A model generated the notes under the pieces. It was not told the origin of the DNA, searched no databases, and saw only the letters and a list, made by a program, of their open reading frames with translations. Both the position numbers and the translations under genes were made by a program. A stretch of 64,000 nucleotides of DNA from an uncultured bacterium (GTDB lineage Bacteria > Hydrothermota > UBA3072): the NCBI GenBank assembly GCA_964418485.1, contig CAYQMH010000004.1, positions 2,173 through 66,172 of the forward strand. The letters run 5' to 3'. How positions within the stretch are numbered: position 1 is the first letter of the stretch; each line of letters begins with the position of its first letter. This document shows, one piece after another, positions 1 through 64,000 of the stretch.

Positions 1-4
1 TGAT

Positions 5-1069
5 ATGAAATCCTTACTCGAAGAGATGGTTAGTAGAGGTGCAACCGATCTTCATCTCACAACTGCCGCCCCTCCCATGTATCGAAAAGATGGAGCATTG
101 GAGAAATCTAATTATGCGCCGCTTTCTCCGACTGATTTAGAAACGTTGGTTTATTCGATATTAAATGATGAACAAAAGAAAAAATTTGAAATGAAAAAAG
201 AACTCGATTTAAGTTTTGGAGTTCCGGGTCTTTCCAGATTCAGAGCAAATGTTTTTTATCAAAGAGGTCAAGTTGCCTGTGCGGTGAGAACGATTCCGTT
301 TAAAATCAGAACTTTTCAACAGTTGGGATTGCCTCCTGTTATTGCCGATATGGCAAATAAACAGAAAGGTCTTATATTGGTTACTGGGCCAACAGGCTGT
401 GGTAAATCAACTACTCTTGCGGCTATAGTTGATAAAATAGATAGAGAGCGAAAAGTTCATATCGTTACCATTGAAGACCCAATAGAATACCTTTTTAGAC
501 ATCAAAGAGCCATTGTGAACCAGAGACAGGTGGGTTCGGATACGGATGGCTTCTCAATTGCGTTGAAATATATCCTCAGGCAGGATCCCGATGTAGTTAT
601 GATAGGAGAAATGAGAGATAGAGAGACTATGGAGGCTGCGCTAAATGTCGCTGAAACAGGACACCTTACAATTGCAACATTGCATACAAATTCAGCGGTT
701 GAATCTATTTCAAGAATAGTTGATACTTTCCCTCCCGAGAGACACGGCCAGGTTAGAGCTCAAATAGCGTTTGTCCTTATCGGTATCGTTACTCAAAGTT
801 TGATCCCAAAGAGAGCTGGTGGTAGAGCTTTAGCTGTTGAAGTTCTGTATGGAACGCCGGCTGTTAAGGCTTTAATAAGAGATAATAAAACGCATCAATT
901 ATACTCAAACATTCAAGCGGGACAGAAATTCGGTATGATTACCATGAATCAATCGCTTTACAAATTATACATGGAACACGAAATAAGTCTGGAGGATGCA
1001 ATATCTTACTCGCGCGAACCGTCAGAACTTGAAGAAATGATAGCTAAAAAACAAACAATTTTACATTAA
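5..1069 (+). CDS. pilT: Type IV pilus retraction ATPase PilT
   Basis: 354 aa; Walker A GPTGCGKST; N-terminus like PilT (DLHL..PP..R.DG); GSPII_E/PilT family pattern throughout. Confidence 0.85.
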   Translation: MKSLLEEMVSRGATDLHLTTAAPPMYRKDGALEKSNYAPLSPTDLETLVYSILNDEQKKKFEMKKELDLSFGVPGLSRFRANVFYQRGQVACAVRTIPFKIRTFQQLGLPPVIADMANKQKGLILVTGPTGCGKSTTLAAIVDKIDRERKVHIVTIEDPIEYLFRHQRAIVNQRQVGSDTDGFSIALKYILRQDPDVVMIGEMRDRETMEAALNVAETGHLTIATLHTNSAVESISRIVDTFPPERHGQVRAQIAFVLIGIVTQSLIPKRAGGRALAVEVLYGTPAVKALIRDNKTHQLYSNIQAGQKFGMITMNQSLYKLYMEHEISLEDAISYSREPSELEEMIAKKQTILH

Positions 1070-1081
1070 GGGGGGTAAAAG

Positions 1082-2287
1082 ATGCCTGATTATCTATGGA
1101 AAGGTAGAACGCCAAGTGGCTCTATAGAAAATGGAGAGATTACTGCGGAAAACCCTGCTGAAGTTCAGAGAATATTGAGAGAGAGAAAGATTGTTCCTAC
1201 TTCGATACGCTCTAAACCGAAGGAAATAACTCTTCCCTTTTTAAAAGGTAGGGTCTCAAACAGATCTATTACTGTTTTTACAAGGCAGTTTTCCGTTATG
1301 ATTAATGCTGGTTTGCCTTTAATAAAATGCCTTGATATTCAGGTCGCTCAGGTCGAATCGGAAAGATTTAAAGGTATACTTAAAGATTTAATCTCGGCAG
1401 TTGAAGGAGGTTCGACTTTAGCTGATTCTTTGAGAGAGCATAAAGAAATTTTTGGAGATTTATATGTGAATATGGTCGAGGCCGGAGAAAAAGGAGGGTC
1501 TCTTGCTACTATTCTTGCAAGGCTTGCCGATTATCTGGAGAAAGCAGATGCTATAAAAAGAAAAGTAAAAGGCGCGATGGTTTATCCCGCTGCTATTGTT
1601 ATAGTATCTGTAGTCGCTGTCGCTATTTTATTGACCTTTGTGATTCCAACATTTGCAACGTTGTTTAAAGATCTTGGAGGTCAATTACCTTTACCCACAA
1701 GAATAGTTATCGCTTTGAGTGATTTTTTAAGAAAGTATTTCCTTCTCATAGTGGCTGTGATAATAGGTTTAATTATTGCTGTCAGATATTATTACAAAAC
1801 TGAAGTTGGGCGTCTTCAGATTGATTCTCTTATGATAAAGGTTCCGATATTCGGTACTTTGATAAAGAAACAAGCGATTGCCAGATTTTCCAGGACTCTT
1901 TCAACTCTTCTTTCGTCAGGTGTCAATATACTCGACGCTCTTGAGATTACATCCGGAACTACCGGTAATAAATTGGTCGAGAATGCGGTTCTCAGATCTC
2001 GAACTTCAATAGCACAGGGAGAATCTATTGCGGATCCCTTAAGTAAAGAAAAAGCCTTATTCCCGCCAATGGTCGTGCAAATGATTACAATAGGAGAACA
2101 AACAGGGGGTTTGGACGAAATGCTTTCAAAAGTAGCAGATTTTTATGATGACGAAGTGGATCAGGCAGTTGCCAATCTCATGAATGCCCTTGAACCTCTT
2201 GTTATAGTGGTCCTTGGAGGTGTTATAGGCGGTATGGTTATGGCTATGTATCTTCCTATTTTCAAAATGGCGCAGCAGTTTATGTAG
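1082..2287 (+). CDS. pilC: Type IV pilus assembly inner-membrane platform protein PilC (GspF family)
   Basis: 401 aa; two T2SS-F repeats with TM segments; directly downstream of pilT. Confidence 0.8.
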   Translation: MPDYLWKGRTPSGSIENGEITAENPAEVQRILRERKIVPTSIRSKPKEITLPFLKGRVSNRSITVFTRQFSVMINAGLPLIKCLDIQVAQVESERFKGILKDLISAVEGGSTLADSLREHKEIFGDLYVNMVEAGEKGGSLATILARLADYLEKADAIKRKVKGAMVYPAAIVIVSVVAVAILLTFVIPTFATLFKDLGGQLPLPTRIVIALSDFLRKYFLLIVAVIIGLIIAVRYYYKTEVGRLQIDSLMIKVPIFGTLIKKQAIARFSRTLSTLLSSGVNILDALEITSGTTGNKLVENAVLRSRTSIAQGESIADPLSKEKALFPPMVVQMITIGEQTGGLDEMLSKVADFYDDEVDQAVANLMNALEPLVIVVLGGVIGGMVMAMYLPIFKMAQQFM

Positions 2288-2301
2288 TAGATAAGGTTTT
2301 C

Positions 2302-3804
2302 GTGAGCCGGACTAAGAGATATTGCCTTTATAGAGCTATTTTATTTTCTCTTATATTTTCCTTGATTTTTGTCTTCAGGGAAAGAGGGAAAAATTTTTAC
2401 CCTTTAGTCATTATTTTTTCTGTTTTTATCGTAGATGAAGTACTTGTTTTTTATATTTTACGAAAGGTGAGGTTGTATAATTTTTTATTAGATGTAACAT
2501 ATGTTTCTTTTTTTATTGTTTTTACAGGGTCTGCTTTAAGTCCGTTTGTTTCTTTTTATCTTCCTTTTATAGTCTTAAGTGCTTATCTGCTTTTCCCTGT
2601 GGATTCCTTTATTGTGAGTGGTTATTCGATATTGTCTTTTGGTAAGATATCGTTATTTTTTACGGAAAAGATTCCTGCCGGTTTGGTTCTTATAAATCTA
2701 CCTAAAGTTCCACCCCAGGATGTTGTTTTGATTGAATTTGTTGTACTTTCTTTTGCTTTTATTTTTACAGCTGCGGTTTCTTCTCTGGTTGTTGAAGTTT
2801 TAAGGGAGCAACTCCACATAGTTAGGGTTCACATTTCTGATATAGTAGAAGCAATTGATTACGGTATTGTCACAGTAGACGAAGTAGGTCGCATTTTATG
2901 GAGTAACTCTAAAGCTTCCGATTTCCTTGGAATTTCACTTTCGCCAGGGAAAGTACTTTTGGATATTATAGTTGGTACTTTTAAAGAGCCTATCGAGAGA
3001 ATATTAAGGGGAGAAGAAAAACAGTTGGAGTTCGAAGACGAAGATAAAGTATTTATGGTTAGAAATAGTGATTTGTTTGATGGCAAAGGAACTATTTTAA
3101 TGATTAACGATAGAACTGAGGAAAAAGAGATGGAAAAGAAAATGCAAATGAGAGATAAACTTGTAACTCTCGGTAATTTCGCTGCCAATCTTGCCCACGA
3201 AGTCAGAAATCCCGTTTCTTCAATTAGGGCTTCAGCCGAATTGATTGGTTTTTCCGGGGAAGGTAAGAAAGATAAAAATAAAAAGCTCAGGGAAGTTATA
3301 ATGAAGGAATCTGACAGATTGGATTATCTGGTTGAAAGTTTCCTGGATTTTACTAAGAGTTTTGATTTGACGAATAAAGATATTGAAGTTTACAAACTTA
3401 TTAATGAGGTGATAAGTGAGTTAAAAGAAAGTAAATATTTTAATAAAAATATTAAGTTAAGGAACGAAATGATAAGTGGTTTTACGGTAAAAGGGGACTA
3501 TAATCTTTTAAAAAGTGTTTTTTTGAATCTTGGTGTTAATTCTTTAAAAGCAATGTCAAATGATGGCGATGTCGTTTTTGGAGTGAAAGAAGAAAATAAT
3601 AAGAAAATGCTCTTTGTGAAGGATAATGGTTGTGGTATTAAAGATAAAGATTTAAATAAAATATTTACTCCTTTTTATACGCGTTTTAAAGAAGGTTTTG
3701 GTTTTGGGCTTCCGATAGTGAAAAAAATAGTAGAGTTGCATAACTGGAAAATTGAGTTTGATAGTGTTACCGGCGAGGGTACGGAGATAAGAATTATTAT
3801 ATGA
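2302..3804 (+). CDS. Sensor histidine kinase (PilS-like), multi-TM N-terminus + HisKA + HATPase_c
   Basis: 500 aa; hydrophobic N-terminal half; H-box 'LAHEVRNP'; G-box 'GFGFGLPIVK'; precedes NtrC-type regulator. Confidence 0.75.
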   Translation: MSRTKRYCLYRAILFSLIFSLIFVFRERGKNFYPLVIIFSVFIVDEVLVFYILRKVRLYNFLLDVTYVSFFIVFTGSALSPFVSFYLPFIVLSAYLLFPVDSFIVSGYSILSFGKISLFFTEKIPAGLVLINLPKVPPQDVVLIEFVVLSFAFIFTAAVSSLVVEVLREQLHIVRVHISDIVEAIDYGIVTVDEVGRILWSNSKASDFLGISLSPGKVLLDIIVGTFKEPIERILRGEEKQLEFEDEDKVFMVRNSDLFDGKGTILMINDRTEEKEMEKKMQMRDKLVTLGNFAANLAHEVRNPVSSIRASAELIGFSGEGKKDKNKKLREVIMKESDRLDYLVESFLDFTKSFDLTNKDIEVYKLINEVISELKESKYFNKNIKLRNEMISGFTVKGDYNLLKSVFLNLGVNSLKAMSNDGDVVFGVKEENNKKMLFVKDNGCGIKDKDLNKIFTPFYTRFKEGFGFGLPIVKKIVELHNWKIEFDSVTGEGTEIRIII

Positions 3805-5123
3805 ACGGAAAAATTTTGGTAATTGACGATGAAGTTAGCATTTTAGAAGTTGTTAAACTCGGATTAGAAGAGGTTGGCTTTAAGGTAGATGCTTTTTCGG
3901 ACCCCATTGAGGCTTTGAATAGATTTTCTGAAAGTAATTACGACGCTGTTTTAAGTGATATAAATATGCCTGAAATGTCGGGTCTTGAAGTCCTTCACAG
4001 GTGCAAGAAAATAAATCCTGAATCGGTAGTTATACTTATAACTGCGTATTCTTCGATAGATTCAGCTATAGAAGCAATAAGAGGAGGAGCTTTAGATTAT
4101 ATAAGAAAACCTTTTAGAATGGAAGAATTGATTTTGAGGTTAAATGAAGCATTGGATAGAGTAAGGATTAAAAAGAGCCTGAAAAATCTTCGCGAAGAAA
4201 AGCTTGAAGAATTCAGGATTATCGGCGGTAATGATAAAATGAAGCAAATAAGAGACAAAATAAAAAAAGTTGCCGGAGCGACTTCTCCTATTCTTATTTA
4301 CGGAGAAAGCGGTACGGGGAAAGAATTAGTTGCAAACTTAATTCATTATAATTCAAACAGACCTGGCAAAATCGTCCCCATTAACTGTTCTGCTTTCCCT
4401 TCCGAGTTATTGGAGTCTGAGCTTTTTGGATATAAGAAAGGAGCTTTTACCGGAGCAGATAGAGATAAGAAGGGGTTGTTTGTCGCTGCGGATAAAGGTA
4501 CTCTATTTCTGGATGAAATAAGTACCCTTCCGACGGAACTTCAACCGAAAATTCTCAGAGCAATTCAGGAAATGAGTTTCACGCCTCTGGGAAGTACTAA
4601 AGAAGTTGAAGTTGATGTAAGAATAGTAAGCGCTACAAATGAGGACATTGAAAAACTTGTTGAGGACGGGAGATTCAGGGAAGATTTGTACTACCGTTTA
4701 AACGTTATCCCTATTGAAATTCCTCCGCTCAGGGAAAGAAAGGAGGATATACTCCCCCTCGTTCAGCATTTTAATATTAAAATTTCAGAGAGGTTAAATG
4801 TAAAAGAGAAAACATTTACGGATGATGCTTACGAAAAACTTATGAGTTTTAAATGGACTGGTAATGTGAGAGAGTTAGAAAATCTTCTTGAGAGATTAAT
4901 AGTTTTGGAAGATTCACAAGTGATAGATGCCTCCCTGGTTCCGGAGGAGTTTAGCAGCAGGAGTAAGCCTGAAAAGTTGAATTTGGAAGAAATAGAGAGA
5001 AAAACCATAAAGAAAGCCTTAGAGATTTCAAAAAAAGATAAGAATAAAGCTGCCGATCTTTTAGGAATACATCCTTCTACTCTTTACAGAAAAATCAAAA
5101 AATTGAATATAGGGTTTCCTTAA
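3801..5123 (+). CDS. Sigma-54-dependent response regulator (NtrC/PilR family)
   Basis: REC domain (DDE..D), AAA+ sigma54-interaction domain 'GESGTGKE', 'GAFTGA' motif, C-terminal Fis-type HTH. Confidence 0.85.
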   Translation: MNGKILVIDDEVSILEVVKLGLEEVGFKVDAFSDPIEALNRFSESNYDAVLSDINMPEMSGLEVLHRCKKINPESVVILITAYSSIDSAIEAIRGGALDYIRKPFRMEELILRLNEALDRVRIKKSLKNLREEKLEEFRIIGGNDKMKQIRDKIKKVAGATSPILIYGESGTGKELVANLIHYNSNRPGKIVPINCSAFPSELLESELFGYKKGAFTGADRDKKGLFVAADKGTLFLDEISTLPTELQPKILRAIQEMSFTPLGSTKEVEVDVRIVSATNEDIEKLVEDGRFREDLYYRLNVIPIEIPPLRERKEDILPLVQHFNIKISERLNVKEKTFTDDAYEKLMSFKWTGNVRELENLLERLIVLEDSQVIDASLVPEEFSSRSKPEKLNLEEIERKTIKKALEISKKDKNKAADLLGIHPSTLYRKIKKLNIGFP

Positions 5124-5143
5124 GAAAAATTTGGTCGGGTTAG

Positions 5144-6277
5144 ATGTTTTTATTTTATTTGTTTACTATCGGTATTAACGTAGATTTTCAGATTGATAGA
5201 GATACAAACTCTATTCCTTATGTTATCGTAAACTACGGTGTGCCTTACTCTGATTTAATATTCAAAAAGATTGATACTATTTACACTGGAGAGATAATGG
5301 CTTCATTGGTTTTGAAAAAAGATAATTATCAATTAGGAGGGAAAAGCAGTAAAAGTAAAATTTCAGTGTCCGAATACCGGAAAACGGTTTCCGATCATTT
5401 TTATCACAAAGGTTCAATGAGAATGAAAATCCCCGAAGAAAAAATAGAGGTTGTTTTGAGAGTTTCTGATCGTAATTCAAATAGAGTATGGAGCAGGTCT
5501 AAGAAATTAGAAGTCTCAAAGTTAAAATCGACGGACATAGGATCTATAAGATGGCTTTCCGATCCTTCAAGAGAGGTTGTTACTAATAAAGATACGATCA
5601 GAATTAGGCTGAATCTTTTCAGCTTTGAGGTGGGTGAAACGCGCTTGCAGTTTTATTTTGCCGGTGAGGGGAGTGAAGTTTATTTTAAAAGGGATACAGT
5701 TCTACCCGATAAGAAGAATCAAAATGTGGAAGTTAGTATACCTGCGGATAGATTCAAGGAAGGCTCTTATGAATTTATTGCAAAAGTGAATAACATCAAT
5801 AAAGAAGAAACTGTTAAGAAATCTATTTCTTTTAGAGTTTGGAAACCTTTTTTTGAGTCGAAGAGATATATTGAAAGGGTCAGGCAGGTTGCTTATATTT
5901 CATCTGGAGGGGAGGAGAAAAAGTTACTTAATGCAAGAGTTGAAGAACGGGAAAAAGTCTGGAATGAATTCTGGGAGAGTAAGGATCCGACACCCGAAGA
6001 CGGAGTAAATGAGTTTATGATAGAATATTTTGAGAGAGTAGATTACGCAAATAAAAATTTCACTCAGGGTTCTCTTGTTGAGGGATGGAGAACAGATAGA
6101 GGTAAAGTTTACATAATTTTAGGCCCGCCTGATTATGTTGTAGATGAGCCTTTTAATCCCAGCGGAAATGCCTATCAGATATGGTATTACTATGAGAGGG
6201 GATACGATTTGATTTTCGTTCAGAGATATATTACTGGAGATTATTACTTGCAAAATCCACCACCTGAGGTCTGGTAA
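5144..6277 (+). CDS. GWxTD-domain protein
   Basis: C-terminal 'GWRTDRGKVYIILGPPDY' = GWxTDRG signature (TIGR04514-like). Confidence 0.6.
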   Translation: MFLFYLFTIGINVDFQIDRDTNSIPYVIVNYGVPYSDLIFKKIDTIYTGEIMASLVLKKDNYQLGGKSSKSKISVSEYRKTVSDHFYHKGSMRMKIPEEKIEVVLRVSDRNSNRVWSRSKKLEVSKLKSTDIGSIRWLSDPSREVVTNKDTIRIRLNLFSFEVGETRLQFYFAGEGSEVYFKRDTVLPDKKNQNVEVSIPADRFKEGSYEFIAKVNNINKEETVKKSISFRVWKPFFESKRYIERVRQVAYISSGGEEKKLLNARVEEREKVWNEFWESKDPTPEDGVNEFMIEYFERVDYANKNFTQGSLVEGWRTDRGKVYIILGPPDYVVDEPFNPSGNAYQIWYYYERGYDLIFVQRYITGDYYLQNPPPEVW

Positions 6278-6289
6278 TTCGTAGTACTT

Positions 6290-6460
6290 CCAGTTAACTT
6301 TTTGTTCTTTACAAACATGTTAGCCACCAAGGCACGAAGATACAAAGAAAAAAATAATTGTTTAAGTTGTTGTTCTATTGTAGATTAAGTTTTAAAGAAG
6401 TATTGAAATTGGGTATGGTGGGGGGCTTCGTGACTTAGTGTCTTTGTGGCAATTAAATAA
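6290..6460. repeat. Intergenic repeat with CTAAGGCACGAAG / CACAAAG / GGTGGGGGG modules
   Basis: gccaccaaggcacgaagatacaaag..gggtatggtggggggcttcgtgacttagtgtctttgtggc. Confidence 0.75.
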
Positions 6461-6530
6461 TAGTTTTTTCCTGCCTATTCTCTTTAAAGAGGAATATTGA
6501 CAATGAGCGGGGAATAATTACTTTACCATT

Positions 6531-7244
6531 ATGAAAATAGACGATGAAGTTTTAAAGAAGATAAAAAGCGCAAAGACTGCTTTTGCTTTAACTGGCGCAG
6601 GAAGTTCGGAGCCTTCAGGAATACCAACCTTTAGAGGTGATAATGGGTTCTGGAAGGATACAACACCTTTCACTGTTGAAGCTTTCTATAAAGATCCCCA
6701 GAAGGTTTGGGAATGGCATCTTGAGGTTAAAAAAATGATAAGCGAAAAAATGCCCAACCCTTCTCACTTTACCCTGGCTAAAATGCAGAGTATTTTTAAA
6801 AATTTTGCAGTTGTGACGCAAAATATCGATAATTTGCATCAAAAAGCCGGTTCTAATAAAGTTATAGAACTCCATGGAAATATTTACAGGAATAAATGTA
6901 ATAATTGCGGGAAAATTTTCGGTGAAATAAATTCACAAAAAATACCTGAATGCGATGAATGTGGTGGACTTATTCGTCCCGATATAGTTTGGTTTGGGGA
7001 ACCACTTCCTTATAAGTCGCTCGTTAAAGCGAGGGCATATGCGGAGAGCAGTGAAGTCTGCTTTGTTGTCGGGACTTCCGGAGTAGTTCAACCCGCCGCA
7101 TCGCTTCCATTGATTTCCAAAGAAAATGGAGCGTTGGTAATCGAAATAAACAGGGAAAAAACTGTTCTTAGTGAATATCTCGATTATTCTATTTTTGGTG
7201 ACGCGTCAGTTATTCTCCCGGAACTTTACGAGAGGTTAGTGTAA
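6531..7244 (+). CDS. cobB: NAD-dependent protein deacylase (Sir2/CobB family)
   Basis: 'GAGSSEPSGIPTFRG', 'HGN', Zn ribbon CNNCGK..CDECGG. Confidence 0.85.
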   Translation: MKIDDEVLKKIKSAKTAFALTGAGSSEPSGIPTFRGDNGFWKDTTPFTVEAFYKDPQKVWEWHLEVKKMISEKMPNPSHFTLAKMQSIFKNFAVVTQNIDNLHQKAGSNKVIELHGNIYRNKCNNCGKIFGEINSQKIPECDECGGLIRPDIVWFGEPLPYKSLVKARAYAESSEVCFVVGTSGVVQPAASLPLISKENGALVIEINREKTVLSEYLDYSIFGDASVILPELYERLV

Positions 7245-8324
7245 ATGTCGGAAGAGTTTTCATTATTTTTGAGAAGAGCCGAGGAATGTAGAGATAAATA
7301 TAAGAAAGTTATTAAATCCTTACAGGACCCTGAAGTTATTAAGGATAGAAAGAAAGTAATAGAGCTTTCTCAAGAAAAAAAATCTTTAGAGAGTATAATA
7401 TTACCTTTTGATAAATTTAATGAAGTTTTGGCTAAGATAAGGGAGGATGAGCAGATTTTGTCTGAAACCGAAGATGAAGAAATGATTAATCTGGCGGAAG
7501 AAGAGATTCGTGAGTTAAAAAAGAAAAAAGAGCTGCTATCAAATGAAATAATAGATGCTTTAACGACTGAAGACTCAGAAGATAAAAAGAATGCAGTGCT
7601 GGAGATAAGAGCTGGAACAGGTGGAGAAGAAGCTGCTTTATTTGCCGTTGATCTTTTAAGAATGTATGCTAGATACGCAGAAGACCAGGGATGGAAATTC
7701 GAAATAGTTGACTTCAGTAAGAGTGGAATGAATGGTTATAGGGAAGTTATAGGGCTCGTTTCTGGCGGCGGTGTCTATGGAAAAATGAAGTTTGAAAGTG
7801 GTATTCATAGGGTTCAGAGAGTGCCGGTTACCGAATCGGGAGGGAGGATTCATACTTCCGCTGTTTCTGTTGCGGTACTTCCTGAGAGAGAAGAAGTGGA
7901 AATTGAAATTAATCCTGAAGATTTGAAGATGGATTTTTACTCATCTTCCGCACCGGGCGGTCAACATGTCAATAAATCTGCCTCGGCTGTCAGAATTGAA
8001 CACAGACCTTCCGGGATTATCGTTTCCTGCCAGGATGAACGTTCTCAACATCAAAATAGAGAAAAGGCTATGAGACTCTTAAGGGCAAAGCTTTTTGAGT
8101 ATGAACAGGAAAAAGCTGATAATGAAATGAAATCTAAAAGAAAGAAAATGGTAGGATCGGGAGATAGAAGTGAAAAGATAAGAACTTACAATTTTCCGCA
8201 AAATAGGATTACGGATCATAGAATAAATTATACCAAGTACAACCTGGACTCATTTCTTGATGGTGACATAGATGATTTAATAAAAAGTTTACGAGCAGTC
8301 CAGAGAGAAAAGAATGAGGAGTAA
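7245..8324 (+). CDS. prfA: Peptide chain release factor 1
   Basis: GGQ motif 'APGGQHVNK'; PxT-type tripeptide 'PVT' of RF1. Confidence 0.9.
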   Translation: MSEEFSLFLRRAEECRDKYKKVIKSLQDPEVIKDRKKVIELSQEKKSLESIILPFDKFNEVLAKIREDEQILSETEDEEMINLAEEEIRELKKKKELLSNEIIDALTTEDSEDKKNAVLEIRAGTGGEEAALFAVDLLRMYARYAEDQGWKFEIVDFSKSGMNGYREVIGLVSGGGVYGKMKFESGIHRVQRVPVTESGGRIHTSAVSVAVLPEREEVEIEINPEDLKMDFYSSSAPGGQHVNKSASAVRIEHRPSGIIVSCQDERSQHQNREKAMRLLRAKLFEYEQEKADNEMKSKRKKMVGSGDRSEKIRTYNFPQNRITDHRINYTKYNLDSFLDGDIDDLIKSLRAVQREKNEE

Positions 8325-9147
8325 ATTAATAGAAGTTCTGGACTTTGGAAAAAGGGAATTGGCCGAATACAGCTCGGACCCTGAGTCTGAAAGTTTTATC
8401 TTTTTAGAGGAGGCTACGGGTAAAAGCAGAGGCGAAATACTTGTTGATGAGTCGGATATTGAGAAAGAGGACTTTTTTAAATTCAGGGGTTATTTAGCCC
8501 GTAGGATAACCGGAGAGCCCTGGCAATATATAATAGGTAAAACTAATTTTCTTGGCTTTGATATTTTTTGTGAGGAAGGTGTGTTTATTCCTCGACCGGA
8601 GACAGAATGGATGACTGCTCAGGCTATTAAGAAATTAAAAGATTTTGATAGACCTTTAATTCTTGAAATAGGTTCGGGAAGCGGCGCTATTTCAATAGCA
8701 ATTGCTTCTAATATTAGCGAAGCAAAAATAGTTGCAACCGATGTTTCAAAAAAGGCATTGGAGTTGTGCAAGAAAAATGTTGATTATCATAATCTTGGTA
8801 GTACGATTGATGTTGTGTGTTCCGATTTGTTAGGATGTTTTAGTAATGCAGAAAATTTTGATATAGTTATTTCTAATCCCCCTTATATACCGAAAAGCAG
8901 TTTAGATGAAGTTGACGAAACCGTCAAAAGAGAGCCCTACTTAGCTTTAAATGGTGGAAATGGAGGAAGCGAAATTATAAATGAGATCTTGGAAAGTTCT
9001 AAAGATAAATTGAAAAACGGAGGTTTGATTTTTATTGAGGTTGACGGTTTAAATATTCCATATATTGAGGTTCCTAAGGTTTTTAATTATACAATAGAGA
9101 AAGATCAATTTGGTAGGGATAGAATTTTGTTCGGCGTTAAAATATGA
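8314..9147 (+). CDS. prmC: Release factor glutamine N5-methyltransferase PrmC (HemK)
   Basis: SAM-binding 'LEIGSGSGAI'; catalytic 'NPPY'; translationally coupled to prfA. Confidence 0.85.
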   Translation: MRSKLIEVLDFGKRELAEYSSDPESESFIFLEEATGKSRGEILVDESDIEKEDFFKFRGYLARRITGEPWQYIIGKTNFLGFDIFCEEGVFIPRPETEWMTAQAIKKLKDFDRPLILEIGSGSGAISIAIASNISEAKIVATDVSKKALELCKKNVDYHNLGSTIDVVCSDLLGCFSNAENFDIVISNPPYIPKSSLDEVDETVKREPYLALNGGNGGSEIINEILESSKDKLKNGGLIFIEVDGLNIPYIEVPKVFNYTIEKDQFGRDRILFGVKI

Positions 9148-9932
9148 AAATAGGTGTTTTTTATACTCCCGGTAAAGAATATATAGAACTTGTTTTGAAG
9201 AGTGTGGAAAAAGCAGCTGCTGATAACGATATATCACTTGTTTTTTACGATGGAGAAAAAGAAAAGATAAAAGAATGCGATTTTGTTATTGCGGTGGGAG
9301 GGGATGGTACTTTTCTAATGGCGAGTTCAATTATATACGATTTTAACATACCGCTATTAGGTATAAATCTTGGGGGGCTTGGGTTTCTTACCGATATTAG
9401 AAAAGAGGAAATTAACAAAATCTTCACAGAACTAAAAGATGGAAATTACAGGATCCAGGAAAGATTTTTTCTGAAAGCGAACTTCAGGGATAAGGAAAAT
9501 GTGGCTTTGAACGATGTTGTTTTTTCCTCGACCGACATACGAGTCATTGATCTGGATATATATATAAATGATAATTTTGTAACGCAACTTTCCGGAGATG
9601 GTTTAATCGTTGCTACACCTACAGGTTCGACTGCTTATTCTCTGTCTTCAGGAGGCCCTATTTTAGAACCGGATGCCAAAGTTTTTGTTATAACACCTAT
9701 ATCACCTCATGCTTTAACTTTCAGACCTCTAGTTGTGAATCAGGAATCGCGGATACTTATAAAAACTAAAGAAAAGTGCCAGTTAATTTTCGATGGTCAG
9801 AGGTTACTCACTCTTGATTCAGGAGAAGAAGTTTCTGTTGTAAAGAATCCAAATCCGTTAAAAGTAATAAAATTTAAAGATTGGGATTATTTTGATATTC
9901 TTAGAAAAAAATTAAATTGGGGTAATGGATGA
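9144..9932 (+). CDS. nadK: NAD kinase
   Basis: 'GGDGT' motif, 'ATPTGSTAYSLSSGGPI' NADK signature. Confidence 0.85.
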   Translation: MKIGVFYTPGKEYIELVLKSVEKAAADNDISLVFYDGEKEKIKECDFVIAVGGDGTFLMASSIIYDFNIPLLGINLGGLGFLTDIRKEEINKIFTELKDGNYRIQERFFLKANFRDKENVALNDVVFSSTDIRVIDLDIYINDNFVTQLSGDGLIVATPTGSTAYSLSSGGPILEPDAKVFVITPISPHALTFRPLVVNQESRILIKTKEKCQLIFDGQRLLTLDSGEEVSVVKNPNPLKVIKFKDWDYFDILRKKLNWGNG

Positions 9933-11587
9933 TAAAGGAGATAAGAGTTAGTAATTATGCTCTTATTGAACGAATCGAAGTAATTCTAAATCCGGGATTC
10001 AACGTTCTTACTGGCTCGACCGGTACCGGTAAATCCATAATAATAAATGCACTTTCTCTTCTTCTCGGGGATAAAGGTGATATAGCTTCCATAAGGAAGG
10101 AAGCTGACAAGGCAACTGTTGAAGGAGTGTTCTCTAATTCACAGGAAATTAATCAGATTTTAAACAATTACGATATTCCCGAGGAAAATGAAGTTATAAT
10201 AAGAAGAATAATTAACAGGAAAGGCGGAGGTAGGGTTTACATAAATGGTTCGATAGCCAATACCGATATTTTAAAAAGTCTGGGAAATATCCTTTTTGAT
10301 ATACACGGACAGCATGAACACCAATTGCTTATTAACGAGGAAACCCATATAGATTTTCTTGATTATTACGGGAAATTAATGCCCGATAGAGAAGTTCTGG
10401 AGAGAAACTTTAAATTATTGAATAATCTAAAGGTGGAACTTTCGGAAATTGAGTCACAGAAAAACGAAATAGCTAATCGCAGAGATTTGTATGAATTTCA
10501 GAGAAAAGAACTTGAATGTGTAAAATTTAGTGCGGCAGAGTATCAGGAATTAAAAGAAGAGAAGAAAAAACTCGATAATTTTGAAGAGATTAGTGAATTA
10601 GTTGAATATGCGACTTCATTTATAAGTGATAGCGAGGAATCAATACAGCGTAAGCTTTCTGAGATTACTTCAAATATTAAAAAAGCAGGCAAATTCGATA
10701 AAGCTTTAGAAAAAATTGGGGAAAGGCTCGAAGAATCCGATTTGATTCTTCAGGACGCATCTTTAGAATTAGATAGATATAAAGATGGCCTTAATTATGA
10801 TAAAGAAAGACTCTCCGAGCTTGAAAGTATAGTAGATAAAGTTGAAACTCTTAAGAGAAAATACAGGAAGGATTACGAAGAGCTTTTAGATATGAAGGAA
10901 GAACTATCAACAAAGATTTTTGATATGGAGTCTTTAAAAGAAAAAGAGAAAGAGTTAAAAGATAAAATAGCTAAAGTTGAAAACGAATTTGAAAAAAAAG
11001 CTCATACGATTTCCGATAAAAGGAAAAATATTTCTAAAGATTTTGAGAAAAAAGTCGAAAAAGAAATAAAAGATTTGGGTTTTGAGAAGGCACGTTTTAA
11101 AGTAGAGATAAAAGGTAAGAAAGAAATCGATGGACAGGGTATAGATGAGGTAAGATTTTTGTTTGAGCCAAATGTAGGAGAGGGGTGGAATAAACTTTCC
11201 AGTATCGCATCCGGGGGTGAGCTCTCGCGGGTTATGCTTGCCTTGAAATCAATTCTCTCGGAGGTAGACCGTGTCGAGGGACTTGTTTTTGACGAAATCG
11301 ATGTCGGAATAGGCGGCAGTCTTGCAAAAAAGGTGGGAGAGAAAATGAAAGAGATAGGTAAAAGAAGACAAGTTTTATGCGTTACTCATCTTCCTTCCAT
11401 TGCTGTGGAGGCTGATTCGCACTTAAGAGTTGAAAAAAAAGAGAAAGATGGCCGAACTATTACGGAAGTTAGGGAAATTGCCGGAGAAGAAAGAGTTGAG
11501 GAAATAGCCCGGATGATTTCAGGTGAGACTTCTATTGAGACAGCAAGAAAACATGCTGCCGAGCTTTTGAGTGGCGCTGAAAATTGA
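9929..11587 (+). CDS. recN: DNA repair protein RecN
   Basis: 552 aa SMC-like; Walker A 'GSTGTGKS'; coiled-coil middle; signature/Walker B at C-terminus. Confidence 0.9.
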   Translation: MIKEIRVSNYALIERIEVILNPGFNVLTGSTGTGKSIIINALSLLLGDKGDIASIRKEADKATVEGVFSNSQEINQILNNYDIPEENEVIIRRIINRKGGGRVYINGSIANTDILKSLGNILFDIHGQHEHQLLINEETHIDFLDYYGKLMPDREVLERNFKLLNNLKVELSEIESQKNEIANRRDLYEFQRKELECVKFSAAEYQELKEEKKKLDNFEEISELVEYATSFISDSEESIQRKLSEITSNIKKAGKFDKALEKIGERLEESDLILQDASLELDRYKDGLNYDKERLSELESIVDKVETLKRKYRKDYEELLDMKEELSTKIFDMESLKEKEKELKDKIAKVENEFEKKAHTISDKRKNISKDFEKKVEKEIKDLGFEKARFKVEIKGKKEIDGQGIDEVRFLFEPNVGEGWNKLSSIASGGELSRVMLALKSILSEVDRVEGLVFDEIDVGIGGSLAKKVGEKMKEIGKRRQVLCVTHLPSIAVEADSHLRVEKKEKDGRTITEVREIAGEERVEEIARMISGETSIETARKHAAELLSGAEN

Positions 11588-11645
11588 ACCACAGAGTTCA
11601 CAGAGAGAAAATAAATCACAGAGAACACAGAGCCGCACCCACCTT
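11588..11645. repeat. Intergenic degenerate tandem repeat (xxCACAGAG units)
   Basis: accacagag ttcacagag ... tcacagag aacacagag ccgcaccc directly after the recN stop. Confidence 0.8.
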
Positions 11646-11802
11646 ATTTTTAATTGAGTTTATAAAAAAACAACCCACGACTGTTTTAGAAATAACAGTA
11701 GAAATAACAGGGTTGGACCTTCTTTGAAAAGTGTCAAGGTGAGCAGTTTGCGTGGTAATAAAATGTTGACAAGGTAGATGAATTATGTAACTTAAAAATC
11801 AA

Positions 11803-12471
11803 ATGAAGAAATTAAATTCTTTATTATTAATTTGTTTACCGATAATTTCAAATATTGCGTCATTTGTGATATTTGCTCCACTATTTACTGGAGGCAAAGA
11901 GGTGGTGGCTGCTGATTTCAAGCAAGCAAGTGTTTTGGTTGGATTTGTTGTTTTGTGTATTGAAATTATAGCTTTTCTTTTGATTTTGATGGCGCTTAAA
12001 AAAGAAAATTCTTCGATAAAACAACTCATAAATTATGATAAACTTAAGGTTAGATCGTATGTTAAATATTTCTTATACGGTCTTTTACCTACTTTGGTTG
12101 CTGGACTGTTATATTGTAAAGCACAAGTCGATATGGGTATTGAGACAGATATTTCGAAGTATACCAGTAATGAGTTATTTATATGGTTAATTCTTACTCC
12201 AATCTTAGTTCCTTTCTTAGAAGAATCTATCTGGCGGGGATATTGTTTGCCTAAATTTTCAAAACCCATTACCGGTATTATATTAACCAGTATTTCTTTT
12301 GCATTTTTTCATGGAGTTTTTAGTCCTTTAATTTTACTTGCTACGTTTCTTCAGGGTGTTATTTGGGGACTTTTATACTTAAGAACAAAGAGTATTATTC
12401 CGGGTCTTTTATTGCATCTTTTAAGCAGGTATCTTCTTTTTATTCCGGGATTTGTATATTTAATTAAATAG
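11803..12471 (+). CDS. CPBP family intramembrane metalloprotease (CAAX protease/Abi family)
   Basis: Polytopic; motifs 'EESIWRGY', 'FFHG', 'HLLSRY' (EExxxR / FxxxH / HxxxN-like). Confidence 0.7.
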   Translation: MKKLNSLLLICLPIISNIASFVIFAPLFTGGKEVVAADFKQASVLVGFVVLCIEIIAFLLILMALKKENSSIKQLINYDKLKVRSYVKYFLYGLLPTLVAGLLYCKAQVDMGIETDISKYTSNELFIWLILTPILVPFLEESIWRGYCLPKFSKPITGIILTSISFAFFHGVFSPLILLATFLQGVIWGLLYLRTKSIIPGLLLHLLSRYLLFIPGFVYLIK

Positions 12472-12485
12472 GTAAGGGTGTTTTT

Positions 12486-12701
12486 GTGATTGGTAAAATT
12501 GTTTTATATTCAGGATGTGGAATGATATTGGCGGTTGTTCTTAAGGTAATTATAAGTTCACTGGTGAATTTTTTGAAATTTCAGTCTGTTGATTTCTGGT
12601 CGATACTTTTTGTTGTTGGTTGTATACTTGCAAGTATCGGTTTGGGTTTAACTAAAACAAAAGTGTGGAAAACAGATTATACTGAGAAGGATAAGCTCTA
12701 A
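12486..12701 (+). CDS. Small hydrophobic protein (2 TM), hypothetical
   Basis: 71 aa, follows the CPBP gene on the same strand; only ORF and hydrophobicity support. Confidence 0.35.
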   Translation: MIGKIVLYSGCGMILAVVLKVIISSLVNFLKFQSVDFWSILFVVGCILASIGLGLTKTKVWKTDYTEKDKL

Positions 12702-12790
12702 ATCAAATAGAGTAAAGTTCTTATGAATTTTGTTATGTAATATTATTACTTTTATCTGAATATTTATTCATTTTTCCCCAAAAAAACCCC

Positions 12791-12820
12791 TTGACAGCGC
12801 AAAGAAAACTTATATATTCG
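12791..12820 (+). promoter_or_regulatory. Putative FCB/Bacteroidetes-type promoter (TTG-N19-TAtaTTcG) for carAB
   Basis: cTTGacagcgcaaagaaaacttaTATATTCG; spacing matches the -33/-7 consensus TTG-N19-TAnnTTTG. Confidence 0.4.
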
Positions 12821-12878
12821 AGACGGGTTAATTAGTGATCGAAAAGAAAATATCAAGAATAAACAAACGCAATATTGC

Positions 12879-12906
12879 AATGCCTGGTTCCAGGCATATT
12901 TTTTGG
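12879..12906 (+). promoter_or_regulatory. Leader hairpin + U-tract upstream of carA (possible attenuator)
   Basis: atgcctgg-tt-ccaggcat followed by attttttt, about 40 nt before the carA start. Confidence 0.35.
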
Positions 12907-12961
12907 GATTTACTTGAAGTCGTTTTTTATGTAAAAATCAATTTAAATGCGAGGTTATTTT

Positions 12962-14032
12962 ATGTCAGATAATGGTAAGTTAGTTAAACTTGTCCTGGAA
13001 GATGGTTCTGTTTTCGAAGGTTTCTCTTTTGGTTCAAATAAATCCGTAAACGGAGAAGTCGTTTTTAACACCGGCATGGTTGGTTATCCTGAGACTTTAA
13101 CCGATCCTTCTTACAAAGGTCAAATACTTGTTATGACTTATCCTTTAATAGGAAATTACGGAATTCCAGGAGATGAGAAAGAAAATGGTTTATATAAAAA
13201 CTTCGAATCTAACGAGGTTCAAGTTCAAGGTCTTATTGTCTCAGACCTTTCGTTGGATTACTCTCACTGGAGTGCCAAAAAATCTTTATCCCAGTGGCTA
13301 AAGGAAAATAATATACCTGGTATTTATGGTATAGATACAAGAATGTTGACTAAGAAGTTGAGGGAGAAGGGAACGCAGCTTGGAAAAATAATCTATAATA
13401 ACGAAAAAATTAAGTTTGAAGATCCCAATGAAAGGAATTTAGTTGCTGAAGTTAGTATAAATGATGTAATTGAATATAAGAAAAGTAAGAAAAAAATTGC
13501 TGTAATTGATTGTGGTGTTAAGAATAATGTGATAAGAGCTTTTTTAAAAAGAGATATATCCGTAATAAGATATCCATGGGATTACGACTTTACAAAAGAT
13601 AAAATAGATGGTGTTTTAATCTCAAATGGACCTGGAGATCCTAAAAAGTGCGAAGCTACAATAGAAAATATTAAGAAAGCTATTTCGATGAATATACCAA
13701 TTCTCGGTATATGTCTGGGGTCTCAAATTCTTGGGCTTGCTGCAGGAGCAGATACCTACAAGTTAAAATATGGGCATAGAGGTCAGAATCAACCTTGTGT
13801 GGAAGCGGGAACGAAGAGGTGTTATATTACCTCCCAGAATCATGGATATGTAGTAGATTCTACGACTTTAAAGGAAGACTGGAGAGAGTGGTTTTTCAAT
13901 AACAATGATGAAACAAATGAAGGAATACATCATATATCCAAGCCTTTCTTTGGTTCTCAATTCCATCCAGAAGCTTCACCTGGACCTGATGATACTGAAT
14001 TTATTTTTGATATGTTTATGAGGTCAATATGA
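12962..14032 (+). CDS. carA: Carbamoyl-phosphate synthase small subunit
   Basis: GATase class I; catalytic 'GICLGSQ'; N-terminal CPSase small-chain domain; start chosen at MSDNGK (ORF opens at 12947). Confidence 0.9.
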   Translation: MSDNGKLVKLVLEDGSVFEGFSFGSNKSVNGEVVFNTGMVGYPETLTDPSYKGQILVMTYPLIGNYGIPGDEKENGLYKNFESNEVQVQGLIVSDLSLDYSHWSAKKSLSQWLKENNIPGIYGIDTRMLTKKLREKGTQLGKIIYNNEKIKFEDPNERNLVAEVSINDVIEYKKSKKKIAVIDCGVKNNVIRAFLKRDISVIRYPWDYDFTKDKIDGVLISNGPGDPKKCEATIENIKKAISMNIPILGICLGSQILGLAAGADTYKLKYGHRGQNQPCVEAGTKRCYITSQNHGYVVDSTTLKEDWREWFFNNNDETNEGIHHISKPFFGSQFHPEASPGPDDTEFIFDMFMRSI

Positions 14033-17000
14033 TTAAAGATAAGATAAAAAAGGTGTTAATCTTAGGTTCCGGTGCAATACGTATAGGGCAGGCGGGAGAG
14101 TTTGATTATTCCGGAAGCCAGGCAATTAAAGCTTTAAAAGAAGAAGGTATTACAACTGTTCTAATCAATCCGAATATAGCAACCATCCAGACTTCATCCT
14201 ATCTTACAGATAAAATTTACTTTTTACCTTTGGATTTGTATTTCGTTGAAAAAGTAATTGAAAAAGAGAGACCCGATGGGATATTACTGGCATTCGGAGG
14301 GCAGACAGGTTTAAATGTCGGGGCCGAGTTGGCAGAAAAAGGTATACTTGATAAGTATGGCGTTAAAGTACTGGGAACCCCGGTTGAAGTTATTTTAGAT
14401 ACTGAAGACCGGGATCGATTCATAAAGAAAATTACAGAAATAAATCTAAAGGTTCCTGAAAGTAAAGCTGTTAATAATGTCGAAGAAGCCATTAAAGCTG
14501 GTGATAAGATAGGGTATCCAGTTATAGTAAGAATCGCTTACGCCTTAGGAGGTTTAGGTTCAGGTGTTGCTTATAATGAAAAAGAGTTAAGAGATATTGC
14601 AAAAAAGGCGTTTTCTTTTACCAAGCAAATTCTGGTTGAAAAATATCTTGGTGGTTGGAAAGAAATAGAATATGAGGTAGTCAGGGACTGTTACAATAAC
14701 TGCATAGTGGTTTGCTCTATGGAAAATGTTGACCCTATGGGTATACATACCGGTGAAAGTATAGTTGCTGCACCTGTTCAGACTCTTACTGCTTCAGAGA
14801 ATTTCAGATTAAGGGCGTTTACTATTAAGGTTATACGACATCTCGGCATTGTTGGTGAATGTAATATTCAATATGCACTTGACCCTGAATCAGAAGATTA
14901 CAGGATAATTGAAGTTAATGCCAGACTTAGCAGGAGTTCTGCTCTTGCTTCTAAAGCAACGGGATATCCGCTTGCTTTTGTAGCGGCTAAACTTGCTTTA
15001 GGGTACGGTTTAACCGAGTTGAAAAACGCTATAACAAAGGAAACTTCAGCCTGTTTTGAACCTGCTATAGATTATGTTGTTCTCAAATATCCGAGATGGG
15101 ACCTGCAGAAATTCAGAAAAGTCAGCCTTAATATAGGTTCGGAAATGAAGTCTGTAGGAGAAGTAATGGCTATTGCCAGGAGCTTTGAGGAAGTCTTACA
15201 GAAGGCCATCCGTATGTTGGAAGTCGGTATGAATGGAGTAGTATGTAATGATATAGAATTTGATGATCTGGAACAGGAACTGGGAAAGCCGACCGATAAG
15301 AGGATTTTTGCTATAGCTGAAGCTATTAAAAAAGGTTATTCGGTTGATAAAATATATAAAATTTCTAAAGTTGACCAATGGTTCCTTTATAAGATAAAAA
15401 ATATAATCGATATAGAAAAACAGTTAAAAGGAAAGAAAATTGATAAAATTTCAAAAGAGTTGTTGAGAGAAGCCAAGCAAAAGGGATTTTCGGATAAGCA
15501 AATTGCTATTTTGACTGATTCACAGGAGCTTGAAGTAAGGAAAATAAGAAAGAACAAAGGAATTGTACCTTATGTTAAACAGATAGACACGTTGGCCGCG
15601 GAGTATCCCGCTAAAACCAATTATTTGTATTTAACTTATAATGCTTCGGAAGATGATTTGGATTTCAAGGATAAAAATCAAGTTGTTGTACTTGGTGGTG
15701 GAGCATATAGAATTGGTTCTTCCGTTGAATTTGATTGGTGCTGTGTTAATGCCGTTACGGCTCTCAGAAAATTAAATTACAAAGCTATAATGATAAATTA
15801 CAATCCGGAAACGGTCAGTACGGATTATGATATTTGCGATAAACTTTATTTCGACGAAATGACATTTGAAAGAGTTCTGGATATATATGAGAAAGAAAAT
15901 CCCCTTGGAGTTATAATTTCAGTGGGTGGGCAGATTGCAAACAATCTTGCTCTACCTTTGCATAAAAGTGGTGTAAAAATACTTGGAACTTCACCTGTTA
16001 ATATTGATAATGCTGAGGACAGGCACAAGTTTTCGGAGTTACTTGATAAACTTGGTATTGATCAGCCAAAATGGGAGGAAGTTACTACTATTAAAGATGC
16101 GCAAAAATTTGCAAAAGACGTTGGGTATCCTGTTTTGGTTCGTCCGAGTTATGTTCTTAGCGGTGCCGCAATGAGTATAGTTTTAAGTGAAGATGAGTTA
16201 GAAGGGTATCTTAAAAGAGCCTCTGAGGTCAACAAAGAACATCCTGTGGTGATAAGTAAGTTTATTACAGGAGCTAAAGAGATAGAAATCGATGCGGTCG
16301 CCAATAAAGGGGAACTATACTGTTATGCGATATCTGAACATGTAGAGAATGCCGGTGTTCATTCCGGGGATGCGACTATGGTGCTTCCTCCTCAGAGAAC
16401 TTATCTTGAAACGATGAGAAGGATAAAGATAATTGCCAGAAAGATTGCAAAAGCCTTAAACATAACAGGTCCTTTTAATATTCAGTTCATAGCAAAGGGT
16501 AATGAAGTTAGGGTAATTGAGTGTAATTTGAGAGTTTCGAGAAGTTTTCCGTTCGTTTCTAAGTTTCTTAAAATTAATTTTGTTGATGCTGCGACGAGGA
16601 TAATTATGGGAAAGAAGGTTCCTGATCTTACGAATTCTGCTTTTGACCTTGATTATGTTGGTGTGAAAGCACCTCAATTTTCTTTTTCCCGTCTTAAGGG
16701 TTCCGATCCTATCCTTGGAGTTGAAATGGCTTCTACCGGTGAAGTAGGTTGTCTGGGTGACGATTTCAACGAAGCATTTCTAAAAAGTTATATTTCTGTT
16801 GGTTTTGTAATGCCTGAAAAAACAGTATTACTATCTACTGGTCCTATAGGCAATAAAGCGGAATTTTTGGAGAGCACACGCATTCTAAAAGACATGGGAT
16901 TTGAGCTCTATGCTACTAAGGGGACTGCCGAATTTATGAAGAATAATGGAATCGATTCGACAATTCTTTATTGGCCATCGGAAAGTAAGGAACCAAATAC

Positions 17001-17220
17001 TCTTAGCTATATTTCGGATGGCAAGATCGATCTGGTTATAAATATTCCTAAGAATATTGAAAAAGAAGAGCTTGATAATGACTATCTTATAAGACGTCAG
17101 GCTGTTGATTTTAACGTTCCTCTTATTACGGATTTACAAGTGGCAAAAAGGTTGGTAGAAGCAATGCAAAAAACTTCTTTAAAGGATTTGAAAATCAAAA
17201 GCTGGGATGAATATGAATAA
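14029..17220 (+). CDS. carB: Carbamoyl-phosphate synthase large subunit
   Basis: 1063 aa; duplicated ATP-grasp halves, oligomerisation and MGS-like domains; overlaps the carA stop. Confidence 0.95.
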   Translation: MIKDKIKKVLILGSGAIRIGQAGEFDYSGSQAIKALKEEGITTVLINPNIATIQTSSYLTDKIYFLPLDLYFVEKVIEKERPDGILLAFGGQTGLNVGAELAEKGILDKYGVKVLGTPVEVILDTEDRDRFIKKITEINLKVPESKAVNNVEEAIKAGDKIGYPVIVRIAYALGGLGSGVAYNEKELRDIAKKAFSFTKQILVEKYLGGWKEIEYEVVRDCYNNCIVVCSMENVDPMGIHTGESIVAAPVQTLTASENFRLRAFTIKVIRHLGIVGECNIQYALDPESEDYRIIEVNARLSRSSALASKATGYPLAFVAAKLALGYGLTELKNAITKETSACFEPAIDYVVLKYPRWDLQKFRKVSLNIGSEMKSVGEVMAIARSFEEVLQKAIRMLEVGMNGVVCNDIEFDDLEQELGKPTDKRIFAIAEAIKKGYSVDKIYKISKVDQWFLYKIKNIIDIEKQLKGKKIDKISKELLREAKQKGFSDKQIAILTDSQELEVRKIRKNKGIVPYVKQIDTLAAEYPAKTNYLYLTYNASEDDLDFKDKNQVVVLGGGAYRIGSSVEFDWCCVNAVTALRKLNYKAIMINYNPETVSTDYDICDKLYFDEMTFERVLDIYEKENPLGVIISVGGQIANNLALPLHKSGVKILGTSPVNIDNAEDRHKFSELLDKLGIDQPKWEEVTTIKDAQKFAKDVGYPVLVRPSYVLSGAAMSIVLSEDELEGYLKRASEVNKEHPVVISKFITGAKEIEIDAVANKGELYCYAISEHVENAGVHSGDATMVLPPQRTYLETMRRIKIIARKIAKALNITGPFNIQFIAKGNEVRVIECNLRVSRSFPFVSKFLKINFVDAATRIIMGKKVPDLTNSAFDLDYVGVKAPQFSFSRLKGSDPILGVEMASTGEVGCLGDDFNEAFLKSYISVGFVMPEKTVLLSTGPIGNKAEFLESTRILKDMGFELYATKGTAEFMKNNGIDSTILYWPSESKEPNTLSYISDGKIDLVINIPKNIEKEELDNDYLIRRQAVDFNVPLITDLQVAKRLVEAMQKTSLKDLKIKSWDEYE

Positions 17221-17224
17221 TTTA

Positions 17225-17247
17225 ATAGGACGCAGATGAACGCAGAT
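17225..17247 (+). repeat. Conserved 23-nt motif ATAGGACGCAGATGAACGCAGAT (copy 1 of 3)
   Basis: Identical 23-mer also at 42148-42170 and 44507-44529; internal 10-bp direct repeat GNACGCAGAT x2. Confidence 0.85.
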
Positions 17248-17305
17248 AAACAGGATTTGATTTTGAATTTTCTGAAGAAAAATAATGTTTCTTGGGGAGG
17301 ATAGG

Positions 17306-18340
17306 ATGGATCTGCAAATTCCGGAAGATTATATTAATCATTTAAATTTAAAAGAGACAGAGGAAGCGATTAAATTAGTAAAGGATTACTTTGAAGTTGA
17401 GCTTGCAAATCAATTAAATTTACAAAGAGTTAGTGCTCCTTTATTTGTAGTTGCTGGTACCGGGATTAATGATGATCTTAACGGTGTCGAAAGACCGGTC
17501 TCTTTTGATTTGAAGAATATATCTAACGTGGAAGCGGAGATTGTTCAATCTCTTGCGAAATGGAAGAGAATGGCTCTAGCCGGATATGGATTTGCACTGG
17601 GGAGTGGATTGTACACCGATATGAATGCCGTAAGACGGGATGAGGTTTTAGATAATTTACACTCGATTTATGTGGATCAGTGGGACTGGGAAAGGGTAAT
17701 ATCACGCGAAGAAAGGAATTTAGATTTTTTAAAGGATATTGTAAGAAAGATATATCAGGTTTTAAAAGAAACGGAAATGGTTGTGTATAAAAAATTTCCT
17801 GAGTTACAGCCATTTCTCCGGGATGAAATAAGTTTTGTGCACAGCGAAGAATTACAGGAAAGATATCCTGATCTTTCTCCGAGAGATAGGGAAGATGCTA
17901 TTACTAAAGAGAAGGAAGCTGTCTTTGTTATAGGTATCGGAGGAAAACTTGCAGATGGCAAAGTACATGACGGAAGAGCTCCGGATTACGACGATTGGAC
18001 TACACCTACGGGAGAGAAAACAAAAGGTTTAAATGGTGACATATTTGTTTGGAATCCGGTGTTGCAAAAGGGTTTCGAAATTTCATCTATGGGTATAAGA
18101 GTCGATAAGGAAGCCTTACTAAAACAGCTCAAGATTACAAATACAGAGGATAGAAAAGAATTGACATGGCATAAGATGCTTTTAGAGGATAGATTACCTC
18201 TTTCCATAGGGGGAGGAATCGGTCAATCCCGTCTTTGTATGTTACTTCTCCAGAAAGCACATATAGGGGAAGTTCAGTGCGGTGTGTGGCCGGATGAGAT
18301 GGTGCGTGCCTGCGAGGAAAATAATATCTTTTTGCTTTAA
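17306..18340 (+). CDS. asnA: Aspartate--ammonia ligase (asparagine synthetase A)
   Basis: AsnA-type class II aaRS-like fold; N-terminus 'MDLQIPEDYI..LKETEEAI'; C-terminus '[18 protein letters not shown]'. Confidence 0.85.
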   Translation: MDLQIPEDYINHLNLKETEEAIKLVKDYFEVELANQLNLQRVSAPLFVVAGTGINDDLNGVERPVSFDLKNISNVEAEIVQSLAKWKRMALAGYGFALGSGLYTDMNAVRRDEVLDNLHSIYVDQWDWERVISREERNLDFLKDIVRKIYQVLKETEMVVYKKFPELQPFLRDEISFVHSEELQERYPDLSPRDREDAITKEKEAVFVIGIGGKLADGKVHDGRAPDYDDWTTPTGEKTKGLNGDIFVWNPVLQKGFEISSMGIRVDKEALLKQLKITNTEDRKELTWHKMLLEDRLPLSIGGGIGQSRLCMLLLQKAHIGEVQCGVWPDEMVRACEENNIFLL

Positions 18341-18351
18341 GAGAAAATTAT

Positions 18352-18462
18352 ATGGACGACAAAACTAAAGGTCAGATTGAGGCACAGATCAGTGAAGCAA
18401 TAGTAAAATTCGAAAAAGAATATATGGGTAGAGGGCCGACCTATCGTATGCCTTATCGATGA
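18352..18462 (+). pseudogene. Truncated DUF2294-family gene remnant
   Basis: 'MDDKTKGQIEAQISEAIVKFEKEYMGRGP' matches the DUF2294 N-terminus, then a premature stop; the C-terminal-like piece continues in another frame. Confidence 0.5.
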
Positions 18463-18533
18463 GAAGTATTATTGAAGAGCTCAATCGAATTGAAGAGTTC
18501 ATAAATAAACTTACTTGAGAGGAGGTAATTAGA

Positions 18534-19772
18534 ATGTCAAAAATTTACATTATAGATGTAACGAATCGAGATGGAGTCCAGACTTCGCGGATATGTCTTT
18601 CCAAACTGCAGAAAACCATAATAAATCTTTATCTTTCTCAAGTGGGAGTTTTTCAATCTGAATTTGGTTTCCCTACAACGCACCACGAGACAAATTATCT
18701 CAATGCAAATTTAGAGTTAGCCCGTAGCGGAGTTTTTGGTAAATTGCGTTTAGGAGGCTGGATCCGAGCAATTGAGGAGGATGTAAATTTGACCTTTAAT
18801 TTGTTAACTGATGTAGAGCATTTAAATCTCTCTATTTCTACTTCCGACCAGATGATAGCACATAAATTTAAAGGTAAATTAGACCATACCGCAGTGATAA
18901 AAGAAATGGTTGATGCGGTAAAGCTAGCCAGAGAATTAGGTGCAAAATCCATAGGTGTAAACGCCGAAGATGCATCCCGCTCCAACATGGATTATCTTAT
19001 TTCTTTTGCCGTTGCAGCTAAAGAAGCAGGTGCGGATAGATTTCGTTATTGCGATACCTTAGGCTATGATACACCGTTTACAATATATAATCGGATTCAA
19101 AAAATTGCTGAGAAGATAAAAATACCTATTGAATTGCACTGCCATAATGATCTTGGAATGGTAATTGCCAATTCGTTAGCGGGTGCTATGGCAGCTAATG
19201 ATACGGGGATGGACGCCTATATCAATACCTGTATAAATGGTATGGGGGAACGCGCAGGCAATGCAGATCTGATTTCTGTAATTTTAGCGATTAAACATGG
19301 AAGCGAGATGAAAGATAAGTATATCCTGGATGAAAGAATTGACTTAAAGATAGCATGGAGAATCTGTAAATATGCTTCTTATGCATTTGGCATCCCAATA
19401 CCTATCAATCAACCTGGTATTGGTGCCAATGCTTTTGCTCATGAATCGGGTATTCACGCTGACGGTGCGCTGAAAGACAGACGTAATTACGAACTTTATG
19501 ATTTCGAGGAACTGGGTCGTGGTGAGCCGGAAGTTATTGAGACCGGCAGACAGATTACCGTGGGAGAATACTCCGGAATAAAAGGTTTTAGAAATGTCTA
19601 TGAGAAATTAGAAATAGTTTTTAAAGATGATGCTGAAGCAACCAGAATTCTGGAATTGGCGAGGTTCGCAAATGTGCATAACCAGAAACCGCTGGTGGCG
19701 GAAGAATTAAAATTTATAGCTCAGTATCCTGAAATAGCAAAGAAAATTATGACGATGTTATCGTTGAGTTAA
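18534..19772 (+). CDS. HMGL-like (DRE-TIM metallolyase) protein, divergent 2-isopropylmalate/homocitrate/citramalate synthase family
   Basis: 'DVTNRDGVQ' (cf. DTTLRDGEQ), 'HCHNDLGM', 'GERAGNA', 'HESGIH' metal and substrate motifs. Confidence 0.7.
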   Translation: MSKIYIIDVTNRDGVQTSRICLSKLQKTIINLYLSQVGVFQSEFGFPTTHHETNYLNANLELARSGVFGKLRLGGWIRAIEEDVNLTFNLLTDVEHLNLSISTSDQMIAHKFKGKLDHTAVIKEMVDAVKLARELGAKSIGVNAEDASRSNMDYLISFAVAAKEAGADRFRYCDTLGYDTPFTIYNRIQKIAEKIKIPIELHCHNDLGMVIANSLAGAMAANDTGMDAYINTCINGMGERAGNADLISVILAIKHGSEMKDKYILDERIDLKIAWRICKYASYAFGIPIPINQPGIGANAFAHESGIHADGALKDRRNYELYDFEELGRGEPEVIETGRQITVGEYSGIKGFRNVYEKLEIVFKDDAEATRILELARFANVHNQKPLVAEELKFIAQYPEIAKKIMTMLSLS

Positions 19773-19904
19773 ATCGGCGAGAAAGAAACGTAGTAAATAT
19801 TTGATTTATAAAAGAGGGGTTTTGAGATTTCAGCAATGGGGATAAAGGTTAATAAAGGAGCTTTACTAAAGCACCTTTAAATTACGGGTACTTAGAACAG
19901 AAAA

Positions 19905-20086
19905 AATTCAATATGGCATAAAATGCTTTTAGAGGGCAAATTACCTCTTTCCATAGGGGGTGGGATAGGTCAGTCCCGTCTTTGTATGCTAACCTTGCAG
20001 AAAGCACATATAGGGGAAGTTCAGTGTGGTGTCTGGCCGGATGAGATGGTGCGTGCCTGTGAGGAAAATAATATCTTTTTGCTTTA
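19905..20086 (+). pseudogene. Diverged duplicate of the asnA 3' end (last ~57 codons), no start codon
   Basis: ~88% nt identity to 18160-18340; encodes [57 protein letters not shown]; most differences are synonymous. Confidence 0.85.
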
Positions 20087-20090
20087 AAAT

Positions 20091-20226
20091 GGGACGCAGA
20101 TTAACTCAGATTCATAGGATTTTTTATTCTTTTTTGCTAAATCCTAACTGAACCACAAAGACCACAAAGATCACAAAACCCATCCACACACCAAGTTTAA
20201 TATTGTTTTCTTAACTGCTAACTGCA
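20091..20226. repeat. Composite intergenic repeat element (GGACGCAGAT-like, ACCACAAAG array, C-rich core, TTAACTGC x2)
   Basis: gggacgcagattaactcagat ... accacaaag accacaaag atcacaaaacccatccacacacc ... ttaactgctaactgc. Confidence 0.8.
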
Positions 20227-20333
20227 TAAGATATACTACGATTAGAGTAAAAATTAAAAGAAATGAAGATTTTTAATGTGAGAATATTTTTGCTAGTTAA
20301 ATTTAGTTTTAGCTGTATCGGAGGAAAATAATT

Positions 20334-20849
20334 ATGGAAGGGACTATAATAATTGCAATATGTGCGCTATTTGTGTCTATCTGCTCGACATGTTTGGCGG
20401 CATGGACCGCCTTTGTCCAGAGGAGGCATATGCAACTTTCGGTACTGCCGATTGCTGCAATTCCTATTGCAGATTATGAGAATAGAATTGGCGTTTTTCT
20501 TCAAAATAAAGGGCTTGGTCCTATGCGAATCATTTCACTTCGAGTAATAAATGACAAAGATGTTTCAAAAAACGCCGTTGTGTTCCATATGCCAGAACTT
20601 AATCCTGGAATTCTCTGGACGAACTTTCGCGGCAGTGTTGATGGAGCTACGTTGGAAGCTTCTGAGCGTTTCGACTTGCTTCTCCTTGAAGGCGGTCCAA
20701 AAAATTTAGCATTTGCAGAATCACGGGACCGAATAAGACGTAGCCTTTCCCAACTAGAAATTAAGGTCGAATATGAAGATATTTACGGGCGTAAAATGTA
20801 CCCTCTTGAGAAGAAACTCTCGTTTTTCGGAAGACATAAACTCAAGTAG
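20334..20849 (+). CDS. Hypothetical protein, N-terminal membrane anchor
   Basis: 171 aa; single N-terminal TM; no family recognised; lies in the islet with hicAB. Confidence 0.45.
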   Translation: MEGTIIIAICALFVSICSTCLAAWTAFVQRRHMQLSVLPIAAIPIADYENRIGVFLQNKGLGPMRIISLRVINDKDVSKNAVVFHMPELNPGILWTNFRGSVDGATLEASERFDLLLLEGGPKNLAFAESRDRIRRSLSQLEIKVEYEDIYGRKMYPLEKKLSFFGRHKLK

Positions 20850-21104
20850 GATAAGCATAGGATACCCGCTAACAAAGAAATTCAGTAGATACGAAATGCA
20901 GCAAGGTTCATTTGAATGTTAGGCAGGAATGATAAAATAAGCTCTTGAAATGGGAAAAGAGTTAACCGGAAATGTTGAAATTGGTTATACGGCTTAACGG
21001 TGATGTTTTTACGATTAATATTAGTATATAAACTATGTTAGGCATTCTAAGAAGTTGAACAGCACTTGACACAAATTTACTATTATGTAAAATAAATATA
21101 TAAG

Positions 21105-21359
21105 ATGCCTAGGCAGGAAAAAGTATTAATAAAAATTTTACGGGGAACATCTGACACTAACGTTTCTTTTTCGGAGATATGTGGGTTGTTGAAAGCTCTT
21201 GGCTTTGGCGAACGAGTTCGAGGAAGCCATCATATTTTCACAAAGGAAGGCGTGGAAGAGATCGTAAATTTACAGCCTAAAGGAGCGAAGGCAAAACCAT
21301 ATCAGGTAAAGCAGATTAGAAATATCATACTACGATATAAATTAAAACTTGGAGGATAA
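21105..21359 (+). CDS. hicA: Type II toxin-antitoxin system HicA-family toxin
   Basis: YcfA/HicA-like; 'RVRGSHHIF' motif; small basic protein. Confidence 0.7.
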   Translation: MPRQEKVLIKILRGTSDTNVSFSEICGLLKALGFGERVRGSHHIFTKEGVEEIVNLQPKGAKAKPYQVKQIRNIILRYKLKLGG

Positions 21360-21360
21360 A

Positions 21361-21573
21361 ATGGTTAATAAATATGAAATAATCATTTATTGGAGTGAGG
21401 AAGACAAGGCTTTTATTGCCGAAGTTCCAGAGCTTTCCGGGTGTATGGCAGACGGAGAAACATATCAAGATGCTCTATCGAATGTTGAAGTTATTATACA
21501 AGAGTGGATTGAGACTGCAAGAGAATTAGGACGACCAATTCCACAGCCTAAAGGTCGATTAGTATATGCCTAA
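21361..21573 (+). CDS. hicB: HicB-family antitoxin (UPF0150)
   Basis: 'YEIIIYWSEEDKAFIAEVPELSGCMADGETYQDAL' typical HicB N-domain; SD GGAGGA precedes the ATG at 21361. Confidence 0.7.
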   Translation: MVNKYEIIIYWSEEDKAFIAEVPELSGCMADGETYQDALSNVEVIIQEWIETARELGRPIPQPKGRLVYA

Positions 21574-21587
21574 CAACTATTTCCAAT

Positions 21588-21612
21588 CGACCGAAACCGC
21601 GGTTTTTGAATT
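21588..21612 (+). terminator. Putative intrinsic terminator after hicB
   Basis: Perfect palindrome aaaccgcggttt followed by ttga/T-rich. Confidence 0.35.
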
Positions 21613-21727
21613 TACTCGGTTTGACTTCCTCGAAGGATTTGTTGCAACTTCAATATTCAATAGCGGAAATGTTTCAGCGATTGAAACTTGACGTTAAGCA
21701 GTGGGGTAGCTAAAACAGAAAATAAAA

Positions 21728-21860
21728 AGGTGTGGGGTGGTGGATGTTAGTGTCTTTCGTGTATTTTTTTAACACAATTTAAAAGGGGTGGTGGTTTTAG
21801 TGTATTTAGTGTGTTTCGTGGTTAAATAAATTGTTTTTTTCTATGTATCTGTGTCCATAA
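21728..21860. repeat. Composite intergenic repeat (reverse orientation: GGGTGGTGG cores + CTTTCGTG/GTGT arrays)
   Basis: gtgtggggtggtggatgttagtgtctttcgtg ... ggggtggtggttttagtgtatttagtgtgtttcgtgg. Confidence 0.7.
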
Positions 21861-21870
21861 AAATAAAAAA

Positions 21871-21986
21871 GCCCGGCAGCGACCTACTCTCTCACCTCCG
21901 AAGAGGCAATACCATAAGCACTGGAGAGCTTGACTTCCGTGTTCGGAATGGAAACGGGTATAACCTCTCCGTTATGGCCACCGAGC
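21871..21986 (-). rRNA. rrf: 5S ribosomal RNA (standalone; no 23S/16S within the window)
   Basis: Minus-strand sequence GCTCGGTGGCCATAACGGAGAGGTTATACCCGTTTCCATTCCGAACACGGAAGTCAAGCTCTCCAGTGCTTATGGTATTGCCTCTTCGGAGGTGAGAGAGTAGGTCGCTGCCGGGC matches the bacterial 5S consensus (CCGAACACGGAAGTTAAGC, GAGAGTAGG); terminal helix I pairs. Confidence 0.9.
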
Positions 21987-22070
21987 AATGAGATAATAAT
22001 TGGTTTTTATTATTTGTCAACCCCCATTTTAAAATTAAATATCAAAAATCAAAATGTAGATTCTTCGAAT

Positions 22071-22215
22071 CTTAGTTGAATGGTTGAATTATTGAATAGT
22101 TGAATAGGAAAAAAAAGAACATCTTTGTGCCCTTTGGGGTTAATTTTTAACCATTAGCATTGGGTTTAGAGTTTTCTGTTACCATTTTCCTATTTTCCCA
22201 TTCTTCAATTTTCCT
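22071..22215. repeat. Short tandem repeats (TTGAATRG xN; ATTTTCC xN)
   Basis: ttagttgaatggttgaattattgaatagttgaatagg ... ccattttcctattttcccattcttcaattttcc. Confidence 0.6.
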
Positions 22216-22230
22216 AATTTGTTTTGGGGT

Positions 22231-23964
22231 TTAAAACGAATATCCCGACCAAATATTAAAGTATCTTCCCATTCCAGGATAATCTCTGTCTGTGTATGAG
22301 CTGCCGAAACTCTCAATGTATTCTGTGTCAAATAAATTCTCAACGCTGAGCCCAACCATAAAGTCATTAAATTTCTTGCTGATTCCTATATCTATTATAA
22401 AAGCAGGGTCTTCTATTTTCCATCCTCCGTATGAGAACCATTTTTTCCTTTCTCCGATCCATTTTCCAGATACTTCGACGTTTATTGGACCTTCATAAGT
22501 AATAATACCTGCGACAGAGTGTTTCGGTTGATGTTGAAGTTCTCTTTTTAATCCGTTTTCCTCATCATAACCGTCGAGATAAGAATATATCAATGAGTAC
22601 GAGATATCTTCATATTTAACTTTACCTTCTATATCGATACCGAAAACCCTGGTTTTAGAGATGTTTTGCGGAATCCAGTATTCGTCTAGTCCTATCCTGT
22701 CGTTTATTTCTTCTATATAACCGGATATTGTAATATTTTCGATTTTTATTCCTCCGCTTAAAGCAAGAGAGTATTCCGGTTTAAGTTCCTTATTGGAAAA
22801 GCCCGGATAGTAAAGATCGTACAATGTTGGGGCCTGGAATCCGGAACCAACTGACGCAAAAATCTCGAGTGGTTTAGTGATTCTACTTCCTATTGTGAAA
22901 GATGGATGGAATCCAAAACTTCCATACCAGTCTTCTCTTACTGAGATGAATGTATTTGTATTATCGGTTTCATGGAAAAGAGAAAGTGTTATCCCTGCTT
23001 TTTCTTCTTCAAATGAAAAAAATGTGGCGTAATTCGATGTATACTGGTCAATCCATACTTTGTCTTTTTCAAGGTTAACTTCCAGTGATAGCATTTTGTA
23101 TAGGAATTTTGTATTGAATTGACCTACAGCTGTTTTATATTTATCATTTTGTATAACTGTGTCTATAAATAAATATTTGAAGTCATATTTAATCCGTTCT
23201 CCGGTTAACGATGGCTCTATAAGTATGCCTAAATCACCGTATGACAAGATCTTGTTGTACGAAAGATCTACAAATTCTGTTTGCTGGTTATCGAAAAGGG
23301 ATGTTGCGGTAGAGTCTCCAAATATTGGAAGGACAGTACTATCGGGCAGGGCACCCGGTACGCCAAGGTTTTTATAACTTGCGGTAAAATTAAAATCATT
23401 CCAATTAAAAATAGCTGAATAACGTCCAAAATCCGTATTACTCCTTTGTCCTTTGCCTTTCTCGAGGTTAAGATTTCCGTTTATACCGTATTTATACATC
23501 TGTAAGTCTGCTCCAACTGTGGTATTCGAATTTCCTTTGAAACTTATTTGATTAGTTTCTTTTCCGGTGATAAGGTTTACAATCCCGCCAATTGCATTAG
23601 AACCCTGGAATACGGATGATGAGCCTTTGACTATTTCGATTCTTTTTATCGCACTTAGTGGTATTGCGGAAAGATCGAATCCGCCTGTTTTTGGGTCGCT
23701 CACTCTGTGCCCGTTTAGCATTATAAGTGTATGTTTTGAAGTATATCCGTGTACGGCTGCTTGTGTCAAGGAACTCGGATCACCGTTTCCGTATATTTTA
23801 ATTCCTGCTTCTTTTTCGAGAATTTCTCCCAGTTCGTCGATAGTCAACATATCTTCGACCTCAATTATCTCGACTTGATAGGGTAGATATTCAAACCTTT
23901 CTCCAGTTACGGTTATACCTTTTGATTCAAAGTACAGTACGCTTAGTATGATTAATAACATCAA
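22231..23964 (-). CDS. btuB: TonB-dependent outer-membrane receptor, BtuB-like (vitamin B12 transporter)
   Basis: 577 aa; N-terminal plug domain; C-terminal beta-barrel ending in aromatic F; downstream of a cobalamin riboswitch on the same strand. Confidence 0.7.
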   Translation of the reverse strand: MMLLIILSVLYFESKGITVTGERFEYLPYQVEIIEVEDMLTIDELGEILEKEAGIKIYGNGDPSSLTQAAVHGYTSKHTLIMLNGHRVSDPKTGGFDLSAIPLSAIKRIEIVKGSSSVFQGSNAIGGIVNLITGKETNQISFKGNSNTTVGADLQMYKYGINGNLNLEKGKGQRSNTDFGRYSAIFNWNDFNFTASYKNLGVPGALPDSTVLPIFGDSTATSLFDNQQTEFVDLSYNKILSYGDLGILIEPSLTGERIKYDFKYLFIDTVIQNDKYKTAVGQFNTKFLYKMLSLEVNLEKDKVWIDQYTSNYATFFSFEEEKAGITLSLFHETDNTNTFISVREDWYGSFGFHPSFTIGSRITKPLEIFASVGSGFQAPTLYDLYYPGFSNKELKPEYSLALSGGIKIENITISGYIEEINDRIGLDEYWIPQNISKTRVFGIDIEGKVKYEDISYSLIYSYLDGYDEENGLKRELQHQPKHSVAGIITYEGPINVEVSGKWIGERKKWFSYGGWKIEDPAFIIDIGISKKFNDFMVGLSVENLFDTEYIESFGSSYTDRDYPGMGRYFNIWSGYSF

Positions 23965-24469
23965 ACCTCCTTTTTTGTATTTTTTGAATTGTTGGGGTTA
24001 AAACAAAACTATAAATAATTCCTTGAGTAAAGACGTGCCAGATAACAAAAGGCAGTCCCAGAATGAAGTAAGCCATAAAACTCTTCCTTGTAGGAAAAAG
24101 AATGAATCCGGATGATGTAGTTAGTATATCGGATATAAGAGTAATTAGAACTCCTAAGGGTAAGATGATATGCGCTTTATTCCATCCTTTTTTATTGCAA
24201 AATCCTCCGGAAAATCCTATTAAGGTGCCTACGAGTACCTGTGTTAGTAAAAGAGGCGGGGGAGATATACCCATGGGATTTAATAAACCGAAAATGAAAT
24301 AAGTAAGGATTCCAACCAGCGTTCCTGTACGTATTCCGAATAGTGCTCCGGATAGGAAGACAGTAGAAGAAACAAGTTCAAAATTAGGGATATACGCGAA
24401 TGCGTACCCTAAACCTAAGGCTAACGCTGTAAATATTGTTACATATGATATTTCTTTTAGTTTTTCTAT
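23927..24469 (-). CDS. Small polytopic membrane protein in the B12-riboswitch operon; no canonical start codon (possible ATA start)
   Basis: ORF is open for ~60 codons upstream of the first ATG (MGISPP..) and encodes the hydrophobic N-terminus '..EKLKEISYVTIFTALALGLGYAF..'; SD GAGGGGAGAG sits 5 nt before an in-frame ATA. Confidence 0.5.
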   Translation of the reverse strand: MEKLKEISYVTIFTALALGLGYAFAYIPNFELVSSTVFLSGALFGIRTGTLVGILTYFIFGLLNPMGISPPPLLLTQVLVGTLIGFSGGFCNKKGWNKAHIILPLGVLITLISDILTTSSGFILFPTRKSFMAYFILGLPFVIWHVFTQGIIYSFVLTPTIQKIQKRRFDVINHTKRTVL

Positions 24470-24489
24470 TTTTTCTCTCCCCTCGGAGT

Positions 24490-24660
24490 ACTCATAAATA
24501 GCAGGTCTCCTGACTTATGGCCGGCCTACTCACTGCACCTTCCCGGAATAAATCCAGTGGTAACGTTGCAGCTTTCGTTGCCAAATACAGTAGCGGGGCT
24601 GTAACGGATTCTAACCGCTTTCCCTTAACTATTCCGTTTTATAATACTCTATTGTTGGTA
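24490..24660 (-). ncRNA. Cobalamin (AdoCbl) riboswitch
   Basis: Minus strand: ..TTAAGGGAAAGCGGTTAGAATCCGTTACAGCCCCGCTACTGT.. (GGGAA/GGTnnAATCC/CCCGC core), ..GCCACTGG.., and B12-box AAGTCAGGAGACCTGC (consensus rAGYCMGgAgaCCkGC) immediately before the SD of the downstream gene. Confidence 0.85.
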
Positions 24661-24696
24661 AAAGTCAAGACCATACAGCTTTGAATTGAAAGAAAG

Positions 24697-24848
24697 GCGA
24701 GGGCTAACCGTTCATCAGGAACGCGGTCAATTTTCCCACCGTGAAAATTGCCGCTCGCTCTCAGCCTCACTCCTCTTGAAATATAAATATTTCAAGAGAC
24801 CATGGCCGCACGGCTTCCGAGACGTCCTTCTGAACGGTTAGCCCTCGC
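24697..24848. repeat. 152-bp element bounded by a perfect 18-bp inverted repeat (gcgagggctaaccgttca / tgaacggttagccctcgc) with two internal hairpins; MITE-like or structured RNA
   Basis: Read directly from the sequence; internal hairpins gcggcaattttcac..gaaaattgaccgc and tcttgaaatat-aaatatttcaaga. Confidence 0.7.
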
Positions 24849-24907
24849 TTCAATCAGGGGGTGTTTCTTTTCCAAAATGTGAAAAGTAAAGTGAGGAATG
24901 GTTTTTT

Positions 24908-25000
24908 AAACCACAGAATATTTTTTGTTCTCTGTGGTTTTATTTTTTCTCTGTGTGCTCTGTGGTAAAATTGTTTTTTGGGGAGGGGGTGTAGCGGCTT
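24908..25000. repeat. Intergenic repeat (CTCTGTG arrays + GGGGAGGGGG)
   Basis: ccacagaata..ttctctgtgg..ttctctgtgtgctctgtgg..ggggagggggtg. Confidence 0.75.
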
Positions 25001-25006
25001 TGCCGC

Positions 25007-26272
25007 TCAGAACTTTCCCTGTATTCCTTTAATTACGTCGTTGAATATTATCAAAGCCATGAGAGAAAAAAGAATAATGGTGCCAGTCGTTTGAACAATT
25101 TTTAAAAGTGTTTTAGAAGGAGCTTTTCTTGTATTAAAAGTAGCTAGTGATACTATAATATAGAACCCATCGAGTGGCGGTATAGGAATAAGATTTACCA
25201 TAGCAAGATTAATTGTTATAAGTCCTACAAACATTAAGAACCATATAAAACCTCGATTTAGTTGTTTTTTGGTAATTATTACTATGCCTACAGGTCCTGC
25301 AAGTTCTTTTGGTGAAACTTTTCTCTGGAATAACCAGCTAAATGTTCGAGAAATTAGTAAGGCGGTATTACAGCTTTGTTGCCACGCAAATGAGATTGCC
25401 TGTATTCCACCAATACTTATTTTAGTTGAAAGTGGTTCTATTCCGATTATCCCTCTACTTATTATTGAATCTCCCTCCATGATCTTTTGCTTGTCGGGTA
25501 CTATATTAATTTTCATTGTATCGCCATTTGATAGGTATACGACGTTCAGTGTTTCTTCTGCCGCGGGATGGATTAGATCAGTTATGTCATTCCAGCTGTT
25601 TATGGATTTGTCTTGAATTTTGATTATCCGGCTGTCTTTTTTCATACCTGCTTTATCGGCGGGTAAATTTTTAATTACGTTACCTACTACCGGAAGTATG
25701 AAAGGAATTAATGAGTCAATGTTTAGAGAATCAATCACTATATCTGTTTTTTCTCCCTCTCGGAGGAGCGAAATTTTAGAGTTCTTTTGTATTTTTTCTA
25801 TAATTTCATACCAGTTGTTTATTTTCTTTCCGTCTATTTCCAATATTTCATCATTTGGTAAAAGGTTGCTCCCTGCATTTGCTTCTTTTATTGTAGTCGT
25901 CGGGATTACTTCGATGCCGTTGAATATGAAAACAGACAGGAATATTAAAAATCCGAGAGTGAAATTGCCAAACGAACCGGCGAAAACAACTGCTGTTTTT
26001 TGTAATCCGTTTTTAGAAAAAAATTCGTCATCTTCACCTTTAATTTGGTCCGGGTCCATTCCTTTTATTTCGACATATCCCCCAAAGGGTATTGCGGATA
26101 ACCTAAATTCCGTCTCTCCCCATTTGTAAAAAGAAAATAGTTTCGGACCAAGACCTATAGAGAAAACGGGGGCACTCATTTTTGACCACTTGGCTACAAT
26201 TAAATGGAAAAATTCGTGAACAAAGATCATAACGCTTAAAGCGATAAGTGCGGCAATTATACCTAAAAACAT
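25007..26272 (-). CDS. rseP: RIP (site-2) zinc metalloprotease RseP
   Basis: 'HEFFHLIVAKW' HExxH in TM1; PDZ domains; C-terminal LDG motif 'PIPPLDGF'. Confidence 0.85.
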   Translation of the reverse strand: MFLGIIAALIALSVMIFVHEFFHLIVAKWSKMSAPVFSIGLGPKLFSFYKWGETEFRLSAIPFGGYVEIKGMDPDQIKGEDDEFFSKNGLQKTAVVFAGSFGNFTLGFLIFLSVFIFNGIEVIPTTTIKEANAGSNLLPNDEILEIDGKKINNWYEIIEKIQKNSKISLLREGEKTDIVIDSLNIDSLIPFILPVVGNVIKNLPADKAGMKKDSRIIKIQDKSINSWNDITDLIHPAAEETLNVVYLSNGDTMKINIVPDKQKIMEGDSIISRGIIGIEPLSTKISIGGIQAISFAWQQSCNTALLISRTFSWLFQRKVSPKELAGPVGIVIITKKQLNRGFIWFLMFVGLITINLAMVNLIPIPPLDGFYIIVSLATFNTRKAPSKTLLKIVQTTGTIILFSLMALIIFNDVIKGIQGKF

Positions 26273-27406
26273 TTACATTATCCTCCGGGCTTCTTCTTTT
26301 GCCCAATTAAGTGATTCCACAATTTCTTTTTCCCCAGGGTTCTTATTATTTTCATGTGAATCTGTAATTTTAAGAATTATATCTGTAATATTTTGAAACG
26401 ATATTTCGCCTCGTAGGAATCTATCGACTGCAACTTCATCTGCGCCTACTAATACAGCAGGCAGAGTTCCTCCTTCCGTTAAAGCTCTGTAGCTTAAAGG
26501 TATAAGTGGAAATCGCGTCAGATCTATTTCTTTAAAATTTAGAGAGCTTAAGTCTCTCATATTAATTCTTCCTGTGGGAAAGTTTTCCCTGATGGGATTG
26601 GTTAGAGCGAATTGTATCGGTATTTTCATATCGGGAATAGACATTTGCGAAATAATAGAACCATCCTTGAATTCTACCATACCGTGAATTATCGATTCGG
26701 GATGTATTATAACTTCGATTTCGTCCGCCTCCAGGTCAAAGAAGACTGAAGCTTCGATTATTTCTAATCCTTTATTCATTAAGGTTGCCGAGTCGATAGT
26801 TACTTTGTCTCCCATTTCCCAGGTTGGGTGATTGAGGGCTTCCGCGGGAGTTATATTATCAAAAGTTTTTCTATCATAGAATGGTCCGCCTGAAGCCGTT
26901 ATTATTATCTTTTCTACATTGTTTCTTTTTGATTTAGATAAAATCTGATATATTGCGGAATGTTCGCTATCGATTGGGATCAATTCTCCAGGCAGGTTTT
27001 TTAACTTATTTCTTAGGATAGGAGAAAAGGCCACAAGGGTTTCCTTGTTTGCCGTGCATATTCTTTTTCCTTTTTCCAAACCTTTGATTAAAGATTTGTA
27101 AGAAGATATTCCAGCTGTTGCAATTACTATTATATCTATTGCTTCATTTTCATATATAGAATCCACTTCCTCGTGCCCGATTAATATCTTAAATTTGTTA
27201 TGTAAATTTCTTTCTAATTCTTGTTTGTTTTTTTCAAAAAAACTGCCGATATATTCAGGTTTGAATTCTTGTGCCTGTTTTGCCAGAAGGGAGATATTAT
27301 CCCCACCGAATAAAGCGGATACGTTAAAATATTTAAGGTTTTTTATAACTTTTAAGGTGTTCCTACCTATGGAACCTGTCGACCCTAGTATAGCAACGTT
27401 TTTCAT
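26273..27406 (-). CDS. dxr: 1-deoxy-D-xylulose 5-phosphate reductoisomerase
   Basis: 'ILGSTGSIGRNTL' NADPH-binding; DXR family pattern throughout. Confidence 0.9.
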   Translation of the reverse strand: MKNVAILGSTGSIGRNTLKVIKNLKYFNVSALFGGDNISLLAKQAQEFKPEYIGSFFEKNKQELERNLHNKFKILIGHEEVDSIYENEAIDIIVIATAGISSYKSLIKGLEKGKRICTANKETLVAFSPILRNKLKNLPGELIPIDSEHSAIYQILSKSKRNNVEKIIITASGGPFYDRKTFDNITPAEALNHPTWEMGDKVTIDSATLMNKGLEIIEASVFFDLEADEIEVIIHPESIIHGMVEFKDGSIISQMSIPDMKIPIQFALTNPIRENFPTGRINMRDLSSLNFKEIDLTRFPLIPLSYRALTEGGTLPAVLVGADEVAVDRFLRGEISFQNITDIILKITDSHENNKNPGEKEIVESLNWAKEEARRIM

Positions 27407-28065
27407 CTTACTGCGAAAAACCTAAGATAATAGTATATAAGAGGAGCGGTAAAAAGTAGTGAGTCGAATCTATCGAGAAAACCGCCGTGTCCCGGAATTA
27501 CAGCGGAAGCGTCCTTTATTTTAACGTCTCTTTTTATCATAGATTCTACTAAATCACCTATAGGGGCAACAATTCCTACTACGATACCAAGAATTATACA
27601 GTCAAACCATGAGAGATAAGAAGCGTATAAGTAGTGATAAATGAAAGCGGACAGTATTGCGGCAAAAGCTCCTCCTATTACGCCTTCCCAGGTTTTTTTA
27701 GGAGAGACTACCGGGAAAAATTTTGCCTTACCGAATTTCCTTCCTACGAAAAAAGCCGCTGAATCATTAGACCAGGTGATAACAAATGGCAGTAACGCAA
27801 GGCTCGTACCCAAACGTATCGGTATTCCAAAAATATTTTTATAGGTGAAAGGCTCCAAAACTTCAGGCATTTGCATCAAAAGTATAAGATGGCTAAATAA
27901 CCACCCAACGTAAATCACTCCGAATACTGTACCGGATAAATGGAATATAGCTTCCTCTTTTTTTCGTCTGAACAGTTCCGCGAAAGCCACAACAATGACC
28001 AGAGCTGTTATGGTGATAACCGTAAAGAGGTGACTTTGAAAATAAGCGTTCAGTCCTAATATCAA
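27403..28065 (-). CDS. cdsA: Phosphatidate cytidylyltransferase; real N-terminus probably extends upstream to ~28269-28320 with a non-canonical start
   Basis: CTP_transf_1 C-terminal signature 'GHGGFLDRFDSLLF'; the in-frame upstream stretch encodes a CdsA-like TM1 'LSRRWITAILFIPALIIIARAGG' but contains no ATG/GTG/TTG. Confidence 0.8.
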   Translation of the reverse strand: MILGLNAYFQSHLFTVITITALVIVVAFAELFRRKKEEAIFHLSGTVFGVIYVGWLFSHLILLMQMPEVLEPFTYKNIFGIPIRLGTSLALLPFVITWSNDSAAFFVGRKFGKAKFFPVVSPKKTWEGVIGGAFAAILSAFIYHYLYASYLSWFDCIILGIVVGIVAPIGDLVESMIKRDVKIKDASAVIPGHGGFLDRFDSLLFTAPLIYYYLRFFAVR

Positions 28066-28250
28066 TGAGGAAATTATAGCAAGGGATTTGTATGGTGTTA
28101 GCCCACGTTCCCTTAGGATATCACAGAATTCATATACACCAAGAAAGATACCTAATTCGATAAGAATTAAAAAGTATATCCCGCCAGCCCTGGCGATGAT
28201 AATAAGCGCAGGGATAAAAAGTATTGCTGTTATCCAGCGGCGACTTAGAT

Positions 28251-28940
28251 TTACTGAATGGTTCCGAATCTTCTTTCTCTCTTTTGGTAAGATCGTATGG
28301 CTTTTATAAAATGACTTTTGTTAAAATCCGGCCAGAGTTCATCGGTAAAAAATAACTCTGTGTAAGCAATTTGATAAAGTAAAAAGTTTGAGATGCGTAA
28401 CTCTCCGCTTGTCCTTATAAATAGATCGGGGTCAGGGACGTCAGGTAAAAATAAATAGTTTCTAAAAGTTTCTTCTGTTATCTTCTTCCCTTTTTCTACA
28501 GCTTTGTTGGCTGCTGCTATTATTTCTGCTCGTCCGCTGTAGTTAAATGCCAGTATGAGATTTAATTGATCTAAGTTTTTTGTTTGCTCTTGAATCCATA
28601 ATGCCGATTTTTTAACGTCAGATGGCAACTCGTCGATTTTCCCCAAAAATCTTACTCTAATGTTATTCTTCTTTAATTCGCTTATTTCTTCTCTTATTAC
28701 TTTAGAAAAAAGGGACATTAATCCTTCAACTTCTTCTTTTGGTCTGTCCCAGTTTTCCCGTGAGAAAGCATATAAGGTCAGATACTTAATTTTGAATTCC
28801 TGGCAATATTCGGTAGCTCTTCTTACGGAATTGACTCCAGCCAGATGACCTTGTAAGCGTGGTAGATTTCTTTGTTTTGCCCATCTACCGTTCCCATCCA
28901 TTATTATTGCAATATGGGTAGGAATATTTTCATTAGCCAT
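28251..28940 (-). CDS. uppS: Undecaprenyl-diphosphate (isoprenyl transferase) synthase
   Basis: 'HIAIIMDGNGRWA', 'RTSGE.RISNFLLYQ'. Confidence 0.9.
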   Translation of the reverse strand: MANENIPTHIAIIMDGNGRWAKQRNLPRLQGHLAGVNSVRRATEYCQEFKIKYLTLYAFSRENWDRPKEEVEGLMSLFSKVIREEISELKKNNIRVRFLGKIDELPSDVKKSALWIQEQTKNLDQLNLILAFNYSGRAEIIAAANKAVEKGKKITEETFRNYLFLPDVPDPDLFIRTSGELRISNFLLYQIAYTELFFTDELWPDFNKSHFIKAIRSYQKRERRFGTIQ

Positions 28941-29490
28941 TAAGGATTTCTTTTTCCTTCTTTATAAGAATGTCTTTAATTTTGTTGGTAAAGTGGTCTG
29001 TTATTTTTTGAACTTCATCTTTAAATCTCAATTCGTCGTCTTTCGATACTTTTCCTTCTTTTGCGATATCCTGTATATCTTTTATTGCGTCTCTCCTTAT
29101 ATTTCGGAGAGATACTTTTCCTTCTTCTGCAAGACGGTGGACCAGTCTTTTTAATTCTTCTCTTCTTTCATCGGTGAGTGGAGGAATAGGGACACGCAGA
29201 ACCGAACCGTCGTTGGATGGATTTAGGCCTAAATCTGAAGATATTATAGCTTTTTCAATGTTATCCATAGCTTTTTCGTCAAACGGATGAAGTACGATAA
29301 GATGTGGTTCCGGAATTGTAATTGAAGCTAGTTGATTGAGAGGCGTCTTTGTGCCATAATAATCTACTTTTAGACCTTCTATAAGAGCCGGAGAAGCTCT
29401 TCCTGTTTTGATATTTGCGAATTCATCAGAAACTATTGAGAATGTTTTTTCCATCTTTTCGACCAATTGTTTCTTGAGAGCCTTATCCAT
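28933..29490 (-). CDS. frr: Ribosome recycling factor
   Basis: RRF family; start chosen at MDKALKK (ORF opens at 29517). Confidence 0.85.
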   Translation of the reverse strand: MDKALKKQLVEKMEKTFSIVSDEFANIKTGRASPALIEGLKVDYYGTKTPLNQLASITIPEPHLIVLHPFDEKAMDNIEKAIISSDLGLNPSNDGSVLRVPIPPLTDERREELKRLVHRLAEEGKVSLRNIRRDAIKDIQDIAKEGKVSKDDELRFKDEVQKITDHFTNKIKDILIKKEKEILNG

Positions 29491-30220
29491 TGTTTCCTCC
29501 TTTAATGATAGACCCAATGTTTTTTCCCTCTATTGCCTTTTTTAAATTATTTTTAACTTCACCATTAAATACGATTATAGGTAAGTTGTGATCCATTGCC
29601 AGAGAGAATGCAGTCAAATCCATTATTTTTAAACCCTGGTTTAGGGCCTTTTTGTAAGTAATTTTTTTGTAAAATTTTGCATCAGGGAATTCATTTGGGT
29701 CTTTTTCGTAAATTCCTTTAACGTTTGTAGATTTTAGTAAAACGTCGGCATTGATCTGTAAAGCACGAAGGACTGCAGCTGTATCTGTGGTGAAGAAGGG
29801 ATTGCTTGTTCCTCCGACGAAAATTACAACACGTTTTTGAGTAAGCAGTTCTAATGCCTTAGGTCTGCTGAAATTCTCTCCTATCGAAGGTGAAATTGGG
29901 ATTGCGGATAGAACAGAGTTAGAGATTTTTAGTTTTTTAAGTGCTAAAGAAAGAGCTCCTCCATTTATTATCGTTGCTGTCATTCCTAATTCATCAAGTT
30001 CGGCAGATGATATTTTGTGTTTTTTGGATTCTTCCAATCCTCTTAAGATATTTCCGCCGCCCACGACTACACCCATTTCGACTCCCATTTCGTGAAGGTA
30101 TTTTATATCTGAAGCAATAAGATTTAATTTCTTAAAGGAAATAACTTCTTCTTTTTCTTTAAGAAATTCACCACTTAATTTTATTAATATTCTTTTATAT
30201 CTAGGTTTACTCTTCTCCAA
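29483..30220 (-). CDS. pyrH: UMP kinase
   Basis: 'RILIKLSGE' aa-kinase N-terminus, 'VVGGGN' glycine loop. Confidence 0.9.
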   Translation of the reverse strand: MEKSKPRYKRILIKLSGEFLKEKEEVISFKKLNLIASDIKYLHEMGVEMGVVVGGGNILRGLEESKKHKISSAELDELGMTATIINGGALSLALKKLKISNSVLSAIPISPSIGENFSRPKALELLTQKRVVIFVGGTSNPFFTTDTAAVLRALQINADVLLKSTNVKGIYEKDPNEFPDAKFYKKITYKKALNQGLKIMDLTAFSLAMDHNLPIIVFNGEVKNNLKKAIEGKNIGSIIKGGNNG

Positions 30221-30809
30221 CCTGAAACCTTTGGAATCTTCTTACTACTATATTTTCCCCGATAACGGAAATTTTTTCCTTTATTAGATCACCTATGGTT
30301 ATTGACGGATCATTGAAGTATTTTTGTTCCAATAGGACTACTTCGTGATAAAACTTTTCAAGTTTGTTTGCAATAATATTCTCCTGTATTTTTTCAGGCT
30401 TGTTCATTCTTTTTACCTGTTCTTCATAAATAGCTCTTTCTTCTTTTAGTATTTCTTTAGGTACTGATTCTCTATCTACCGAGATAGGATTAAAAGCGAC
30501 TACCTGCATTGCAATTTCTTTCGCAAGATTTTCAAATTCCTCCGTTCTGGCAGCGAAATCAGTCTGGCAATTTAATTCCACTACTCCAACTTTCTGATTT
30601 CCGGGGTGAACGTAGGCGTAAATAATGCCTTCTTTTGCAGACTTTCCGATTTTTTTGGATGCTTCCGCAATTCCTTTTTTTCTTAAGATTTGAATTGCTT
30701 CTTTAATATCGCCTTTTGATTCTTTTAATGCGTTTTTACAGTCCAATACACCTGCGTTTGTCTTTGCTCTTAATTCCTTGATGAGTTTAATGTCAACTTC
30801 AGAAGTCAC
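30207..30809 (-). CDS. tsf: Elongation factor Ts (short form)
   Basis: 'LIKELRAKTNAGVLDCKNAL' UBA-like N-terminus; EF-Ts dimerisation domain. Confidence 0.85.
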   Translation of the reverse strand: MTSEVDIKLIKELRAKTNAGVLDCKNALKESKGDIKEAIQILRKKGIAEASKKIGKSAKEGIIYAYVHPGNQKVGVVELNCQTDFAARTEEFENLAKEIAMQVVAFNPISVDRESVPKEILKEERAIYEEQVKRMNKPEKIQENIIANKLEKFYHEVVLLEQKYFNDPSITIGDLIKEKISVIGENIVVRRFQRFQVGEE

Positions 30810-30854
30810 AAGAACCTCCTCTTATATTTATAGATTTTCTTGACAAGGGATTTT

Positions 30855-31580
30855 TTATTTTTCTTTTACTTCTTCTTCTTTGATTTGTTGTTTTTCCTCG
30901 AATCGTTTTTTACCCTCAACAATAGCTGTTTCGATTATATTTGTAATAAGTTTAATTGATTCGATAGCATCATCGTTTGCCGGGATCGGAAAATCTACCA
31001 TTTCAGGGTCAGAGTTGGTGTCTATTATTGCTACAACCGGTATTTCTAATAGATTAGCCTCTTTTACTGCAATTTCTTCCTGTCTTACGTCGATTACATA
31101 CAATAAATTCGGTAGTTTTTCCATATTTTGGATTCCATCGAAATGTTTTCTCATCTTATCTCTTTGTCTTAAAAGCTGGCTTTGAGTTTTTGTCGGTAAT
31201 TCCTTGAAATTTTCTTGTTCTATCTGTTCGCAAAGTGCATTATATTTGTTTATACTATTCCTTATTACGCTGAAGTTTGTGAGTGTTCCACCCAACCAGC
31301 GTTCCTTAACATAGGAGATATTAATTCTTTTTGCGGTTTCTTCTATTATATTCTGTGCTTGTTTTTTTGTGCCCACAAATAAGAAATCTCCACCCTCTGC
31401 CGCAGTTTTCACTACAATATTGTAAGCATCTTTCATTAATTCCACTGATTTTCGAAGATCGATTATATGTAAACCATTTTTTTCTGTGTAGATAAAAGGT
31501 TTCATTTTTGGATTCCAATTTCTTCTTCTATGTCCAAAATGTGCCCTTGCGTCTAACAAATCTTTAAATTGTAATGCCAC
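30855..31580 (-). CDS. rpsB: 30S ribosomal protein S2
   Basis: 'LLDARAHFGHRRRNWNPKM', 'FVGTKKQA'. Confidence 0.9.
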   Translation of the reverse strand: MALQFKDLLDARAHFGHRRRNWNPKMKPFIYTEKNGLHIIDLRKSVELMKDAYNIVVKTAAEGGDFLFVGTKKQAQNIIEETAKRINISYVKERWLGGTLTNFSVIRNSINKYNALCEQIEQENFKELPTKTQSQLLRQRDKMRKHFDGIQNMEKLPNLLYVIDVRQEEIAVKEANLLEIPVVAIIDTNSDPEMVDFPIPANDDAIESIKLITNIIETAIVEGKKRFEEKQQIKEEEVKEK

Positions 31581-31589
31581 TCTATCCTC

Positions 31590-31979
31590 CTATCTCTTCG
31601 AATGCTGGAAAGCTCTTCTTGCTTTTTGAAGTCCATATTTTTTTCTTTCTTTAACTCGTGCGTCTCTTGTCAAGAAGCCGGCATCTCTTAATGGCTTTTT
31701 GTATTCTTCATTTAACTGCACAAGACCTTTGGCGACTGAATGTCTCATAGCATCTGCCTGTCCTGCAAGGCCTCCCCCTTTGGCTACAATATTTATATCA
31801 AAATCGTTTTGGACTCCGACTCTCTCAAGTGGTTTTCGTACTTCGTAAACAAGACGGTTTGATTTAAGATATTCTTTTACTGTTTTTTTATTAACAGTAA
31901 TTTTACCACTTCCCGGGAAAAAACGAGAAGTAGCTACCGCATTTTTTCTTCTTCCAGTTGCAATAGTAAGTTCTTCCAT
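31590..31979 (-). CDS. rpsI: 30S ribosomal protein S9
   Basis: 'GGGLAGQADAMRHSVAKGL', C-terminal 'KARRAFQHSKR'. Confidence 0.9.
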   Translation of the reverse strand: MEELTIATGRRKNAVATSRFFPGSGKITVNKKTVKEYLKSNRLVYEVRKPLERVGVQNDFDINIVAKGGGLAGQADAMRHSVAKGLVQLNEEYKKPLRDAGFLTRDARVKERKKYGLQKARRAFQHSKR

Positions 31980-31981
31980 TT

Positions 31982-32416
31982 TTATACTCCTATCTCTAAT
32001 TTCTTTGGTTTCTGAGCTTCATGCGGATGTTTTTCATCGCAATAAACTTTTAATTTTTTTATCATTTGTCTTCCAAGTCTGTTTTTAGGTAACATGCCAG
32101 ATACTGCGTTAATTACTATTCCTTCGGGGTCTTTCTCTTTTTTAGTTTTGAAAGGAATTTCTTTTAGTCCACCAAGGTAACCGCTGTGTTTCCTGTACAA
32201 TTTTTGCGCTTCTTTTTTTCCGGTAAGTTTTACTTTGTCGGCATTTATGATGATAACAAAGTCACCATTGTCGAGATGAGGTGTAAAATCAGGTTTATGT
32301 TTACCCCTTAATATGCTGGCAGCTTTGGAAGCTACTCTCCCTAGGATTTTATCCTCGGCATCTAAAAGCCACCATTCCCGATTGATGTTTTCCCTCTTCA
32401 ATGAAAAAGTCTTCAT
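31982..32416 (-). CDS. rplM: 50S ribosomal protein L13
   Basis: '[25 protein letters not shown]'. Confidence 0.9.
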
Positions 32417-32677
32417 TTTTTCTCCTTTCCAAATTTTATGCTTTTTAACTTATTTTATTTGTATTCTTGGCTTAAATATATAAGGAAAAGGAATTTTGTC
32501 AAGAACTATTTTATTATTGCAAAGAAGTCATATAAAACAGAGAGAATTTAGAAGGCGGAAGTTAGAAGTTAGTATCCCATCTTCACCCAAAAGAACTGAT
32601 TTAATCATGAAGAGCTGATGGTAAGCAATTGATTTTTGCCACTTGAAATTTTATTTTTTTGCATTATAATAACTGGC

Positions 32678-32941
32678 ATGAAAAGAAGAAATTACATGGA
32701 GAGGATGGTTGAGGAAATTTTGAGTGAAATCTTTAAAACTTATCCTGATTATGAGGATTGTGAACCTTATAGAGAAGAAATAATTGCGCTGGCGCTCACT
32801 AAATGTGAACCTTTTTATACAACTAGTGATGTGGGGCACGCTGTGGTAAAAACGAGAATGGACAGTTTGGGATTTCGTTCAAAAGTCACTTCTATAGTTA
32901 TGGAAGCGATAGGACAAGTCAAAAAAAATCCCAGAGAGTAA
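32678..32941 (+). CDS. ComFB-like (late competence development protein) domain protein
   Basis: ~88 aa; 'MVEEILSEIFKTYPDYEDCEPYREEIIALALTKCEPFY' resembles the ComFB Cys pattern. Confidence 0.4.
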   Translation: MKRRNYMERMVEEILSEIFKTYPDYEDCEPYREEIIALALTKCEPFYTTSDVGHAVVKTRMDSLGFRSKVTSIVMEAIGQVKKNPRE

Positions 32942-33046
32942 ATATTACCTTAGGATTTAGCTTTAGTTTTGGTTTTTTTGACTTTTAGTCTAAATATTCG
33001 TCTTTGCTTTTTTTAACCTATTGTATATTTTTAAGGAGATTCTGGC

Positions 33047-33844
33047 ATGAAAGTTGGTTTTTTTCAATATTCGCCTATTTTTGGTAATCCTGAAAAAAAT
33101 TTAGATTTAATCAGAAAAAGTATCAGAGAAGCGGATTCTCTTGATATACTTGTTCTTCCTGAACTCGCTCTTACCGGATATACTTTTGAAGATTCTGAGG
33201 AGGCTTATTCTTTAAGTGAGGAGATTGGGGGGGGTAAATTAAGCGAGGAATTGGTTCGTATTGCCGAAGAAAATAACGTTACAATGGCAGTTGGTTTTCT
33301 GGAAAGAGAAGGTAAGCATCTTTATAACTCAAGTATTCTTGTTGACGGTAAAGGCGTTGTAGGAGTTTACCGAAAAGTACATCTTTTTCGTGAGGAAAAA
33401 GCTATTTTTAAATCAGGCAATATGGGTTTTCCGGTTTTTGAAGTTGATGGTGTTAAAGTTGGAATGCTGGTTTGTTTTGACTGGATATTCCCAGAGGCTA
33501 TGAGAACACTTGCCTTAAAAGGAGCGGATATTATTCTTCATTCAGCGAATTTAGTCTTACCTTTCTATCAGAAAGCGGCTGTTACCAGAGCGATAGAAAA
33601 CAAAGTTTTTATAGTTCTTGCGAATAGGAACGGAATAGAGGATAGATTTGGCGTATGCAATGAGTTTACGGGTGAAAGCGAAATTGTCGATCCCGAAGGA
33701 AAAGTACTATTGAAGACAGGAAAGCCCGATGTGGGGATTTTTTCAATCGATATAAATCCCGAAGAGGCCAGAGATAAAAAAGTTACGGAATTAAACGATA
33801 TATTCGAGGATCGTAAGCCGGAGTTTTATAAGAACTGGGGATGA
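33047..33844 (+). CDS. Carbon-nitrogen hydrolase family protein (nitrilase/amidase superfamily)
   Basis: E-K-C triad context: 'LVLPELALTGY', 'YRKVHLF', 'GMLVCFDWIFPE'. Confidence 0.75.
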   Translation: MKVGFFQYSPIFGNPEKNLDLIRKSIREADSLDILVLPELALTGYTFEDSEEAYSLSEEIGGGKLSEELVRIAEENNVTMAVGFLEREGKHLYNSSILVDGKGVVGVYRKVHLFREEKAIFKSGNMGFPVFEVDGVKVGMLVCFDWIFPEAMRTLALKGADIILHSANLVLPFYQKAAVTRAIENKVFIVLANRNGIEDRFGVCNEFTGESEIVDPEGKVLLKTGKPDVGIFSIDINPEEARDKKVTELNDIFEDRKPEFYKNWG

Positions 33845-33852
33845 ATAATTCT

Positions 33853-33990
33853 GCCACAGAGACACAGAGGACACAGAGGAACAACAAAGAACTATAGTTT
33901 GTTAAAACCCATCCCCCCAAAAAATTGGAAACAACAAATCACACAAATAGCACAAATCTTTTTTACTATTTAACTATTTTTTTAATTTAT
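33853..33990. repeat. Composite intergenic repeat (CACAGAG array - CCCATCCCCCC core - CACAAAT array - TTAACTATTT)
   Basis: gccacagagacacagaggacacagagg..gttaaaacccatccccccaaaaaattgg..atcacacaaatagcacaaatc. Confidence 0.85.
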
Positions 33991-34013
33991 CTATTAAACT
34001 TATACTATTATGC

Positions 34014-34043
34014 TTGAAAATTTTATTAATAGTGTTAGATTTA
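34014..34043 (+). promoter_or_regulatory. FCB/Bacteroidetes-type promoter for rnpB (TTG-N19-TAgaTTTa)
   Basis: TTGaaaattttattaatagtgtTAGATTTAtatatAGCGG; places the TSS at the predicted RNase P 5' end. Confidence 0.45.
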
Positions 34044-34047
34044 TATA

Positions 34048-34363
34048 TAGCGGAAGGGCGGGTAGTCGCGCTCTCTTTATGAGGGTGAGGAAAGTCCGGA
34101 CATTGCGGGTAAGAGAGGCTCCCTTAGGGAGGCACCGTAAGGTGACGGAAAGTGCCACAGAAAATATACCGCCTTGCTTTTGCAGGGTAAGGGTGAAAAG
34201 GCGAGGTAAGAGCTCACCGGACTTCTGGCGACAGGAGTCGCATGGTAAACCCCCTTTAATGCAAGACAAACAGGGTAGGTCCACTTGCCCGGACCGATAA
34301 TCCCGGGTAGTTGCAAAGATCAATGACTATCTATAACAGAATCCGGCTTATAGCCCTTCCGTT
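34048..34363 (+). ncRNA. rnpB: RNase P RNA, bacterial type A (compact)
   Basis: P4 'GAGGAAAGTCCGGAC'; 'ACAGAAAATATACCGCC'; 'GGGTAAGGGTGAAAAGGCGAGGTAAGAGCTCACC'; 3' 'ACAGAATCCGGCTTATAG'; P1 GGAAGGGC/GCCCTTCC closes the molecule. Confidence 0.9.
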
Positions 34364-34375
34364 TACTTAAAAAAT

Positions 34376-34510
34376 TGAACCACAGAGGACACAGAGAGAA
34401 ATAAACACACTGAGAACACAGAGGAAAAGGTGTTGTTTTAAAACCTCCCACCACCCCAAATTATTATTACACAAAGCCGCAAAGAACACAAAGCCCAACA
34501 CCACCCTTCT
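34376..34510. repeat. Composite intergenic repeat (CACAGAG array - CCCACCACCCC - AAATTATT - CACAAAG array)
   Basis: accacagaggacacagagag..gttttaaaacctcccaccaccccaaattattattacacaaagccgcaaagaacacaaagccc. Confidence 0.85.
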
Positions 34511-34621
34511 TTTTTTGTTTTTTTTCTGAAACCGGTTATGTTGACAAAGGTGATATTTGCTACAGGTTCAACATGTGAATATTCTGGTTGTTGGGTTGGG
34601 ATTTAAACAAAACTAATTTTT

Positions 34622-34720
34622 TTCTTTGTGTCTCCGTGTCTTTGTGTGAGATCCATTTGAGGTGGGGTGGAGAAAAACATCATGATTTTGTTTTTTCTTT
34701 TTCTCTGTGCGCTCTGTGGT
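34622..34720. repeat. Composite intergenic repeat, reverse orientation (CTTTGTG array - GGTGGGGTGG - CTCTGTG array)
   Basis: ttctttgtgtctccgtgtctttgtgtgag..gaggtggggtggag..ctctgtgcgctctgtgg. Confidence 0.8.
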
Positions 34721-36763
34721 TTATTCTTTTTCCGTGCTTAATTCTTTCTCCAATATTATCCATTCCTCGGAGAGTTCGGCGATTTGTGTTATAGCATTTT
34801 TGTATTCCTGGTAGTACTCTACCGGGATTAATTCTTTTTTATTTATGTAATAATCCGTATAAGTAATTGTTTTTTCGTCTTTAAGAAGAGTGTTTTTGAA
34901 TTCGATATAAGGATTTGATAAGTTAATTTCTTTTGGAAGATATCGAACTGCGTAGCCTTCGGGAATTTTTATATTTATTTCATTTTCTTCTTTCTCTAAT
35001 TTTCCCCAGTAAACCGGGTATTTTCTCATCCTAGCTCCAACGGAATAAGCAGAATATTCTATGCCCGGTATATGAAAAAGTAAGAAGTTGCCCTGTTTTA
35101 AAGCCAGGCCTTTTGCTCTATATTTTATATCGATTTTGACAACTGGTGCGGCATCTTCTATATGTATAAGAGAAAGATCTGTTATGTTTGAACCCGGTAT
35201 ATTGGCGTTCAGGTAGCTTTCAATCATATTTTTCTTATCTTCTTCTCTCATATATCTGAGGCTTTTAAGACTGGTAGCCATACTTCCGAGAAATATCATC
35301 GTTTCTTCTATTTCTGCCTTGCCTTTTTCGTTAAGTTCTATAGTTCTAGAAATAGAAGTTTTTTCTTTGTCCGGTTCAAATAGAGGTATTTTAATAAATT
35401 CGTTTTTTGTTACGGATAAACCTGTGGTACCCTGATATTCGGGTCTTACGTATCCATACGGGTTGAGCTCTAATGAAGGATCGAGGAAATTACCCCTGAG
35501 TTTTATCAAAGCTCCGTCGAATTGATAAAGAGAAGGGACGTTTTTGGCTAATTCACCTCTTGTTTTTGAGCGAACTAAAACTAATTCAGCAGTATACCCC
35601 TGTGATATTAGGGCAGAGTACAAAAGAGATGTTTTATCAAGAGAATTTGCCAATTTGTTTTCTAAAATTTCTTTTATACTTTTAGGATAACAGTTATATT
35701 TATAAGATGGCACGTCTACAAACCTTATCAAGTCTATAATTTCTTGATATATTTCTTCCGGTTCACTGTTTTGTGGAGTATATTTTCCTTCAAGATGTTT
35801 TTCAAAATTTTGAGATATTTTTTCCCAATTATTTTGGATTCCCGCAGTTATTCTCGGAAAAATGTAAGATTTTGGTGGTGCATTATCTTCGTCTTCATAT
35901 GCTTCCAGCAAGTCTGTTTCCCAATGGAGAATTTTATTTTTCCCTGAAAATTTCAATTCTGGTTCTTCAATTTTCCAATTCTGCCAGGCTATATCGAAGT
36001 ATCTGGGTGTTTCCACTCTGATAATACTTTTTAACGTCGGACCTGAACTTCCCAAGGTAGTTTCTAAAATAAAAGGGAAATCTTCAGATATTTTTCCGGA
36101 AATTGTAACTCCAAAATCCAGGAATTTTCCGGGTTTTACCTCCCGGAGTGCTATTTTTCTTTCATGGGCATTCTCATATGGTGGTATCCTTGAATAAATC
36201 GAAGCGTCCTCAATTGCATTTTCTCTAAGGTAAAGCACTTCACCTTCCCCGGTTATCGTTCTGCCGAAATTTATCTCCAGTTTTTCTTCTTTTGTGCTAT
36301 AATTGAAATTTATGTTGCCTGCGTTTTTTCCTTTTTCAGAGCAAATAGCCCTGATACATCTTGTTGAATATGTGTAACTGGAATCTTTTTCGATTTTTAG
36401 ATGTTTTTTGCAATAAATATCTACATATTTTTTATCTCTGAATTCCGAAAGGTTGGTCTTTAAACTTTGCAATAATATCGGATCTGTTATGTCCTTTGTG
36501 GTTTGCCACAGATAACCTTCTCTTTTTTGTGCGAGGTCGATGCTTCGGACTTCTTTTTGAGGAAAAGTAAGTAGAGTATCCGATGTTACTATGTATATAG
36601 AGTCGGGAGTTATTTTTGTCACTCTGCATTTGTATTCTTCACCTTTTTCCGTGTATATTATATCTTCTTTCCATTTGTTTTCGGTCTTTAGGATTTGTTT
36701 ATTACAGGACAGAAAGAAGATATTCGAAAGGATAATTACTAATAAAAAGATCTTTTTCATCAT
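34721..36763 (-). CDS. Lipoprotein, DUF3857/transglutaminase-like paralog with degenerate active site
   Basis: Lipobox 'FFLSC'; 680 aa; region aligning to the partner's Cys motif reads 'NSLDKTSLLYSALISQGYTAELV' (Cys lost). Confidence 0.55.
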   Translation of the reverse strand: MMKKIFLLVIILSNIFFLSCNKQILKTENKWKEDIIYTEKGEEYKCRVTKITPDSIYIVTSDTLLTFPQKEVRSIDLAQKREGYLWQTTKDITDPILLQSLKTNLSEFRDKKYVDIYCKKHLKIEKDSSYTYSTRCIRAICSEKGKNAGNINFNYSTKEEKLEINFGRTITGEGEVLYLRENAIEDASIYSRIPPYENAHERKIALREVKPGKFLDFGVTISGKISEDFPFILETTLGSSGPTLKSIIRVETPRYFDIAWQNWKIEEPELKFSGKNKILHWETDLLEAYEDEDNAPPKSYIFPRITAGIQNNWEKISQNFEKHLEGKYTPQNSEPEEIYQEIIDLIRFVDVPSYKYNCYPKSIKEILENKLANSLDKTSLLYSALISQGYTAELVLVRSKTRGELAKNVPSLYQFDGALIKLRGNFLDPSLELNPYGYVRPEYQGTTGLSVTKNEFIKIPLFEPDKEKTSISRTIELNEKGKAEIEETMIFLGSMATSLKSLRYMREEDKKNMIESYLNANIPGSNITDLSLIHIEDAAPVVKIDIKYRAKGLALKQGNFLLFHIPGIEYSAYSVGARMRKYPVYWGKLEKEENEINIKIPEGYAVRYLPKEINLSNPYIEFKNTLLKDEKTITYTDYYINKKELIPVEYYQEYKNAITQIAELSEEWIILEKELSTEKE

Positions 36764-38811
36764 TTCCCTCCAGGTAGCATAATTACAGGTCTCTTTACGT
36801 AGTTTAGTATTTCATTGCATAGGTCTTTATAATTAATATATTCGGAAACCTCTATTTTTTTATCTTTTCTCTTCCAGTTATCTTTAAATATTAAGGTGTC
36901 ATCTTTTTCCGTATAAGAAGCCGTATACTCGGCATTTTTTTCTTTTCTTGAGAATTCTTCCGGTACAGATAAAATTTTCATTTCTTCCGGTAAGAGTATT
37001 TTGAAGGTATTAATTACTTCTTCAGAGGTATCGTATATCAAATCATAGTTACGCGTAGAGAGAGAAAGCTCGTTTTTTGTATATCTTTCTTCTAACTCGG
37101 GAAGTTTCAACAAATATAACTCTCCCTGTTTTTTCAAAATTTCCGGTACTTCATATTTGATTGTCATTTCTAAAGGTTTGGATATATCCATCAGGTTTTC
37201 TAAATTATAATCTATCAGTCGGGCGTTGGGAGAAACTCTTTTTGCCATTTGTTCGAACTGTTTCTTTTTTTCATCTTCTTCGAGTCTTTGCCAGTAGGCT
37301 CTGACACCCGCTTCATAACTTCCGTTGTAGCCGGACTGAAAAGTAACGAAGGCTGAATCGCTGGAAGTTACTTCGATTAAGTAAGTGTAGTCTCTTCTGT
37401 TTCTTTCCGGAGTCGGTACTTCTATAAAGTCAATTCTAGATTTTTGCGCGCAAATTGCGTCGGTTCCGTGGTCCATAGTCGCAAAAGAAGGATATCTATG
37501 ATATTCGGAAACCGGATCCAGAAAATAAGGTTTTCCTTCTTTTGGGAAAATTTCTACTATAGCGTGGTCTCCCCAGAATGAAGGAATTTCTTTAATTAAT
37601 CTTGGGCCGGGATAAGTATGTAGATAAACAGGGTATGCTTCTATATCGACCGCTTTTAATAGGGTGGAGAAGAGTATGGATTTATCGGTGCAGTCTCCGT
37701 ATCCGTTTTCCATGGTTTCAGAAGCTTTGTGGCCCGAGACGCCGCTCGACGTACCTCCCTTAATAGATATATATCGTATATTTCTCTGTATCCAGTGATA
37801 CAGAGAAGCTGTTTTTTCTTCATGAGTGTTTAAACCTGTTGTCAAAGAATCCGCAATTTTTTGTATCTCTCCCGTTACCTCCATCCTTTTTTTCTGAAAA
37901 TCGGCGTACCAGTTGAATATATAATCCCAGTTTTTTTGGTTTGAGAAACGGAGAAAAGGTACAATCTCTTCCGTAACCGGCATTAGAGGTTCTTCAATGG
38001 GTGGTAGGGTATTTAATTTTTTGAAAGCAAGTACTTTCGTTGAGTTGGTAAATAAGGTATTAATGACAACACCCTTTTCGTTTTTTATAACATAATTACA
38101 ATAACTGCTCAAGGGTACAATTATTTCAACAAAAGATTCGATTACAGGCTCCGAACCTCCGAAGAACCATCCCAATGTGAAGATCTTTTTATCCCAGGGG
38201 TTAAAAATTTCTTCTGTGTATTTGTATTCAATGATATCTCCGACTTCGACTTCAGGAATTGAAAATGCGATTATTTTATCTTTGTCGAAGAACATACCTT
38301 CTTCTTTTGATTTTGTGATTGTTATTTTGTTCATATCGAGGGGTATAATTCTGCCGTTGCTTTTTATAACTCTTGCCATATCGATTTTTATATTTTCTCT
38401 TTGTTGGTCAAATTGTCGCTGGAAATTAGCCCAGCTTCGTTTGGAATCTTTTAAAATTAATCCGCGAAAATGGTATTCGTAATTACGAGTTCCGTCAGGA
38501 AACAGCTTATTTATGCCTTTATCGAGCATAACAACTCCGTCAAAATCTGCAAATTCCACAATTAAATTTTCTCTGTCTTCAAGGATGCCCTCGATATTCT
38601 TAGGTAATTCCCCTTTTCCCTTTTCAAGACCGCCTTCGCCTAATATAATGGATTTAACATCGGTTCTTAGTAAAAGGGTATCGGTTGTATAAATAGAGTC
38701 TTTTTTCATCTGAACTGAGTCCGAATTGATAATTTTTCCGTTGTTTAATTCGAGTCTATGAGAGAAGACGCTAAAGGATATAAGAGAGATTAATAAAAAT
38801 ATTTTTCTCAA
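36760..38811 (-). CDS. Transglutaminase-like (DUF3857-type) secreted protein
   Basis: Signal peptide; 'GYGDCTDKSILFSTLLKAVDIEAYPV' transglutaminase-like Cys core; 683 aa, paralogous to the upstream gene. Confidence 0.6.
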   Translation of the reverse strand: MRKIFLLISLISFSVFSHRLELNNGKIINSDSVQMKKDSIYTTDTLLLRTDVKSIILGEGGLEKGKGELPKNIEGILEDRENLIVEFADFDGVVMLDKGINKLFPDGTRNYEYHFRGLILKDSKRSWANFQRQFDQQRENIKIDMARVIKSNGRIIPLDMNKITITKSKEEGMFFDKDKIIAFSIPEVEVGDIIEYKYTEEIFNPWDKKIFTLGWFFGGSEPVIESFVEIIVPLSSYCNYVIKNEKGVVINTLFTNSTKVLAFKKLNTLPPIEEPLMPVTEEIVPFLRFSNQKNWDYIFNWYADFQKKRMEVTGEIQKIADSLTTGLNTHEEKTASLYHWIQRNIRYISIKGGTSSGVSGHKASETMENGYGDCTDKSILFSTLLKAVDIEAYPVYLHTYPGPRLIKEIPSFWGDHAIVEIFPKEGKPYFLDPVSEYHRYPSFATMDHGTDAICAQKSRIDFIEVPTPERNRRDYTYLIEVTSSDSAFVTFQSGYNGSYEAGVRAYWQRLEEDEKKKQFEQMAKRVSPNARLIDYNLENLMDISKPLEMTIKYEVPEILKKQGELYLLKLPELEERYTKNELSLSTRNYDLIYDTSEEVINTFKILLPEEMKILSVPEEFSRKEKNAEYTASYTEKDDTLIFKDNWKRKDKKIEVSEYINYKDLCNEILNYVKRPVIMLPGGK

Positions 38812-38886
38812 TATTCCTCCTTTTCCGACTATTGAAAAAAGTATACAAAGCGTACAAAAATCTATTTGTCTTTTACTGCTGCTTTT

Positions 38887-39702
38887 TTACGTTGTTTTTT
38901 TCTTTCTTCTATAACCAAGTATTATAACAAAAACAGAAGTTAATATCATAAATATGCTTAAGACCTGCGAAAGAGTAAGGTATTTAAGAATCAAAGCATT
39001 TCCGGAGTATTGTCGGAAGAAATCGATGGTGAAACGGTGGAGTCCGTAAAGACCTATGAATAAGGTAAAAAGGAAACCATTGAAGAGCGTTTTCTTTCTA
39101 ATTTTCCATAATATTCCGAAAATTATCAATAGATTTAAGGTCGATATCAGTTGTGTGGGAATGACAGATAAGCTATGCGAAGTTCCCTCGGTAATTAAAC
39201 CTCGTTGTAAGTGATCCGAATACACAGGAGGATACCATTTCGCAGGAAAGCGGACTCCTATCCAGGAATCCGTAACCCTTCCGTAGCAGCAACCATTAAG
39301 AAAACAACCTATTCTGCCGATACCAATTGCTATGGCAATCCCGGGTGCCATAATATCCATAACTTTAGCCATCGGCAATTTTGCTATTTTGATAAAGAGT
39401 ATTCCTCCTATAAAACCTCCGATAAAACCACCATAAAATACCATTCCTCCTTCCCATAGCTTAAAAATAGCAATAGGATTAGAGGCGAACTGGTACCAGT
39501 TTTCCGATACGTACCATATTCGGGCTCCAATAAGCATTCCGACTATGACCCACATAGTCAGAGATTGAACCAGTACGGGCTTTATATCGTTTCTAATCGC
39601 TTCTTTGTTTATAAAGTACATTCCGACAAGATATCCGGTTACTGCCATAACTCCGTAAGCAGGTAATTGAAAATTTCCGATTATAAGTAAATATCTGTAC
39701 AT
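38887..39702 (-). CDS. lgt: Prolipoprotein diacylglyceryl transferase
   Basis: Polytopic; Lgt signature 'GRIGCFLNGCCYGRVTD'; 'WGG'. Confidence 0.85.
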   Translation of the reverse strand: MYRYLLIIGNFQLPAYGVMAVTGYLVGMYFINKEAIRNDIKPVLVQSLTMWVIVGMLIGARIWYVSENWYQFASNPIAIFKLWEGGMVFYGGFIGGFIGGILFIKIAKLPMAKVMDIMAPGIAIAIGIGRIGCFLNGCCYGRVTDSWIGVRFPAKWYPPVYSDHLQRGLITEGTSHSLSVIPTQLISTLNLLIIFGILWKIRKKTLFNGFLFTLFIGLYGLHRFTIDFFRQYSGNALILKYLTLSQVLSIFMILTSVFVIILGYRRKKKTT

Positions 39703-39713
39703 TAATTTCCCCT

Positions 39714-40571
39714 TTATTGTTTAGAATTGACAGTTTTTAGTTTATTTTGTATGTTCTTTCTTAGTTCGGACCTTCTTACAAATGTATTTGAAGGGCATTT
39801 TTCTAAAGCGGGTTCCAAAAGCTTATTATCTTTTATTTTACTCCATTGTACCATTGCGAGCTTGCCGTCCATTTCTATTATTTCATCTTCTGTTACTCTT
39901 GTGCATAAAGTACAGCCAGTACATCCTCTCGAACATACACTCTTAACATTTTTTGCATCATCGTAAGAACGGCAGGCTATGTATATGTCCTGGTCTTTTG
40001 GAATAAGTTTAAAAAGTCCCCTCGGGCAAGTTTCCACGCAAATTCCGCATGCTGTACAATTCTCTTCTATTACATAGGGTAATCCTTTTTCACCCATTTC
40101 AATCGCGTTAAAAGGGCATGCCCGAACACAGTCTCCGAGTCCCAGACAACCGTACTGGCATCCTTTATCTCCCCCCATCAAATTAAGAGCTTCGCATGTC
40201 GATATTCCGTCGTAATCAGCTGTTCTCTTTGCGGTTTCGCTGTCGCCAAGACAACAAAGAACAGACACTTCTTCCGGGCCTGTGTTTTTTTCTTTAATCC
40301 CCATTATTTCCGAGATTTTACTAGCCGCTTTCTGTCCACCGGCTTTACAGCCGTTTACCCCATATTGACCTTCGACAACGCCACCAGCAAAAGCTGCGCA
40401 CCCAGGAGCGCCACAGGCACCGCAATCTATACCGGGCAAGATTTCCCGGATTTTTTCTACCCTTTCATCATTTTTTACCTTGAACTTTTCAGCGCTAAAA
40501 ACTAAAAAAGCTCCAAAGATAAGCGTTAATCCGGCGAGCAATAATACAGGTACTAAAACTTGATTCATCAA
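39714..40571 (-). CDS. RnfB-like Fe-S protein (N-terminal TM, CxxCGxxGC Fe-S domain, multiple 4Fe-4S ferredoxin motifs); standalone
   Basis: 'DCGACGAPGCAAF' then CxxCxxCxxxCP motifs x2+; no other rnf genes adjacent. Confidence 0.65.
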   Translation of the reverse strand: MMNQVLVPVLLLAGLTLIFGAFLVFSAEKFKVKNDERVEKIREILPGIDCGACGAPGCAAFAGGVVEGQYGVNGCKAGGQKAASKISEIMGIKEKNTGPEEVSVLCCLGDSETAKRTADYDGISTCEALNLMGGDKGCQYGCLGLGDCVRACPFNAIEMGEKGLPYVIEENCTACGICVETCPRGLFKLIPKDQDIYIACRSYDDAKNVKSVCSRGCTGCTLCTRVTEDEIIEMDGKLAMVQWSKIKDNKLLEPALEKCPSNTFVRRSELRKNIQNKLKTVNSKQ

Positions 40572-40644
40572 CCCTCCCGTTTTTTATTATTACTTCATTC
40601 AATTGAAAATAAAAAGAAGTTATTCATTGTCAAGCCATTTTCTT

Positions 40645-40825
40645 ACCACAGAGTACACGGGGAAGAAATTAGAAAAATTGAAAAATGGGAAAATAGTAAA
40701 ATGGTAACAAAAAACTTTAAACTAAATACTAATGTTTAAAAATTAACCACAAAGGTCACAAAGATTTTCTTTCTGTTTTTACTATTCAACTATTCAACAA
40801 TTTAACCATTCAACTTAGTCTATTG
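40645..40825. repeat. Intergenic repeat (CACAGAG, CACAAAG units + TTCAACTA tandem)
   Basis: taccacagagtacac..aaccacaaaggtcacaaag..ctattcaactattcaacaatttaaccattcaactt. Confidence 0.75.
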
Positions 40826-40831
40826 ACTATA

Positions 40832-42010
40832 TTAGTTTATAAGAGAGGGGAGAGCTACTGAGTTATGTGTAAAATAACCGCTTATTTCTTCGATATGTTT
40901 TAATGCCTTAAAGAATGCATCCGTGGTTTCGGGGCAGAAATGTTCGCCTCTTTCTTGATGAATCATAGCGAATGTTTTAGAAAGGGAGAACGGTTTTTCT
41001 CTATATGGTCTATCTGAAGTAAGAGCATCAAAAAAATCAGATAAAGCTACTATTCTGCCCGATAAAGGTATTTTTTTTCCTTTAAGACCCCTTGGATAAC
41101 CTTTCCCATCCCATCTTTCATGATGGGTATAAGCTATCTCGGCGGCAGTCTTAATTATTTCTGATTTAGAATCTTTCAGAAGTTTAAATCCAAGCGTGGT
41201 GTGTCCTTTCATTATTTCCCATTCCTCCGCGTTAAGTTTGCCGGGTTTGTTGAGTATCTTATCCGGAATACCTATTTTGCCTATATCATGCAGAGGGCTG
41301 CTTCTATAAATAGTTTCCACCAGATCATCTTTTAGCCCTAAAGTTTCGGCTATTATTTTTGAGAAGATTGCGACTCTTTTAATATGATCTCCGGTTTCTT
41401 TGTCTTTATATTCGGCAGCTTCACCGAGTACGAAAATTGTTTCTAATTGCGCGGATTCAAGTTCGTCTGTAAGCTGAGCATTTCTTATTGCTACAGCCGC
41501 CTGTGAGGCGAGAGATTCGGTTAATTTTTCATCTGCTTTGCTAAAAGGTTTTATTTTCCCTCTTTCGGTTTTGTTTATAAGTTGAAATACTCCTACTAAT
41601 TGTCGTTTTCTGTCTATAATAGGTACTGTTAACATCGATTTGCATTTATAGCCTGTTTTTTCCTCGAATTCCGTATTATGACAGTAGGGACGGCCTTTTA
41701 TGGCATTTAAATCTTTTATATTTAATATTTTTTTATTTTTAGCACTCCAGCCCGCAATGGATTTGTTTGATATTGGAAGGGCATGTGGGGCAATCAAGTC
41801 AAGGAAATTTTTCTTACCCATTTTTTTTTCGAGGGTAAGATTACGTGAAACTCTGAATTCCAGTTTGTTATCGTTCTTAAGGTAAAATGTTCCGGCGTCC
41901 GCTTTACAAAGTTTAGAGGTATCTTCGAGGATTACATGAAGCAGTATGGAGAGGTCTCTTTCCGCTGCTAATTTGATACCTATTTCGATTAATGTATCGT
42001 AATTACTCAT
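40832..42010 (-). CDS. GAF-domain HD-GYP phosphodiesterase (c-di-GMP)
   Basis: N-terminal GAF; HD '..LHDIGKI..'; 'HHERWDGKGYPRGL' HD-GYP signature. Confidence 0.8.
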   Translation of the reverse strand: MSNYDTLIEIGIKLAAERDLSILLHVILEDTSKLCKADAGTFYLKNDNKLEFRVSRNLTLEKKMGKKNFLDLIAPHALPISNKSIAGWSAKNKKILNIKDLNAIKGRPYCHNTEFEEKTGYKCKSMLTVPIIDRKRQLVGVFQLINKTERGKIKPFSKADEKLTESLASQAAVAIRNAQLTDELESAQLETIFVLGEAAEYKDKETGDHIKRVAIFSKIIAETLGLKDDLVETIYRSSPLHDIGKIGIPDKILNKPGKLNAEEWEIMKGHTTLGFKLLKDSKSEIIKTAAEIAYTHHERWDGKGYPRGLKGKKIPLSGRIVALSDFFDALTSDRPYREKPFSLSKTFAMIHQERGEHFCPETTDAFFKALKHIEEISGYFTHNSVALPSLIN

Positions 42011-42057
42011 ACGTATTTATAATAAGTACATTTGAGTGATATGTCAATGTTTAATTA

Positions 42058-42230
42058 ACCGCAGAGTCTACAGAGAAGTAAGGACTTCTCAGTATTTAAT
42101 TGTAAATTGCAAGTTGTAAATTGAAAATTGAAAATTTAAAAACAGAAATAGGACGCAGATGAACGCAGATTTTCAGGATTCTTTGTTTTTACTATGTTAA
42201 CTATTTAACAATTCAACTATATTAACTCAA
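42058..42230. repeat. Intergenic repeat incl. TTGTAAATTGCAAG tandem, 23-nt motif copy 2 (42148-42170), TTAACTATTTAAC units
   Basis: accgcagagtctacagag..ttgtaaattgcaagttgtaaattgaaaattgaaaattt..ataggacgcagatgaacgcagat..ctatgttaactatttaacaattcaactatattaact. Confidence 0.8.
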
Positions 42231-42284
42231 ATTCGGAGAATTTGTTAAATTGATACGGATATACGCGGATAAAAAAAGGGGCAT

Positions 42285-42345
42285 AGTTACATACAATATT
42301 AGTAATATCGATTAACTATGCCCTATGTTTTAGAGCTCTATTTTA
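42285..42345 (-). terminator. Intrinsic terminator downstream of the RRM gene (11-bp perfect stem + T-tract on minus strand)
   Basis: gggcatagtta..(23 nt loop)..taactatgccc; minus strand continues CTTTTTTTAT. Confidence 0.6.
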
Positions 42346-42357
42346 GTTGTTAAGCTT

Positions 42358-42648
42358 CTAATTTGACCATGGGGTGCGGCCACCACCGCCTCTTCCGAAA
42401 TTTTCAGTACGAGGTCGAGCTTTAGTTACTTTCAGTTCTTTTCCTTTGAGTTCTTTGCCGTTTAAACCGGCAATTGCTGCTTCTGCTTCGCTTTCCTTTG
42501 GCATTTCAACAAATCCAAAGCCTCTATTTTCGCCTGTGTACCTGTCTTTGATTAGTCTAACAGAAGTTAGCTCACCGTAAGATGAAAATTCTTTATTCAT
42601 TTCTTCTTCGGTCAATTGTGATGAAATGTTACCTACATATATATTCAT
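42358..42648 (-). CDS. RRM-domain RNA-binding protein with Gly-rich C-terminus
   Basis: RNP-2 'NIYVGNI', RNP-1 'RGFGFVEM'; GRGGGGR tail; start chosen at MNIYVGN. Confidence 0.85.
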   Translation of the reverse strand: MNIYVGNISSQLTEEEMNKEFSSYGELTSVRLIKDRYTGENRGFGFVEMPKESEAEAAIAGLNGKELKGKELKVTKARPRTENFGRGGGGRTPWSN

Positions 42649-42867
42649 ATTACCTCCTTTTAGGTTTGAATATTTACATGTTTTCGTAAATGTAATTAAA
42701 TCCGAATACAATCCTGCAGAAAAAGTATTGAGATGTCTAACCGGCAAAACCAGAATGGAGATAAAAAAGTATTAACAATTATATTCCGAACGATCTTGAA
42801 GGTTCCATAACCTACATTTACTGCGTCTATAATACTTGATTTTCAAGAAAAGTCAAGGGGGGGATTC

Positions 42868-43015
42868 ACCACAGAGGTCACAGAGCAAAACAAAACACAC
42901 AGAGAGTACAGAGAAAAAAAGTATTTTTTTGTTTTTAAAACCCACTTCCCCGCACAAAATTATTCTCACGCAAAGTCACAGAGAACACAAAGAAAAAAAT
43001 ATTTGTGTTTTTAAA
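42868..43015. repeat. Composite intergenic repeat (CACAGAG array - CCCACTTCCCC - AAAATTATT - CACAGAG/CACAAAG)
   Basis: caccacagaggtcacagagc..acacagagagtacagag..gtttttaaaacccacttccccgcacaaaattattctcacgcaaagtcacagagaacacaaag. Confidence 0.85.
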
Positions 43016-43192
43016 ATTCGTTCCCATTGACTTGATTCTTTAAATCCGTTATTATTATGAAAAAAAAGTTGATCAAATAACGAAAAAGAAAATCTGTTGA
43101 ATAAAGTGAATGATGGCAAAATCTTTGTGATAAAATTGGAGAGTTAAATTAAAGGATTTTTTTTACTGATAGAAAAATTAAAAGAAATATTA

Positions 43193-44473
43193 ATGGCTTC
43201 ATTATTTTTTACGCTGTTTTTCACTCAAAGTTGTTTTGCTTTGGAAGATAGTAATATTTATGATAAATATTCTTTTATATCAGGAAATGAACAACTATCT
43301 GAAAGAGTACTTATGCTTGACTTATCAAACCCTTTAAAAAATTATGAGGCAAATTCAAATTTGTTCCTTTCTATAAATCAATTATCAGGAAGAGCTAATG
43401 ACTTTTTAGGAATATGGCTTAATGGTGATAATTATAGATGGTCCAGAATCTTGCTGTTATGTGGTTCATGGTGGCTATCCGTCGGTGAATCATATTATTC
43501 TCACGAAATTGCGCATTTATTCAGGCCAAGAAGGAATGGATTAAAATGCTACGTTGATATTGATATGAATGATTGGTGGTCTCATTTATGGCCTAGATAT
43601 AAAGCATTAGTTTCAAGTTATCGAGAAATGACTGATGAGGATTTTCTTGGAGTGGTGGTTGAGGGTTTAAATCAGTGGGAATTTAATTCTTTTAATAAAT
43701 GGTCTTTAAGCGTAAAACAGAATCAACTATCTCTTAATGATGTTGTTTACTTTTTTATAGAAAAATTATGGGATATGGAATACATATTACATGTCGGATT
43801 TGACGATTTTACCCCCAGATGGAAACTAGATTATATTGCTTTTCTTGGGTATTGTGATGTTAGAAATCTGCATAGTGATATTGATGTTTATACGATATAT
43901 CTTTCTAATTTTAATGATATTGAATTGAAAAAAACCGAATATCTGGGTCAAACAATGCTGGCAGATTTGCTTTCATTTCATACCTGGGAAAGTATTTTTT
44001 TGATTATAAAGTACTTGTTTTCCGGAAATAGATACTCCAGCCCCTGGAAAATTGAATTTAGCGATAATTTAAAAGTTTTACCGCCAATAATTAATATTTA
44101 CGCAACTTCTAAGGGAGGGTTCTTTAATTCAACATCATTAATAAAGGTAGGGAAAAGTCATAATATATTTTTATCTTTTGGTTTAGATGCTGATGGGGTT
44201 GGAGGTGGCGAGGTGGATTGCTTTAGACTGGGTGTGAATTATCAAGACTTAAATATAGCAAAATTTTCATTTGCTCCTTTTTTCAATATTAATACTACAA
44301 GGAATTTACAATATAAGGGTGCTTCAATTGGAATGTGTATAAACTTCAGAATCAATGAAAATATATTATTTAGAACAAAGTACGAATACAATGATAATGA
44401 TATAATAGAAAATGTAGTAAAAAATAAAGACGAAGGCTCCCTAATCACATTGGGTTTTGCCGTAAGAATTTGA
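43193..44473 (+). CDS. Hypothetical secreted protein with HExxH motif
   Basis: 426 aa; N-terminal signal peptide; 'YYSHEIAHLFRP' at ~aa 100; W/Y-rich; no family recognised. Confidence 0.5.
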   Translation: MASLFFTLFFTQSCFALEDSNIYDKYSFISGNEQLSERVLMLDLSNPLKNYEANSNLFLSINQLSGRANDFLGIWLNGDNYRWSRILLLCGSWWLSVGESYYSHEIAHLFRPRRNGLKCYVDIDMNDWWSHLWPRYKALVSSYREMTDEDFLGVVVEGLNQWEFNSFNKWSLSVKQNQLSLNDVVYFFIEKLWDMEYILHVGFDDFTPRWKLDYIAFLGYCDVRNLHSDIDVYTIYLSNFNDIELKKTEYLGQTMLADLLSFHTWESIFLIIKYLFSGNRYSSPWKIEFSDNLKVLPPIINIYATSKGGFFNSTSLIKVGKSHNIFLSFGLDADGVGGGEVDCFRLGVNYQDLNIAKFSFAPFFNINTTRNLQYKGASIGMCINFRINENILFRTKYEYNDNDIIENVVKNKDEGSLITLGFAVRI

Positions 44474-44477
44474 TGAA

Positions 44478-44529
44478 CAAACAAAGCACACAAAGACACA
44501 AAGAAAATAGGACGCAGATGAACGCAGAT
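44478..44529. repeat. CACAAAG array + 23-nt motif copy 3 (44507-44529)
   Basis: caaacaaagcacacaaagacacaaagaaaataggacgcagatgaacgcagat. Confidence 0.85.
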
Positions 44530-44610
44530 TTAAAAGAATTTTTTGTTGTTTTATACCTCTGACTTACTAATTCTTAATACTCAAATTATATAAAATCTTT
44601 TCACATTTCA

Positions 44611-44679
44611 ATGCCTGACCCTGTTGATATGACCCTGTTGATACTGTTGATATTCACAATGCCTGACCCTGTTGATATT
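44611..44679 (+). repeat. Direct repeats of (ATGCCT)GACCCTGTTGATAT (3-4 copies)
   Basis: atgcctgaccctgttgatat gaccctgttgatac tgttgatatt cacaatgcctgaccctgttgatatt. Confidence 0.8.
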
Positions 44680-44709
44680 AAAAATAAGTCCCCTACTTTT
44701 ATTACTTCA

Positions 44710-45378
44710 TCATCTCCTTTGACGACACTTTTTGTGTTCGCGCGCATTTTCTAGAGTAAAAATTAAGTCCTCACCATCACCAATAGAGGGGATATATTGA
44801 TACGTAGTGCGTGATTTCCAGAAGTGTTCCTCTATATCGCCGAGAAGTTTTTGAATCTTTTCCAGAATATTCTCAATATAAGTCCGACTAATACCGGGTA
44901 GAGGGTCAGAGTGATATTGAAGTGTGGTTTCAAGATCTTCATGTGCAAGAAGGCGATTCCGTACCTTTCGTAATGGCTCATAATAGCCCTTAAGTTCCTT
45001 CAATTCTGACTGCCATTTGTCGAATAGAATCGTATCTATGGAGGGTTTTAACTTATCTATTAAATAATCCAAAGATACATTTTTTTTACCACGCGATTCT
45101 TTAGGATCCATGAATCGAGAGATTGCTAGTATTACATCGTGGCGCATAATACGATCCAATAATCCAAAGAATGAAGATGCAGCCCAGTTTAAAAGACCTA
45201 CACGTTCAGGAGAAGTCCCAAATAGGGATTTATAGTTTTGCCAATTCAAGTGTAAGTAAGCAACATTGGTCAAAAGCTCATAAAATAACTCTCCCGTTCC
45301 CTTTGGAAAGAGTGCACGCGCTTTTTCTCGAACCTCTTCCGGAGTCTGATGATTCTTCATTTTCTTATTCGTATTCAT
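44710..45378 (-). CDS. Putative HEPN-domain protein (Abi-like; RNxxxAH motif)
   Basis: 222 aa; 'LRKVRNRLLAHEDL' fits the HEPN Rx4-6H (RN..AH) motif near the C-terminal third; no other family recognised. Confidence 0.4.
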   Translation of the reverse strand: MNTNKKMKNHQTPEEVREKARALFPKGTGELFYELLTNVAYLHLNWQNYKSLFGTSPERVGLLNWAASSFFGLLDRIMRHDVILAISRFMDPKESRGKKNVSLDYLIDKLKPSIDTILFDKWQSELKELKGYYEPLRKVRNRLLAHEDLETTLQYHSDPLPGISRTYIENILEKIQKLLGDIEEHFWKSRTTYQYIPSIGDGEDLIFTLENAREHKKCRQRR

Positions 45379-45519
45379 TTTATAATAAAAATTTAAAAAA
45401 GCTTACTGATAAGTCAATAGACTATGTCCGGGAACGCTGTGACTTGAGAATCGCAAGACGTGAGTCAAAAAAATGTCGTAGCAGTTTAATATAGATTTTA
45501 AACTCAATTCTGAAAACCC

Positions 45520-45549
45520 TTGACATCCTACCCACTTTTGAGGTATATT
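45520..45549 (+). promoter_or_regulatory. Sigma70-like promoter (TTGACA-N18-TATATT) for the Cys-rich/DUF559 nuclease gene
   Basis: cTTGACAtcctacccacttttgaggTATATTgtg in the divergent intergenic region. Confidence 0.4.
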
Positions 45550-45615
45550 GTGAAGGAGGAAGCAACAATTTAAAGTTCAAGAAGTGGTCACTATCGTTCT
45601 TGTTGTTAAGAAAAG

Positions 45616-46614
45616 ATGAAAGATATTGCTTGTAAAGATAACACAATAGCTGAAGAGAAGGGACTGCCCTATCCAATAGTATTATATCCCAAGCATTATG
45701 GAGTATTTATAGGCTTTAAAAGGAATCTTACAGATTCACAAGTTTTTTTCTGCTCATGTTTTAAAGAAGCAATAGTGAATTACATAAAGCATCAACTGGA
45801 AAATCCTAGTATTGGAACATATGGTAATGGTCAAAAAAAATTCTTTCTGGATTATGGTAAGTTTCCTACGAACTTTATTCAGCAGATAAAAAATTATCCA
45901 CAAAACGATAAAATTGTACAAATGTTTCACTTTGAAAACAAACTATGTCACGGATGTAATAATTCTACGCCTTCATATAGATATTGTCATGAAATGTATG
46001 GCTCGGTTTTCAAACAAAATTATGGATGGTACATTAATAAACAAGCCTATGAATGGGGTATTATAGGAAATGAAGTTAATTTTAAATTATGCCCGGATGA
46101 AATCATAGACTTATTAAAAATAGAGCGTAAAGAGTACTTTAATTTGTTCCAAGAACTCATATCAAGTAAAAAGTTAGAAAAAGCGCTTGAATTACAGAGT
46201 AAATTTAATAAACAACAAAGAAAAATCTGGAATGTTATAGAAAATGAAGTTAGAGGAAGATTTGGACATAAGAAAATAGGGGAAGCATGGACTAGTGAAA
46301 CAATCCTTTATTACATAATTGAAAAACTTTATCCGGAAAGAACTATATTTCGTCATTTTCGCCCAGAATTTCTGGAAGGATTAGAAATAGATATATTTAT
46401 AAAAGAATTTAATTTAGGCATCGAATATCAGGGAATACAACATTATAAACCAGTAAAACATTGGGGAGGAGAAGCTGCGTTAAAAAAATTAAAAGAGAGA
46501 GATGATAAAAAGAAAAAAATTTGCGAATCACAAAATATAAATTTGATTTACTTTAAGTACGATGAGGATCTAAGTGAAGAATTTGTTTCGAATAGACTTA
46601 AACAATATATCTAA
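45616..46614 (+). CDS. Cys-rich N-terminal domain fused to a DUF559/Vsr-like PD-(D/E)xK endonuclease domain
   Basis: C-terminal 'FRHFRPEFLEGLEIDIFIKEFNLGIEYQGIQHY...ERDDKKKKICESQNINLIYFKYDE' matches the DUF559 pattern (..vDF....l.IE.DG.qH...D..RD..L...G..vlRf); N-terminal Cys/His clusters 'FFCSCF', 'CHGCNNS', 'YCHEMYG', 'CPDE'. Confidence 0.55.
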   Translation: MKDIACKDNTIAEEKGLPYPIVLYPKHYGVFIGFKRNLTDSQVFFCSCFKEAIVNYIKHQLENPSIGTYGNGQKKFFLDYGKFPTNFIQQIKNYPQNDKIVQMFHFENKLCHGCNNSTPSYRYCHEMYGSVFKQNYGWYINKQAYEWGIIGNEVNFKLCPDEIIDLLKIERKEYFNLFQELISSKKLEKALELQSKFNKQQRKIWNVIENEVRGRFGHKKIGEAWTSETILYYIIEKLYPERTIFRHFRPEFLEGLEIDIFIKEFNLGIEYQGIQHYKPVKHWGGEAALKKLKERDDKKKKICESQNINLIYFKYDEDLSEEFVSNRLKQYI

Positions 46615-46659
46615 CAACATAAAATCCCTGCTAATCGTGTCCTTATCCTGTCTTGTATT

Positions 46660-46822
46660 AGGGTTATGGGATTGGTTTCGAACAACACAAATATATTTTT
46701 TTCTTCGTGCCTTAGTATCTTTGTGTGAGATTGATTTTGGGTCGGGGGTTGGGTATTAACGAAAAAAATCTCTGTGTGCTCTGTGTGTTTGGTTTTTCTC
46801 TGTGCTCTCTGTGGTTCAATCT
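46660..46822. repeat. Composite intergenic repeat, reverse orientation (CTTCGTGCCTTAG - CTTTGTG - GGGTCGGGGGTTGGG - CTCTGTG array)
   Basis: cttcgtgccttagtatctttgtgtgag..ttgggtcgggggttgggtatt..ctctgtgtgctctgtgtg..ttctctgtgctctctgtgg. Confidence 0.85.
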
Positions 46823-46889
46823 TTTTTTCTATGGTTTTTATACCAGGGCTATACTTGACTTTCTTTCGGGTTTGCCTTATTATTTTTAT

Positions 46890-47237
46890 ATGAGAACATT
46901 AGAAGAAATAAAAGTATTAAGGAAAAACGAAAAGGAAGCATTGAGTGAATTAAAATCTCAACTTAAACAGAGAATTCCGGATGCGGAAATTATATTATAT
47001 GGTTCAAAAGCAAGAGGAGATTCTGAAGAGTTGTCGGATATAGATATATTGATTCTTATAGATAAAAAGGTAGATAGAAAACTAAAAGAAAAAATCGTTG
47101 ACATAAGGTATGATATCGAATTGAAATATGATGTTGTCTTTGGACTTGTTATTGAAAATAAGGATTTCTGGGATTCTTCGTTAGCTAACGCAATGCCTTT
47201 CCATAAGAATATAGAGAGAGAAGGTGTTCTTCTTTGA
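46890..47237 (+). CDS. Minimal nucleotidyltransferase (MNT) family protein, TA-antitoxin-like
   Basis: 'ILYGSKARGDSEELSDIDILILID' = GSxARG..(S)D[IV]D NTase signature; start chosen at MRTLEE. Confidence 0.8.
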   Translation: MRTLEEIKVLRKNEKEALSELKSQLKQRIPDAEIILYGSKARGDSEELSDIDILILIDKKVDRKLKEKIVDIRYDIELKYDVVFGLVIENKDFWDSSLANAMPFHKNIEREGVLL

Positions 47238-47641
47238 AAAAAGAGTTTATAGATCTCACAAAATACAGATTAGAGAAAGCGCAGAATACACTATCAGACG
47301 CAAAGAAATATATCGAAGAAGCTACTCCTGAATCAACAGTAAACAGAATTTATTATGCAATGTTTTACGCGGTTAATGCTTTACTCATAGCAAATGGTTT
47401 ATCATCTACAAAACATTCCGGAGTTAGAGCTATTTTCAATAAAGAATTTATAAACGAGGGACTAGTAAAAAAAGAGCTCGGCAAATTTTACTCCGAGATG
47501 TTTGACAATCGGCAGGAAGGCGATTACAGAGATTTTGTAAAATTCGAAAAGGAGGACGTGAAGTTTTGGCTTGAGAAAGCCACTGAGTTTGTAGACGTAG
47601 TCGAAAGTCTGACCAACAAAGCGATTAAAGAAAGTAAGTAA
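47234..47641 (+). CDS. HEPN-domain protein (PF05168-type), partner of the MNT
   Basis: 135 aa; 'VNRIYYAMFYAVNALLIANGL..KHSGV' typical HEPN helical core; overlaps the MNT stop. Confidence 0.75.
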   Translation: MKKEFIDLTKYRLEKAQNTLSDAKKYIEEATPESTVNRIYYAMFYAVNALLIANGLSSTKHSGVRAIFNKEFINEGLVKKELGKFYSEMFDNRQEGDYRDFVKFEKEDVKFWLEKATEFVDVVESLTNKAIKESK

Positions 47642-47709
47642 AATATTTTAGAAACCACGATTACAGCATATCATAAAAATAAACTTTTAACTTAAAAAAC
47701 AAATAAAAA

Positions 47710-47905
47710 ACTTTGTGTCTTTGTGCCTTAGTGGCAAAATTAGGATTTCGGATTTAGGGGATGGGATTTAGTAAAAAAAGATTTGTGTCATTCGTGTTAT
47801 TTGTTGTTTCTAATCTTGGGAGGTGGGTGTTAAACAAATTATGATTCTTTGTTGTTTCTCTGTGTTCTCTGTGTGTTTAGTTCTTCCTCTGTGGTCTCTG
47901 TGGTT
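47710..47905. repeat. Composite intergenic repeat, reverse orientation; internal segment homologous to 53540-53650
   Basis: ctttgtgtctttgtgccttagtggc..attaggatttcggatttaggggatgggatttag..gatttgtgtcattcgtgttatttgttgtttc..gggaggtgggtg..ttctctgtgttctctgtgtg..ctctgtggtctctgtgg. Confidence 0.85.
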
Positions 47906-49067
47906 AAAAAGCGAAAAATAAATATCCGCCGATGTCGAAACCATTCTCGTTTGTCAGGCCATAAATGTAATCACCTTCTATGCCCACTTTTAAATTGTTT
48001 CTTAAGGCATAACCTAAATCGGCGCCGATAAAGTAATTTTCGGTACCGTTGCTGTATCCGTATATATTAGCACTTATTAATTCTGAAAAAACGGTACTTA
48101 AACCAGCCCTCAAGATATAATCGTAACCGGATTCTAAGGGGTATTCAAATTCAAAAAATGTTTCTCTATATGTTCCTTTTACACCGATAAAGTCTGAAGA
48201 GTTGTTTAAATAGTGAGAATAGATCAGAGATAATGGTAAAATACTTTTTGATTGACCGGACTCTACTCTGTAATATGTATCGGTCGACGCGTATTCACGC
48301 AGGTACTGCGGAGATTGGCAGTATAAATAAGCGGTTCCTGTTTTATTCAATAGATTCCCTTTTATATATAGGTCATAAATCGGCAAAAAGTAAATTAATT
48401 CGGGGTAGACCTTCTCATCGAACCAGACTGCACCGGCTTGAATAGGATATTTTTCGTATAAAACTTTTGCATTGAAATCTATGAAAAATCCAGCCTGGAT
48501 ATTAAACTTAAATGGACTATATTTAAAGTTGATATCGGCAACTCCTATGAGTGTATCGGAGTATACACCGGAAAAATCAAAATCGATTAAATCATATATG
48601 TTTCCTATATTGAATTTATAAACCGGTTTATGTAATTCTCCGCCGTAGACAGCTCCGTTAACGTAAAAATTTTCTACAGAAGTTCTTGAGAAAATTTGTA
48701 TGGATGAGTTTTCTGCGGTAGAGTTCCGGGTAGAATTCAATCCGACTTCCAGGGGATAAAAAATTTTTCTGCTGTAACCGAGAAGATAACCTCTGAAATA
48801 TGTTCCGGCAACGCCTTCCGCCCGTAAGCCTATATTTCTATCAATTATTTTTTTATCTCTAACTTCGAAGACGGGCAACCCTTTTTTAGTATTTATGATG
48901 GAAGGTGGAAGATATTCTGACTCAAACGGCAAAGACTGTTTTTTTATGGGTTTGACTTTAATTTTTCTCTCCCCGTACACTTTTACTTCGGGAATATCCA
49001 GAATGTCAGCATTTAAATTAGATACTAAGAAAATTAAAATTGTAGAAAAAGCTGAAATCTTTCTCAT
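47904..49067 (-). CDS. Outer-membrane beta-barrel protein, hypothetical
   Basis: Signal peptide 'MRKISAFSTILIFLVSNLNA'; alternating beta-strand pattern; C-terminal 'YLFFAF'. Confidence 0.5.
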   Translation of the reverse strand: MRKISAFSTILIFLVSNLNADILDIPEVKVYGERKIKVKPIKKQSLPFESEYLPPSIINTKKGLPVFEVRDKKIIDRNIGLRAEGVAGTYFRGYLLGYSRKIFYPLEVGLNSTRNSTAENSSIQIFSRTSVENFYVNGAVYGGELHKPVYKFNIGNIYDLIDFDFSGVYSDTLIGVADINFKYSPFKFNIQAGFFIDFNAKVLYEKYPIQAGAVWFDEKVYPELIYFLPIYDLYIKGNLLNKTGTAYLYCQSPQYLREYASTDTYYRVESGQSKSILPLSLIYSHYLNNSSDFIGVKGTYRETFFEFEYPLESGYDYILRAGLSTVFSELISANIYGYSNGTENYFIGADLGYALRNNLKVGIEGDYIYGLTNENGFDIGGYLFFAF

Positions 49068-51829
49068 TTCTTTAACTCGGAAATTTTGCTCTTAGCTTTT
49101 GTTAGCCAGGGTTCTTCGGCTCTTTCTACTATTTCTTTTAAATAATTTAGAGCCCTTTCTTTATCGCTCCTTTTAATCATTATTTCTGACAGAAGATAGA
49201 GAGACGCGGATACCCATTCACTTTCAGGATGGAGGTATCTGACTTTTAGAAGTATTTTTAAAGCTTCTTCCTCCTTACCTGTGTCTAATAATATTTTACC
49301 CTTGAGATATTGAGCCTCGGCTTCCGAGCGTTCAAAATTCATAGCTTCTTCGAGATTTTTCAAAGCGGAAGTGAAATCTTTACGATCGATTAGTATTTTG
49401 GCGAGTTCGATGTAGGCAAGACCATCAGCTTGACCTCTTAATTCTAATAATCTTTTGGTGGCTTCTTTCTCGTTTCCTTCTTTTTTTAAGGACAACGCGT
49501 ACAGAAGAGATGCTTCAGGTAATGATGATTTCATGAAGTATTCTTTTGCTTTGCCCGGATTTCCCGAATTAAACTCGATTCTGCCAAGTTCCAAAAAAGC
49601 TTTATCTTTGAATTCGCTAGATTTTGAGGCTTTTGTTAAAAAGCGAATTGCTTGGTCTTTTCTTCCCATTTTTAGGAAAGCAAGTCCCGCTTTATAATAA
49701 CTGTCGGGTTCATCGGAATATTCGAGATAAGTTATCGACTCGTTGTATTTTCCTGAATTAAATAAAATATTGCCAACAAGGCTATTAACTTTTCCTTCCA
49801 GTCCGCTGCCGCTTAATTTTCTCAGCAAATCTCTTCCTTCCTTTTCCATTTCGGAACTTCCCGATAACTTATTCACAGATAGCAGGATGCCTTGTATTCC
49901 CAAAAGAGTTAGCGAAGAAGCGTTAACGCCGGAAAGTTTTTCTTTTGTCAGGTCAAATGCTTTTGTGTAGTATTTATATGCAGAGTCGAATTTTGCCTGG
50001 TCAAAATAATTATCGCCAAGTAGTAAGAAAGATTCTGTTAAAATTTCGGCATCATAAGATTCGGCAATCATTGAATATAATTGTTCGTTGGAAGCTCTCA
50101 GATCATTGTTTTTTCTTAAGGTAAGAGCGGTATAATAGGAACTTATCTGGCTGTATTCCGAGAGGGAAAAGTTCTTTTTTATGTTTACAAATTCTTCTAT
50201 TGCTTTGTTATATTCTTTGTTTTCAAGTAACATTTTTCCGAGATTGAACAGGGCTTCCGGTTTTCGTTCTCCCTTTACCTGGCGGTAAGCGCGCTCCGCG
50301 GATTTTAAATCACCCATTGCATTAGCCGCGTTTCCGAGCTGGAGATATATTTCTGCTCTACTGCAAAAATCAGGGAACTTCTCCGATAATTCTTCGAGAT
50401 TATGGAAAGCCATATCGTATCTCTTGAGCCCCATCCACGCCCATCCCTTTGCTTCCAGTACATACGGGGTTAAATCGGGACACTCTTCTAAGTTGATTTT
50501 GTTATATTCTTCCAGAGCTTTTCTGTATTCTTTTGTGCTTTGATAAATATCGCCTTTTAGCATATGGACTTTATGGATTTCGTTTCCTTTCGGAAATTTT
50601 TGTTCGTAAGATTCTAAAAGGCTTAAAGCGTTTTCAAACTCATTTAATTTTTTCTTTGTTACGGCGGCTTGAAATAGTGCAAGATTTACGGAGCCCTGAT
50701 TTTTTTCGACTACTTCCATAAACTTTGAATATGCATCACCGTATTTTCCCTGAATTAGTAAAATGTTTCCTATCTCAACGCGTGACTCATCCCATAAGTC
50801 TCCCGCAATGTTGTTCAAATATTCCATGGCCTGTTTGTAATCCCCGAGTTTTTTGTAAATTCGAGCAATTTCAAAAAGGGCTTCATTTCGGAGGGTGGAA
50901 CTATTTTTACTTACCAGGTGCAGGTTTAAGAGCGATTCTTCAGTTTTTCCCTGTTTATTCAAAGATAGTGATTTCCAGTACATCGCGTCCAGGAAATAAG
51001 GATCGCTTCCCGATAGTTTATCAAAATATTCTATGGCTTTATCATAATTACCCCTTTCATACTCTATTAAGCCTATTCTATAATTAGAAAAACCCGAAAG
51101 AGAGGGGTCGGCGATTGCGACTTTTTGCTGATATTGAATTGCTTTTTCTATATTTCCGTTGTTTTCGTTAATATCGGCAAGGTATGAATACGCGCGGGCG
51201 GTATATTTGCCTTCGGGATATTCTGCTAAGTATTCGGTAAAAGCTTTTTCTGAATTTTTATCCTTGGAGAGAAAAAGTGATTTTGCGTTAAGAAAAGTTC
51301 CTTCTTCTTCGTATTCTCCTTTAAGTCCCGAGAAAATAGATGCTGCTTTTTCGTAATTTTTTAAAGCCATATAAGCCCATCCTATACTTAATTTGCTGTA
51401 GGGGAGAGAGGATTTTGAATAATGTGCTAAAGCCTGTTGGTAATCTCCTTTACCGTAGTAGGCTTCTCCCAGATACAATTCTCTTTTATTCTTATCTGTG
51501 ATACTTTTTATTACTTCTATCGCCGGATCAAAATTATTTAATTTTATTTCAGTTTTGGCCCACTCTATGAGTAAATCTTCCTTTTTGGAAGGATATTTAA
51601 AAACAAATTCTTTACATTTTACGATAGCTTTTTCAAAACTTCCCTGCTGATTTAGTGTTTTGACTAACATAACGGAAGCTTCCGGAGCGAATATGCTGTT
51701 AGGGTAGTTGTTTATGAAATCTACAAGTTCTGTTTCCGCGAGGTCGTAAAGGCCATCTTCGAAAAGCCCTTTCGCGTATTTGAATTCGTTTAACGGATTG
51801 AGCGATAAAATGAGCAGAAGAAAATTCAT
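49064..51829 (-). CDS. Tetratricopeptide-repeat protein (921 aa)
   Basis: Repeated TPR consensus (W-LG-Y..A..A-F..A-P) across the whole length; N-terminal signal-like segment. Confidence 0.75.
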   Translation of the reverse strand: MNFLLLILSLNPLNEFKYAKGLFEDGLYDLAETELVDFINNYPNSIFAPEASVMLVKTLNQQGSFEKAIVKCKEFVFKYPSKKEDLLIEWAKTEIKLNNFDPAIEVIKSITDKNKRELYLGEAYYGKGDYQQALAHYSKSSLPYSKLSIGWAYMALKNYEKAASIFSGLKGEYEEEGTFLNAKSLFLSKDKNSEKAFTEYLAEYPEGKYTARAYSYLADINENNGNIEKAIQYQQKVAIADPSLSGFSNYRIGLIEYERGNYDKAIEYFDKLSGSDPYFLDAMYWKSLSLNKQGKTEESLLNLHLVSKNSSTLRNEALFEIARIYKKLGDYKQAMEYLNNIAGDLWDESRVEIGNILLIQGKYGDAYSKFMEVVEKNQGSVNLALFQAAVTKKKLNEFENALSLLESYEQKFPKGNEIHKVHMLKGDIYQSTKEYRKALEEYNKINLEECPDLTPYVLEAKGWAWMGLKRYDMAFHNLEELSEKFPDFCSRAEIYLQLGNAANAMGDLKSAERAYRQVKGERKPEALFNLGKMLLENKEYNKAIEEFVNIKKNFSLSEYSQISSYYTALTLRKNNDLRASNEQLYSMIAESYDAEILTESFLLLGDNYFDQAKFDSAYKYYTKAFDLTKEKLSGVNASSLTLLGIQGILLSVNKLSGSSEMEKEGRDLLRKLSGSGLEGKVNSLVGNILFNSGKYNESITYLEYSDEPDSYYKAGLAFLKMGRKDQAIRFLTKASKSSEFKDKAFLELGRIEFNSGNPGKAKEYFMKSSLPEASLLYALSLKKEGNEKEATKRLLELRGQADGLAYIELAKILIDRKDFTSALKNLEEAMNFERSEAEAQYLKGKILLDTGKEEEALKILLKVRYLHPESEWVSASLYLLSEIMIKRSDKERALNYLKEIVERAEEPWLTKAKSKISELKK

Positions 51830-52311
51830 TTCTTTACCTCCTCACATAGAGAAACGCAGTAACAGGCAATAGCTTCGTTTTTCCCGATACTGCCCAGACC
51901 TTCATTTGTTTTCGCTTTTACGGAAACATTAGACATATCTATACCAACAGTTTCCGCGATATTTTTTCGCATGGAGGAGATGTAAGGAGCCATTTTTGGT
52001 GACTCAGCTACTATTGTTGTATCGATGTTGATAACTTTACCGGGAATTATCTGCATCGTTTGCTTAAGTAGAAATAAGCTTGAGGCATCTTTAAAGGTAT
52101 CGTCAGTGTCGGGAAAGTATATACCAATATCATTTAGAGCAAAGGCGCCGAGGAGTGAGTCTATGATTGCGTGTATGAGTACATCCGCGTCTGAATGTCC
52201 GAGAAGTCCGAGATGGTTTTCTATTTCAACTCCTCCTATTATGAGTTTCCGATTTTCTGCCAACCGGTGAATATCGTATCCGAAACCTATTCGCATATTC
52301 ATTAATGCCAA
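51826..52311 (-). CDS. ispF: 2-C-methyl-D-erythritol 2,4-cyclodiphosphate synthase
   Basis: 'RIGFGYDIHRL', 'GHSDADVLIHAI' Zn-binding motifs. Confidence 0.9.
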   Translation of the reverse strand: MALMNMRIGFGYDIHRLAENRKLIIGGVEIENHLGLLGHSDADVLIHAIIDSLLGAFALNDIGIYFPDTDDTFKDASSLFLLKQTMQIIPGKVINIDTTIVAESPKMAPYISSMRKNIAETVGIDMSNVSVKAKTNEGLGSIGKNEAIACYCVSLCEEVKK

Positions 52312-52349
52312 TATTAATACCTAAAATAAAAGCTTTTGTCAAGGGAGAC

Positions 52350-52580
52350 CGACCCACAACCTTAAAACAACAAAAATATTCTCACACAAAGACACAAAGA
52401 ACACAAAGCCCTTCCACACAACCCTTATATTATGTTTGTTTTAACTTCCCAACCGCCTAACTTTCTAACGTCCTAACTAAAATAATTACCCCAGAGAACA
52501 CAGAGGAAAAAAACTCACAGAGACCACAGAGTTTTTTGTTGTTTTTTTTAACTGCTAACTACTCTCTATTTACTATTTAA
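52350..52580. repeat. Composite intergenic repeat (CACAAAG array - CCCTTCCACACAACCC - CTAACT units - CACAGAG array - TTAACTGCTAACT)
   Basis: ctcacacaaagacacaaagaacacaaagcccttccacacaaccc..ctaactttctaacgtcctaact..ccccagagaacacagagg..ctcacagagaccacagag..ttaactgctaactac. Confidence 0.85.
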
Positions 52581-52581
52581 A

Positions 52582-53373
52582 TTATCGTCCTATCTCTTTC
52601 TGAACCAGATGTTTATTGTCCCGCACCCAGTTATAATACTCTGTTCTTTTAAGTTTGGAAGCTGCATCCTTATCCAAAACAACATTTACATAACTATGCA
52701 GCTGTAAAGCGCTGGCCGTTATTTGACTTGTTACGGGTCCTTCGATGAATTTGGCACAGACGTCAGCTTTCTTTTTTCCGTTTGCTATAAGAAGTGTTTT
52801 TTTAGCTTCCAAGATAGTTCCTATCCCTATAGTAATAGCAAAACGAGGTACATCTTTCATGTTATCGAAGAAACGAGCATTATCTTCTATTGTTTGTTTA
52901 TATAATGCCTTTATTCGCGTGCGGCTGGCAAAGGAAGATCCCGGTTCATTAAAAGCAATATGTCCATCAGCTCCAATACCAAGTATTTGAAGATCTATAC
53001 CGCCTACTTTTTTAATTTGTACTTCATACCAGGTACAGAATTGTTCAGGGTCTTTTATATTTCCCTGTGGTATAAAAACATTTTCCGGGTTTATATTAAT
53101 ATGTTTAAACAGGTTTTCCCACATAAAATAGTTATAACTGTTTTTGTGTAACGGAGCCAGCCCCAGGTATTCATCTAAATTGAAAGATTTTACTTTAGAG
53201 AAATCCAATCCTTCTTCTTTATGTATTCTTACGAGTTCTTTGTAGGTGCCAATAGGCGTATCTCCAGTTGCCAGGCCTAATACAAGATCATGTTTTTTTC
53301 TGATTTCTTCAGCAATTATTTGAGCAGATACTCTGCTCATTTCATCGTAATTAGAAGCAATAGTTATTTCCAT
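52582..53373 (-). CDS. nagB: Glucosamine-6-phosphate deaminase
   Basis: 'LGLATGDTP', 'ILGIGADGHIAFNEPGSS'. Confidence 0.85.
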   Translation of the reverse strand: MEITIASNYDEMSRVSAQIIAEEIRKKHDLVLGLATGDTPIGTYKELVRIHKEEGLDFSKVKSFNLDEYLGLAPLHKNSYNYFMWENLFKHININPENVFIPQGNIKDPEQFCTWYEVQIKKVGGIDLQILGIGADGHIAFNEPGSSFASRTRIKALYKQTIEDNARFFDNMKDVPRFAITIGIGTILEAKKTLLIANGKKKADVCAKFIEGPVTSQITASALQLHSYVNVVLDKDAASKLKRTEYYNWVRDNKHLVQKEIGR

Positions 53374-53460
53374 AATATTACCTACCCCCTTTTATTTTAT
53401 TTTGAACTTTTGGTTTTTAAAAATAATTATTCTTTTCGGTTTGTCAACAGCAGTATAATA

Positions 53461-53690
53461 GTTAGTAGAAAGTAGAGAGTAGTGAGTAGTAAAAAAACAA
53501 AAAATCTTGTGACAATCTGTGTAATCTTGTGGCAATTTTTAGGGATTAGGATTTTGGGTTTGGGATTTAGAAAAAACAAACAAGAAATATTTGTGTGATT
53601 TGTGCTATTCGTTGTTCCTTGTTTTTATTTTTGAAATTTGATTTGTAGTTTTGTATTTTGATATTTGATTTTTACATTTTTTTGAAGCCT
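53461..53690. repeat. Intergenic repeat (GTAGWGA tandem; GGATTAGGATTTTGGGTTTGGGATTTAG; TTGTGTGATTTGTGCTATTCGTTGTTCC)
   Basis: gttagtagaaagtagagagtagtgagtag..ttagggattaggattttgggtttgggatttag..atttgtgtgatttgtgctattcgttgttcc..tttgatttgtagttttgtattttgatatttgattttt. Confidence 0.8.
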
Positions 53691-53725
53691 TGCGGATGTT
53701 GAGAAATAATCTTAATTTATAATCT

Positions 53726-55477
53726 ATGGTTGAGATTTCGCTAAAAGACATACCGGAACTTTCCGGAGTTTATCATTTCCGTGATGAGGAGAAAATACTT
53801 TATATAGGTAAAGCAAAGAATTTGAAAAAAAGAATCAATAGTTATTTTACCCGTAAAAATTCCATAAAAGAAAGTAAAATATTATATGAAGCCAAATTTT
53901 TAGATTATACGGCTACATCTAATGAATTGGAAGCTCTTATATTGGAAGAAAATGAAATAAAAGAACACCAGCCAAAATATAACGTGAGATTAAAGGATGA
54001 TAAAAGATATCCATATATTAAGATAACTATAAAGGATGAATATCCGAGGGTCTTTTATACCCGAAAAATCGAAGATGACGGGTCTCTTTTTTTTGGTCCC
54101 TTTGCAGATGTAAAGGCAGTTAAAAGAGCGCTTAAAACGCTTATAAGCGTTTTTCCGGTGAGGACATGTAAAGGAAAAAATTTACCCTATAAAGTTTGCC
54201 TTCAGTATCATATTAATAGATGTTTGGGACCATGTATAGGAAAAATAGAAAAAGAAGAATATAGAGAGATGATCGATGAAATAGTCGATTTTCTCAAGGG
54301 TAAAACAAAGAAGCTTGAAAAAATTATTAATAATAAAATGAGAGAATCAGCCGCGAAATTGAATTTTGAGATGGCTGCTGTTTATAGAAACCAGATAATG
54401 AGTCTCAGGGATCTCGCAAGGAAGCAGAGAATAGTGTTAGAGGATAAAAAATCCAGAGATGTGATTGGAATCAGCGTCAAATCCGGGAAGGCTTGTGTTT
54501 TCGTTTTTCAGATAAGAGAAGGAAAGATGGTTAATACTGAGAGATACATACTTCGTTCGAGTGAAGAGGTACCGGTGAAAGAATATCTCAAGAGGTTTCT
54601 CCCCTGGAAATATCTGAATATATCCTATATTCCTAAAGAGATTCTAATTCCGGTAGAAATAGAAGATAAAAATTTGCTGGAAAATCTTTTTTTGTGTAGA
54701 ATTAAAGTACCAAGGAGAGGGGATTTGAAAGGACTAAAGGAAATGGCGATTAAAAATGCGAAACTTGAATTGGAAAGGGAACTTGCTCGTCCGGTGACCG
54801 GCTTAAATGATTCTTTAGGTGAGCTTCAGAAACTTCTTATGCTCGAGAGTCTTCCGGTGAGAATAGAAGGATTCGATATTTCTAATATTAGCGGTTCCGA
54901 TTCGGTGGGTTCTTGCGTTGTGTTTGTAAATGGTTTTCCCGCAAAGGAAAAATACAGACGTTTTAAAATCAAAAACGTTGAAGGAATTAACGATCCTGCC
55001 ATGATAGGTGAAATTGTCGGTAGAAGGATTAAAAAATTGATAGAAGAGAAAGATTTACCCGATTTGATTTTGATCGACGGAGGAAAAACACAGTTAAATG
55101 GAGCTTTGAAGGCTATGGGTAAAGTTGCACGCTTAAAAATACCTGTTATAGCGTTGGCTAAGAGAGCAGAGGAAGTACATTTGCCGAGCGGAGAAATTAT
55201 TTCTTTGCCTTTAAGCTCTAAGGCTCTGAAACTCTTAATGAGAATACGCAATGAGGCTCACTCATTTGCTCTTAGTTATCATAAAAAACTCAGAAGAAAA
55301 AAACTTTCTCTTTCGGAATTGGATGAGATTGAAGGTATAGGCTATAAGCGTAAAATTGCTTTGATTCAGCATTTTGGTTCAAAAGACAGGATACTTACGG
55401 CATCTAAAGAAGAAATTAGAGAAGTTACGGGAGTTGGAGATAAATTGGCTGATATTGTTTATAATTCTCTTCATTAA
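53726..55477 (+). CDS. uvrC: Excinuclease ABC subunit C
   Basis: GIY-YIG 'GVYHFRDEEKILYIGKAKNLKKRINSYF'; UvrBC-interaction, RNase H-like and C-terminal HhH domains. Confidence 0.9.
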   Translation: MVEISLKDIPELSGVYHFRDEEKILYIGKAKNLKKRINSYFTRKNSIKESKILYEAKFLDYTATSNELEALILEENEIKEHQPKYNVRLKDDKRYPYIKITIKDEYPRVFYTRKIEDDGSLFFGPFADVKAVKRALKTLISVFPVRTCKGKNLPYKVCLQYHINRCLGPCIGKIEKEEYREMIDEIVDFLKGKTKKLEKIINNKMRESAAKLNFEMAAVYRNQIMSLRDLARKQRIVLEDKKSRDVIGISVKSGKACVFVFQIREGKMVNTERYILRSSEEVPVKEYLKRFLPWKYLNISYIPKEILIPVEIEDKNLLENLFLCRIKVPRRGDLKGLKEMAIKNAKLELERELARPVTGLNDSLGELQKLLMLESLPVRIEGFDISNISGSDSVGSCVVFVNGFPAKEKYRRFKIKNVEGINDPAMIGEIVGRRIKKLIEEKDLPDLILIDGGKTQLNGALKAMGKVARLKIPVIALAKRAEEVHLPSGEIISLPLSSKALKLLMRIRNEAHSFALSYHKKLRRKKLSLSELDEIEGIGYKRKIALIQHFGSKDRILTASKEEIREVTGVGDKLADIVYNSLH

Positions 55478-55494
55478 CGGGATTATTCTTTGAT

Positions 55495-58299
55495 TTGATA
55501 TTATTACTGCTTTCCATATCATCAGAAGTATTAATTATAGAGTCACCGGATACGTCCGAAATTGCTCTCGGTTATCCCTTTGTCATTAAAAACTCTGATA
55601 GTTTGTGGTGTGGAGAAGAGCTTTTGTCCCGCGATTCGTCATATATAATAGATTACAAAAGAGGTGTTTTAAGAATTAAGAAGGATTGTTCTCTACCTCT
55701 GAGATTTAAGTTCTTACATCTGGATTTTATGTTGAATGAAAGCTACTCAAGGTGGGCTCCGGATACTTCCAGGTCTTTACCTGCTGGGATTGTAGAAGAG
55801 TCTAGTTGGCAGGATGGCGATAAACTTATAATAAGTGGGAATAAAGGTTTATTTGTAGATGTAAGAGCGAACAGGACTGATATAAGCCAGAGTTTATGGA
55901 TGAGGATAGGGGGTAGCGCCGGGCAGTTCGATGTTTCCGGAGTTCTTTCCGATGAAAATATTCCTAAAGGTAACGTGGTTTCGCAGAATTTGCGGGAAAT
56001 AGATGAGATTTTTATCGAAGCAGTTTCCGATGATATATCTATCAGAATGGGGGATATTGTAACTACTGAGGAGGAAGTAGATAAAAAATTGCTTGGGCTT
56101 TCTTTCGCCTGGAAAGACTTATCCGGAGTAGCGGGGATTTCTAAGGCTAAATATGGGAAAATTACGTTTAAAACAGTCGAAGACAAACAGGGTCCCTATA
56201 AAATTAATCCGGAAGAAGGAATAAGTGGTGTTTCAATAGTAAGAGGTTCAGAGCAAGTTTGGCTTAATGGCAAGCTGCTGGCGAGGGGAATAGAAAAAGA
56301 TTATGTAATTAATTACCTGGAAAACACTCTCACTTTTAATTCCTCTGTTTTTCTTGATAATGAGTCGGTGGTTCTTGTTCTTTTTCAATATAGTATTTAC
56401 GGAGAAAGTAATATGTTCTATGAAACCGCGTTTGAGAGTGATGATTATTCTTTTTCTTTCCGTCGCGAAGAAGATTTCTCGGAAAAAGATTTAATCGAAT
56501 CCTATCCCGATTCAGGTTTTGGATACAGATATAATTCTACATATGTTGGAGAGGGAAATGGTGATTACCAGCTGTTGGATTCCATTTTTGTTTATCAGGG
56601 TTACGAAAAAGGCTCTTACGAAGTGTATTTTGAGTGGATCGGAGAGGGAAACGGTGAATATGAGTATGTGGATTCATTACATTACTTTCTCTGGACAGGA
56701 GATGGTCCGTTTTCGCCTAAAAGGAAAGTTCCTTTAGGGGAAGAAGATAACTTGTTTTCATTAGGCTTAAACAAGAGTTTAAAAAATTTTGATATATCGG
56801 GGAGATTAAAAGCAAGAAGAATTAGAATTCCAGTAGGAGGAGAGGGAAAAGATGGTCTAAATGCCAGTTTTAAGTCCAGGTATAAGCCATACGATTTTTT
56901 AAGTTTCTTTTTTGATTATTCCGGGAAAACTTCGAATTTTGTTGTTAGGGAATGGGAAGGAGAGAAAGATTTATTGAAAACCTGGGAAATGGCTAATTAC
57001 CCTTTAGATTTTTTGGAAAGTGGTATAGAATTTGTGCCCAATTCGAGAATGGAATGTTCCTATGTTTACGGGAAAGCGGATACTCTCCGTAAGGATAAAA
57101 TAAATTTTAAAATCTCTCCTTTATTTTTTTATTGGGATAATATTAGAGGGAAGCGGCTGGATTTAAAAGGAGGATTTTTATTTTCCGGCTATGAGATTTC
57201 ATATAGAGATTTAAGTAGAGGTGAAGATTACAGAAGAGAGTTTTTTGCCGGTAGCTCATATTTAGGTCTTTTATATGGATTAGAGGGAGGAAGTCGAGGT
57301 GATACTGCAAGGGTATATGTCGGAAAGACAAATCTGAAATATAAAAATCTCTCTTTAGTTGCGTCGCATATTTACAGGATGAATTTAATTTCAGGGCAGT
57401 CAGAAAGGATTACCAATGGGAGCTTTGATATGAATTTAAACTTAAATTCTTTTTATTTGAGAAGTAAGTTTGATGTTTCTAAGAAAAGAGCGAGTGTCTG
57501 GGAAAGATATTATCAGAAGGTGAACTCCGGGGGAGGAGATTATTCCTTTGATTCGACAGCAAATGTTTATTATGAGAATCCTTATGGAGATTATGTGGAG
57601 AGAGTTGTATATACAGGGGAGGAGAGGGATTCGAGAGAATATTCGGCAAATATTTCCGTCCGCTCCGAGCGAATTGTTTTGCTGAACGGGTATATAAATT
57701 CGACTTATAGTCCGAATTTGATGTCTCGAAATGATGGTTCGATAAGTCTTAAATTTCCGGAAAAGAGTAAAAACAGAATCTTTTTCAGAAATAGTTTTAA
57801 ATACAGTAGCGGAGGGACTTTTTGGAGGGGGGCAGACCGTAATTATACAAAGGTTGATTTTGGCTGGGAGAATAGTGCTAAAGGATATAAAGAACTTGGG
57901 GGTACAAGGGAGTGGAGCAGTGAAGAGGACAAATGGGGAGGTTTTTTAAGTTTTTGGAATGATGAAGGAATTGAAATAAAACTCGAGGAAATCTTAACCA
58001 CGGGAGAAGATACGCTTATTTCTTCGATTTTGGAACTGGGTTATAGACTTTTTGGAGAAAGGAAAAGCGGTTTATTTCAGGTAACTCTGGGTTACAACTA
58101 TTATCCGGATGGTAGTGTTAATTCCTATAGGATGAACGATCTTTATCCTCCCGGATTTTTTTATGATTTTACCTCTTCTGTAACATTCGATTTAACCGAG
58201 ATGGTTCATCTGGTAACAAATGCGACTATTCATAAACTGAGTGGCGGGGAAATTTATTATACAGGTAGAATAGGAATCACTGCCGATTTTTCTCCGTAA
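55495..58299 (+). CDS. Large hypothetical protein (934 aa), G/Y/S/N/D/E-rich with internal GEGNG(D/E)Y repeats; probably secreted/outer membrane
   Basis: Short hydrophobic N-terminus; tandem 'YVGEGNGDYQ'/'WIGEGNGEYEY'; beta-rich composition; no family recognised. Confidence 0.45.
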   Translation: MILLLLSISSEVLIIESPDTSEIALGYPFVIKNSDSLWCGEELLSRDSSYIIDYKRGVLRIKKDCSLPLRFKFLHLDFMLNESYSRWAPDTSRSLPAGIVEESSWQDGDKLIISGNKGLFVDVRANRTDISQSLWMRIGGSAGQFDVSGVLSDENIPKGNVVSQNLREIDEIFIEAVSDDISIRMGDIVTTEEEVDKKLLGLSFAWKDLSGVAGISKAKYGKITFKTVEDKQGPYKINPEEGISGVSIVRGSEQVWLNGKLLARGIEKDYVINYLENTLTFNSSVFLDNESVVLVLFQYSIYGESNMFYETAFESDDYSFSFRREEDFSEKDLIESYPDSGFGYRYNSTYVGEGNGDYQLLDSIFVYQGYEKGSYEVYFEWIGEGNGEYEYVDSLHYFLWTGDGPFSPKRKVPLGEEDNLFSLGLNKSLKNFDISGRLKARRIRIPVGGEGKDGLNASFKSRYKPYDFLSFFFDYSGKTSNFVVREWEGEKDLLKTWEMANYPLDFLESGIEFVPNSRMECSYVYGKADTLRKDKINFKISPLFFYWDNIRGKRLDLKGGFLFSGYEISYRDLSRGEDYRREFFAGSSYLGLLYGLEGGSRGDTARVYVGKTNLKYKNLSLVASHIYRMNLISGQSERITNGSFDMNLNLNSFYLRSKFDVSKKRASVWERYYQKVNSGGGDYSFDSTANVYYENPYGDYVERVVYTGEERDSREYSANISVRSERIVLLNGYINSTYSPNLMSRNDGSISLKFPEKSKNRIFFRNSFKYSSGGTFWRGADRNYTKVDFGWENSAKGYKELGGTREWSSEEDKWGGFLSFWNDEGIEIKLEEILTTGEDTLISSILELGYRLFGERKSGLFQVTLGYNYYPDGSVNSYRMNDLYPPGFFYDFTSSVTFDLTEMVHLVTNATIHKLSGGEIYYTGRIGITADFSP

Positions 58300-58340
58300 C
58301 TGCCCCTTGACTTATAGCTTTACTTTTATAGAATAAATTT

Positions 58341-59492
58341 ATGAATATTATTTTGTTTGAGGACAAAAAAGTAATTAATTTCTATCCTATTTCCAGGTTG
58401 CGTACGATCGATGAGATTAGAACAGGAATGTGGACACAGAAGGAGAGAGCCTTTTTAAAATTTAAAACAAAGCCATTAAGTTATTCTTTAAGAGAATATT
58501 ACGGCGATGAATTTAAAGTGAAGGGAGATGCGCTTTTTCTGAATTCGAGATTAAAAGATTTCGATTTTTTTAATAATTTGGAAAATAATACATGTGTTAT
58601 CAATAAAGATGGGGAAGTTCTCGGTTATAAAAGTAATAAGATTATTGAAGGGGATAAGTTCGATGGATTTAAAGTGGTCGTAGAAGAAATTCCGATGTAT
58701 AATTTTATATGGGATGTTATAGCCGATTTGCCCGAAAGATTAACGGCGGATTTAGTCGGTGATCCGTCTTTAGGCAAAATATCCAGTCCGGTTGGTGACT
58801 TTGTTCATATCAGAAACAAAAAGAATGTTTATATAGGTAATAACGTTGAGCTTGGTGAGGCCGTTGTCCTCGATGCCCGGCATGCTCCTGTTTGGATTGA
58901 TGACGGTGCGGTTGTAGAAAGCCATTGTTGCATTATCGGGCCTGCTTATATAGGCAAAAAGTCAAAAGTGAAGCCGGCTAGTCTTTTGGATATTGTTTCA
59001 ATTGGTGATGTTGTTAAAATTTCCGGCGAGATTGAGGGAACTATTTTTCAAGGTTATTCAAATAAACAACATTTAGGGTTCCTTGGGCATGCTTTTGTCG
59101 CCGAGTGGGTCAATTTGGGTGCCGGGACAACTAATTCTGATTTAAAAAATAATTATAGTAAAGTAAGCGTAATTTTAGAGGGAAAACGTTACGATACTGG
59201 TATGCAATTTCTTGGTACTATAATTGGAGATCACTCAAAGGCTGCAATTAATACTACTTTTAATACTGGTACAATTGTCGAACCATTTTGTAATATATTT
59301 GGAAGGGGATACCCTCCTAAATATGTACCTCCTTTTAGTTGGTGGGGAGACGACATCGAAGAATATAAGCTGGATAAGGCTATTGAGACAGCGACTATGG
59401 TTATGAAAAGAAGGGGTGTAGATTTGAGTGAGCATTATAGAAAAAAAATTGAGCAGCTTTTCATAGAAGCTAAAGACATCAGAAAAAAATAA
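58341..59492 (+). CDS. Putative sugar nucleotidyltransferase-like protein with left-handed beta-helix (hexapeptide) repeats (TIGR03991-like)
   Basis: N-terminus 'MNIILFEDKKVINFYPISRLRTIDEIRTG' resembles FCB-group 'putative sugar nucleotidyl transferase'; hexapeptide repeats IGNNVELGEAVV.. in the C-terminal half. Confidence 0.5.
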   Translation: MNIILFEDKKVINFYPISRLRTIDEIRTGMWTQKERAFLKFKTKPLSYSLREYYGDEFKVKGDALFLNSRLKDFDFFNNLENNTCVINKDGEVLGYKSNKIIEGDKFDGFKVVVEEIPMYNFIWDVIADLPERLTADLVGDPSLGKISSPVGDFVHIRNKKNVYIGNNVELGEAVVLDARHAPVWIDDGAVVESHCCIIGPAYIGKKSKVKPASLLDIVSIGDVVKISGEIEGTIFQGYSNKQHLGFLGHAFVAEWVNLGAGTTNSDLKNNYSKVSVILEGKRYDTGMQFLGTIIGDHSKAAINTTFNTGTIVEPFCNIFGRGYPPKYVPPFSWWGDDIEEYKLDKAIETATMVMKRRGVDLSEHYRKKIEQLFIEAKDIRKK

Positions 59493-59560
59493 ATTAATAT
59501 TAGGTTTTTCCCTAATTCCACTATTGACTTTTTCTCGTTTCTTCTTATAATAGTTATTAA

Positions 59561-60112
59561 ATGGGAAAAATGGAAAAATTTCATAAAATCGTTACAGTGG
59601 AGTTGCTTTCGACGATTGATCATAAATTGAGAGGTGTGCAGCAATTTATTGTAGCGCTCCGCGGACTAATCGAAGAAGATGTTCTTAATGATTTGGCCGA
59701 AGAAGTTGGTGAGTTGCAGGCTCTTTATGAACCTTTTCTAAAACTCCGAGATTTAGATCTGCAAGAAGTTGATTTGGGAAAGTTTTTAGGGGATAATTAT
59801 AATATGCAATCAGGGGCTTCCTGTATTGTCAAGGTGGATAAAGAAAAGCTCGATTTTGTTCTTGATTTTTTTAATGAATTTTCAGAAGGAAATTATGAAT
59901 TATCTGTTAAGCCTGCTGGCAAGGGTTGTATTGTTAGTTTGGTTTCTCCTTCGTTTTCCGAATTATCTATTGATTATTTTGACGAACTTTCTGGTGAGGT
60001 TGATCGCCTTCCGTTTTTTGCTATTAAGAAAGTACTTGGAAGAATGGGTGCCGAATTTTCTATTGAAGGAGAAGAAGTATCTATTGAATTTTTGCGTCCA
60101 GGTGAAATATAA
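59561..60112 (+). CDS. Hypothetical protein (183 aa)
   Basis: Acidic, no family recognised; the preceding region has no repeat element. Confidence 0.35.
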   Translation: MGKMEKFHKIVTVELLSTIDHKLRGVQQFIVALRGLIEEDVLNDLAEEVGELQALYEPFLKLRDLDLQEVDLGKFLGDNYNMQSGASCIVKVDKEKLDFVLDFFNEFSEGNYELSVKPAGKGCIVSLVSPSFSELSIDYFDELSGEVDRLPFFAIKKVLGRMGAEFSIEGEEVSIEFLRPGEI

Positions 60113-60170
60113 GCCTGGATTTTTACTATTTCCCGGGATTTAAGATTCGTTTCTGTTTAGTGCTGGTTTG

Positions 60171-62702
60171 TTAATCTTCAGTTTCTTTTTTTAAATCGTA
60201 GAGAAAATTATGTGCTTCTTTTGGTGTCATATTATCGGGATTGATATTTTTGATTTTGTTTAGTAAGATGTTTTCTGTTTGAAAGAGTGAAGTTTGTCTT
60301 GTTTTTGGGGGATGCTTTCTCGTTACCCGGTCATCATCTCTTAAATCCGCAAGTAAATCTTTTGCACGCTCAATTACGTTATCAGGTAACCCCGCAAGTT
60401 TCGCAACTTCGATACCATAACTACGATCCGAAGAGCCCCTTTTTACGTTTCTTAAAAATATAACTTCGTCTTCGGTTTCTTTTACGGATACATTATAATT
60501 TGCTACTGTTTTATAATATTCTTCCAATTCAGTTAATTCATGATAGTGAGTCGCAAAAAGGACCATTGGTTTTTCGGGTATTGAGTTAAGATACTCAATT
60601 ACAGACCAGGCAATAGAAAGTCCATCGTAGGTACTGGTTCCTCTGCCGACCTCGTCTAAGAGGACGAGGCTTTTACTTGTAACGTTATTTAGTATGTTTG
60701 CAGTTTCATTCATCTCGGCAAGGAAGGTAGAAACGCCTCGAGCCAGATCATCAGACGCTCCGATACGAGTGAAAATACTATCTATTATTCCTATCTCAGC
60801 GTTTTTCGCCGGTACATAAGAGCCCATTTGTGCCATTATAGTTATTAAAGCTATCTGGCGTAAATAGGTCGATTTGCCGGCCATATTAGGTCCGGTTAGA
60901 ATTATTACACTTTCTTTTTCGTTTAAATCGACATTGTTTGGAATAAACTCTCCTTCTTTTAAGATTTTTTCTACTACAGGATGCCTTCCTTCTGAAATTT
61001 TAATACCCTTGTTAGTTGATATTTTAGGACGGGAGTAATTATGAGTTAAGGCAAGTTCGGTAAAGTTAGCTGTTATATCTATTACCGAAATACCAGAAGC
61101 CGTTTCCTCGAATTCATCAATATTTTGCTGTAGTTTTTTTATTAAATCTTCGAAGAGTTCTTTTTCGATTTCACTTTGTCTTTCCTCTGCCCTTAGTATT
61201 TTTGACTCGAAATCTTTTAATTCCTCGGTTATGAATCGCTCGGAATTAATAAGGGTTTGTTTTTTTATGTAATTTTCCGGAACCCCTTTAAGTTTTGCTT
61301 TGGTAATCTCAATATAGTATCCGAAAACAGAATTATAGCCAACTTTAAGTTTATCGATTCCTGTTTCCTTTCGCTGTTTTTCTTCATATTTTAAGACCCA
61401 ATTTTTACCTTCCGAGGCTATTTTTCTTATTTCGTCCAATTCTGGACTATATCCTTTTTTAAAAATACCCCCATCGCTTATTTTTACGGGAGGATCTTCT
61501 ACGATCGAATTTTCTATTAAATTTATTGTTTTTCTTAAGTCCTTTATTTTTTCGACTTGATTTTTAAAAATTGGTGAATTAAGGGAAGAAATTATTTTCT
61601 TAAGTTCCTCTGCGTTGGAAAGTGACATTTTCAAAGAAATTAAATCTCGTGGAGTTGCTCTACCAGTAGATATGCGTCCTGTAATACGCTGGATATCATA
61701 AATATCCTTGAGTTTTTCTTGGGTGTCTCTTAGGATATTTCTTTTAAAAATTAACTCTTCTATACCATCAAATCTTTTCTCTATTTCGAGTTTGTTAGTA
61801 GAGGGAAACAATAGCCATTTTTTCAGAAGGCGGCTTCCCATGGAGGTTAGGGTTTTATTTATTGTATCTAAAAGAGCTCCTTTTTGGTTTCCATTAATTT
61901 TAGTGATCAGTTCAAGATTTTTAATAGTTGCACCATCTAAGGACATGCCGTCTTTGGGATTAAAATGAGAGATTTTTTTTATGTGCTTTAATGTTGTTTT
62001 TTGATTTTCGGTTATGTAAGAAAGCAGTGCTCCAGCCGAACAGACTGCAGAAGAAGTTTCTGCGAGACCAAAAGAATCTATCTTTAAAATTCCAAAATGA
62101 TCTTTAATAAGTTCTAAAGCGAAATCTATGTCAAATCTATATGGTTCAATTTTTGTAATAGGAATAGTGTCCGGTAATTCTGTTTGCATTCCTTCAGGTA
62201 TAATTAATTCTTTAGGGGATAGCCGGTTTAATTCATCAATCAAATTTTTTATTTCGCCAGCTTGAAATTCTCCGGTAGAAATATCGGAAAAAGCAAAGCC
62301 ATAAGTATTTTCATCCTTTATAACAGCTGCGAGGTAATTGTTGTCTGTTTCTTTTAACAAAGAAGGTCTCATTACAGTTCCCGATGTTATAACTTCAACG
62401 ACTTCTCTTTCTACCAAACCTTTGGATGCTTTTGGATCTTCTATTTGTTCGCAAATTGCTACTTTTTTTCCTGAACGTACAAGTTTTTCGATATAAGAAT
62501 CAGCCGCTTTAATGGGGATACCCGCTAGTGGAACTCTGACGTCTTTACCCATGGGTTTAGATGTTAAAGTGATATTGAGAGTTTCGGAAGCGGTTTTTGC
62601 GTCTTCATAAAACGTTTCATAAAAATCGCCTATATGAAATAGTAAAACTGAATCTTGGTATTTTTTCTTGATTTTTAAGTACTGTTTAAGGATTGGAGTC
62701 AA
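60171..62702 (-). CDS. mutS: DNA mismatch repair protein MutS
   Basis: 843 aa; N-terminal mismatch-binding 'GDFYETF'; Walker A 'GPNMAGKST'; 'STF..E' signature. Confidence 0.95.
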   Translation of the reverse strand: MTPILKQYLKIKKKYQDSVLLFHIGDFYETFYEDAKTASETLNITLTSKPMGKDVRVPLAGIPIKAADSYIEKLVRSGKKVAICEQIEDPKASKGLVEREVVEVITSGTVMRPSLLKETDNNYLAAVIKDENTYGFAFSDISTGEFQAGEIKNLIDELNRLSPKELIIPEGMQTELPDTIPITKIEPYRFDIDFALELIKDHFGILKIDSFGLAETSSAVCSAGALLSYITENQKTTLKHIKKISHFNPKDGMSLDGATIKNLELITKINGNQKGALLDTINKTLTSMGSRLLKKWLLFPSTNKLEIEKRFDGIEELIFKRNILRDTQEKLKDIYDIQRITGRISTGRATPRDLISLKMSLSNAEELKKIISSLNSPIFKNQVEKIKDLRKTINLIENSIVEDPPVKISDGGIFKKGYSPELDEIRKIASEGKNWVLKYEEKQRKETGIDKLKVGYNSVFGYYIEITKAKLKGVPENYIKKQTLINSERFITEELKDFESKILRAEERQSEIEKELFEDLIKKLQQNIDEFEETASGISVIDITANFTELALTHNYSRPKISTNKGIKISEGRHPVVEKILKEGEFIPNNVDLNEKESVIILTGPNMAGKSTYLRQIALITIMAQMGSYVPAKNAEIGIIDSIFTRIGASDDLARGVSTFLAEMNETANILNNVTSKSLVLLDEVGRGTSTYDGLSIAWSVIEYLNSIPEKPMVLFATHYHELTELEEYYKTVANYNVSVKETEDEVIFLRNVKRGSSDRSYGIEVAKLAGLPDNVIERAKDLLADLRDDDRVTRKHPPKTRQTSLFQTENILLNKIKNINPDNMTPKEAHNFLYDLKKETED

Positions 62703-63351
62703 AAGTTATGAAACCGTGGAAACCCTTATTTTTGATTTTTTCTAAGTGTTCTTCCGCCTCTATTCTTGTGTCGAACTTTCCGGAAAATATTTTCGAGTAT
62801 GAACCTGCTTTCTTTATAAAGTATTCTACATTATTTTCTTTAAGCTTTCCCACAAAGTACTCCAGCCATTTTTCGTCTTCGTATGCTCCAAGCTGAATAG
62901 AGTAAAACCCTTGCTCTTTTTTTTCTTGCACTTGTTGGATAGTCTTTTCCGGTTTAATATTTTTTTCTTCTGGTGCAGTTTTTTTTTCGTCAGTAACGGA
63001 AAATATATTTTTGTTTTTTTCTTTTATCTCCTTAACTTTAGTTGAGTCGCCAACATTTTTGTAGCATAATTCTAACCAGTAACATGTTTTTGAATAAAGA
63101 GTAGATTTGGGTCCTCTTTTATATATAAGTTCAAAATGGGAGATCGTTTTATCGAAATCTCCTAAAATGTAGTAAAGCATTCCTATTCTAAAAAGAGAGG
63201 AATCTGCGTGAGGAGTATTCGGTGCTTCCTTTATTATTTGCCTGTAATATTCAACTGCTTCGAGTGGATTTTTTATTTTTACAGCCTTTTGATATTTTTC
63301 TTTAGTCGAAGCTTCAACATTTATGAGTATAAGTAAAATAGAAAATATCAT
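62686..63351 (-). CDS. TPR-like + SPOR-domain protein
   Basis: Signal/TM N-terminus; TPR-like helices; C-terminal SPOR 'FYSIQLGAYEDEKWLEYFVGKL..YSKIFSGKFDTRIEAEEHLEKIKNKGFHGFI'. Confidence 0.65.
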   Translation of the reverse strand: MIFSILLILINVEASTKEKYQKAVKIKNPLEAVEYYRQIIKEAPNTPHADSSLFRIGMLYYILGDFDKTISHFELIYKRGPKSTLYSKTCYWLELCYKNVGDSTKVKEIKEKNKNIFSVTDEKKTAPEEKNIKPEKTIQQVQEKKEQGFYSIQLGAYEDEKWLEYFVGKLKENNVEYFIKKAGSYSKIFSGKFDTRIEAEEHLEKIKNKGFHGFITFDSNP

Positions 63352-63362
63352 AGGCTAAGTAT

Positions 63363-64000
63363 TTAATATCTTATATGTTTGATAGTACCGAAAGAGCCGC
63401 AACTATTACATTTCCAGCTAAATTCTTCAGTTTCGTTACTACATTTAGAACATTTAAATAATTTTCTTTTATCCATCATGGTTTTGATTTTTGTAAGATA
63501 CTCGGAAACCATTTTATCGTCTATATCATTGGAAATAATAGCTATTGACAGGAGAATATTGTAATTATTCAAATTGAAGTTTTTTAAAGACTCTTCGAGA
63601 ATTTCCTTTGCTTTTGCTATTTGGCCTCTTTTTTTAAGTATTGAGATATAGGACGCGAGTATATATATATTATCAGGATTTTTTTCAAATTTGCTTTTTA
63701 AATAAGGTTCAAGAACCCCGAATTGTCCTTCTTCGAACATGTATTCTTCAAGTAAAGGAAGATATAAATGCGCTTTGCCCGGATCGATAGATATACTCTT
63801 TTTAATATATTCAAGTCCCTCGCTCTCATCTCCTTCAGAGATCAAAAGTTTTCCGTGTAAATAATAGGCGTATGATATATTTCCTTTTTCTCCGATTGAA
63901 ATGAATTTATTCGTTTTTTTATTATCCTTTTTTAAAACTTCACAAGCGAGGTAAGTCGCATAGTGAGCAAGCTTCTCTGTATCGAAAGCTTTTTTGGCAA
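63363..64000 (-). CDS. TPR-repeat protein with C-terminal CxxC..CxxC zinc ribbon (5' end beyond the window)
   Basis: ORF is open to the window edge; TPR-like helices; 'FKCSKCSNETEEFSWKCNSCGSFG'. Confidence 0.6.
   Translation of the reverse strand, partial: AKKAFDTEKLAHYATYLACEVLKKDNKKTNKFISIGEKGNISYAYYLHGKLLISEGDESEGLEYIKKSISIDPGKAHLYLPLLEEYMFEEGQFGVLEPYLKSKFEKNPDNIYILASYISILKKRGQIAKAKEILEESLKNFNLNNYNILLSIAIISNDIDDKMVSEYLTKIKTMMDKRKLFKCSKCSNETEEFSWKCNSCGSFGTIKHIRY

Follow-up and report, generated by a model that had tools for sequence, protein, structure and literature searches.

How an intact asnA gene came to be followed by a second, partial copy of its own 3' end, with other genes lying between the two, is the question raised by this locus of the uncultured phylum WOR-3, which was analysed within a 64,000-nt stretch of DNA (the window). 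An earlier note on this DNA had read the intervening segment as foreign, acquired by homologous recombination anchored in asnA. The analysis reported here indicates that positions 18341-20087 are quite probably a recombination scar, lying in a hot spot of gene turnover that extends from asnA to a lone 5S rRNA gene in a clade of WOR-3 bacteria. Features of the locus are collected in Table 1.

Table 1. Features between carB and the lone 5S rRNA gene (positions in the window)
Feature	Position	Strand	Remarks
Dispersed intergenic repeat copy (AATAGGACGCAGATGAACGCAGAT...), between carB and asnA	17224-17271	+	
asnA (aspartate-ammonia ligase), intact, 344 aa	17306-18340	+	TIGR00669 433 bits, PF03590 360 bits
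Left copy of the 271-nt direct repeat (tail of the functional asnA)	18070-18340	+	
MpsC (DUF2294) codons 1-29; left edge of the 3.4-kb deletion	18352-18437	+	
End of aminotransferase gene (last ~25 codons, SYALSMRSIIEELNRIEEFINKLT, and stop); right edge of the deletion	18442-18518	+	Matches C-terminus of the L169 aminotransferase
HMGL-like (homocitrate-synthase-like) gene, intact, 412 aa	18534-19772	+	PF00682 and PF22617
3' flank of the HMGL-like gene, short, cluster-derived, common to L180	19773-19796	+	
asnA 3' pseudogene remnant (right repeat copy)	19812-20087	+	Homology to asnA, in the asnA frame
Intact 54-codon asnA C-terminal ORF within the remnant	19923-20087	+	
3' flank of the remnant, found behind asnA in L101 and partly in L083 (cluster-less relatives)	20088-20225	+	
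Second dispersed-repeat copy, opening the 20088 flank	20088-20135		
Rest of the variable slot	20334-21573	+	
171-aa ORF, uncharacterised, in the variable slot	20334-20849	+	
HicA/HicB toxin-antitoxin pair in the variable slot	21105-21573	+	
5S rRNA gene, lone; right border of the variable slot	21871-21985	-	

The resident asnA, whose real start is at 17306 (a 351-aa version of the ORF gave no exact look-up match), scores above the curated equivalog cut-off of TIGR00669 (292.8 bits). Its tail recurs as a direct repeat (18070-18340 and 19817-20087) of 271 nt at 83.0% identity and a spacing of 1747 nt, and is thus longer than the approximately 175 nt first recognised; the last 175 nt are 90.3% identical, close to the earlier estimate of about 88%, and exact shared runs of 26-29 nt lie near the stop codon. 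Within the last 54 codons, 16 nucleotide differences fall in 12 codons, nine of which are synonymous and three non-synonymous (D>G, R>K, L>T), and the previously listed changes of DR to GK and L to T are the only amino acid changes there. When 16 random substitutions were simulated (n=20,000), a mean of 11.3 codons changed non-synonymously and three or fewer did so in no run (P<5e-5).

Two in-frame stops (19878-19880 and 19893-19895), both in its 5' third, make the second copy a pseudogene, and a possible third stop (19809-19811) lies at the edge of the homology. By tblastn, the remnant (19812-20087) is 81% identical to AsnA over residues 254-344. Its nucleotide identity is 83% with the resident asnA and 81-86% with asnA of other WOR-3 lineages, which amounts to about equal distance. 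Because of the synonymous bias and a divergence like that between WOR-3 lineages, the second tail derives from a diverged, once-functional asnA allele of the same clade, as the earlier note had argued in preference to a target-site duplication. A transposon target-site duplication was rejected on the length and identity of the repeat and on the absence of a transposase and of terminal inverted repeats. The remnant itself is probably without function; neither a terminator nor structured RNA was found in its 5' part (z = 0.69; terminator prediction empty). Among the 178 asnA loci fetched, a second asnA fragment occurs only in this sequence, and the same layout, which would have implied an ancient stable structure, was not seen in relatives.

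The DNA between the two tails has a fuller counterpart in the WOR-3 relative L169, in which the gene order is asnA-mpsC-PEPCK-aminotransferase-HMGL-5S. Window positions 17306-18437 align to L169 5406-6526 and positions 18442-19758 to L169 9907-11222; the L169 segment skipped in the window measures 3.4 kb and holds the 3' part of mpsC, the PEPCK gene and the aminotransferase gene. Through the deletion, MpsC codons 1-29 are fused with the final 25 codons of the aminotransferase gene. The MpsC fragment (18352-18437) is identical to full-length L169 MpsC at 25 of 26 residues, and beyond 18437 its ORF leaves the frame and stops at 18462; the N-terminal fragment 18352-18462 matches PF10057 over 26 of 111 profile positions. 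The feature described as a degraded DUF2294 gene is therefore a genuine DUF2294 fragment, but one side of a 3.4-kb internal deletion and not a product of slow decay. The L169 PEPCK, aminotransferase and suf genes were not found elsewhere in the 64-kb window. The aminotransferase-HMGL pair is also present in L181, and L180 carries asnA-mpsC' (24 codons)-HMGL with a nested deletion larger than that of the window, to which it is 90.1% identical in nucleotides over HMGL. No asnA remnant was found in L180 within the 116 nt of contig past the HMGL stop, a distance within which that of the window begins (~40 nt past).

In a tree, the HMGL-like gene groups with L180 (100/100) and then with the WOR-3 copy of L169 (64/100), contrary to a non-native phylogeny, and the G+C profile is flat, with no anomaly across the locus. 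Judged by gene order and alignment, the insert is a cut-down derivative of an L169-type WOR-3 cluster and not distantly foreign DNA.

The HMGL-like gene is intact, as first described, but the label divergent does not hold, since the protein belongs to a highly conserved family and is 77-92% identical to homologues in several phyla. A ribosome-binding site of its own precedes the gene, terminator prediction found nothing between asnA and the gene, and, lying directly behind asnA, it is probably co-transcribed with it. Its best NCBIfam match is the nifV-type homocitrate synthase at 269.9 bits versus a cut-off of 462.9, and its score is far under every curated equivalog cut-off; with the cut-off missed and no nif genes in the locus or in L169, NifV homocitrate synthase was rejected as its identity. 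Isopropylmalate and homocitrate synthases come nearest among solved structures, and the HMGL-like TIM barrel and HCS_D2 domain are common to the gene and the Re-citrate/homocitrate/isopropylmalate synthase family. Re-citrate synthases are frequently annotated as homocitrate synthase (PMC12016533). Because its L169 neighbours PEPCK, aminotransferase and asnA act around oxaloacetate and aspartate, the gene is a candidate Re-citrate synthase, an assignment drawn from gene neighbourhood and literature.

In nine closer asnA relatives (L083, L084, L086, L089, L173, L174, L176, L178 and L179), asnA is followed by no cluster. The content behind asnA differs in each, the 5S rRNA gene is reached in seven of the nine, and wherever sequence before asnA is available it contains carB, or carAB on contigs long enough. 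The 5S rRNA gene forms the right-hand border of the slot in all examined WOR-3 relatives with sequence reaching that far. Scans of genome and metagenome contigs for asnA gave listed matches mostly to distant phyla at no more than 68% identity, and the useful ones among those listed were L089 and L101. The remnant and its 3' flank match the cluster-less layout: L101 runs collinear with them for 409 nt (19817-20225), and the collinearity of L083 with the flank extends 24 nt past the stop. In relatives that lack the insert, the sequence behind the remnant thus directly follows asnA, in line with what the earlier note had proposed to look for.

The 48-nt repeats at 17224 and 20088 are copies of one dispersed intergenic repeat; as cassette borders they were dropped, the repeat being dispersed in intergenic sites. 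The locus offers no tRNA or tmRNA as an integration target, and neither the 171-aa ORF nor the 54-aa ORF gave a PHROG or Pfam match.

Identity to individual relatives changes along the locus. The carAB genes are 88.6% identical to L086 versus 76-79% for the surrounding sequence, and this L086-like recombination patch ends at 17223. From ~17480 to ~18060, asnA is ~90% identical to L173 and L179, with lower values after a drop near 18060-18100; the remnant is 79% identical to L173, which rules it out as a continuation of the L173-like part of asnA. Towards L169, identity is uniformly ~76-77%, and no donor-type breakpoint was found in the asnA tail. The locus is heavily mosaic, and asnA is a recombination anchor.

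Two versions of the locus occur in the clade: a cluster version (asnA-mpsC-PEPCK-aminotransferase-HMGL-like synthase-5S) and a cluster-less version (carAB-asnA-dispersed repeat-assorted small genes-5S), and pieces of both stand head to tail in the window. The first piece comprises the full asnA and the cluster minus 3.4 kb, which had held the whole PEPCK gene and the greater part of mpsC and of the aminotransferase gene, and the second, starting ~20-40 nt after the HMGL stop, comprises the last ~275 nt of another asnA allele and the cluster-less flank. DNA of a diverged relative would have recombined through a single homologous crossover together with a single illegitimate end-join. The latter is required because an ordinary double crossover by homologous recombination leaves the anchor unduplicated; of the mechanism first put forward, asnA as anchor stands. 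The joint is placed between about 19788 and 19816, where the overlap AACGTAGTAA fits microhomology and is also not unique (3-10 bp criterion).

Two geometries are considered for this event. In the first, the somewhat likelier of the two though short of even odds, a fragment made up of the asnA tail, mpsC' and HMGL, either circularised or self-restoring, would have integrated at a cluster-less locus through one crossover within asnA, which would duplicate the asnA anchor; the remnant would then be expected to resemble the L173-like upstream asnA, contrary to its actual identity to L173. In the second, possible but rather doubtful, a cluster-less fragment broken within asnA would have been caught beside HMGL by homology-facilitated illegitimate recombination (HFIR) anchored in the 5S rRNA gene, which requires loss or replacement of the cluster in many relatives. 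Both geometries leave unexplained that the first 35 codons of the remnant are decayed while the last 54 look functional, and an origin other than these two is unlikely.

Comparable events are on record. Recombinants recovered in E. coli HFIR screens include single-crossover integrations of a circular DNA bearing part of a chromosomal gene, which left the homologous anchor duplicated over 109-950 bp (PMC3240628). As in such Campbell-type integration, the insert in the window is flanked by a direct duplication (here ~275 bp) of one full and one 5'-truncated copy, the truncated copy being cut where the fragment began. The window differs in that its copies are 10-30% apart, so that the partners were diverged alleles of different lineages, and in that its event is reconstructed, with no known circular intermediate or vector; beyond a 68-nt conserved motif, neither plasmid similarity nor a free circle was found. 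Classical HFIR combines insertion with deletion (PMC3240628); the studies that PMC5361080 and PMC3240628 cite for it, on bacteria capable of natural transformation, are de Vries & Wackernagel 2002, Prudhomme et al. 2002 and Meier & Wackernagel 2003. HFIR resembles the window in that a single anchor (here asnA or 5S rRNA) is combined with a single illegitimate joint, that ~1-2 kb is inserted and that the DNA comes from relatives, and in the window the donor DNA came from a diverged relative sharing one anchor (83% versus 81-86%; mosaic locus). In its classical form, however, HFIR replaces recipient DNA and leaves the anchor unduplicated, which fits only the 5S-anchored geometry. Displaced 3' gene ends and orphan modules are also seen in T6SS effector-immunity arrays and Rhs/CDI loci (PMC5361080), in which, as in the window, the arrival of a new module next to a conserved 5' region leaves the old 3' end orphaned farther downstream. 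Those loci involve polymorphic toxins, repeated events and selectable orphan immunity genes, whereas the window involves a housekeeping amidoligase and a single event, with no sign of cassette use. The scar is of a known kind, an ordinary product of recombination between relatives.

The uneven decay of the remnant invites the alternative that selection maintains its 54-codon ORF, which would encode a small protein or act as a spare cassette for the asnA tail, exchanged by recombination. Residues unseen in 41 functional alleles (40 full-length relatives and the window's own asnA) make up 7 of 35 in the 5' codons and 1 of 54 in the last codons, changes at invariant sites number 4 of 14 and 0 of 33, respectively, and the third-position divergence ratio of the two parts is 2.78 versus a maximum of 1.78 among 45 functional pairs. 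The boundary between the decayed and intact parts coincides with an in-frame ATG. If true, a maintained ORF would explain the synonymous-type divergence behind 35 decayed codons and, as a tail cassette, would be an analogue, in a housekeeping enzyme, of Rhs/CDI orphan C-terminal cassettes. Such maintenance is nevertheless improbable: the numbers are small, no Shine-Dalgarno sequence precedes the ATG, unlike those of asnA and HMGL, the ORF has no family match, such a cassette occurs at no other asnA locus, and pre-existing mosaicism or a later recombinational refreshing of the 3' part would be simpler.

It is quite improbable that the asnA tail was tandemly duplicated in place and that the copy then diverged and was partly deleted, without any contribution from another lineage. 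The orientation is direct, and in the last 175 nt the two tails are mutually nearest (90.3% versus at most 88.6% to others). A truncated copy would have drifted neutrally, yet nine of the 12 changed codons are synonymous; over its 5' 96 nt the remnant is 80% identical to L101 but 70% identical to the resident tail, and its flank matches the other locus type.

The geometry also recalls elements that enter and restore gene 3' ends, and a site-specific integrative element at the asnA 3' end, carrying a replacement tail, would make the two tails attL and attR; the exact runs that they share lie near the stop codon. This element is highly improbable, as the ORFs in 18341-21857 include no integrase, recombinase or transposase and the content from asnA to 5S consists of mpsC', the aminotransferase remnant, HMGL, the 171-aa ORF and HicAB. 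The metabolic cluster that forms the cargo is of a housekeeping type and occupies the same slot in L169 without the repeat, a plasmid match is absent, and the second tail is found in none of 178 other asnA loci.

Barely credible is a chimera stringing together two strain variants of the asnA end: the contig is metagenome-assembled and the JGI contig (L001) ends inside the repeat, but L001 and an independently assembled Logan contig (L002) match the window at 100% identity, L002 spans both asnA copies and both joints, the copies are not a collapsed or duplicated repeat because they are only 83-90% identical, and the second copy, with its stops and mid-gene start, is unlike a coexisting functional strain variant. 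The assembly error that the earlier note had allowed for is thereby answered. The same joint was found in no close relative, and the event rests on one sequence, identical in several assemblies.

The asnA-5S slot holds different genes in every relative, and the recombination scar is a base-level clean example of gene-content turnover beside a conserved gene in the uncultured phylum WOR-3, in which two slot versions were probably spliced and a datable pseudogene left behind. The comparison also uncovered a conserved oxaloacetate/aspartate cluster of asnA, mpsC, PEPCK, an aminotransferase and a citrate-synthase-like enzyme, which has been stepwise reduced in the lineage of the window. The understanding of recombination mechanisms is unaltered by the scar. 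Lineages 10-25% apart in DNA swap kilobase patches at the asnA locus, and exchange on this scale across such divergence matters for species delineation and for the binning of metagenome genomes.

The host, a bacterium with low G+C content, belongs to candidate division WOR-3, and the nearest proteins to its asnA product (84-91% identity) are metagenomic, the named ones being from WOR-3. The gene (17306-18340; TIGR00669, 433 bits against a cut-off of 293) has its 3' end directly repeated in the same register over 271 nt (18070-18340 and 19817-20087, 83.0% identity), rising to 90.3% over the last 175 nt. An earlier note on this DNA had reported the diverged duplicate, which is confirmed here; its coordinates covered the better-conserved part of the full repeat. 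A second asnA fragment is found in the window alone among the 178 asnA loci fetched. The identical sequence is present in two further assemblies (JGI 3300031554 and Logan SRR9707468), and the SRR9707468 contig runs across the two copies and the two joints. At only 83-90% identity the copies are too unlike for a collapsed repeat, one of the refuting cases named beforehand, or for one duplicated by artefact; an assembly chimera is excluded by the stop codons in the second copy and by contigs that span it in independent assemblies.

Over the last 54 codons the copies differ at 16 nt in 12 codons, nine of them synonymous; 20,000 simulations of 16 random substitutions each gave a mean of 11.3 non-synonymous codons and no run with three or fewer, which argues that the two tails diverged almost entirely while selection still kept the AsnA C-terminus functional. 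The proposed origin of the second tail (hereafter the remnant) in a diverged yet functional asnA is thus borne out, and the same bias excludes in-place duplication of the tail. As the earlier note had held, this is no target-site duplication, for which both the length and the divergence of the repeat are too great, and an att-flanked integrative element is rejected on the lack of a recombinase and the housekeeping type of the cargo.

In L169, a contig from a WOR-3 relative (Logan SRR27730042), the gene order is sufC, sufD, asnA, mpsC (full-length, 121 aa), GTP-dependent PEPCK, aminotransferase, HMGL-like, and 5S rRNA. Its stretch from asnA to 5S rRNA (5406-11786) looks like a conserved oxaloacetate/aspartate cluster. 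The window aligns to L169 in two blocks, 17306-18437 to 5406-6526 and 18442-19758 to 9907-11222; the MpsC fragment is identical at 25 of 26 residues, and the frame past the junction reads the aminotransferase C-terminus (SYALSMRSIIEELNRIEEFINKLT and stop in the window, ISYALSMEDIVEGINRFEEFISKLC and stop in L169). These matches show that the supposed degraded DUF2294 gene (18352-18462), whose MpsC/DUF2294 N-terminus is indeed present, marks the left edge of a clean deletion of 3.4 kb, in which most of mpsC, the whole PEPCK gene, and most of the aminotransferase gene were lost. The insert, for which foreign DNA had been suggested, is on this homology a shortened form of a cluster that is native to the clade itself. 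Its G+C content is level throughout.

A closer relative for this segment, L180 (Logan SRR24270839; HMGL 90.1% identical in nucleotides and 92% in protein), carries asnA, a 12-nt spacer, a 24-codon mpsC fragment, and HMGL. Set against window 18215-18545, L180 1-260 has the mpsC fragment joined directly to the HMGL ribosome-binding site. L180 lacks the 97 nt equivalent to 18425-18521, and its nested, slightly larger deletion suggests stepwise or repeated loss of the PEPCK and aminotransferase genes with HMGL still expressed behind asnA. Likeness to the window 3' of HMGL ends at 19796; no remnant is seen in the 116 nt between the L180 HMGL stop and the contig end, and the window remnant starts about 40 nt after the stop. 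The aminotransferase-HMGL pair is also present in L181, from another lineage.

Features of the insert and of the stretch up to the 5S rRNA gene, with the dispersed repeat
Feature	Position	Strand	Remarks
Spacer			11 nt directly 3' of asnA stop
MpsC/DUF2294, first 29 codons	18352-18437		PF10057
Gap			4 bases between mpsC fragment and aminotransferase remnant
Aminotransferase gene, last ~25 codons and stop	18442-18518		
Ribosome-binding site and intact HMGL-like gene	18534-19772		412 aa; PF00682 and PF22617
HMGL 3' flank			about 20-40 nt
Second asnA tail (remnant)			in-frame stops at 19878 and 19893
ORF, 171 aa	20334-20849		hydrophobic N-terminus; no Pfam, NCBIfam or PHROG match
HicA/HicB toxin-antitoxin pair	21105-21573		
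5S rRNA gene	21871-21985	minus	Rfam, 86 bits
Dispersed intergenic repeat, AATAGGACGCAGATGAACGCAGAT...	17224-17271, 20088-20135, 42148-42180, 44508-44540		

The HMGL-like protein had been called divergent and its phylogeny proposed as a check for non-native origin. Homologues are 77-92% identical across WOR-3, Omnitrophota, Elusimicrobiota, Woesearchaeota, and Hadarchaeota, and a neighbour-joining tree places the window copy with L180 (100/100) and next with the WOR-3 copy of L169 (64/100), so that the gene is conserved and not demonstrably alien. Between archaea (Woesearchaeota, Hadarchaeota) and the bacterial candidate phyla the family (proteins P0121-P0240) keeps an unusually high protein identity of 77-87%, a sign of strong constraint, of recent transfer between the domains, or of the two together. 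The gene scores well below all curated equivalog cut-offs (e.g. nifV, 270 bits vs 463), and among solved structures isopropylmalate and homocitrate synthases come closest. Re-citrate synthases belong to the same superfamily and are commonly annotated as homocitrate synthase (PMC12016533). Since its neighbours in L169 (PEPCK, aminotransferase, AsnA) each have oxaloacetate or aspartate to work on, a candidate Re-citrate synthase is a reasonable lead.

Nine closer asnA relatives (L083, L084, L086, L089, L173, L174, L176, L178, and L179) have a variable slot 3' of asnA, with carB (carAB where the contig reaches) upstream in those with upstream sequence and the 5S rRNA gene reached downstream in seven. 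Slot content differs per relative (e.g. DUF6869, a PadR pair, a Transgly_assoc protein, unknown ORFs); mpsC, HMGL, and a second asnA piece are absent from all nine loci. The 171-aa ORF and the HicA/HicB pair, which take up the remainder of the window's slot, are without homologues in the slots of the relatives. The lone 5S gene, within a conserved block (21858-22054), is the right-hand border of the slot, in L169 as well, and shows 87-95% conservation in every WOR-3 relative with a contig long enough to include it. Its promoter is near-consensus (TTGACA-16-TATTAT, 22020-21993); no 16S or 23S gene was found in an Rfam search of 17000-25500 or called in the relatives' loci. On long contigs of the closer relatives the genes after 5S are those for a TonB-dependent receptor, rseP, and dxr. 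In the window a cobalamin riboswitch (24485-24666, minus, 91.9 bits) lies upstream of a small ORF and a TonB-dependent receptor (22231-23964, minus); in L169 the gene after 5S is cbiQ instead.

Relatives lacking the insert do have asnA followed directly by the sequence at 20091, as the earlier note had proposed to check: window 19817-20225 aligns over 409 nt to another relative, L101, from its asnA tail into the DNA downstream, and the L083 alignment extends 24 nt beyond the stop. The remnant is continuous with this cluster-less layout (carAB, asnA, slot, 5S).

Comparison with relatives gave no simple answer as to which tail is native, because the asnA region is, judging from its shifting affinities, a recombination mosaic. 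The carA-carB stretch (12753-17223) is 88.6% identical to L086 between flanks that are 76-79% identical to it and nearer other relatives, and forms a homologous-recombination patch of kilobase scale, exchanged between lineages that differ by about 20%. The best match of asnA shifts to L173/L179 (about 90% over 17480-18060), fading near 18060-18100, close to the repeat start. The tails have low likeness to L169 (76% and 73%), and the L180 tail is nearest the cluster-less L083 (91%). Over the last 175 nt the window copies are mutually nearest (next best 88.6%); in the 96 nt before that, L101 is closer to the remnant (80%) than the resident tail is (70%). The dispersed repeat often adjoins CACAAAGA-type runs, and the motif ACGCAGAT occurs 8 times vs 0.8 expected. 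Repeat copies also follow carB or asnA in relatives, and one begins precisely at the end of the L086-like patch (17223/17224).

The remnant itself is heterogeneous, with a decayed front and an intact back. Its first 35 codons hold two in-frame stops, seven novel residues (unseen in 41 functional alleles, i.e. 40 full-length relatives and the window's own asnA), and changes at 4 of 14 invariant positions; the last 54 hold no stops, one novel residue, and changes at 0 of 33. At third positions the remnant differs from the resident tail in 18/35 vs 10/54 codons, a ratio of 2.78 (maximum in 45 functional pairs, 1.78). Mosaic parent alleles beforehand, or later recombination refreshing the 3' part from a cluster-less relative, may explain this and are favoured. 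Selection maintaining an ATG-initiated 54-codon ORF (19923-20087), with which the intact part coincides, is less favoured; the ORF has no Shine-Dalgarno sequence, family match, or RNA structure.

A homologous-recombination scar anchored in asnA, as first suggested, holds in that a diverged functional allele was probably involved, but one illegitimate joint is also needed, because a flanking double crossover would exchange the slot and leave no duplicate behind. Tentatively, and at close to an even chance, a donor fragment (asnA tail, mpsC fragment, aminotransferase remnant, HMGL), circularised or otherwise self-restoring, would have entered a cluster-less locus through a single crossover in asnA. 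Every flank is cluster-less in type, one gain is more parsimonious than many losses, and the affinity change near 18060-18100 adjoins the repeat start. In E. coli, single crossovers with circular molecules duplicated 109-950 bp of the anchor (PMC3240628), the same product as such entry would leave. It is also possible, if somewhat less likely, that classical homology-facilitated illegitimate recombination, which yields insertion plus deletion (PMC3240628), joined a cluster-less fragment broken within asnA to the DNA downstream of HMGL, with 5S rRNA as the homologous anchor. This mechanism is simpler, L169 and L180 carry the cluster in the slot without a remnant, and remnant and flank act as a single L101-like block. 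For T6SS and Rhs loci a comparable process has been put forward, in which new modules displace older 3' ends that are left as orphans (PMC5361080). The asnA scar is a fresh instance of an already known kind of event.

Follow-up and report, generated by a model that had tools for sequence, protein, structure and literature searches.

The intergenic DNA of the window (the whole 64-kb stretch analysed) is occupied by a dispersed family of short direct-repeat arrays. The repeat unit is a T-poor 9-mer made of a heptamer, C-R-C-N-R-A-G/T (CACAGAG, CACAAAG, CGCAGAT and other variants), and about two purines. A spacer of 2 nt, rich in purines, separates neighbouring heptamers in 91-97% of cases. The period is therefore 9 nt, which is below a helical turn, and not the 9-10 bp of about one turn given in an earlier reading made from the sequence only. 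Arrays comprise 2-5 units, are dispersed over 17 loci and carry a conserved head, TTNAC-C, which takes the forms TTCAC, TTAAC, TTGAC and TGAAC and is followed by CACAGAG. The modules described by the sequence-only reading are present, at the coordinates it gave, in all 16 loci that it listed; the copy at 17229-17270 was absent from its list. The elements are as follows.

6320-6460, unstranded: imperfect inverted pair with a G-rich core, between two + strand genes; forward arm CACCAAGGCACGAAG (6325-6339), reverse arm CTTCGTGACTTAGTGTCTTTGTG (6426-6448).
11588-11645, +: forward array of 2+2 CACAGAG units with a C-rich block behind it; the TGA stop of gene 9929-11587 and the ACC head overlap.
17229-17270, +: CGCAGAT-GAA-CGCAGAT module in the short intergenic region after carB.
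20091-20226, +: CGCAGAT-like module, CACAAAG array, C-rich block and TAACTGCTAACTGC module.
21728-21860, -: reverse element beginning 10 nt past the 3' end of 5S rRNA (21871-21985, -), with degenerate units CACGAAA/CACTAAA and two C-rich cores.
24908-25000, -: C-rich core and CACAGAG array immediately past the stop of gene 25007-26272 (-), with ACCACAGAGAAC...GTTCTGTGGTTT as a terminal hairpin (z = -5.0).
33853-33990, +: composite element 9 nt past the stop of gene 33047-33844, in the order CACAGAG x3, TTGTTAAAACC, CCATCCCCCC, A-run, CACAAAT x2, T-run; the promoter-like site of rnpB lies ~24 nt downstream of its end.
34376-34530, +: composite element beginning 10 nt past the rnpB 3' end, in the order CACAGAG arrays, GTTTTAAAACC, TCCCACCACCCC, CACAAAG x3, second C-rich block, T-run.
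34622-34720, -: composite element, inverted relative to 34376-34530; the ACC head abuts the stop of gene 34721-36763 (-).
40645-40825, +: CACAAAG array, T-run and AACTATTCAAC module; the ACC head lies 11 nt from the -35 TTGACA (40633-40628, -) of gene 39714-40571, reading away.
42058-42230, +: TTGTAAATTG module, CGCAGAT module, T-run and AACTATTTAAC module; the head ACCGCAGAG lies 10 nt from the -35 TTGACA (42047-42042, -) of gene 40832-42010.
42868-43015, +: composite element filling the gap between two divergent promoter-like sites (-35s at 42856-42851, -, and 43027-43032, +) and ending in a hairpin, CACAAAG-A7TA-TTTGTG, then a T-run.
44478-44529, +: CACAAAG array and CGCAGAT-GAA-CGCAGAT module directly after the stop of gene 43193-44473.
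46660-46822, -: composite element with its head at 46822, 32 nt upstream of a promoter-like site (46855-46883, +).
47710-47905, -: composite element with two cores, of which the second is telomere-like (GGGATTTAG on the + strand), and a head that abuts the stop of gene 47904-49067 (-); relatives L207 and L208 have orthologous elements.
52350-52580, +: concatenated modules (core, CACAAAG x3, core, CACAGAG arrays, T-run, TAACTGCTAAC), starting ~7 nt from TTGACA (52342-52337, -), the by-eye -35 of gene 51826-52311.
53461-53690, -: degenerate element in a divergent region next to the -35 at 53447-53442 (-), with a TAGTGAG module, ATCTTGTG/ATCTGTG units, a G-rich GGGATTTAG-type core and ATTTGTG units.

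Abundance and placement identify these repeats as a real, modular, oriented and strictly intergenic family, as had been claimed. CACAGAG occurs 33 times in the window against 2.83 +/- 1.66 expected from dinucleotide shuffles, and CACAAAG 28 times against 6.69 expected, so both are commoner than composition predicts. When arrays were defined as at least two heptamers with 1-3 nt spacing and merged, 26 were obtained. All 26 lie in the non-genic DNA, which makes up 12.6% of the window, and shuffled intergenic sequence yielded 0.08 arrays (maximum 2). The elements are not an assembly artefact, since the 33853-34110 region is identical in three independent assemblies. The longest of these (L001) matches the window at 99.96% over 32316-39368, a stretch that takes in all three rnpB-flanking elements. 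The statement that nearly every intergenic region contains an element was a mild overstatement: by inspection, 16 of the 22 regions of at least 100 nt carry one.

The composite architecture recurs as proposed. The order CACAGAG array, T-rich/TAAAAC, C-rich core, A-rich/ATTCTCA, CACAAAG array and T-run is found at 33853, 34376 and 42868, and also in the relatives L207 and L208. Among the proposed side modules, TAACTGCTAAC is present twice against 0.14 expected, while AACTATTCAAC and TTGTAAATTG are not clearly above chance as scored; the CGCAGAT-GAA-CGCAGAT module occurs four times in the window against 0.0 expected. The arrays had also been described as direct and free of REP-like hairpins. As single strands, most window copies are indeed unstructured, at -3 to -10 kcal/mol for 100-150 nt (z ~0), and eight of ten fold no better than shuffles (z -0.7 to +1.3); two copies, at 24908-25006 and 42868-43017, end in real hairpins. 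As a family property the description fails, the usual form elsewhere being a hairpin-forming inverted pair. Terminator-like sites are not enriched in the window (15 against 14.1 expected).

The window copies are mostly unpaired direct arrays, divided by inspection about 5:4 between the two orientations relative to transcription, and in tandem intergenic regions the array is antisense in roughly 4 of 9. A T-run follows every forward array. The ACC head adjoins a stop codon, the 3' end of an RNA or a -35 box: eight heads lie at stop codons or at the rnpB or 5S rRNA 3' end, four ACC-type heads (40645, 42058, 42868, 52350) lie ~7-11 nt from a -35, and one different module starts 13 nt from the -35 at 53447. 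Two of these five -35-adjacent positions are conserved in relatives L206 and L207, so a host function fits at least as well as selfish spread.

A search of related genomes, which had been recommended, recovered the family in relatives (e.g. L207, L208) and beyond. The relatives compared share 80-87% protein identity with the window organism, and their rnpB is 94% identical. At their orthologous sites the class of element is kept, and unit types, unit numbers, orientation and modules have changed. Differences of this extent among such relatives do not fit the earlier view that the copies are old rather than recently transposed; turnover is fast. A near-identical strain, whose sole differences lie in rnpB, carries no information on array dynamics, and no insertion event or clean empty site was caught in the loci compared. 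In this lineage, the arrays appear to coincide with the insertion site of a hypervariable island.

The arrays are not CRISPR, as had been recognized. CRISPR repeats are 24-48 nt long, with unique spacers of similar length, at a single locus; here the unit is 9 nt, each array has few units, the loci are many, and a match to CRISPR-DR58 is at chance level (E = 2.9). Nor does any Rfam family match the window elements, or those of 18 loci from other phyla, at gathering or permissive thresholds, and the only Rfam matches in the window are rnpB, a cobalamin riboswitch and 5S rRNA. The literature, searched for the repeat sequences as well as by topic, yielded no account of the arrays, only primers and unrelated matches. 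A B. fragilis primer contains CTCTGTGTTCTCTGTGGTG (PMC3090145), and a paper on Shewanella SO2426 was discarded as a source because the match was to a primer only.

Contrary to an earlier suggestion, the family is not genome-specific. The same head and heptamer array occur in Acidobacteria, Planctomycetes, Bacteroides, Geobacter, Shewanella, Nostoc, Gemmatirosa (72% GC), an archaeon and phage contigs; cultured carriers include Bacteroides, Nostoc, Pseudoalteromonas and Gemmatirosa. A genome scan for head plus array gave at least 120 matches across many phyla, and at least 120 viral contigs contain a three-unit pattern whose mirrored control turned up in 8. Not one of 5,426 E. coli genomes contained the heptamer arrays. 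Some small array-bearing records named "bacteriophage sp." were set aside, since they are marked unverified and are more likely to be Bacteroides-like fragments than phages. The intergenic regions of Bacteroides commonly carry arrays in general; in B. finegoldii (L454) 5 of 16 do.

Outside the window organism and its relatives, the arrays mostly form inverted pairs, with heads outward 46:4 over heads inward and loops down to 4-30 nt. Between arms, heptamer positions mismatch in 0-11 of 68 pairs and the 2-nt spacers in 33-45 of 68, which indicates that the motif itself is conserved and not merely base pairing. The flanks are T-rich downstream in 56% of cases (16% background) and A-rich upstream in 67% (14% background), so that the pairs look terminator-like in sequence. 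Array contexts are convergent in 22 cases and divergent in 10. In phage contigs, half of the sense arrays begin within 10 nt of a stop codon; in phage operons, arrays also serve as 5' leaders running into the Shine-Dalgarno sequence, which is the last unit, CACGGAGG. None of 149 heads from other phyla has a -35 box beside it, and head-to-promoter adjacency was therefore rejected as a general rule; it holds only in this lineage and one phage group.

When 3,342 ORFs from 120 loci were clustered all against all, no general neighbour gene and no recurrent transposase emerged. A small three-locus cluster corresponded to GxxExxY, a family of ~125-aa PD-(D/E)XK nucleases (Pfam PF13366, TIGR04256; PDDEXK_3), a link that the sequence-only reading missed and could not have seen from the window. 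Arrays flank the gene at every well-conserved GxxExxY locus examined, in at least seven phyla. The loci found through their arrays in Bacteroides finegoldii (L454), a Geobacteraceae member (L066) and L114 have heads outward; a Prosthecobacter locus (L073) has arrays on both sides with heads towards the gene. Loci found through the protein include a viral one (L455) and those of Bernardetia, Gemmatirosa, Treponema and Sphingomonas, the last lying between fabD and fabG. In genomes and metagenomes, array flanks were found at all five GxxExxY proteins (nine loci), including the Geobacter-type, Blastocatellia and Gemmataceae proteins, which share 65-76% identity across phyla. The gene takes its ribosome-binding site from the left array.

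The type of flanking unit tracks divergence of the protein sequence. Units are CACAGAG or CGCAGAG where the proteins are 65-76% identical, CACAAAG, CGCGAAG, CACGGAT or ACAAAT where identity is 37-53%, and of the ACTTAAAA type in a phage clade. D69, E79 and K81 are invariant, together with the motif residues G26, E29 and Y32, and the structure model (pLDDT 90.5) finds its best, weak, fold matches in Cas4, lambda exonuclease and RecB-type nucleases. A homologue search gave more than 8,000 proteins, mostly on ~1 kb contigs. GxxExxY looks like an active, mobile nuclease. Defence-system and phage libraries returned only weak Cas4-type matches and no PHROG, and a sequence search of the PDB gave no match. 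A published list places the family among those of unknown function and notes its "multiple transfers" between Bacteria and Archaea (PMC3424549).

In B. finegoldii the cassette ends and the empty pairs have common TTCACC...GGTGAA heads and the same CACAGAG-type units; in other phyla too, gene-carrying copies have terminal inverted repeats of this family. Apart from GxxExxY, array pairs enclose only ordinary genes or ORF artefacts. An hmmsearch detected no GxxExxY gene in the 64-kb window or in the retrieved sequences of relatives, so the window copies count only as gene-less relatives of the cassette. The repeats beside some GxxExxY genes are quite different, and others, as in Persicobacter, have none. 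Since arrays are so common in Bacteroides intergenic DNA, the association may partly reflect cassettes that carry ordinary boundary elements.

The reading we prefer, and hold with moderate confidence, is that the window arrays are REP/MITE-like iteron elements whose full-length form is the GxxExxY cassette, and that they have been amplified and have partly decayed in this lineage, where they punctuate transcription units. The window copies would be lineage-amplified, mostly gene-less and partly decayed members of a cross-phylum "iteron" family, the lineage being WOR-3-related. In most organisms the arrays come as facing pairs with heads outward, and each pair makes up an extended imperfect palindrome bordered by an A-run and, at the opposite end, a T-run; the full-length version would have the ~125-aa gene between the two arrays, which would be its terminal repeats. 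GxxExxY may recognise or cut the arrays. Empty pairs and solo arrays would be non-autonomous derivatives, as in REP/BIME or MITEs, with solo arrays probably descending from pairs. Spread and turnover could proceed by nuclease- or recombination-mediated copying together with slippage of units. Arrays would persist where they are harmless or useful, at transcript boundaries after stops or RNA 3' ends and upstream of -35 boxes. A boundary, insulator or terminator role is a live idea: a U-less unstructured array, a partial inverted copy and a T-run could together act as terminator or insulator, and the elements may thus terminate transcription.

A wider form of this proposal is put forward only tentatively. 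The arrays may be both the recognition iterons and the terminal repeats of a hitherto unrecognised, cross-domain class of minimal mobile element with GxxExxY as its sole gene. Boundary elements of REP/MITE type, hundreds of thousands in all, would then stem from this one system in bacterial phyla, some archaea and phages, and would have been co-opted as the main punctuation in lineages such as this WOR-3 relative. If true, this would explain a very common, apparently undescribed class of intergenic sequence in environmental and gut phyla and their phages (Bacteroides, Acidobacteria, Planctomycetes, Geobacter, cyanobacteria). It would give a large orphan family, GxxExxY/PDDEXK_3 with its >8,000 close homologues, a first functional context, and would amount to a REP/RAYT-like system with another enzyme fold and iteron-type ends. 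The arrays break metagenome assemblies and mark operon boundaries, and Bacteroides, for which transcriptome maps exist, is a genetically tractable host for work on them.

Among the alternatives, it is possible, if rather unlikely, that the arrays are host cis-elements at transcript boundaries, that is, terminators or 3'-end stabilisers that shield downstream promoters from read-through. The GxxExxY link would then be secondary, small cassettes needing such elements or landing in them. The stop-codon and RNA-3'-end adjacency of the eight window heads and of half of the phage-contig sense arrays fits this explanation, as do the A-run/T-run flanks of the inverted pairs, the excess of convergent contexts, the T-run behind every forward window array and the conserved promoter-adjacent positions in relatives. 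The heads-outward rule likewise places the pyrimidine-rich arm 3' in both directions of transcription. However, a terminator needs no specific heptamer, and this one is conserved from 36% to 72% GC and in an archaeon, with spacers only about half complementary. Most window copies remain unfolded, nearly half of the tandem intergenic regions hold the array antisense, and arrays also form 5' leaders in phage operons.

That the arrays are DNA binding sites for an abundant nucleoid-associated or regulatory protein is improbable. Such a protein would form a filament with one heptamer per 9 bp and mark or insulate promoter-upstream regions. A conserved heptamer with a free 2-bp spacer, in direct and inverted arrangements alike, resembles plasmid iterons or omega-repressor heptads. 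The promoter-adjacent heads reading away from their -35 boxes, the module near 53447, the two positions conserved in relatives and the absence of an orientation bias relative to transcription also argue for it. Against it, no candidate protein was found, GxxExxY is the only conserved neighbour gene found, the -35 adjacency is absent from the 149 heads of other phyla, and neither the purine/pyrimidine strand asymmetry nor the stop-codon adjacency is expected of a double-stranded DNA site.

A role at the RNA level is very unlikely. U-less, unstructured, purine/CA-rich arrays could act as a ribosome standby site or translation enhancer, or as a site or sponge for a single-stranded-RNA-binding protein, a candidate being the RRM protein encoded at 42358-42747, whose gene has elements on both sides. 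The lack of structure in sense arrays, the phage leaders ending in the Shine-Dalgarno unit and the ribosome-binding site that GxxExxY takes from its left array are consistent with this. Yet arrays are antisense to the local transcript as often as sense, and most window copies lie >100 nt from the next start codon with a promoter between. Rho rut sites were rejected as a general function: arrays are G-rich and not C-rich (G exceeds C in CACAGAGGA arrays), lie in either orientation and are present in cyanobacteria, which are not known to have Rho. The RRM-protein idea is down-weighted because the reported CLIP-seq targets of Bacteroides RbpB are AU-rich sequences and FopS, not such arrays (PMC11697453).

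Neutral replication slippage in non-functional spacer DNA, microsatellite-like and without a trans-acting factor, would account for the quick shifts in unit number and type between relatives and for the many short-period arrays side by side in the same intergenic regions, but it is hard to sustain and very improbable, given the recurrence of the same heptamer, head and 2-nt spacing across phyla and GC contents, a mirrored control at least 15-fold rarer, the heads-outward rule and the specific association with GxxExxY.

Comparison with known systems places the family between several of them. The STRR sequences of heterocystous cyanobacteria are contiguous 7-nt tandem repeats of other sequences (e.g. 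CCCCAGT), with several unit types per genome. The arrays share with them a heptamer basis, a non-coding location and several unit types per genome, and differ in their period of 9, free 2-nt spacer, defined head and cross-phylum range. Bidirectional Rho-independent terminators, including the DUS/USS pairs of Neisseria and Haemophilus, are likewise inverted motif pairs downstream of genes, with an A-run upstream, a T-run downstream and a pyrimidine-rich arm 3' in both reading directions. In contrast to these, array stems are broken every 7 bp by poorly complementary spacers, the motif is cross-phylum, and window copies are mostly unfolded and have no second arm. Plasmid iterons and omega-repressor heptads are contiguous 7-bp units, direct or inverted, read by a small protein at few promoters or origins; they offer the best mechanistic analogy for the reading of arrays by a protein, although no ribbon-helix-helix or Rep protein is implicated here. 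The intervening sequences of 23S rRNA combine a small ORF with inverted repeats and sit inside transcription units without disrupting them. The GxxExxY cassette is similarly a small, widely transferred gene within inverted repeats, but of another gene family and at intergenic or intercistronic sites, not in rRNA.

MITEs and insertion sequences resemble the family in having terminal inverted repeats with internal binding-site-like iterons, and many gene-less copies beside rarer gene-carrying ones with shared ends; the presence of GxxExxY genes on many ~1 kb contigs is expected of multi-copy DNA. Unlike them, array pairs show no target-site duplication (beyond the ACC head, the two arms complement each other over 3 nt and do not form direct repeats, and the A-/T-run extends the palindrome), the loops can be very short, the window holds mostly solo arrays, and the cargo is a predicted 125-aa nuclease with no known transposase activity. 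With REP/BIME/REPIN elements the family shares high copy number, strictly intergenic sites, inverted pairs with variable linkers, enrichment at gene 3' ends, patchy taxonomy, a conserved head motif and a small single-domain nuclease-type gene flanked by repeats. Of the features that define REP/BIME, copy number, intergenic site and inverted doublets are thus found in the arrays, while the palindromic unit, the GTAG/CGTC head and the Y1 RAYT are not. REP units are 20-40-nt palindromes with GTAG or CGTC heads, are species-specific and are partnered by a Y1/HUH transposase (TnpA-REP); the arrays consist of direct 9-mers headed by TTNACC, have a sequence common to several phyla and flank a PD-(D/E)XK gene. 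The arrangement that marks cassette ends, with arrays on both sides of GxxExxY and heads outward, is found for the family.

The heptamer repeats of the window, whose GC content is ∼36%, occur well above expectation. CACAGAG is present 33 times against 2.83 ± 1.66 expected, and CACAAAG 28 times against 6.69. When at least two heptamers lying 1-3 nt apart were merged into arrays, 26 arrays were obtained, compared with 0.08 in shuffled intergenic sequence; all 26 are non-genic, in a window with a non-genic share of 12.6%. The content that the sequence-only reading had described at 16 loci was confirmed at every one, and an additional copy lies at 17229-17270. Its claim that nearly every intergenic region carries an element was slightly too broad: of 22 regions of at least 100 nt, 16 carry one and six do not. 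An assembly artefact is excluded, since the sequence around 33853-34110 is identical across three independent assemblies, the longest of which (L001) is 99.96% identical to the window over 32316-39368, a stretch spanning all three elements that flank rnpB:

34050-34366, + strand: rnpB

The gene map is incomplete at 18341-18533, 19773-20090, 20850-21700 and 24275-24480, where nominally intergenic sequence is coding-like; these stretches therefore probably contain genes that are short or missing from the map, or fragments of genes.

The repeat unit in the window is a C-[AG]-C-N-[AG]-A-[GT] heptamer with a short spacer, on a strand that is almost T-free, and the array head reads ...T-N-A-C-C. A composite order is seen repeatedly (33853, 34376, 42868 and relatives): a CACAGAG array, an A-run, TTTGTGTTGTTTAAAAC, a C-rich block of 10-12 nt, AAAAATATTCTCA, a CACAAAG array and a T-run. 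Another conserved module, AATAGGACGCAGATGAACGCAGATTTTCAGGATTTTT, is present four times against 0.0 expected. Most copies are essentially unstructured as single strands (-3 to -10 kcal/mol per 100-150 nt, z -0.7 to +1.3), and real terminal hairpins were found in two, 24908-25006 (z = -5.0) and 42868-43017 (z = -1.8). After its last unit, an array often continues with a partial inverted copy (TTTGTG) and a T-run; generic hairpin plus T-run sites are not enriched in the window (15 found, 14.1 expected). The G-rich strand of some cores, at 47740-47770 and 53538-53570, consists of plant-telomere-like repeats (GGGATTTAG/TTTAGGG), which could fold into G-quadruplexes. A 25-nt tandem repeat unrelated to the heptamer family, CAATGCCTGACCCTGTTGATATTCA (2.9 copies, 44609-44679), lies beside the AbiU2 gene at its 3' end.

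The same units recur across phyla. A ACCACAGAGNNCACAGAG scan of one genome per species returned at least 120 loci, and those listed include Acidobacteriota, Planctomycetota, delta-proteobacterial groups, Chloroflexota, Nitrospirota, Bacteroidota, Verrucomicrobiota, Gemmatimonadota, Cyanobacteria, Gamma- and Betaproteobacteria, Negativicutes, Chlamydiae, Cloacimonadota and the archaeon Ca. Ethanoperedens. Cultured carriers include Bacteroides finegoldii, B. ovatus, Nostoc, Pseudoalteromonas and Gemmatirosa (72% GC). In viral contigs, a two-unit pattern gave at least 120 matches versus 50 for its mirror-image control, and a three-unit pattern at least 120 stretches versus 8. Among 5,426 complete E. 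coli genomes, none matched the pattern, and an Rfam search of the cross-phylum loci matched no family. Among short-period heptamer arrays in unbiased parts of the loci, CACAGAG, CGCAGAG, CGCAAAG and CACGAAG were again the most frequent. In a group of phage contigs with 57-60% GC (L231, L254, L259 and others), the leaders are modular like the window elements, with a CACAGAG array, then a CTTAAAA(C/T)-type array, then a start codon. Nested palindromes, with outer CGCAAAG or CGCAGAG arrays around inner CACAGAG arrays, were seen in a Gemmatirosa locus (L205) and in a 5.4 kb viral contig (L390), which holds at least three near-identical copies within 5 kb.

Architecture is also shared. Spacers in the different phyla are purine-rich (GA > AA/AG > GG) and 2 nt long in 91-97% of cases, and the 5 nt preceding the first unit are TTCAC, TTAAC, TTGAC, TTTAC or TGAAC. 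An inverted partner lies within 300 nt of 44% of arms, with heads outward in 46 pairs versus inward in 4. The arms mismatch at heptamer positions in 0-11 of 68 pairs versus 33-45 of 68 at spacer positions, which indicates that the motif itself is conserved, beyond mere base pairing; the two arms of some pairs (L055, L065) carry differing units. Pairs are T-rich downstream (56% versus 16% background) and A-rich upstream (67% versus 14%). The gene context of the cross-phylum loci is tandem in 57, convergent in 22 and divergent in 10, and single arrays show no consistent sense bias (sense:antisense 13:20 in genomes, 64:35 in viral contigs). Of the sense arrays on viral contigs, one in two begins no more than 10 nt from a stop codon, and many extend into the next gene's Shine-Dalgarno sequence.

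The arrays are associated with the gene for GxxExxY, a small (∼125-aa) PD-(D/E)XK nuclease-family protein. The annotated B. finegoldii gene (15222-15596; PF13366, PDDEXK_3, and TIGR04256) has CACAGAG arrays on both sides, heads outward. Other loci were found by arrays or by protein:

L066 (Geobacteraceae) and L114, by arrays: same arrangement as B. finegoldii
L073 (Prosthecobacter), by arrays: arrays on both sides, heads facing the gene
L455 (viral), by protein: CACAAAG/CACGAAG units
Bernardetia, by protein in a plasmid collection: CACAGAG flanks
Gemmatirosa, same collection: CGCAGAG flanks
Treponema, same collection: single CACGGAT/ATCCGTG units
Sphingomonas, same collection: CGCGAAG, cassette between fabD and fabG
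Prevotella and Fusobacteria, same collection: direct flanking repeats
Persicobacter, same collection: no flanking repeats
Genomes and metagenomes, by protein: arrays on both sides, heads outward, for five of five proteins (nine loci)
Phage-clade GxxExxY, by protein: inverted arrays of other short units (ACTTAAAATTTT and similar)

Among the nine loci are one of Geobacter type, lying between nuo genes, and others from Blastocatellia and Gemmataceae. Named Geobacter, Blastocatellia and Gemmataceae proteins share 65-76% identity with one another; the unit type of the flanking arrays follows protein divergence. Residues G26, E29, Y32, D69, E79 and K81 are invariant, and the AlphaFold model (pLDDT 90.5) has Cas4, lambda exonuclease and RecB-type nucleases as its best, weak fold matches. 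Homologues exceed 8,000, mostly on ∼1 kb contigs, and a superfamily survey (PMC3424549) gives the function of the family as unknown and notes "multiple transfers" between Bacteria and Archaea. No GxxExxY gene was found in the 64-kb window or in the fetched relatives. In Sphingomonas parapaucimobilis (L467, between fabD and fabG) and Geobacter-type loci (L470/L472; L472 after a nuo-type Proton_antipo_M gene), cassettes are co-oriented between neighbouring housekeeping genes normally of one operon, which suggests insertion without operon disruption.

Eight of the window's heads lie 0-12 nt from a stop codon or from the 3' terminus of rnpB or 5S rRNA and point away from the gene:

11588, 21860, 25000, 33853, 34376, 34720, 44478, 47905: heads at a stop codon or RNA 3' end

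Four ACC-type heads lie ∼7-11 nt upstream of an opposite-strand TTGACA-type -35 box, pointing away from it, and one more module lies 13 nt from a fifth box:

40645: head, -35 box at 40633
42058: head, -35 box at 42047
42868: head, -35 box at 42856
∼52350: head, -35 box at ∼52342 (read by eye)
53461: module, -35 box at 53447

This fixed spacing, together with a lack of target-site duplications, keeps two rival explanations alive. The main one is a boundary or terminator role that the host alone encodes; the next is an array of sites for a DNA-binding protein. Array orientation in tandem intergenic regions of the window is ∼5 sense to 4 antisense. The RRM gene is followed at ∼42271-42324 (- strand) by a canonical intrinsic terminator with a long loop, GGGCATAGTTA...TAACTATGCCCC then T7, which is also kept in the relative L206; a simple scan overlooked it because of its loop length. 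The 5S rRNA gene (21871-21985, - strand) has no adjoining 23S rRNA gene and a TonB-dependent receptor gene as upstream same-strand neighbour, so it appears unlinked. A cobalamin riboswitch (24485-24666, - strand; 91.9 bits) precedes a small gene (23927-24274) and a TonB-dependent receptor gene (22231-23964, - strand).

The closest named relatives of the window are "candidate division WOR-3" (HD-GYP proteins 74% and 62% identical). The same class of element occupies orthologous sites in the relatives L124, L126 and L206-L208 (flanking proteins 76-87% identical; rnpB 94% identical where present, in L124 and L126). Unit type (e.g. CGCAGAT replacing CACAGAG), unit number, orientation and whole modules vary there; thus the class is kept and its sequence turns over fast. 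Adjoining promoters are conserved, and the array beside the -35 box of the HD-GYP gene recurs in three of four genomes at equal spacing, with 2-4 units of differing sequence.

One segment, 43193-47641 (∼4.45 kb, five genes), is missing from the syntenic locus of L206, and in L207 and L208 other genes take its place:

Within 43193-47641: gene for an unknown 426-aa protein
44710-45378: HEPN AbiU2 protein gene
Within 43193-47641: DUF4211-like protein gene
46725-47237: nucleotidyltransferase gene
47234-47641: small partner of the nucleotidyltransferase

It is bounded by two inverted composite elements, 42868-43015 (+) and 47710-47905 (-). In each of the four genomes this intergenic region is richer in arrays than any other, which suggests a hot spot for variable islands.

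The best-supported reading of the elements is a REP/BIME- or MITE-like family. The iteron arrays would be the ends of a minimal GxxExxY cassette, whose nuclease may recognize them, and gene-less pairs and solo arrays would be its derivatives, the solo arrays presumably descending from pairs. At transcript boundaries, the elements may be tolerated, or used, as terminator- or insulator-like sequence, possibly terminating transcription, and the WOR-3-related lineage would have amplified and diversified them until they filled most intergenic regions. A literature search by sequence and topic, not exhaustive in coverage, returned no account of the arrays or of GxxExxY function. With their associated small nuclease, the arrays would be a variant of the known REP/MITE-like intergenic repeats.

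Follow-up and report, generated by a model that had tools for sequence, protein, structure and literature searches.

Introduction

Among HEPN proteins, the AbiU2 family is tied to abortive infection (PMC3710099), and in canonical AbiU, the nuclease-like protein AbiUi is paired with the HEPN protein AbiUii/AbiU2 (PMC3632139, PMC13064643). In the lactococcal version, the partner is of the AIPR/ParB type (AbiU1) and the two genes are in tandem; AbiUii is dispensable there, being not needed for phage resistance, which it in fact lowered (PMC13064643). Nucleases of the EDxHD group are homing endonucleases akin to Vsr (PMC3239194). These enzymes, such as I-Bth0305I and those of the phage Hef type, are characterized by an intron or intein context, NUMOD/HTH DNA-binding repeats, the motif IEYDG and a single homing site. 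Two further points of reference are the dyads of a minimal nucleotidyltransferase (MNT) and a HEPN protein, of which type VII HepT/MntA is the studied example, and the defence islands or hot spots located between core genes.

Here, we analyse positions 42748-47905 of a 64,000-nucleotide stretch of DNA from an uncultured bacterium of the Hydrothermota (hereafter, the window), a region that an earlier note had described as a single defence-like island of about 5 kb. The best explanation overall, which we consider probable, is a slot filled with unrelated cassettes, among which a 2.09-kb block encoding an AbiU2-family HEPN protein and a nuclease stands out as a coherent, laterally moved unit.

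Results and discussion

The ~5 kb singled out earlier form a hot spot of the chromosome, i.e., a hypervariable slot for accessory genes, bounded by TPR921-OMP387 on one side and by GAF-HD-RnfB-Lgt on the other. All four gene elements previously listed between 43193 and 47641 are present as open reading frames. Relatives in which the flanking proteins are 68-85% identical to those of the window hold unrelated cargo between the gene for the 387-aa protein and the GAF-HD gene, including IS110, a KAP NTPase with an HNH protein, a PIN-like gene and toxin-antitoxin genes, which bears out the view of the region as accessory. These relatives came to light when the 387-aa protein served as the query of a homology scan; looking up the flanking proteins by exact sequence had returned the same strain only. 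Conserved flanks combined with strain-specific cargo that includes toxin-antitoxin genes are also the hallmarks of defence islands; unlike these, however, the slot has neither an integrase nor a tRNA anchor. Rfam and tRNA scans gave no matches inside the region, so that it is not a tRNA-anchored island. Part of the cargo, namely, WG-repeat lipoproteins, an RRM protein and a 426-aa orphan, is unrelated to defence.

It could be argued that no insertion took place and that this stretch is normal chromosome, inherited vertically and composed of housekeeping genes, given that its GC content (~0.30-0.38) is not clearly unlike that of the surroundings. This scenario is extremely improbable because relatives lack the genes of the region at the same position (in relative L102, the slot holds the same MNT-HEPN pair as the window, in inverted orientation), the AbiU2-nuclease cassette is present at other chromosomal sites, and its synonymous divergence is discordant with that of its flanks.

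Nor is the region a single 5-kb element. It is a mosaic of independent cassettes and comprises at least three unrelated ones (the 426-aa orphan gene, the AbiU2 plus nuclease block and the MNT-HEPN pair) that, in a further departure from described defence islands, are set apart by the genome's own short dispersed intergenic repeats. The earlier note took these repeats to bound the island and to occupy every internal gap. CACAGAG and CACAAAG are indeed abundant, with 33 copies against 2.8 expected and 28 copies against 6.7 expected, respectively, in the window, and modules of both lie upstream of the 426-aa gene (at 42865-43020, in the intergenic stretch 42748-43192) and in the composite repeat region 47642-47905 that extends into the stop codon of the 387-aa gene. 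Of the 16 clusters that the repeats form across the whole window, only 6 fall within 42.8-47.9 kb; such sequences are a normal feature of intergenic DNA in this genome and not island-specific boundaries. Furthermore, they are found at every junction except one: neither is present in the 237 bp that separate the AbiU2 gene from the nuclease gene (45379-45615).

The central cassette is the 2,090-bp block at 44685-46773, which consists of the AbiU2 gene, the spacer, the nuclease gene and a 3′ repeat element. The same block is found, with 92.7% identity, in relative L202 (8614-10682), between UvrC and a NagB-like gene, and, with 91.1% identity, in relative L090 (9081-11159), between ilvD and DUF2784, the end-points in the window being the same for both. 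The flanks do not align, and there are three distinct chromosomal contexts in all. Empty sites provide the complementary view. The UvrC|NagB-like gap lacks the insertion in the window itself (53374-53725) and in five relatives, and when L090 is compared with the block-less contig L115, homology begins right at the block end, within ~12 bp. Synonymous divergence tells the same story: in the matched comparison of the window with L202, the cassette has a dS of 0.13-0.30 and its flanks one of 0.85-2.7, i.e., 3-8 times lower in the block, which indicates that the cassette was exchanged laterally. Thus, among related genomes, the block has relocated whole, with three or more intergenic sites involved. 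Both of its genes have been kept intact under purifying selection, with dN/dS of 0.09-0.20 between the window and L202 and 0.11-0.29 between the window and L090 (0.20-0.29 for the AbiU2 gene between cassette copies). Three contexts imply no more than about two relocations, all in a single lineage.

The 3′ end of the cassette (46615-46773) is a copy of a CACAAAG-type dispersed repeat element that travels with the block, and ~115 bp of it match intergenic repeats in L106, L108 and L109. Abutting this end is a module of four CACAGAG copies on the minus strand (46769-46815) that is an inverted copy of 42868-42914 (47 nt, 85% complementary). A search for terminal inverted repeats and target duplications of the cassette yielded none that are convincing. 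The inverted arms that flank it are only 72-76% complementary, partly AT-rich, and consist of dispersed-repeat sequence that differs by site, so transposon-like ends cannot be claimed. The two genes are divergently transcribed and no recombinase is encoded in the block. The repeat-free spacer between them carries promoter-like sites, one before the nuclease gene (plus strand, 45520-45549, TTGACA-18-TATATT, 11 of 12 positions) and one before the AbiU2 gene (minus strand, 45417-45390, 9 of 12), which are consensus matches only, the total count of such matches being not above chance.

Just outside the mobile block lies a spacer of short tandem motifs (44474-44684) that contains two CACAAAG copies (44489-44503), GACGCAGATGAACGCAGAT (44511-44529) and, at 44609-44678, two copies of CAATGCCTGACCCTGTTGATAT with two degenerate ones. 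The direct repeats that had been noticed in this gap are real, GACCCTGTTGATAT being present in 4 copies (with up to 2 mismatches) confined to 44617-44678. We rejected these repeats both as a type III antitoxin RNA and as a part of the cassette, given that they are located downstream of the HEPN gene, beyond the limits of the shared block, and are missing from both other cassette copies and from every other locus fetched.

The 222-aa product of the first cassette gene (44710-45378, minus strand) is, on sequence evidence, an AbiU2-family HEPN protein and a predicted RNase. It matches the HEPN_AbiU2 profile PF18734 with 54.7 bits (cut-off 26.8) over positions 6-179 of 193, this profile is present in all 38 homologs, and the Rx4-6H motif that typifies the family is found as R140-x5-H146. 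Among 24 homologs, R140, H146 and D148 are invariant and N141 nearly so. The HEPN assignment first made from the RNxxxAH motif holds.

The 332-aa product of the second gene (45616-46614, plus strand) consists of a Cys/His domain, a helical linker and a nuclease domain of the Vsr/EDxHD type, and is best described as a predicted DNase in which a new Cys/His domain is fused to the catalytic one. The C-terminal domain (~220-330) adopts, by prediction, a Vsr-type variant of the restriction-endonuclease fold with a composite E...D...x...H...D set of catalytic residues: D259, H276 and D296 are invariant and correspond, in an alignment with an annotated EDxHD enzyme, to its D, H and D, and the first E would be E223 or E228, both invariant, an assignment made by inference only. 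Of the proposed DUF559/Vsr-like nuclease, the Vsr-like part therefore stands by fold and catalytic residues, and the DUF559 part does not, because a DUF559 profile search gave no match at E <= 0.1 and the resemblance is at the fold level only, to 3hrl. The motif reads IEYQG, where EDxHD homing endonucleases have IEYDG. The Cys/His-rich domain (1-160) has no structural match in the PDB. The protein belongs to a large unnamed nuclease family, for which Pfam, NCBIfam and PADLOC offer no model and which comprises 659 clusters (at 50% identity) in a profile search at E <= 1e-30.

The 332-aa protein might be a free-standing, homing-endonuclease-like selfish gene that drives the spread of the cassette, with AbiU2 as a hitch-hiker or addiction cargo. 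The resemblance of its catalytic domain to that of I-Bth0305I, its matches to PHROG families annotated as homing, HNH or intron-encoded nucleases, and the distribution of the family, which is patchy in Bacteria, Archaea and temperate phages and yet ~50% identical across phyla, all point in this direction, and nothing else encoded in the relocated cassette is a candidate mobility enzyme. Nevertheless, we think this scenario unlikely. The gene is free-standing in an intergenic region, with no intron or intein context; the cassette occupies three different sites instead of the one cognate site of classical homing; and the 160-aa Cys/His domain takes the place of the NUMOD/HTH modules, of which it contains none. 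Moreover, a purely selfish gene does not fit with the fusions to TerB_N, ankyrin, TPR and HHH observed in the family, nor with the stable, housekeeping-looking synteny QueC-SIR2-x-GNAT of some distant homologs in one clade (Acidaminobacter, Fusibacter). A more elaborate variant, in which the block would be a recombinase-free mobile element whose Cys/His domain recognizes, and whose nuclease cuts, the dispersed intergenic repeats or their structures, so that the cassette "homes" to many intergenic sites with the HEPN RNase as an addiction or defence payload keeping it in place, is in our estimation less likely still.

The earlier note saw in the two genes a two-component defence module. By analogy with lactococcal AbiU, they might indeed form a true abortive-infection system in which the DNase and the RNase would act jointly, or sensing would fall to one of them and killing to the other. 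The physical coupling holds: in all three contexts the genes travel jointly, the spacer between them is conserved and free of repeats, and both are under purifying selection. Canonical AbiU likewise couples a nuclease-like protein with a PF18734 HEPN protein carrying Rx4-6H, the slot holds defence and toxin-antitoxin genes in relatives, and, of 140 genes immediately next to nuclease homologs, ~9 are defence genes according to PADLOC. What does not hold is the conserved system. Among 78 genome loci of nuclease homologs, the only AbiU2 neighbour is that in a copy of the same block (0 of the 77 others), none occurs at 80 viral loci, and the nuclease is absent from the 4 contexts of other AbiU2 homologs (33-68% identity); within this lineage alone are the two families found together. 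The refuting condition set by the earlier note, that the families never co-occur elsewhere, thus holds at the level of the families and breaks down only inside this lineage. No gene is a conserved neighbour of the nuclease family (the largest cluster of shared neighbours takes in 7 of the 78 loci), the genes are divergent, where those of AbiU are in tandem, and form no operon, and any DNA between two dispersed repeats would likewise travel jointly. The partner also differs from AbiU1, being a Vsr/EDxHD-fold nuclease, and no AIPR/ParB domain was detected in the proteins of the region. Finally, neither the 222-aa nor the 332-aa protein matches any family of PADLOC v2.0.0; NCBIfam and PDB sequence searches likewise returned nothing for these two proteins or the 426-aa one. 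Given that the families are never found together outside this lineage and lack PADLOC matches, a two-component defence system is possible, if unproven, and we regard it as a rather doubtful reading. The adjacency of two nuclease genes within a hot spot should not be read as a "system" without family-wide co-occurrence.

We favour the laterally moved block within the slot of unrelated cassettes. The block would be conflict-type cargo that passes from one relative to another by lateral DNA transfer and is placed in new sites by recombination at or next to dispersed repeats. The HEPN protein would be an RNA-cleaving abortive-infection or addiction toxin, the Vsr-like nuclease would cut DNA, and their pairing would be recent and lineage-specific rather than a conserved two-component system. 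Weighing against this view are the lack of PADLOC matches, the dispensability of AbiUii in Lactococcus, the absence of convincing transposon-like ends, the small number of relocations and the housekeeping-looking synteny of some distant nuclease homologs. With its clean limits, empty-site controls and three contexts, the cassette offers an experimental handle on the function of the nuclease family and on the means by which gene cassettes that lack a recombinase travel from one intergenic repeat to another in uncultured bacteria.

The remaining two cassettes differ in character. The MNT-HEPN pair, which is independent of the AbiU2-nuclease cassette, consists of a 115-aa MNT, the predicted antitoxin (46890-47237, plus strand; NTP_transf_2, 1.4e-12), and a 135-aa classical HEPN protein, the predicted toxin partner (47234-47641, plus strand; PF05168, 5.9e-22). 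The true start of the MNT gene is probably the ATG at 46890, in agreement with the JGI gene call, and not position 46725. Its product matches the PADLOC candidate family PDC-S09 (1.1e-19), the sole PADLOC match here, against none for the 222- and 332-aa proteins. As in known dyads, the MNT gene comes first and overlaps the HEPN gene, by 4 bp. The dyad proposed from the first inspection is thus confirmed, unlike its likeness to type VII, which combines an MntA-type nucleotidyltransferase with a DUF86/HepT protein carrying Rx4H: the MNT scores 27.9 bits against the NCBIfam MntA model, below the cut-off of 60, and the HEPN protein belongs to PF05168, with no Rx4-6H or RxxxxH visible in its sequence.

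The 426-aa orphan (43193-44473, plus strand) is an independent accessory gene. The protein has no match in Pfam, NCBIfam, PADLOC, PHROG or PDB and only 7 homologs among 5.8 billion proteins. Its N-terminus is short and hydrophobic, its last residue is aromatic or aliphatic, and it contains a YYSHExxH motif. The HExxH motif, correctly recognized at the outset, is invariant in all 7 homologs, and a relative of the protein with 82% identity is encoded in a different genomic context.

A mobile two-gene cassette

Comparison of its copies indicates that the divergent gene pair for an AbiU2-family HEPN protein (222 aa; 44710-45378, minus strand) and a predicted nuclease (332 aa; 45616-46614, plus strand) is a physically coupled mobile cassette. 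The surrounding block, 44685-46773 (2,090 bp), matches contig L090 from a related lineage in a single alignment block at 91% identity, with the same divergent pair located there between ilvD and a DUF2784 gene, and no alignment was found between the sequences flanking the block in the window and in L090. A third copy, in contigs L202/L203, has the same window end-points and is 92.7% identical to the window block; UvrC borders it on one side and a NagB-like gene on the other, in flanks that are syntenic with window positions 52556-62036 at ~80% identity. Thus, the window's own UvrC|NagB gap (53374-53725) represents the empty site, which is also empty in five other relatives. When L090 is compared with the block-less contig L115, homology starts at the right end of the block, within ~12 bp. 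These copies place the cassette at no fewer than three intergenic sites. No transposase or integrase is encoded within 44685-46773; its last 115-160 bp on the right duplicate the dispersed repeat element, and the inverted repeats flanking the block are weak, with a different sequence at every site.

In a single genome pair, window versus L202, dS values are 0.85-2.7 for four flanking genes, as opposed to 0.13 for the AbiU2 gene and 0.30 for the nuclease gene. Given that copies occur at several sites and that dS is below that of the flanks, the block is a discrete cassette that related lineages exchanged after their split. The dN/dS ratios for the same pair (AbiU2, 0.20; nuclease gene, 0.09), with similar values against L090, indicate that both genes are under purifying selection.

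Is the pair a conserved defence system?

The earlier note read the pair as a two-component abortive-infection or defence module within a ~5 kb island; its observations were largely right, including every ORF that it listed, and its interpretation is partly supported. The two genes are indeed adjacent in the block copies of related lineages (L090, L202/L203), but not at the other loci compared for either family, and these family-wide neighbour data speak against a conserved two-component system. Among 78 genome loci with nuclease homologs, the only AbiU2 neighbour belongs to a copy of the same block, and the most widely shared neighbour family reaches 7 loci. A profile search of 203 fetched loci, 173 of them with the nuclease or its catalytic domain, matched AbiU2 only in this lineage and at loci fetched for their AbiU2 gene. 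Conversely, three other contexts with AbiU2 homologs of 57-68% identity, and two distant viral AbiU2 copies, have no such nuclease. Most likely, the block is a recombinase-free conflict cassette that combines a predicted HEPN RNase with a predicted EDxHD-type DNase carrying a new Cys/His domain, and its spread would most likely have involved lateral transfer together with recombination at the dispersed repeats. The nuclease may act as a defence effector, work with the HEPN protein, or drive the movement of the cassette itself.

The two protein families

Database searches recognized some of the proteins: the 222-aa protein matches Pfam PF18734 (HEPN_AbiU2; 54.7 bits, cut-off 26.8), and Pfam confirms the proposed MNT plus HEPN pair (NTP_transf_2; PF05168). 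The 332-aa protein and the 426-aa orphan have no significant match in Pfam, NCBIfam or PADLOC. In PDB sequence searches, the former yielded chance-level matches only (E >= 0.26) and the latter none. All 38 homologs of the AbiU2-family protein contain PF18734, with R140, H146 and D148 invariant, so that the HEPN Rx4-6H motif is present. AbiU2 is a HEPN family linked with abortive infection (PMC3710099, PMC3632139); lactococcal resistance does not need the AbiUii protein (PMC13064643).

The family of the 332-aa protein is large and has no name. An initial search returned 403 matches, with ~50% identity between members from CPR bacteria, Nanoarchaeota and Bacteroidota. Among GTDB representative genomes, 323 stretches matched, from bacteria as well as haloarchaea and methanogens, and a profile search retrieved 659 clusters at E <= 1e-30, rising to 4,888 at E <= 1e-10. 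Invariant residues comprise C46, C48, C111, H112, C114 and C124 in the N-terminal half and E257, D259, E270, Q272, H276, D296 and K299 in the C-terminal half. Over residues 254-321, the protein shares 47% identity with a phage protein annotated as "homing endonuclease EDxHD", with D259, E270, H276 and D296 aligning with its conserved residues, a pattern that matches the composite EDxHD motif of I-Bth0305I (PMC3239194); PHROG matches agree with this assignment.

Additional domains (TerB_N, ankyrin, HHH or TPR) are present in some members of the family; P0169, P0196, P0230, P0167 and P0205 have N-terminal extensions of 300-390 aa with TerB_N, ankyrin repeats or helix-hairpin-helix. Phages of Clostridium tetani and SPbeta-like phages of Staphylococcus encode full-length homologs. 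The homolog in Clostridium phage phiCT19406A (L118, 4992-6080; 39% identity) immediately precedes the gene for the small terminase subunit, a gene slot that often holds packaging-associated HNH endonucleases. Neighbours of some homologs are defence or mobile genes (PD-T4-1, PDC-S15, GajB, type IIG RM, DRT, integrases, resolvases). Distant homologs (30-34% identity) from Acidaminobacter, Fusibacter and Peptostreptococcaceae share the order QueC, SIR2 deacetylase, homolog, 189-aa protein, GNAT (L066, L067, L069, L071, L073), which suggests stable vertical inheritance in this clade. Halosimplex salinum has two family genes on different scaffolds (L030, L031); their neighbours differ, and each recurs beside a homolog in another haloarchaeal genus.

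A hypervariable slot

The proposed island (42748-47905) is accessory, as claimed, but is not one unit. All 13 relatives with a 68-85% identical 387-aa protein (OMP387) keep the TPR921-OMP387 pair, and GAF-HD-RnfB-Lgt is retained wherever the contig extends far enough, while the cargo between these anchors differs from relative to relative: WG-repeat lipoproteins, an IS110 transposase, a KAP NTPase (PDC-S20/PifA/QatA-like) with an HNH protein, a DUF5615 PIN-like gene, or the MNT-HEPN pair in inverted orientation. The AbiU2, nuclease, 426-aa and RRM genes are in the slot of none of the 13. The RRM gene (42358-42648), taken previously for a housekeeping flank, is missing from this position in the relatives L102, L106 and L114, and it is the GAF-HD gene that forms the conserved anchor here. 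The 426-aa protein (43193-44473, plus strand) has only 7 homologs in 5.8 billion proteins, and an 82% identical relative is encoded elsewhere in the chromosome. Taken together, the differing cargo and this displaced relative show that the region is a hypervariable slot filled by independent cassettes.

In the relative L107, the same slot (11455-15245) holds genes for a KAP-family NTPase (PADLOC PDC-S20/PifA/QatA-like), a protein of 512 aa and a PtuB-like HNH protein, a set that resembles a defence system. In the 426-aa orphan, the YYSHExxH motif is invariant, the N-terminus is short and signal-like, and the C-terminus, with I or F as its last residue, resembles an outer-membrane beta-signal; the orphan may thus represent a rare surface protein of metalloprotease-like type. 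The MNT gene most likely starts at ATG 46890 (115 aa), matching the JGI gene call; a longer ORF from 46725 crosses a repeat region.

Dispersed repeats

The CACAGAG and CACAAAG repeats reported earlier are real, at 33 observed versus 2.8 expected and 28 versus 6.7, respectively. Their 16 clusters span the whole 64 kb, with 6 within 42.8-47.9 kb. Contrary to the earlier statement, they do not fill every internal gap: none lies in the 237 bp that separate the 44710 gene from the 45616 gene. Dispersed repeats are present at all junctions between cassettes and absent inside the two-gene cassette; GACCCTGTTGATAT is confined to 44617-44678.

Intergenic regions of the window consist of short tandem motif pairs with a period of 9-14 nt (for example, 11590-11632, 24930-24964, 33855-33878, 34381-34493, 40748-40763 and 52385-52531), of the types CACAGAGnnCACAGAG, CACAAAGnnCACAAAG and GACGCAGATGAACGCAGAT, plus A-rich CAAA-type units. 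Many modules start at a stop codon (TGAACCACAGAG or TAACCACAGAG), and the same types occur in related contigs. ARAGORN found no tRNA genes in the 64 kb; the window contains a 5S rRNA gene (21871-21985), a cobalamin riboswitch (24485-24666) and an RNase P RNA (34050-34366) with CACAGAG modules on both flanks.

Follow-up and report, generated by a model that had tools for sequence, protein, structure and literature searches.

A widespread family of two-domain Vsr-like nucleases with a conserved N-terminal Cys4 domain in bacteria, archaea, plasmids and phages

Introduction

The gene at positions 45616 to 46614 of the window, which is the whole stretch of DNA analysed here and has a length of 64,000 nucleotides, encodes a member of a family of two-domain proteins in which an N-terminal domain carrying a tetrad of invariant cysteines is followed by a nuclease domain of the Vsr/EDxHD type. 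This family is widespread and horizontally mobile, being found in bacteria, archaea, plasmids and phages, and the protein is not a one-off fusion. As regards its role, the best explanation is a stand-alone mobile DNA endonuclease that would serve defence or inter-element conflict, to which we assign a probability of about one half.

Both the catalytic chemistry and the EDxHD/Vsr radiation are already known, and what appears to be new is the partner N-terminal domain of a large unannotated family. About 500 clusters, reaching from CPR bacteria to haloarchaea and including plasmids of Acinetobacter, Vibrio and Bacillus thuringiensis, are at present nameless, and half of the architecture has no fold relative. 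Defining the family would annotate a large set of "hypothetical proteins" and would extend the range of partners known for such nucleases by a metal-dependent recognition domain of new structure; it would also help to answer how cellular genomes put Vsr-like homing nucleases to new use, and the enzyme could serve as a reagent if it is specific for a site, a structure or a modification. The payoff is a moderate one, with the chemistry being conventional and the wider radiation having been flagged by a 2025 paper.

The gene and its locus

The open reading frame starts with ATG and is a complete gene of 332 amino acids plus stop, and its translation holds all the strings quoted in the first-pass annotation (FFCSCF, CHGCNNS, YCHEMYG, CPDE, FRHFRPEFLEGLEIDIFIKEFNLGIEYQGIQHY, ERDDKKKK and NINLIYFKYDE). 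Since the protein has 403 homologs at E<=1e-3 and the gene shows a dN/dS of 0.11 against a 92%-identical ortholog in locus L001, the reading frame is more than a chance occurrence: it is a real gene under purifying selection. The features of the gene and its surroundings are collected in Table 1.

Table 1. Features of the nuclease gene, its protein and the cassette (window coordinates)
Feature	Position	Strand	Basis
Gene of the two-domain nuclease family	45616..46614	+	homologs, conservation, dN/dS
Sigma-70-like promoter candidate, TTGACA-18-TATATT	45520..45549	+	66 nt 5' of ATG
N-terminal family-specific domain, aa 1-168, beta-rich start then helices	45616..46119	+	model
C46-S47-C48, first half of Cys4 tetrad, strand-to-helix junction	45751..45759	+	invariance
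C111-H112-G113-C114 knuckle, second half of Cys4 tetrad	45946..45957	+	invariance
Helical linker, aa 169-202	46120..46221	+	model helices 171-183 and 187-215
Vsr/EDxHD-type PD-(D/E)xK nuclease domain, aa 203-332, C-terminal	46222..46611	+
E228, at the start of helix alpha-1; putative counterpart of Vsr E25 / I-Bth0305I E170	46297..46299	+	inferred, after PMC3239194
D259, beta-2, proposed metal-binding Asp (Vsr D51, I-Bth0305I D196)	46390..46392	+	conservation, hhalign register
E270-Y-Q272-G-I-Q275-H276, beta-3, EYQGxQH motif	46423..46443	+	conservation, hhalign register
R295-D296-D-K-K299, helix alpha-2	46498..46512	+	hhalign pairing with Vsr ERD, conservation
AbiU2-type HEPN gene, divergent from nuclease gene	44710..45378	-	Pfam HEPN_AbiU2, E 1.2e-14
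2.09-kb cassette (AbiU2-HEPN + nuclease)	44685..46773	.	91% nucleotide identity to L001 segment

The promoter candidate noticed by the first-pass annotation is indeed present; it matches at 11 of 12 positions and has the top promoter-like score of the region. That annotation also held it to be unlike the promoters of core genes, which is not the case, as three sites in the window fit the pattern TTGACA-N(16-19)-TATATT, where chance alone would give 0.11, and the remaining two sites lie 5' of carA-carB and of rplM-rpsI-rpsB. Sigma-70-like promoters are thus normal for core genes here and therefore uninformative on foreign origin, and we reject the promoter type as evidence for it. The horizontal origin itself stands on another basis, namely a shared cassette.

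This cassette, 2,090 bp in length, has no genes other than those for AbiU2-HEPN and the nuclease. The matching segment (L001, 7081-9159) belongs to a related metagenome-assembled genome and lies there between ilvD and a DUF2784 gene, so that the two genes are co-transferred as a divergent two-gene cassette. The same pairing is found in L001, L002 and L004 with unrelated flanks, is absent from the more distant homolog loci and hence is limited to close relatives; the dN/dS of AbiU2 is 0.29. On its other side the nuclease gene is followed immediately by a classical toxin-antitoxin pair of MNT (NTP_transf_2) and HEPN at 46878-47641, the MNT of which also matches the PADLOC candidate PDC-S09 (E 4e-20). 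No cognate DNA methyltransferase gene adjoins the nuclease gene within the window.

The ends of the cassette adjoin copies of a CACAGAG/CTCTGTG intergenic repeat, which may be cassette boundaries or else terminator or REP-like elements. Such repeats are located at 42868-43000, 44475-44554, 46769-46824, 47848-47908, 52370-52513 and 53588-53617, and the same ones are present in L001; one inverted pair, 42868-42914 and 46769-46815 (47 nt, 85% complementary), encloses accessory genes. The islet is flanked by two ORFs with signal-peptide-like hydrophobic N-termini and without a Pfam match, at 43193-44473 (+, 426 aa) and 47904-49067 (-, 387 aa). Further upstream, a small RRM_1 (RNA recognition motif) protein at 42358-42747 (-) adjoins a GAF-HD (HD_5) signalling protein at 40832-42010.

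Breadth of the family

The fusion was apparently new to the first-pass annotation, whereas the two-domain architecture is already widespread, as seen both from the phage family phrog_19778 of PHROGs and from the N-domain profile. When searched with HMMER against 1.84 billion representative proteins, this profile found 516 clusters (50% identity) at E<=1e-3, with 393 of them at E<=1e-10. The nuclease domain is also present in 118 of the best 150 N-domain clusters, and the remaining 32 are nearly all short fragments. Among the 403 homologs of the window protein, the best 120 share 43-92% identity with it and, with few exceptions, extend over the full length.

When about 185,000 genomes, each standing for one species, were scanned, 319 loci emerged, distributed over CPR phyla, Bacteroidota, Chloroflexota, Planctomycetota, Firmicutes, Proteobacteria, Spirochaetota, Armatimonadota and Halobacteria, with two family copies in Halosimplex salinum. 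Homologs are carried by plasmids of Acinetobacter (WP_069119646.1), Arcobacter, Vibrio, Priestia, B. thuringiensis (WP_001256704.1, strain Bt407) and Haladaptatus, as well as by Clostridium tetani phages (39% identity) and SPbeta-like Staphylococcus phages, and decayed copies are seen, one being split (L062) and one truncated (L065). A minority of members bears extra N-terminal fusions of a sensor-like kind (TerB_N, ankyrin, HhH, LRR). The C-domain subtype is found behind other N-terminal modules too, namely the DUF723/DUF4379 treble-clef zinc fingers of the protein at L088:6507-8069 (48% identity, E 5e-12 by blastp). In two Bacteroidales metagenome-assembled genomes (L088 and L089, 4651-8072), two different nucleases with the family C-domain stand in tandem, one of 610 aa without Pfam domains and the other of 521 aa with DUF723/DUF4379 zinc fingers.

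In the public records every name given to proteins of this family is "hypothetical protein" and most entries are unnamed, and no model of the two-domain family was found in Pfam, NCBIfam or PADLOC. For the window protein there was no meaningful match in NCBIfam or in a sequence search of the PDB, none of the families in PADLOC-DB v2 matched it, and the PDB, when searched by sequence and by profile with the whole protein and with either domain alone, yielded no significant match. An NCBIfam match to Phasin (E 0.004) falls on the helical linker and is compositional. PHROGs is the exception, with phrog_19778 (of unknown function) matching two stretches of the protein at E 5e-67 and phrog_559 ("HNH endonuclease") matching aa 104-322 at E 1e-17; weaker matches that are still significant go to homing endonuclease families at E 2e-11 (phrog_9084) and 6e-6 and to a phage intron-encoded nuclease family at E 2e-9 (phrog_7140).

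The N-terminal domain

Six residues of the N-terminal domain, C46, C48, C111, H112, C114 and C124, are invariant in 36/36 family members (alignment A1), and C159 is kept in at least 90% of the same 36. Once the most divergent architectures are added to the alignment, i.e. 457-645-aa proteins of Flagellimonas, a delta-proteobacterial and a Bacteroidales metagenome-assembled genome together with a 548-aa protein of an SPbeta-like phage, the invariant set shrinks to C46, C48, C111 and C114; H112 is substituted in the phage protein, and C124 is not conserved throughout. This pattern indicates that the CxC...CxxC tetrad forms one structural metal site, for which zinc is the most likely metal. The zinc binding suggested by the first-pass annotation for the clustered cysteines is accordingly a reasonable reading of the invariant tetrad, and a Zn-ribbon fold was not confirmed, with no structural match being obtained for the N-domain model. 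At residue 113 (45952-45954) the knuckle of the window protein has Gly (CHGC), whereas Glu (CHEC) stands there in at least 90% of the family and also in the 92%-identical ortholog.

When modelled alone, aa 1-168 reached a pLDDT of 81.7 and a pTM of 0.80, and searches by sequence and by structural match found no relative of the domain in Pfam, the PDB or BFVD. Several apparent resemblances were examined and rejected. The only Pfam match of the window protein, to DUF4211 over aa 84-133, is below the gathering threshold (E 5.6e-4; 20.5 bits against 27), is seen in only 3/36 members and was taken for a coincidence of the CxxC knuckle. A likeness to the Fe-S motif of SdhB (CxxC..PSY..Y.G..Q.Y.W) was insignificant in PDB searches (E 0.05-0.5), it involves the non-universal C124, and nothing speaks in favour of a 4Fe-4S site in this domain. 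Finally, "CHECN" might be read as HNH, but the phrog_559 match covers the knuckle and the Vsr-like domain, with no HNH core.

Across phyla the domain has a mean column identity of 57%, and the aromatic residues Y24, Y28, F34, Y128, W138 and Y139 are conserved in the 36-member alignment. We propose that it recognises a nucleic-acid target. The helical linker behind it takes variable insertions, up to about 30-70 aa in relatives (A1 columns 230-310), and is a possible dimerisation element.

The nuclease domain

An AlphaFold2 model built from the 36-sequence alignment (mean pLDDT 90.6) gives the C-terminal domain a restriction-endonuclease-like alpha/beta core, as the first-pass annotation had expected, with 1cw0, 3hrl and 3r3p as the closest structures and Vsr as the top match. 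Exactly these three are placed in PD-(D/E)XK group 58, "VSR, DUF559, DUF2726", by Steczkiewicz et al. 2012, and the assignment to this fold and clade is supported by the model. The annotation had thus named the right fold and clade in calling the domain a DUF559, Vsr-like PD-(D/E)xK nuclease, while membership in Pfam DUF559 (PF04480) proper was not found, either in the window protein at E<=10 or in the Pfam listings of its 36 relatives at E<=1; DUF2726 was matched weakly in 3/36 relatives when they were scanned singly against Pfam. As the nearest sequence relatives are phage homing, HNH and intron-encoded nucleases, the domain is better placed in the EDxHD/Vsr radiation than in DUF559. A "large unrecognized outgroup of EDxHD/Vsr HEGs" has been described from phage group I and II introns (PMC12350094); the present family falls inside this radiation, and its N-terminal module is another one, apparently not described before.

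In I-Bth0305I the EDxHD motif consists of E170/D196/N208/H213/D222, equivalent to E25/D51/H64/H69/D97 of Vsr (PMC3239194). A composite motif of the same order is present in the window protein as E228, D259, Q272, H276 and D296, mapped by position, where Q272 occupies the "x" position, H276 would be the general base (Vsr H69, I-Bth0305I H213) and D296 the second metal-binding Asp (Vsr D97, I-Bth0305I D222). The mapping is not a superposition but draws on the distances between the residues, on their secondary structure and on hhalign registers that fall short of significance; the spacing is 31/13/4/20 here, 26/12/5/9 in I-Bth0305I and 26/13/5/28 in Vsr. Against E. coli YcjD the C-domain profile (A3) puts D259, E270, Q272, H276 and D296 in motif register (E 0.05, probability 1%), and against Vsr only the ERD motif pairs; none of the hhalign comparisons with single sequences of Vsr, YcjD and a DUF2726 protein was significant. 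The conservation of E228, D259, E270, Q272, H276, D296 and K299 is complete in 36/36 members and at least 93% in 118 divergent representatives, with E228 found in 116/118. Judged from these residues, the nuclease looks catalytically intact, and its substrate would be DNA.

This last point bears on an RNA-targeting role, in which the protein would act as a nuclease or an RNA-binding protein like the Vsr-like domains of RAP/FASTK, perhaps in concert with the HEPN RNase encoded beside it. The catalytic set of acidic and His residues that characterises DNA-cleaving Vsr/EDxHD enzymes is conserved in full, the pairing with AbiU2 is confined to close relatives, and the relatives at the sequence level are DNA homing nucleases, all of which makes such a role highly improbable.

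Genomic context and function

In an all-against-all clustering of 762 neighbouring ORFs no conserved partner gene emerged, with only lineage-local synteny. About 80 loci have essentially 80 distinct flanks, without an interrupted host gene, and tyrosine and serine recombinases or integrases recur at about five loci each. The association with defence islands is qualitative: the neighbours elsewhere include Mrr_cat with Zn_ribbon_Top1, DUF2726, SMODS, DUF6602, SduA_C (Shedu), FRG, a TIR gene beside an integrase, HSDR_N and HNH, together with several housekeeping genes. One ParB-methylase was present among 20 sampled neighbours, and no methyltransferase is a conserved neighbour.

Because the loci share neither a common flank nor an interrupted gene, the presumed recognition domain varies unusually little between phyla, the contexts are in many cases those of defence islands or cassettes, and some members bear sensor-like fusions, we favour defence or inter-element conflict. 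The molecular reading of the protein has good support, the biological role less. For this reading, the N-terminal Cys4 domain would recognise a nucleic-acid target, the helical linker may mediate dimerisation, and the C-domain would cut DNA by the Vsr mechanism, with D259 and D296 binding Mg2+, H276 acting as general base, and E228 and Q272 assisting. The gene would travel as accessory cargo with no obligate partner, in the window with the AbiU2-HEPN cassette; its product would cut invading or competing DNA, while self DNA would be spared by a Type-IV-like or some other rule; and the ancestry of the family would lie among the Vsr-like nucleases of the homing-endonuclease radiation. On the other side, several neighbours are housekeeping genes, no PADLOC model matches the protein, a nuclease on its own would need some means of sparing self DNA, and the closest characterised relatives are homing enzymes. 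In a stronger version, the Cys4 domain would read nucleic acids in a new way, sensing a modified base, a structure of the DNA or some feature peculiar to phages. The family would then be a previously unknown class of restriction or defence nucleases that consist of one protein and work independently of a methyltransferase, with members in bacteria (CPR among them), archaea, plasmids and prophages; this version is speculative and in our opinion doubtful.

The relatives just mentioned lead to the principal alternative, i.e. a free-standing homing endonuclease gene, or one recently decayed or domesticated, in which the N-domain reads a long site, the Vsr-like domain breaks both strands of alleles without the gene, and repair copies the gene in. 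The nearest characterised relatives of the C-domain are EDxHD homing endonucleases, the matching phage families are annotated as homing or intron-encoded, and the EDxHD/Vsr outgroup resides in phage introns and has the above DUF723/DUF4379 member with the same C-domain. The homolog of the C. tetani phages immediately precedes terS and occupies a mosaic boundary: L012 (about 5889-5992) is 99.7% identical to phiCT9441A (KM983329.1, about 17016) up to the start of the homolog and diverges thereafter, and beyond the boundary phiCT9441A has a different terminase and no homolog. As the identity ends at the homolog start, the homolog sits on a recombination boundary that separates the early from the packaging module, and the position immediately 5' of the terminase is one where homing-endonuclease genes are documented to accumulate. 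The sporadic distribution, the split and truncated copies and the two copies in Halosimplex agree with homing as well. However, the cellular loci have no common flank or target gene, and no copy was found inside an intron, an intein or an interrupted gene. Homing endonucleases with different targets diverge in the recognition domain, whereas the presumed recognition domain here is unusually conserved across phyla. What is more, the purifying selection is strong, and copies reside stably in CPR genomes of about 1 Mb beside Mrr-like genes. We therefore regard homing as a possible but rather unlikely explanation.

One conserved chromosomal context, the sole one observed for the family, is seen in Peptostreptococcaceae, Acidaminobacter and Fusibacter (L067, L068, L070, L071 and L073), where the gene lies in stable synteny directly 3' of genes for a Sir2-like deacetylase and for QueC/QueD/QueE-like proteins, the latter belonging to 7-deazaguanine synthesis. 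In Acidaminobacter and Fusibacter this synteny would suit a housekeeping nuclease for repair or for particular structures, which nicks mismatches in the manner of Vsr or processes damaged or branched DNA, with the N-domain sensing the lesion. Vsr being the top structural match agrees with this, and the conserved N-domain aromatics could form a pocket for a lesion or a base. Such a duty is hard to reconcile with only 319 loci in the species genomes scanned, with the presence of the gene on plasmids, phages and cassettes, and with the lack of a linked Dcm-type methyltransferase; moreover, the Zn site and the intercalating Trp residues of Vsr are not evident. A repair function is consequently very unlikely.

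Comparison with known systems

The mobile defence or conflict endonuclease that we favour can be compared with four groups of known enzymes. The EDxHD homing endonucleases (I-Bth0305I, PDB 3r3p; Hef-type of phages) carry NUMOD/HTH repeats at the N-terminus in place of the Cys4 domain, and no such DNA-binding repeats were matched by Pfam in the window protein or its 36 relatives. Unlike these homing genes, the window gene is free-standing without an intron or intein, and the cellular copies have no common homing locus, the flanks of about 80 loci being unrelated; a typical homing hotspot is occupied by the C. tetani phage copy alone. The motif differs as well, with Q at the "x" position of EYQGxQH where I-Bth0305I has N208, and HMMER detected no sequence-level similarity of the family to 3r3p.

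A second group is the CapR/DUF4379/DUF723 outgroup (PMC12350094), which has the same C-terminal nuclease subtype (48% core identity, E 5e-12), also places a Cys-based metal module before the nuclease, is likewise mostly hypothetical and is associated with mobile elements. However, the outgroup has three to five CapR-like treble-clef repeats of ~60 aa, whereas the present family has a single module of ~165 aa with one CxC...CxxC tetrad, and neither CapR-type, DUF723 nor DUF4379 domains are among the Pfam families listed for the 36 members.

DUF559 (PF04480; E. coli YcjD, Neisseria gonorrhoeae NGO0050/3hrl) and Vsr (PF03852) share the PD-(D/E)XK clade and the core topology, and their motif register, D...E-x-(D/Q)-G-x-x-H...(R)D, is comparable to that of the family, in an hhalign register that is non-significant. 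In contrast, both are small single-domain proteins whose Pfam HMMs miss the window protein, and Vsr is Dcm-linked with an internal Zn site.

In the Type IV enzymes PvuRts1I and AbaSI the order of the domains is reversed relative to the window protein, and the reader of the latter is not SRA-like, with no known modified-base-binding fold (SRA, PUA-like) being matched by the N-domain model. Like these enzymes, the window protein is a stand-alone nuclease joined to a putative reader domain, with no cognate methyltransferase.
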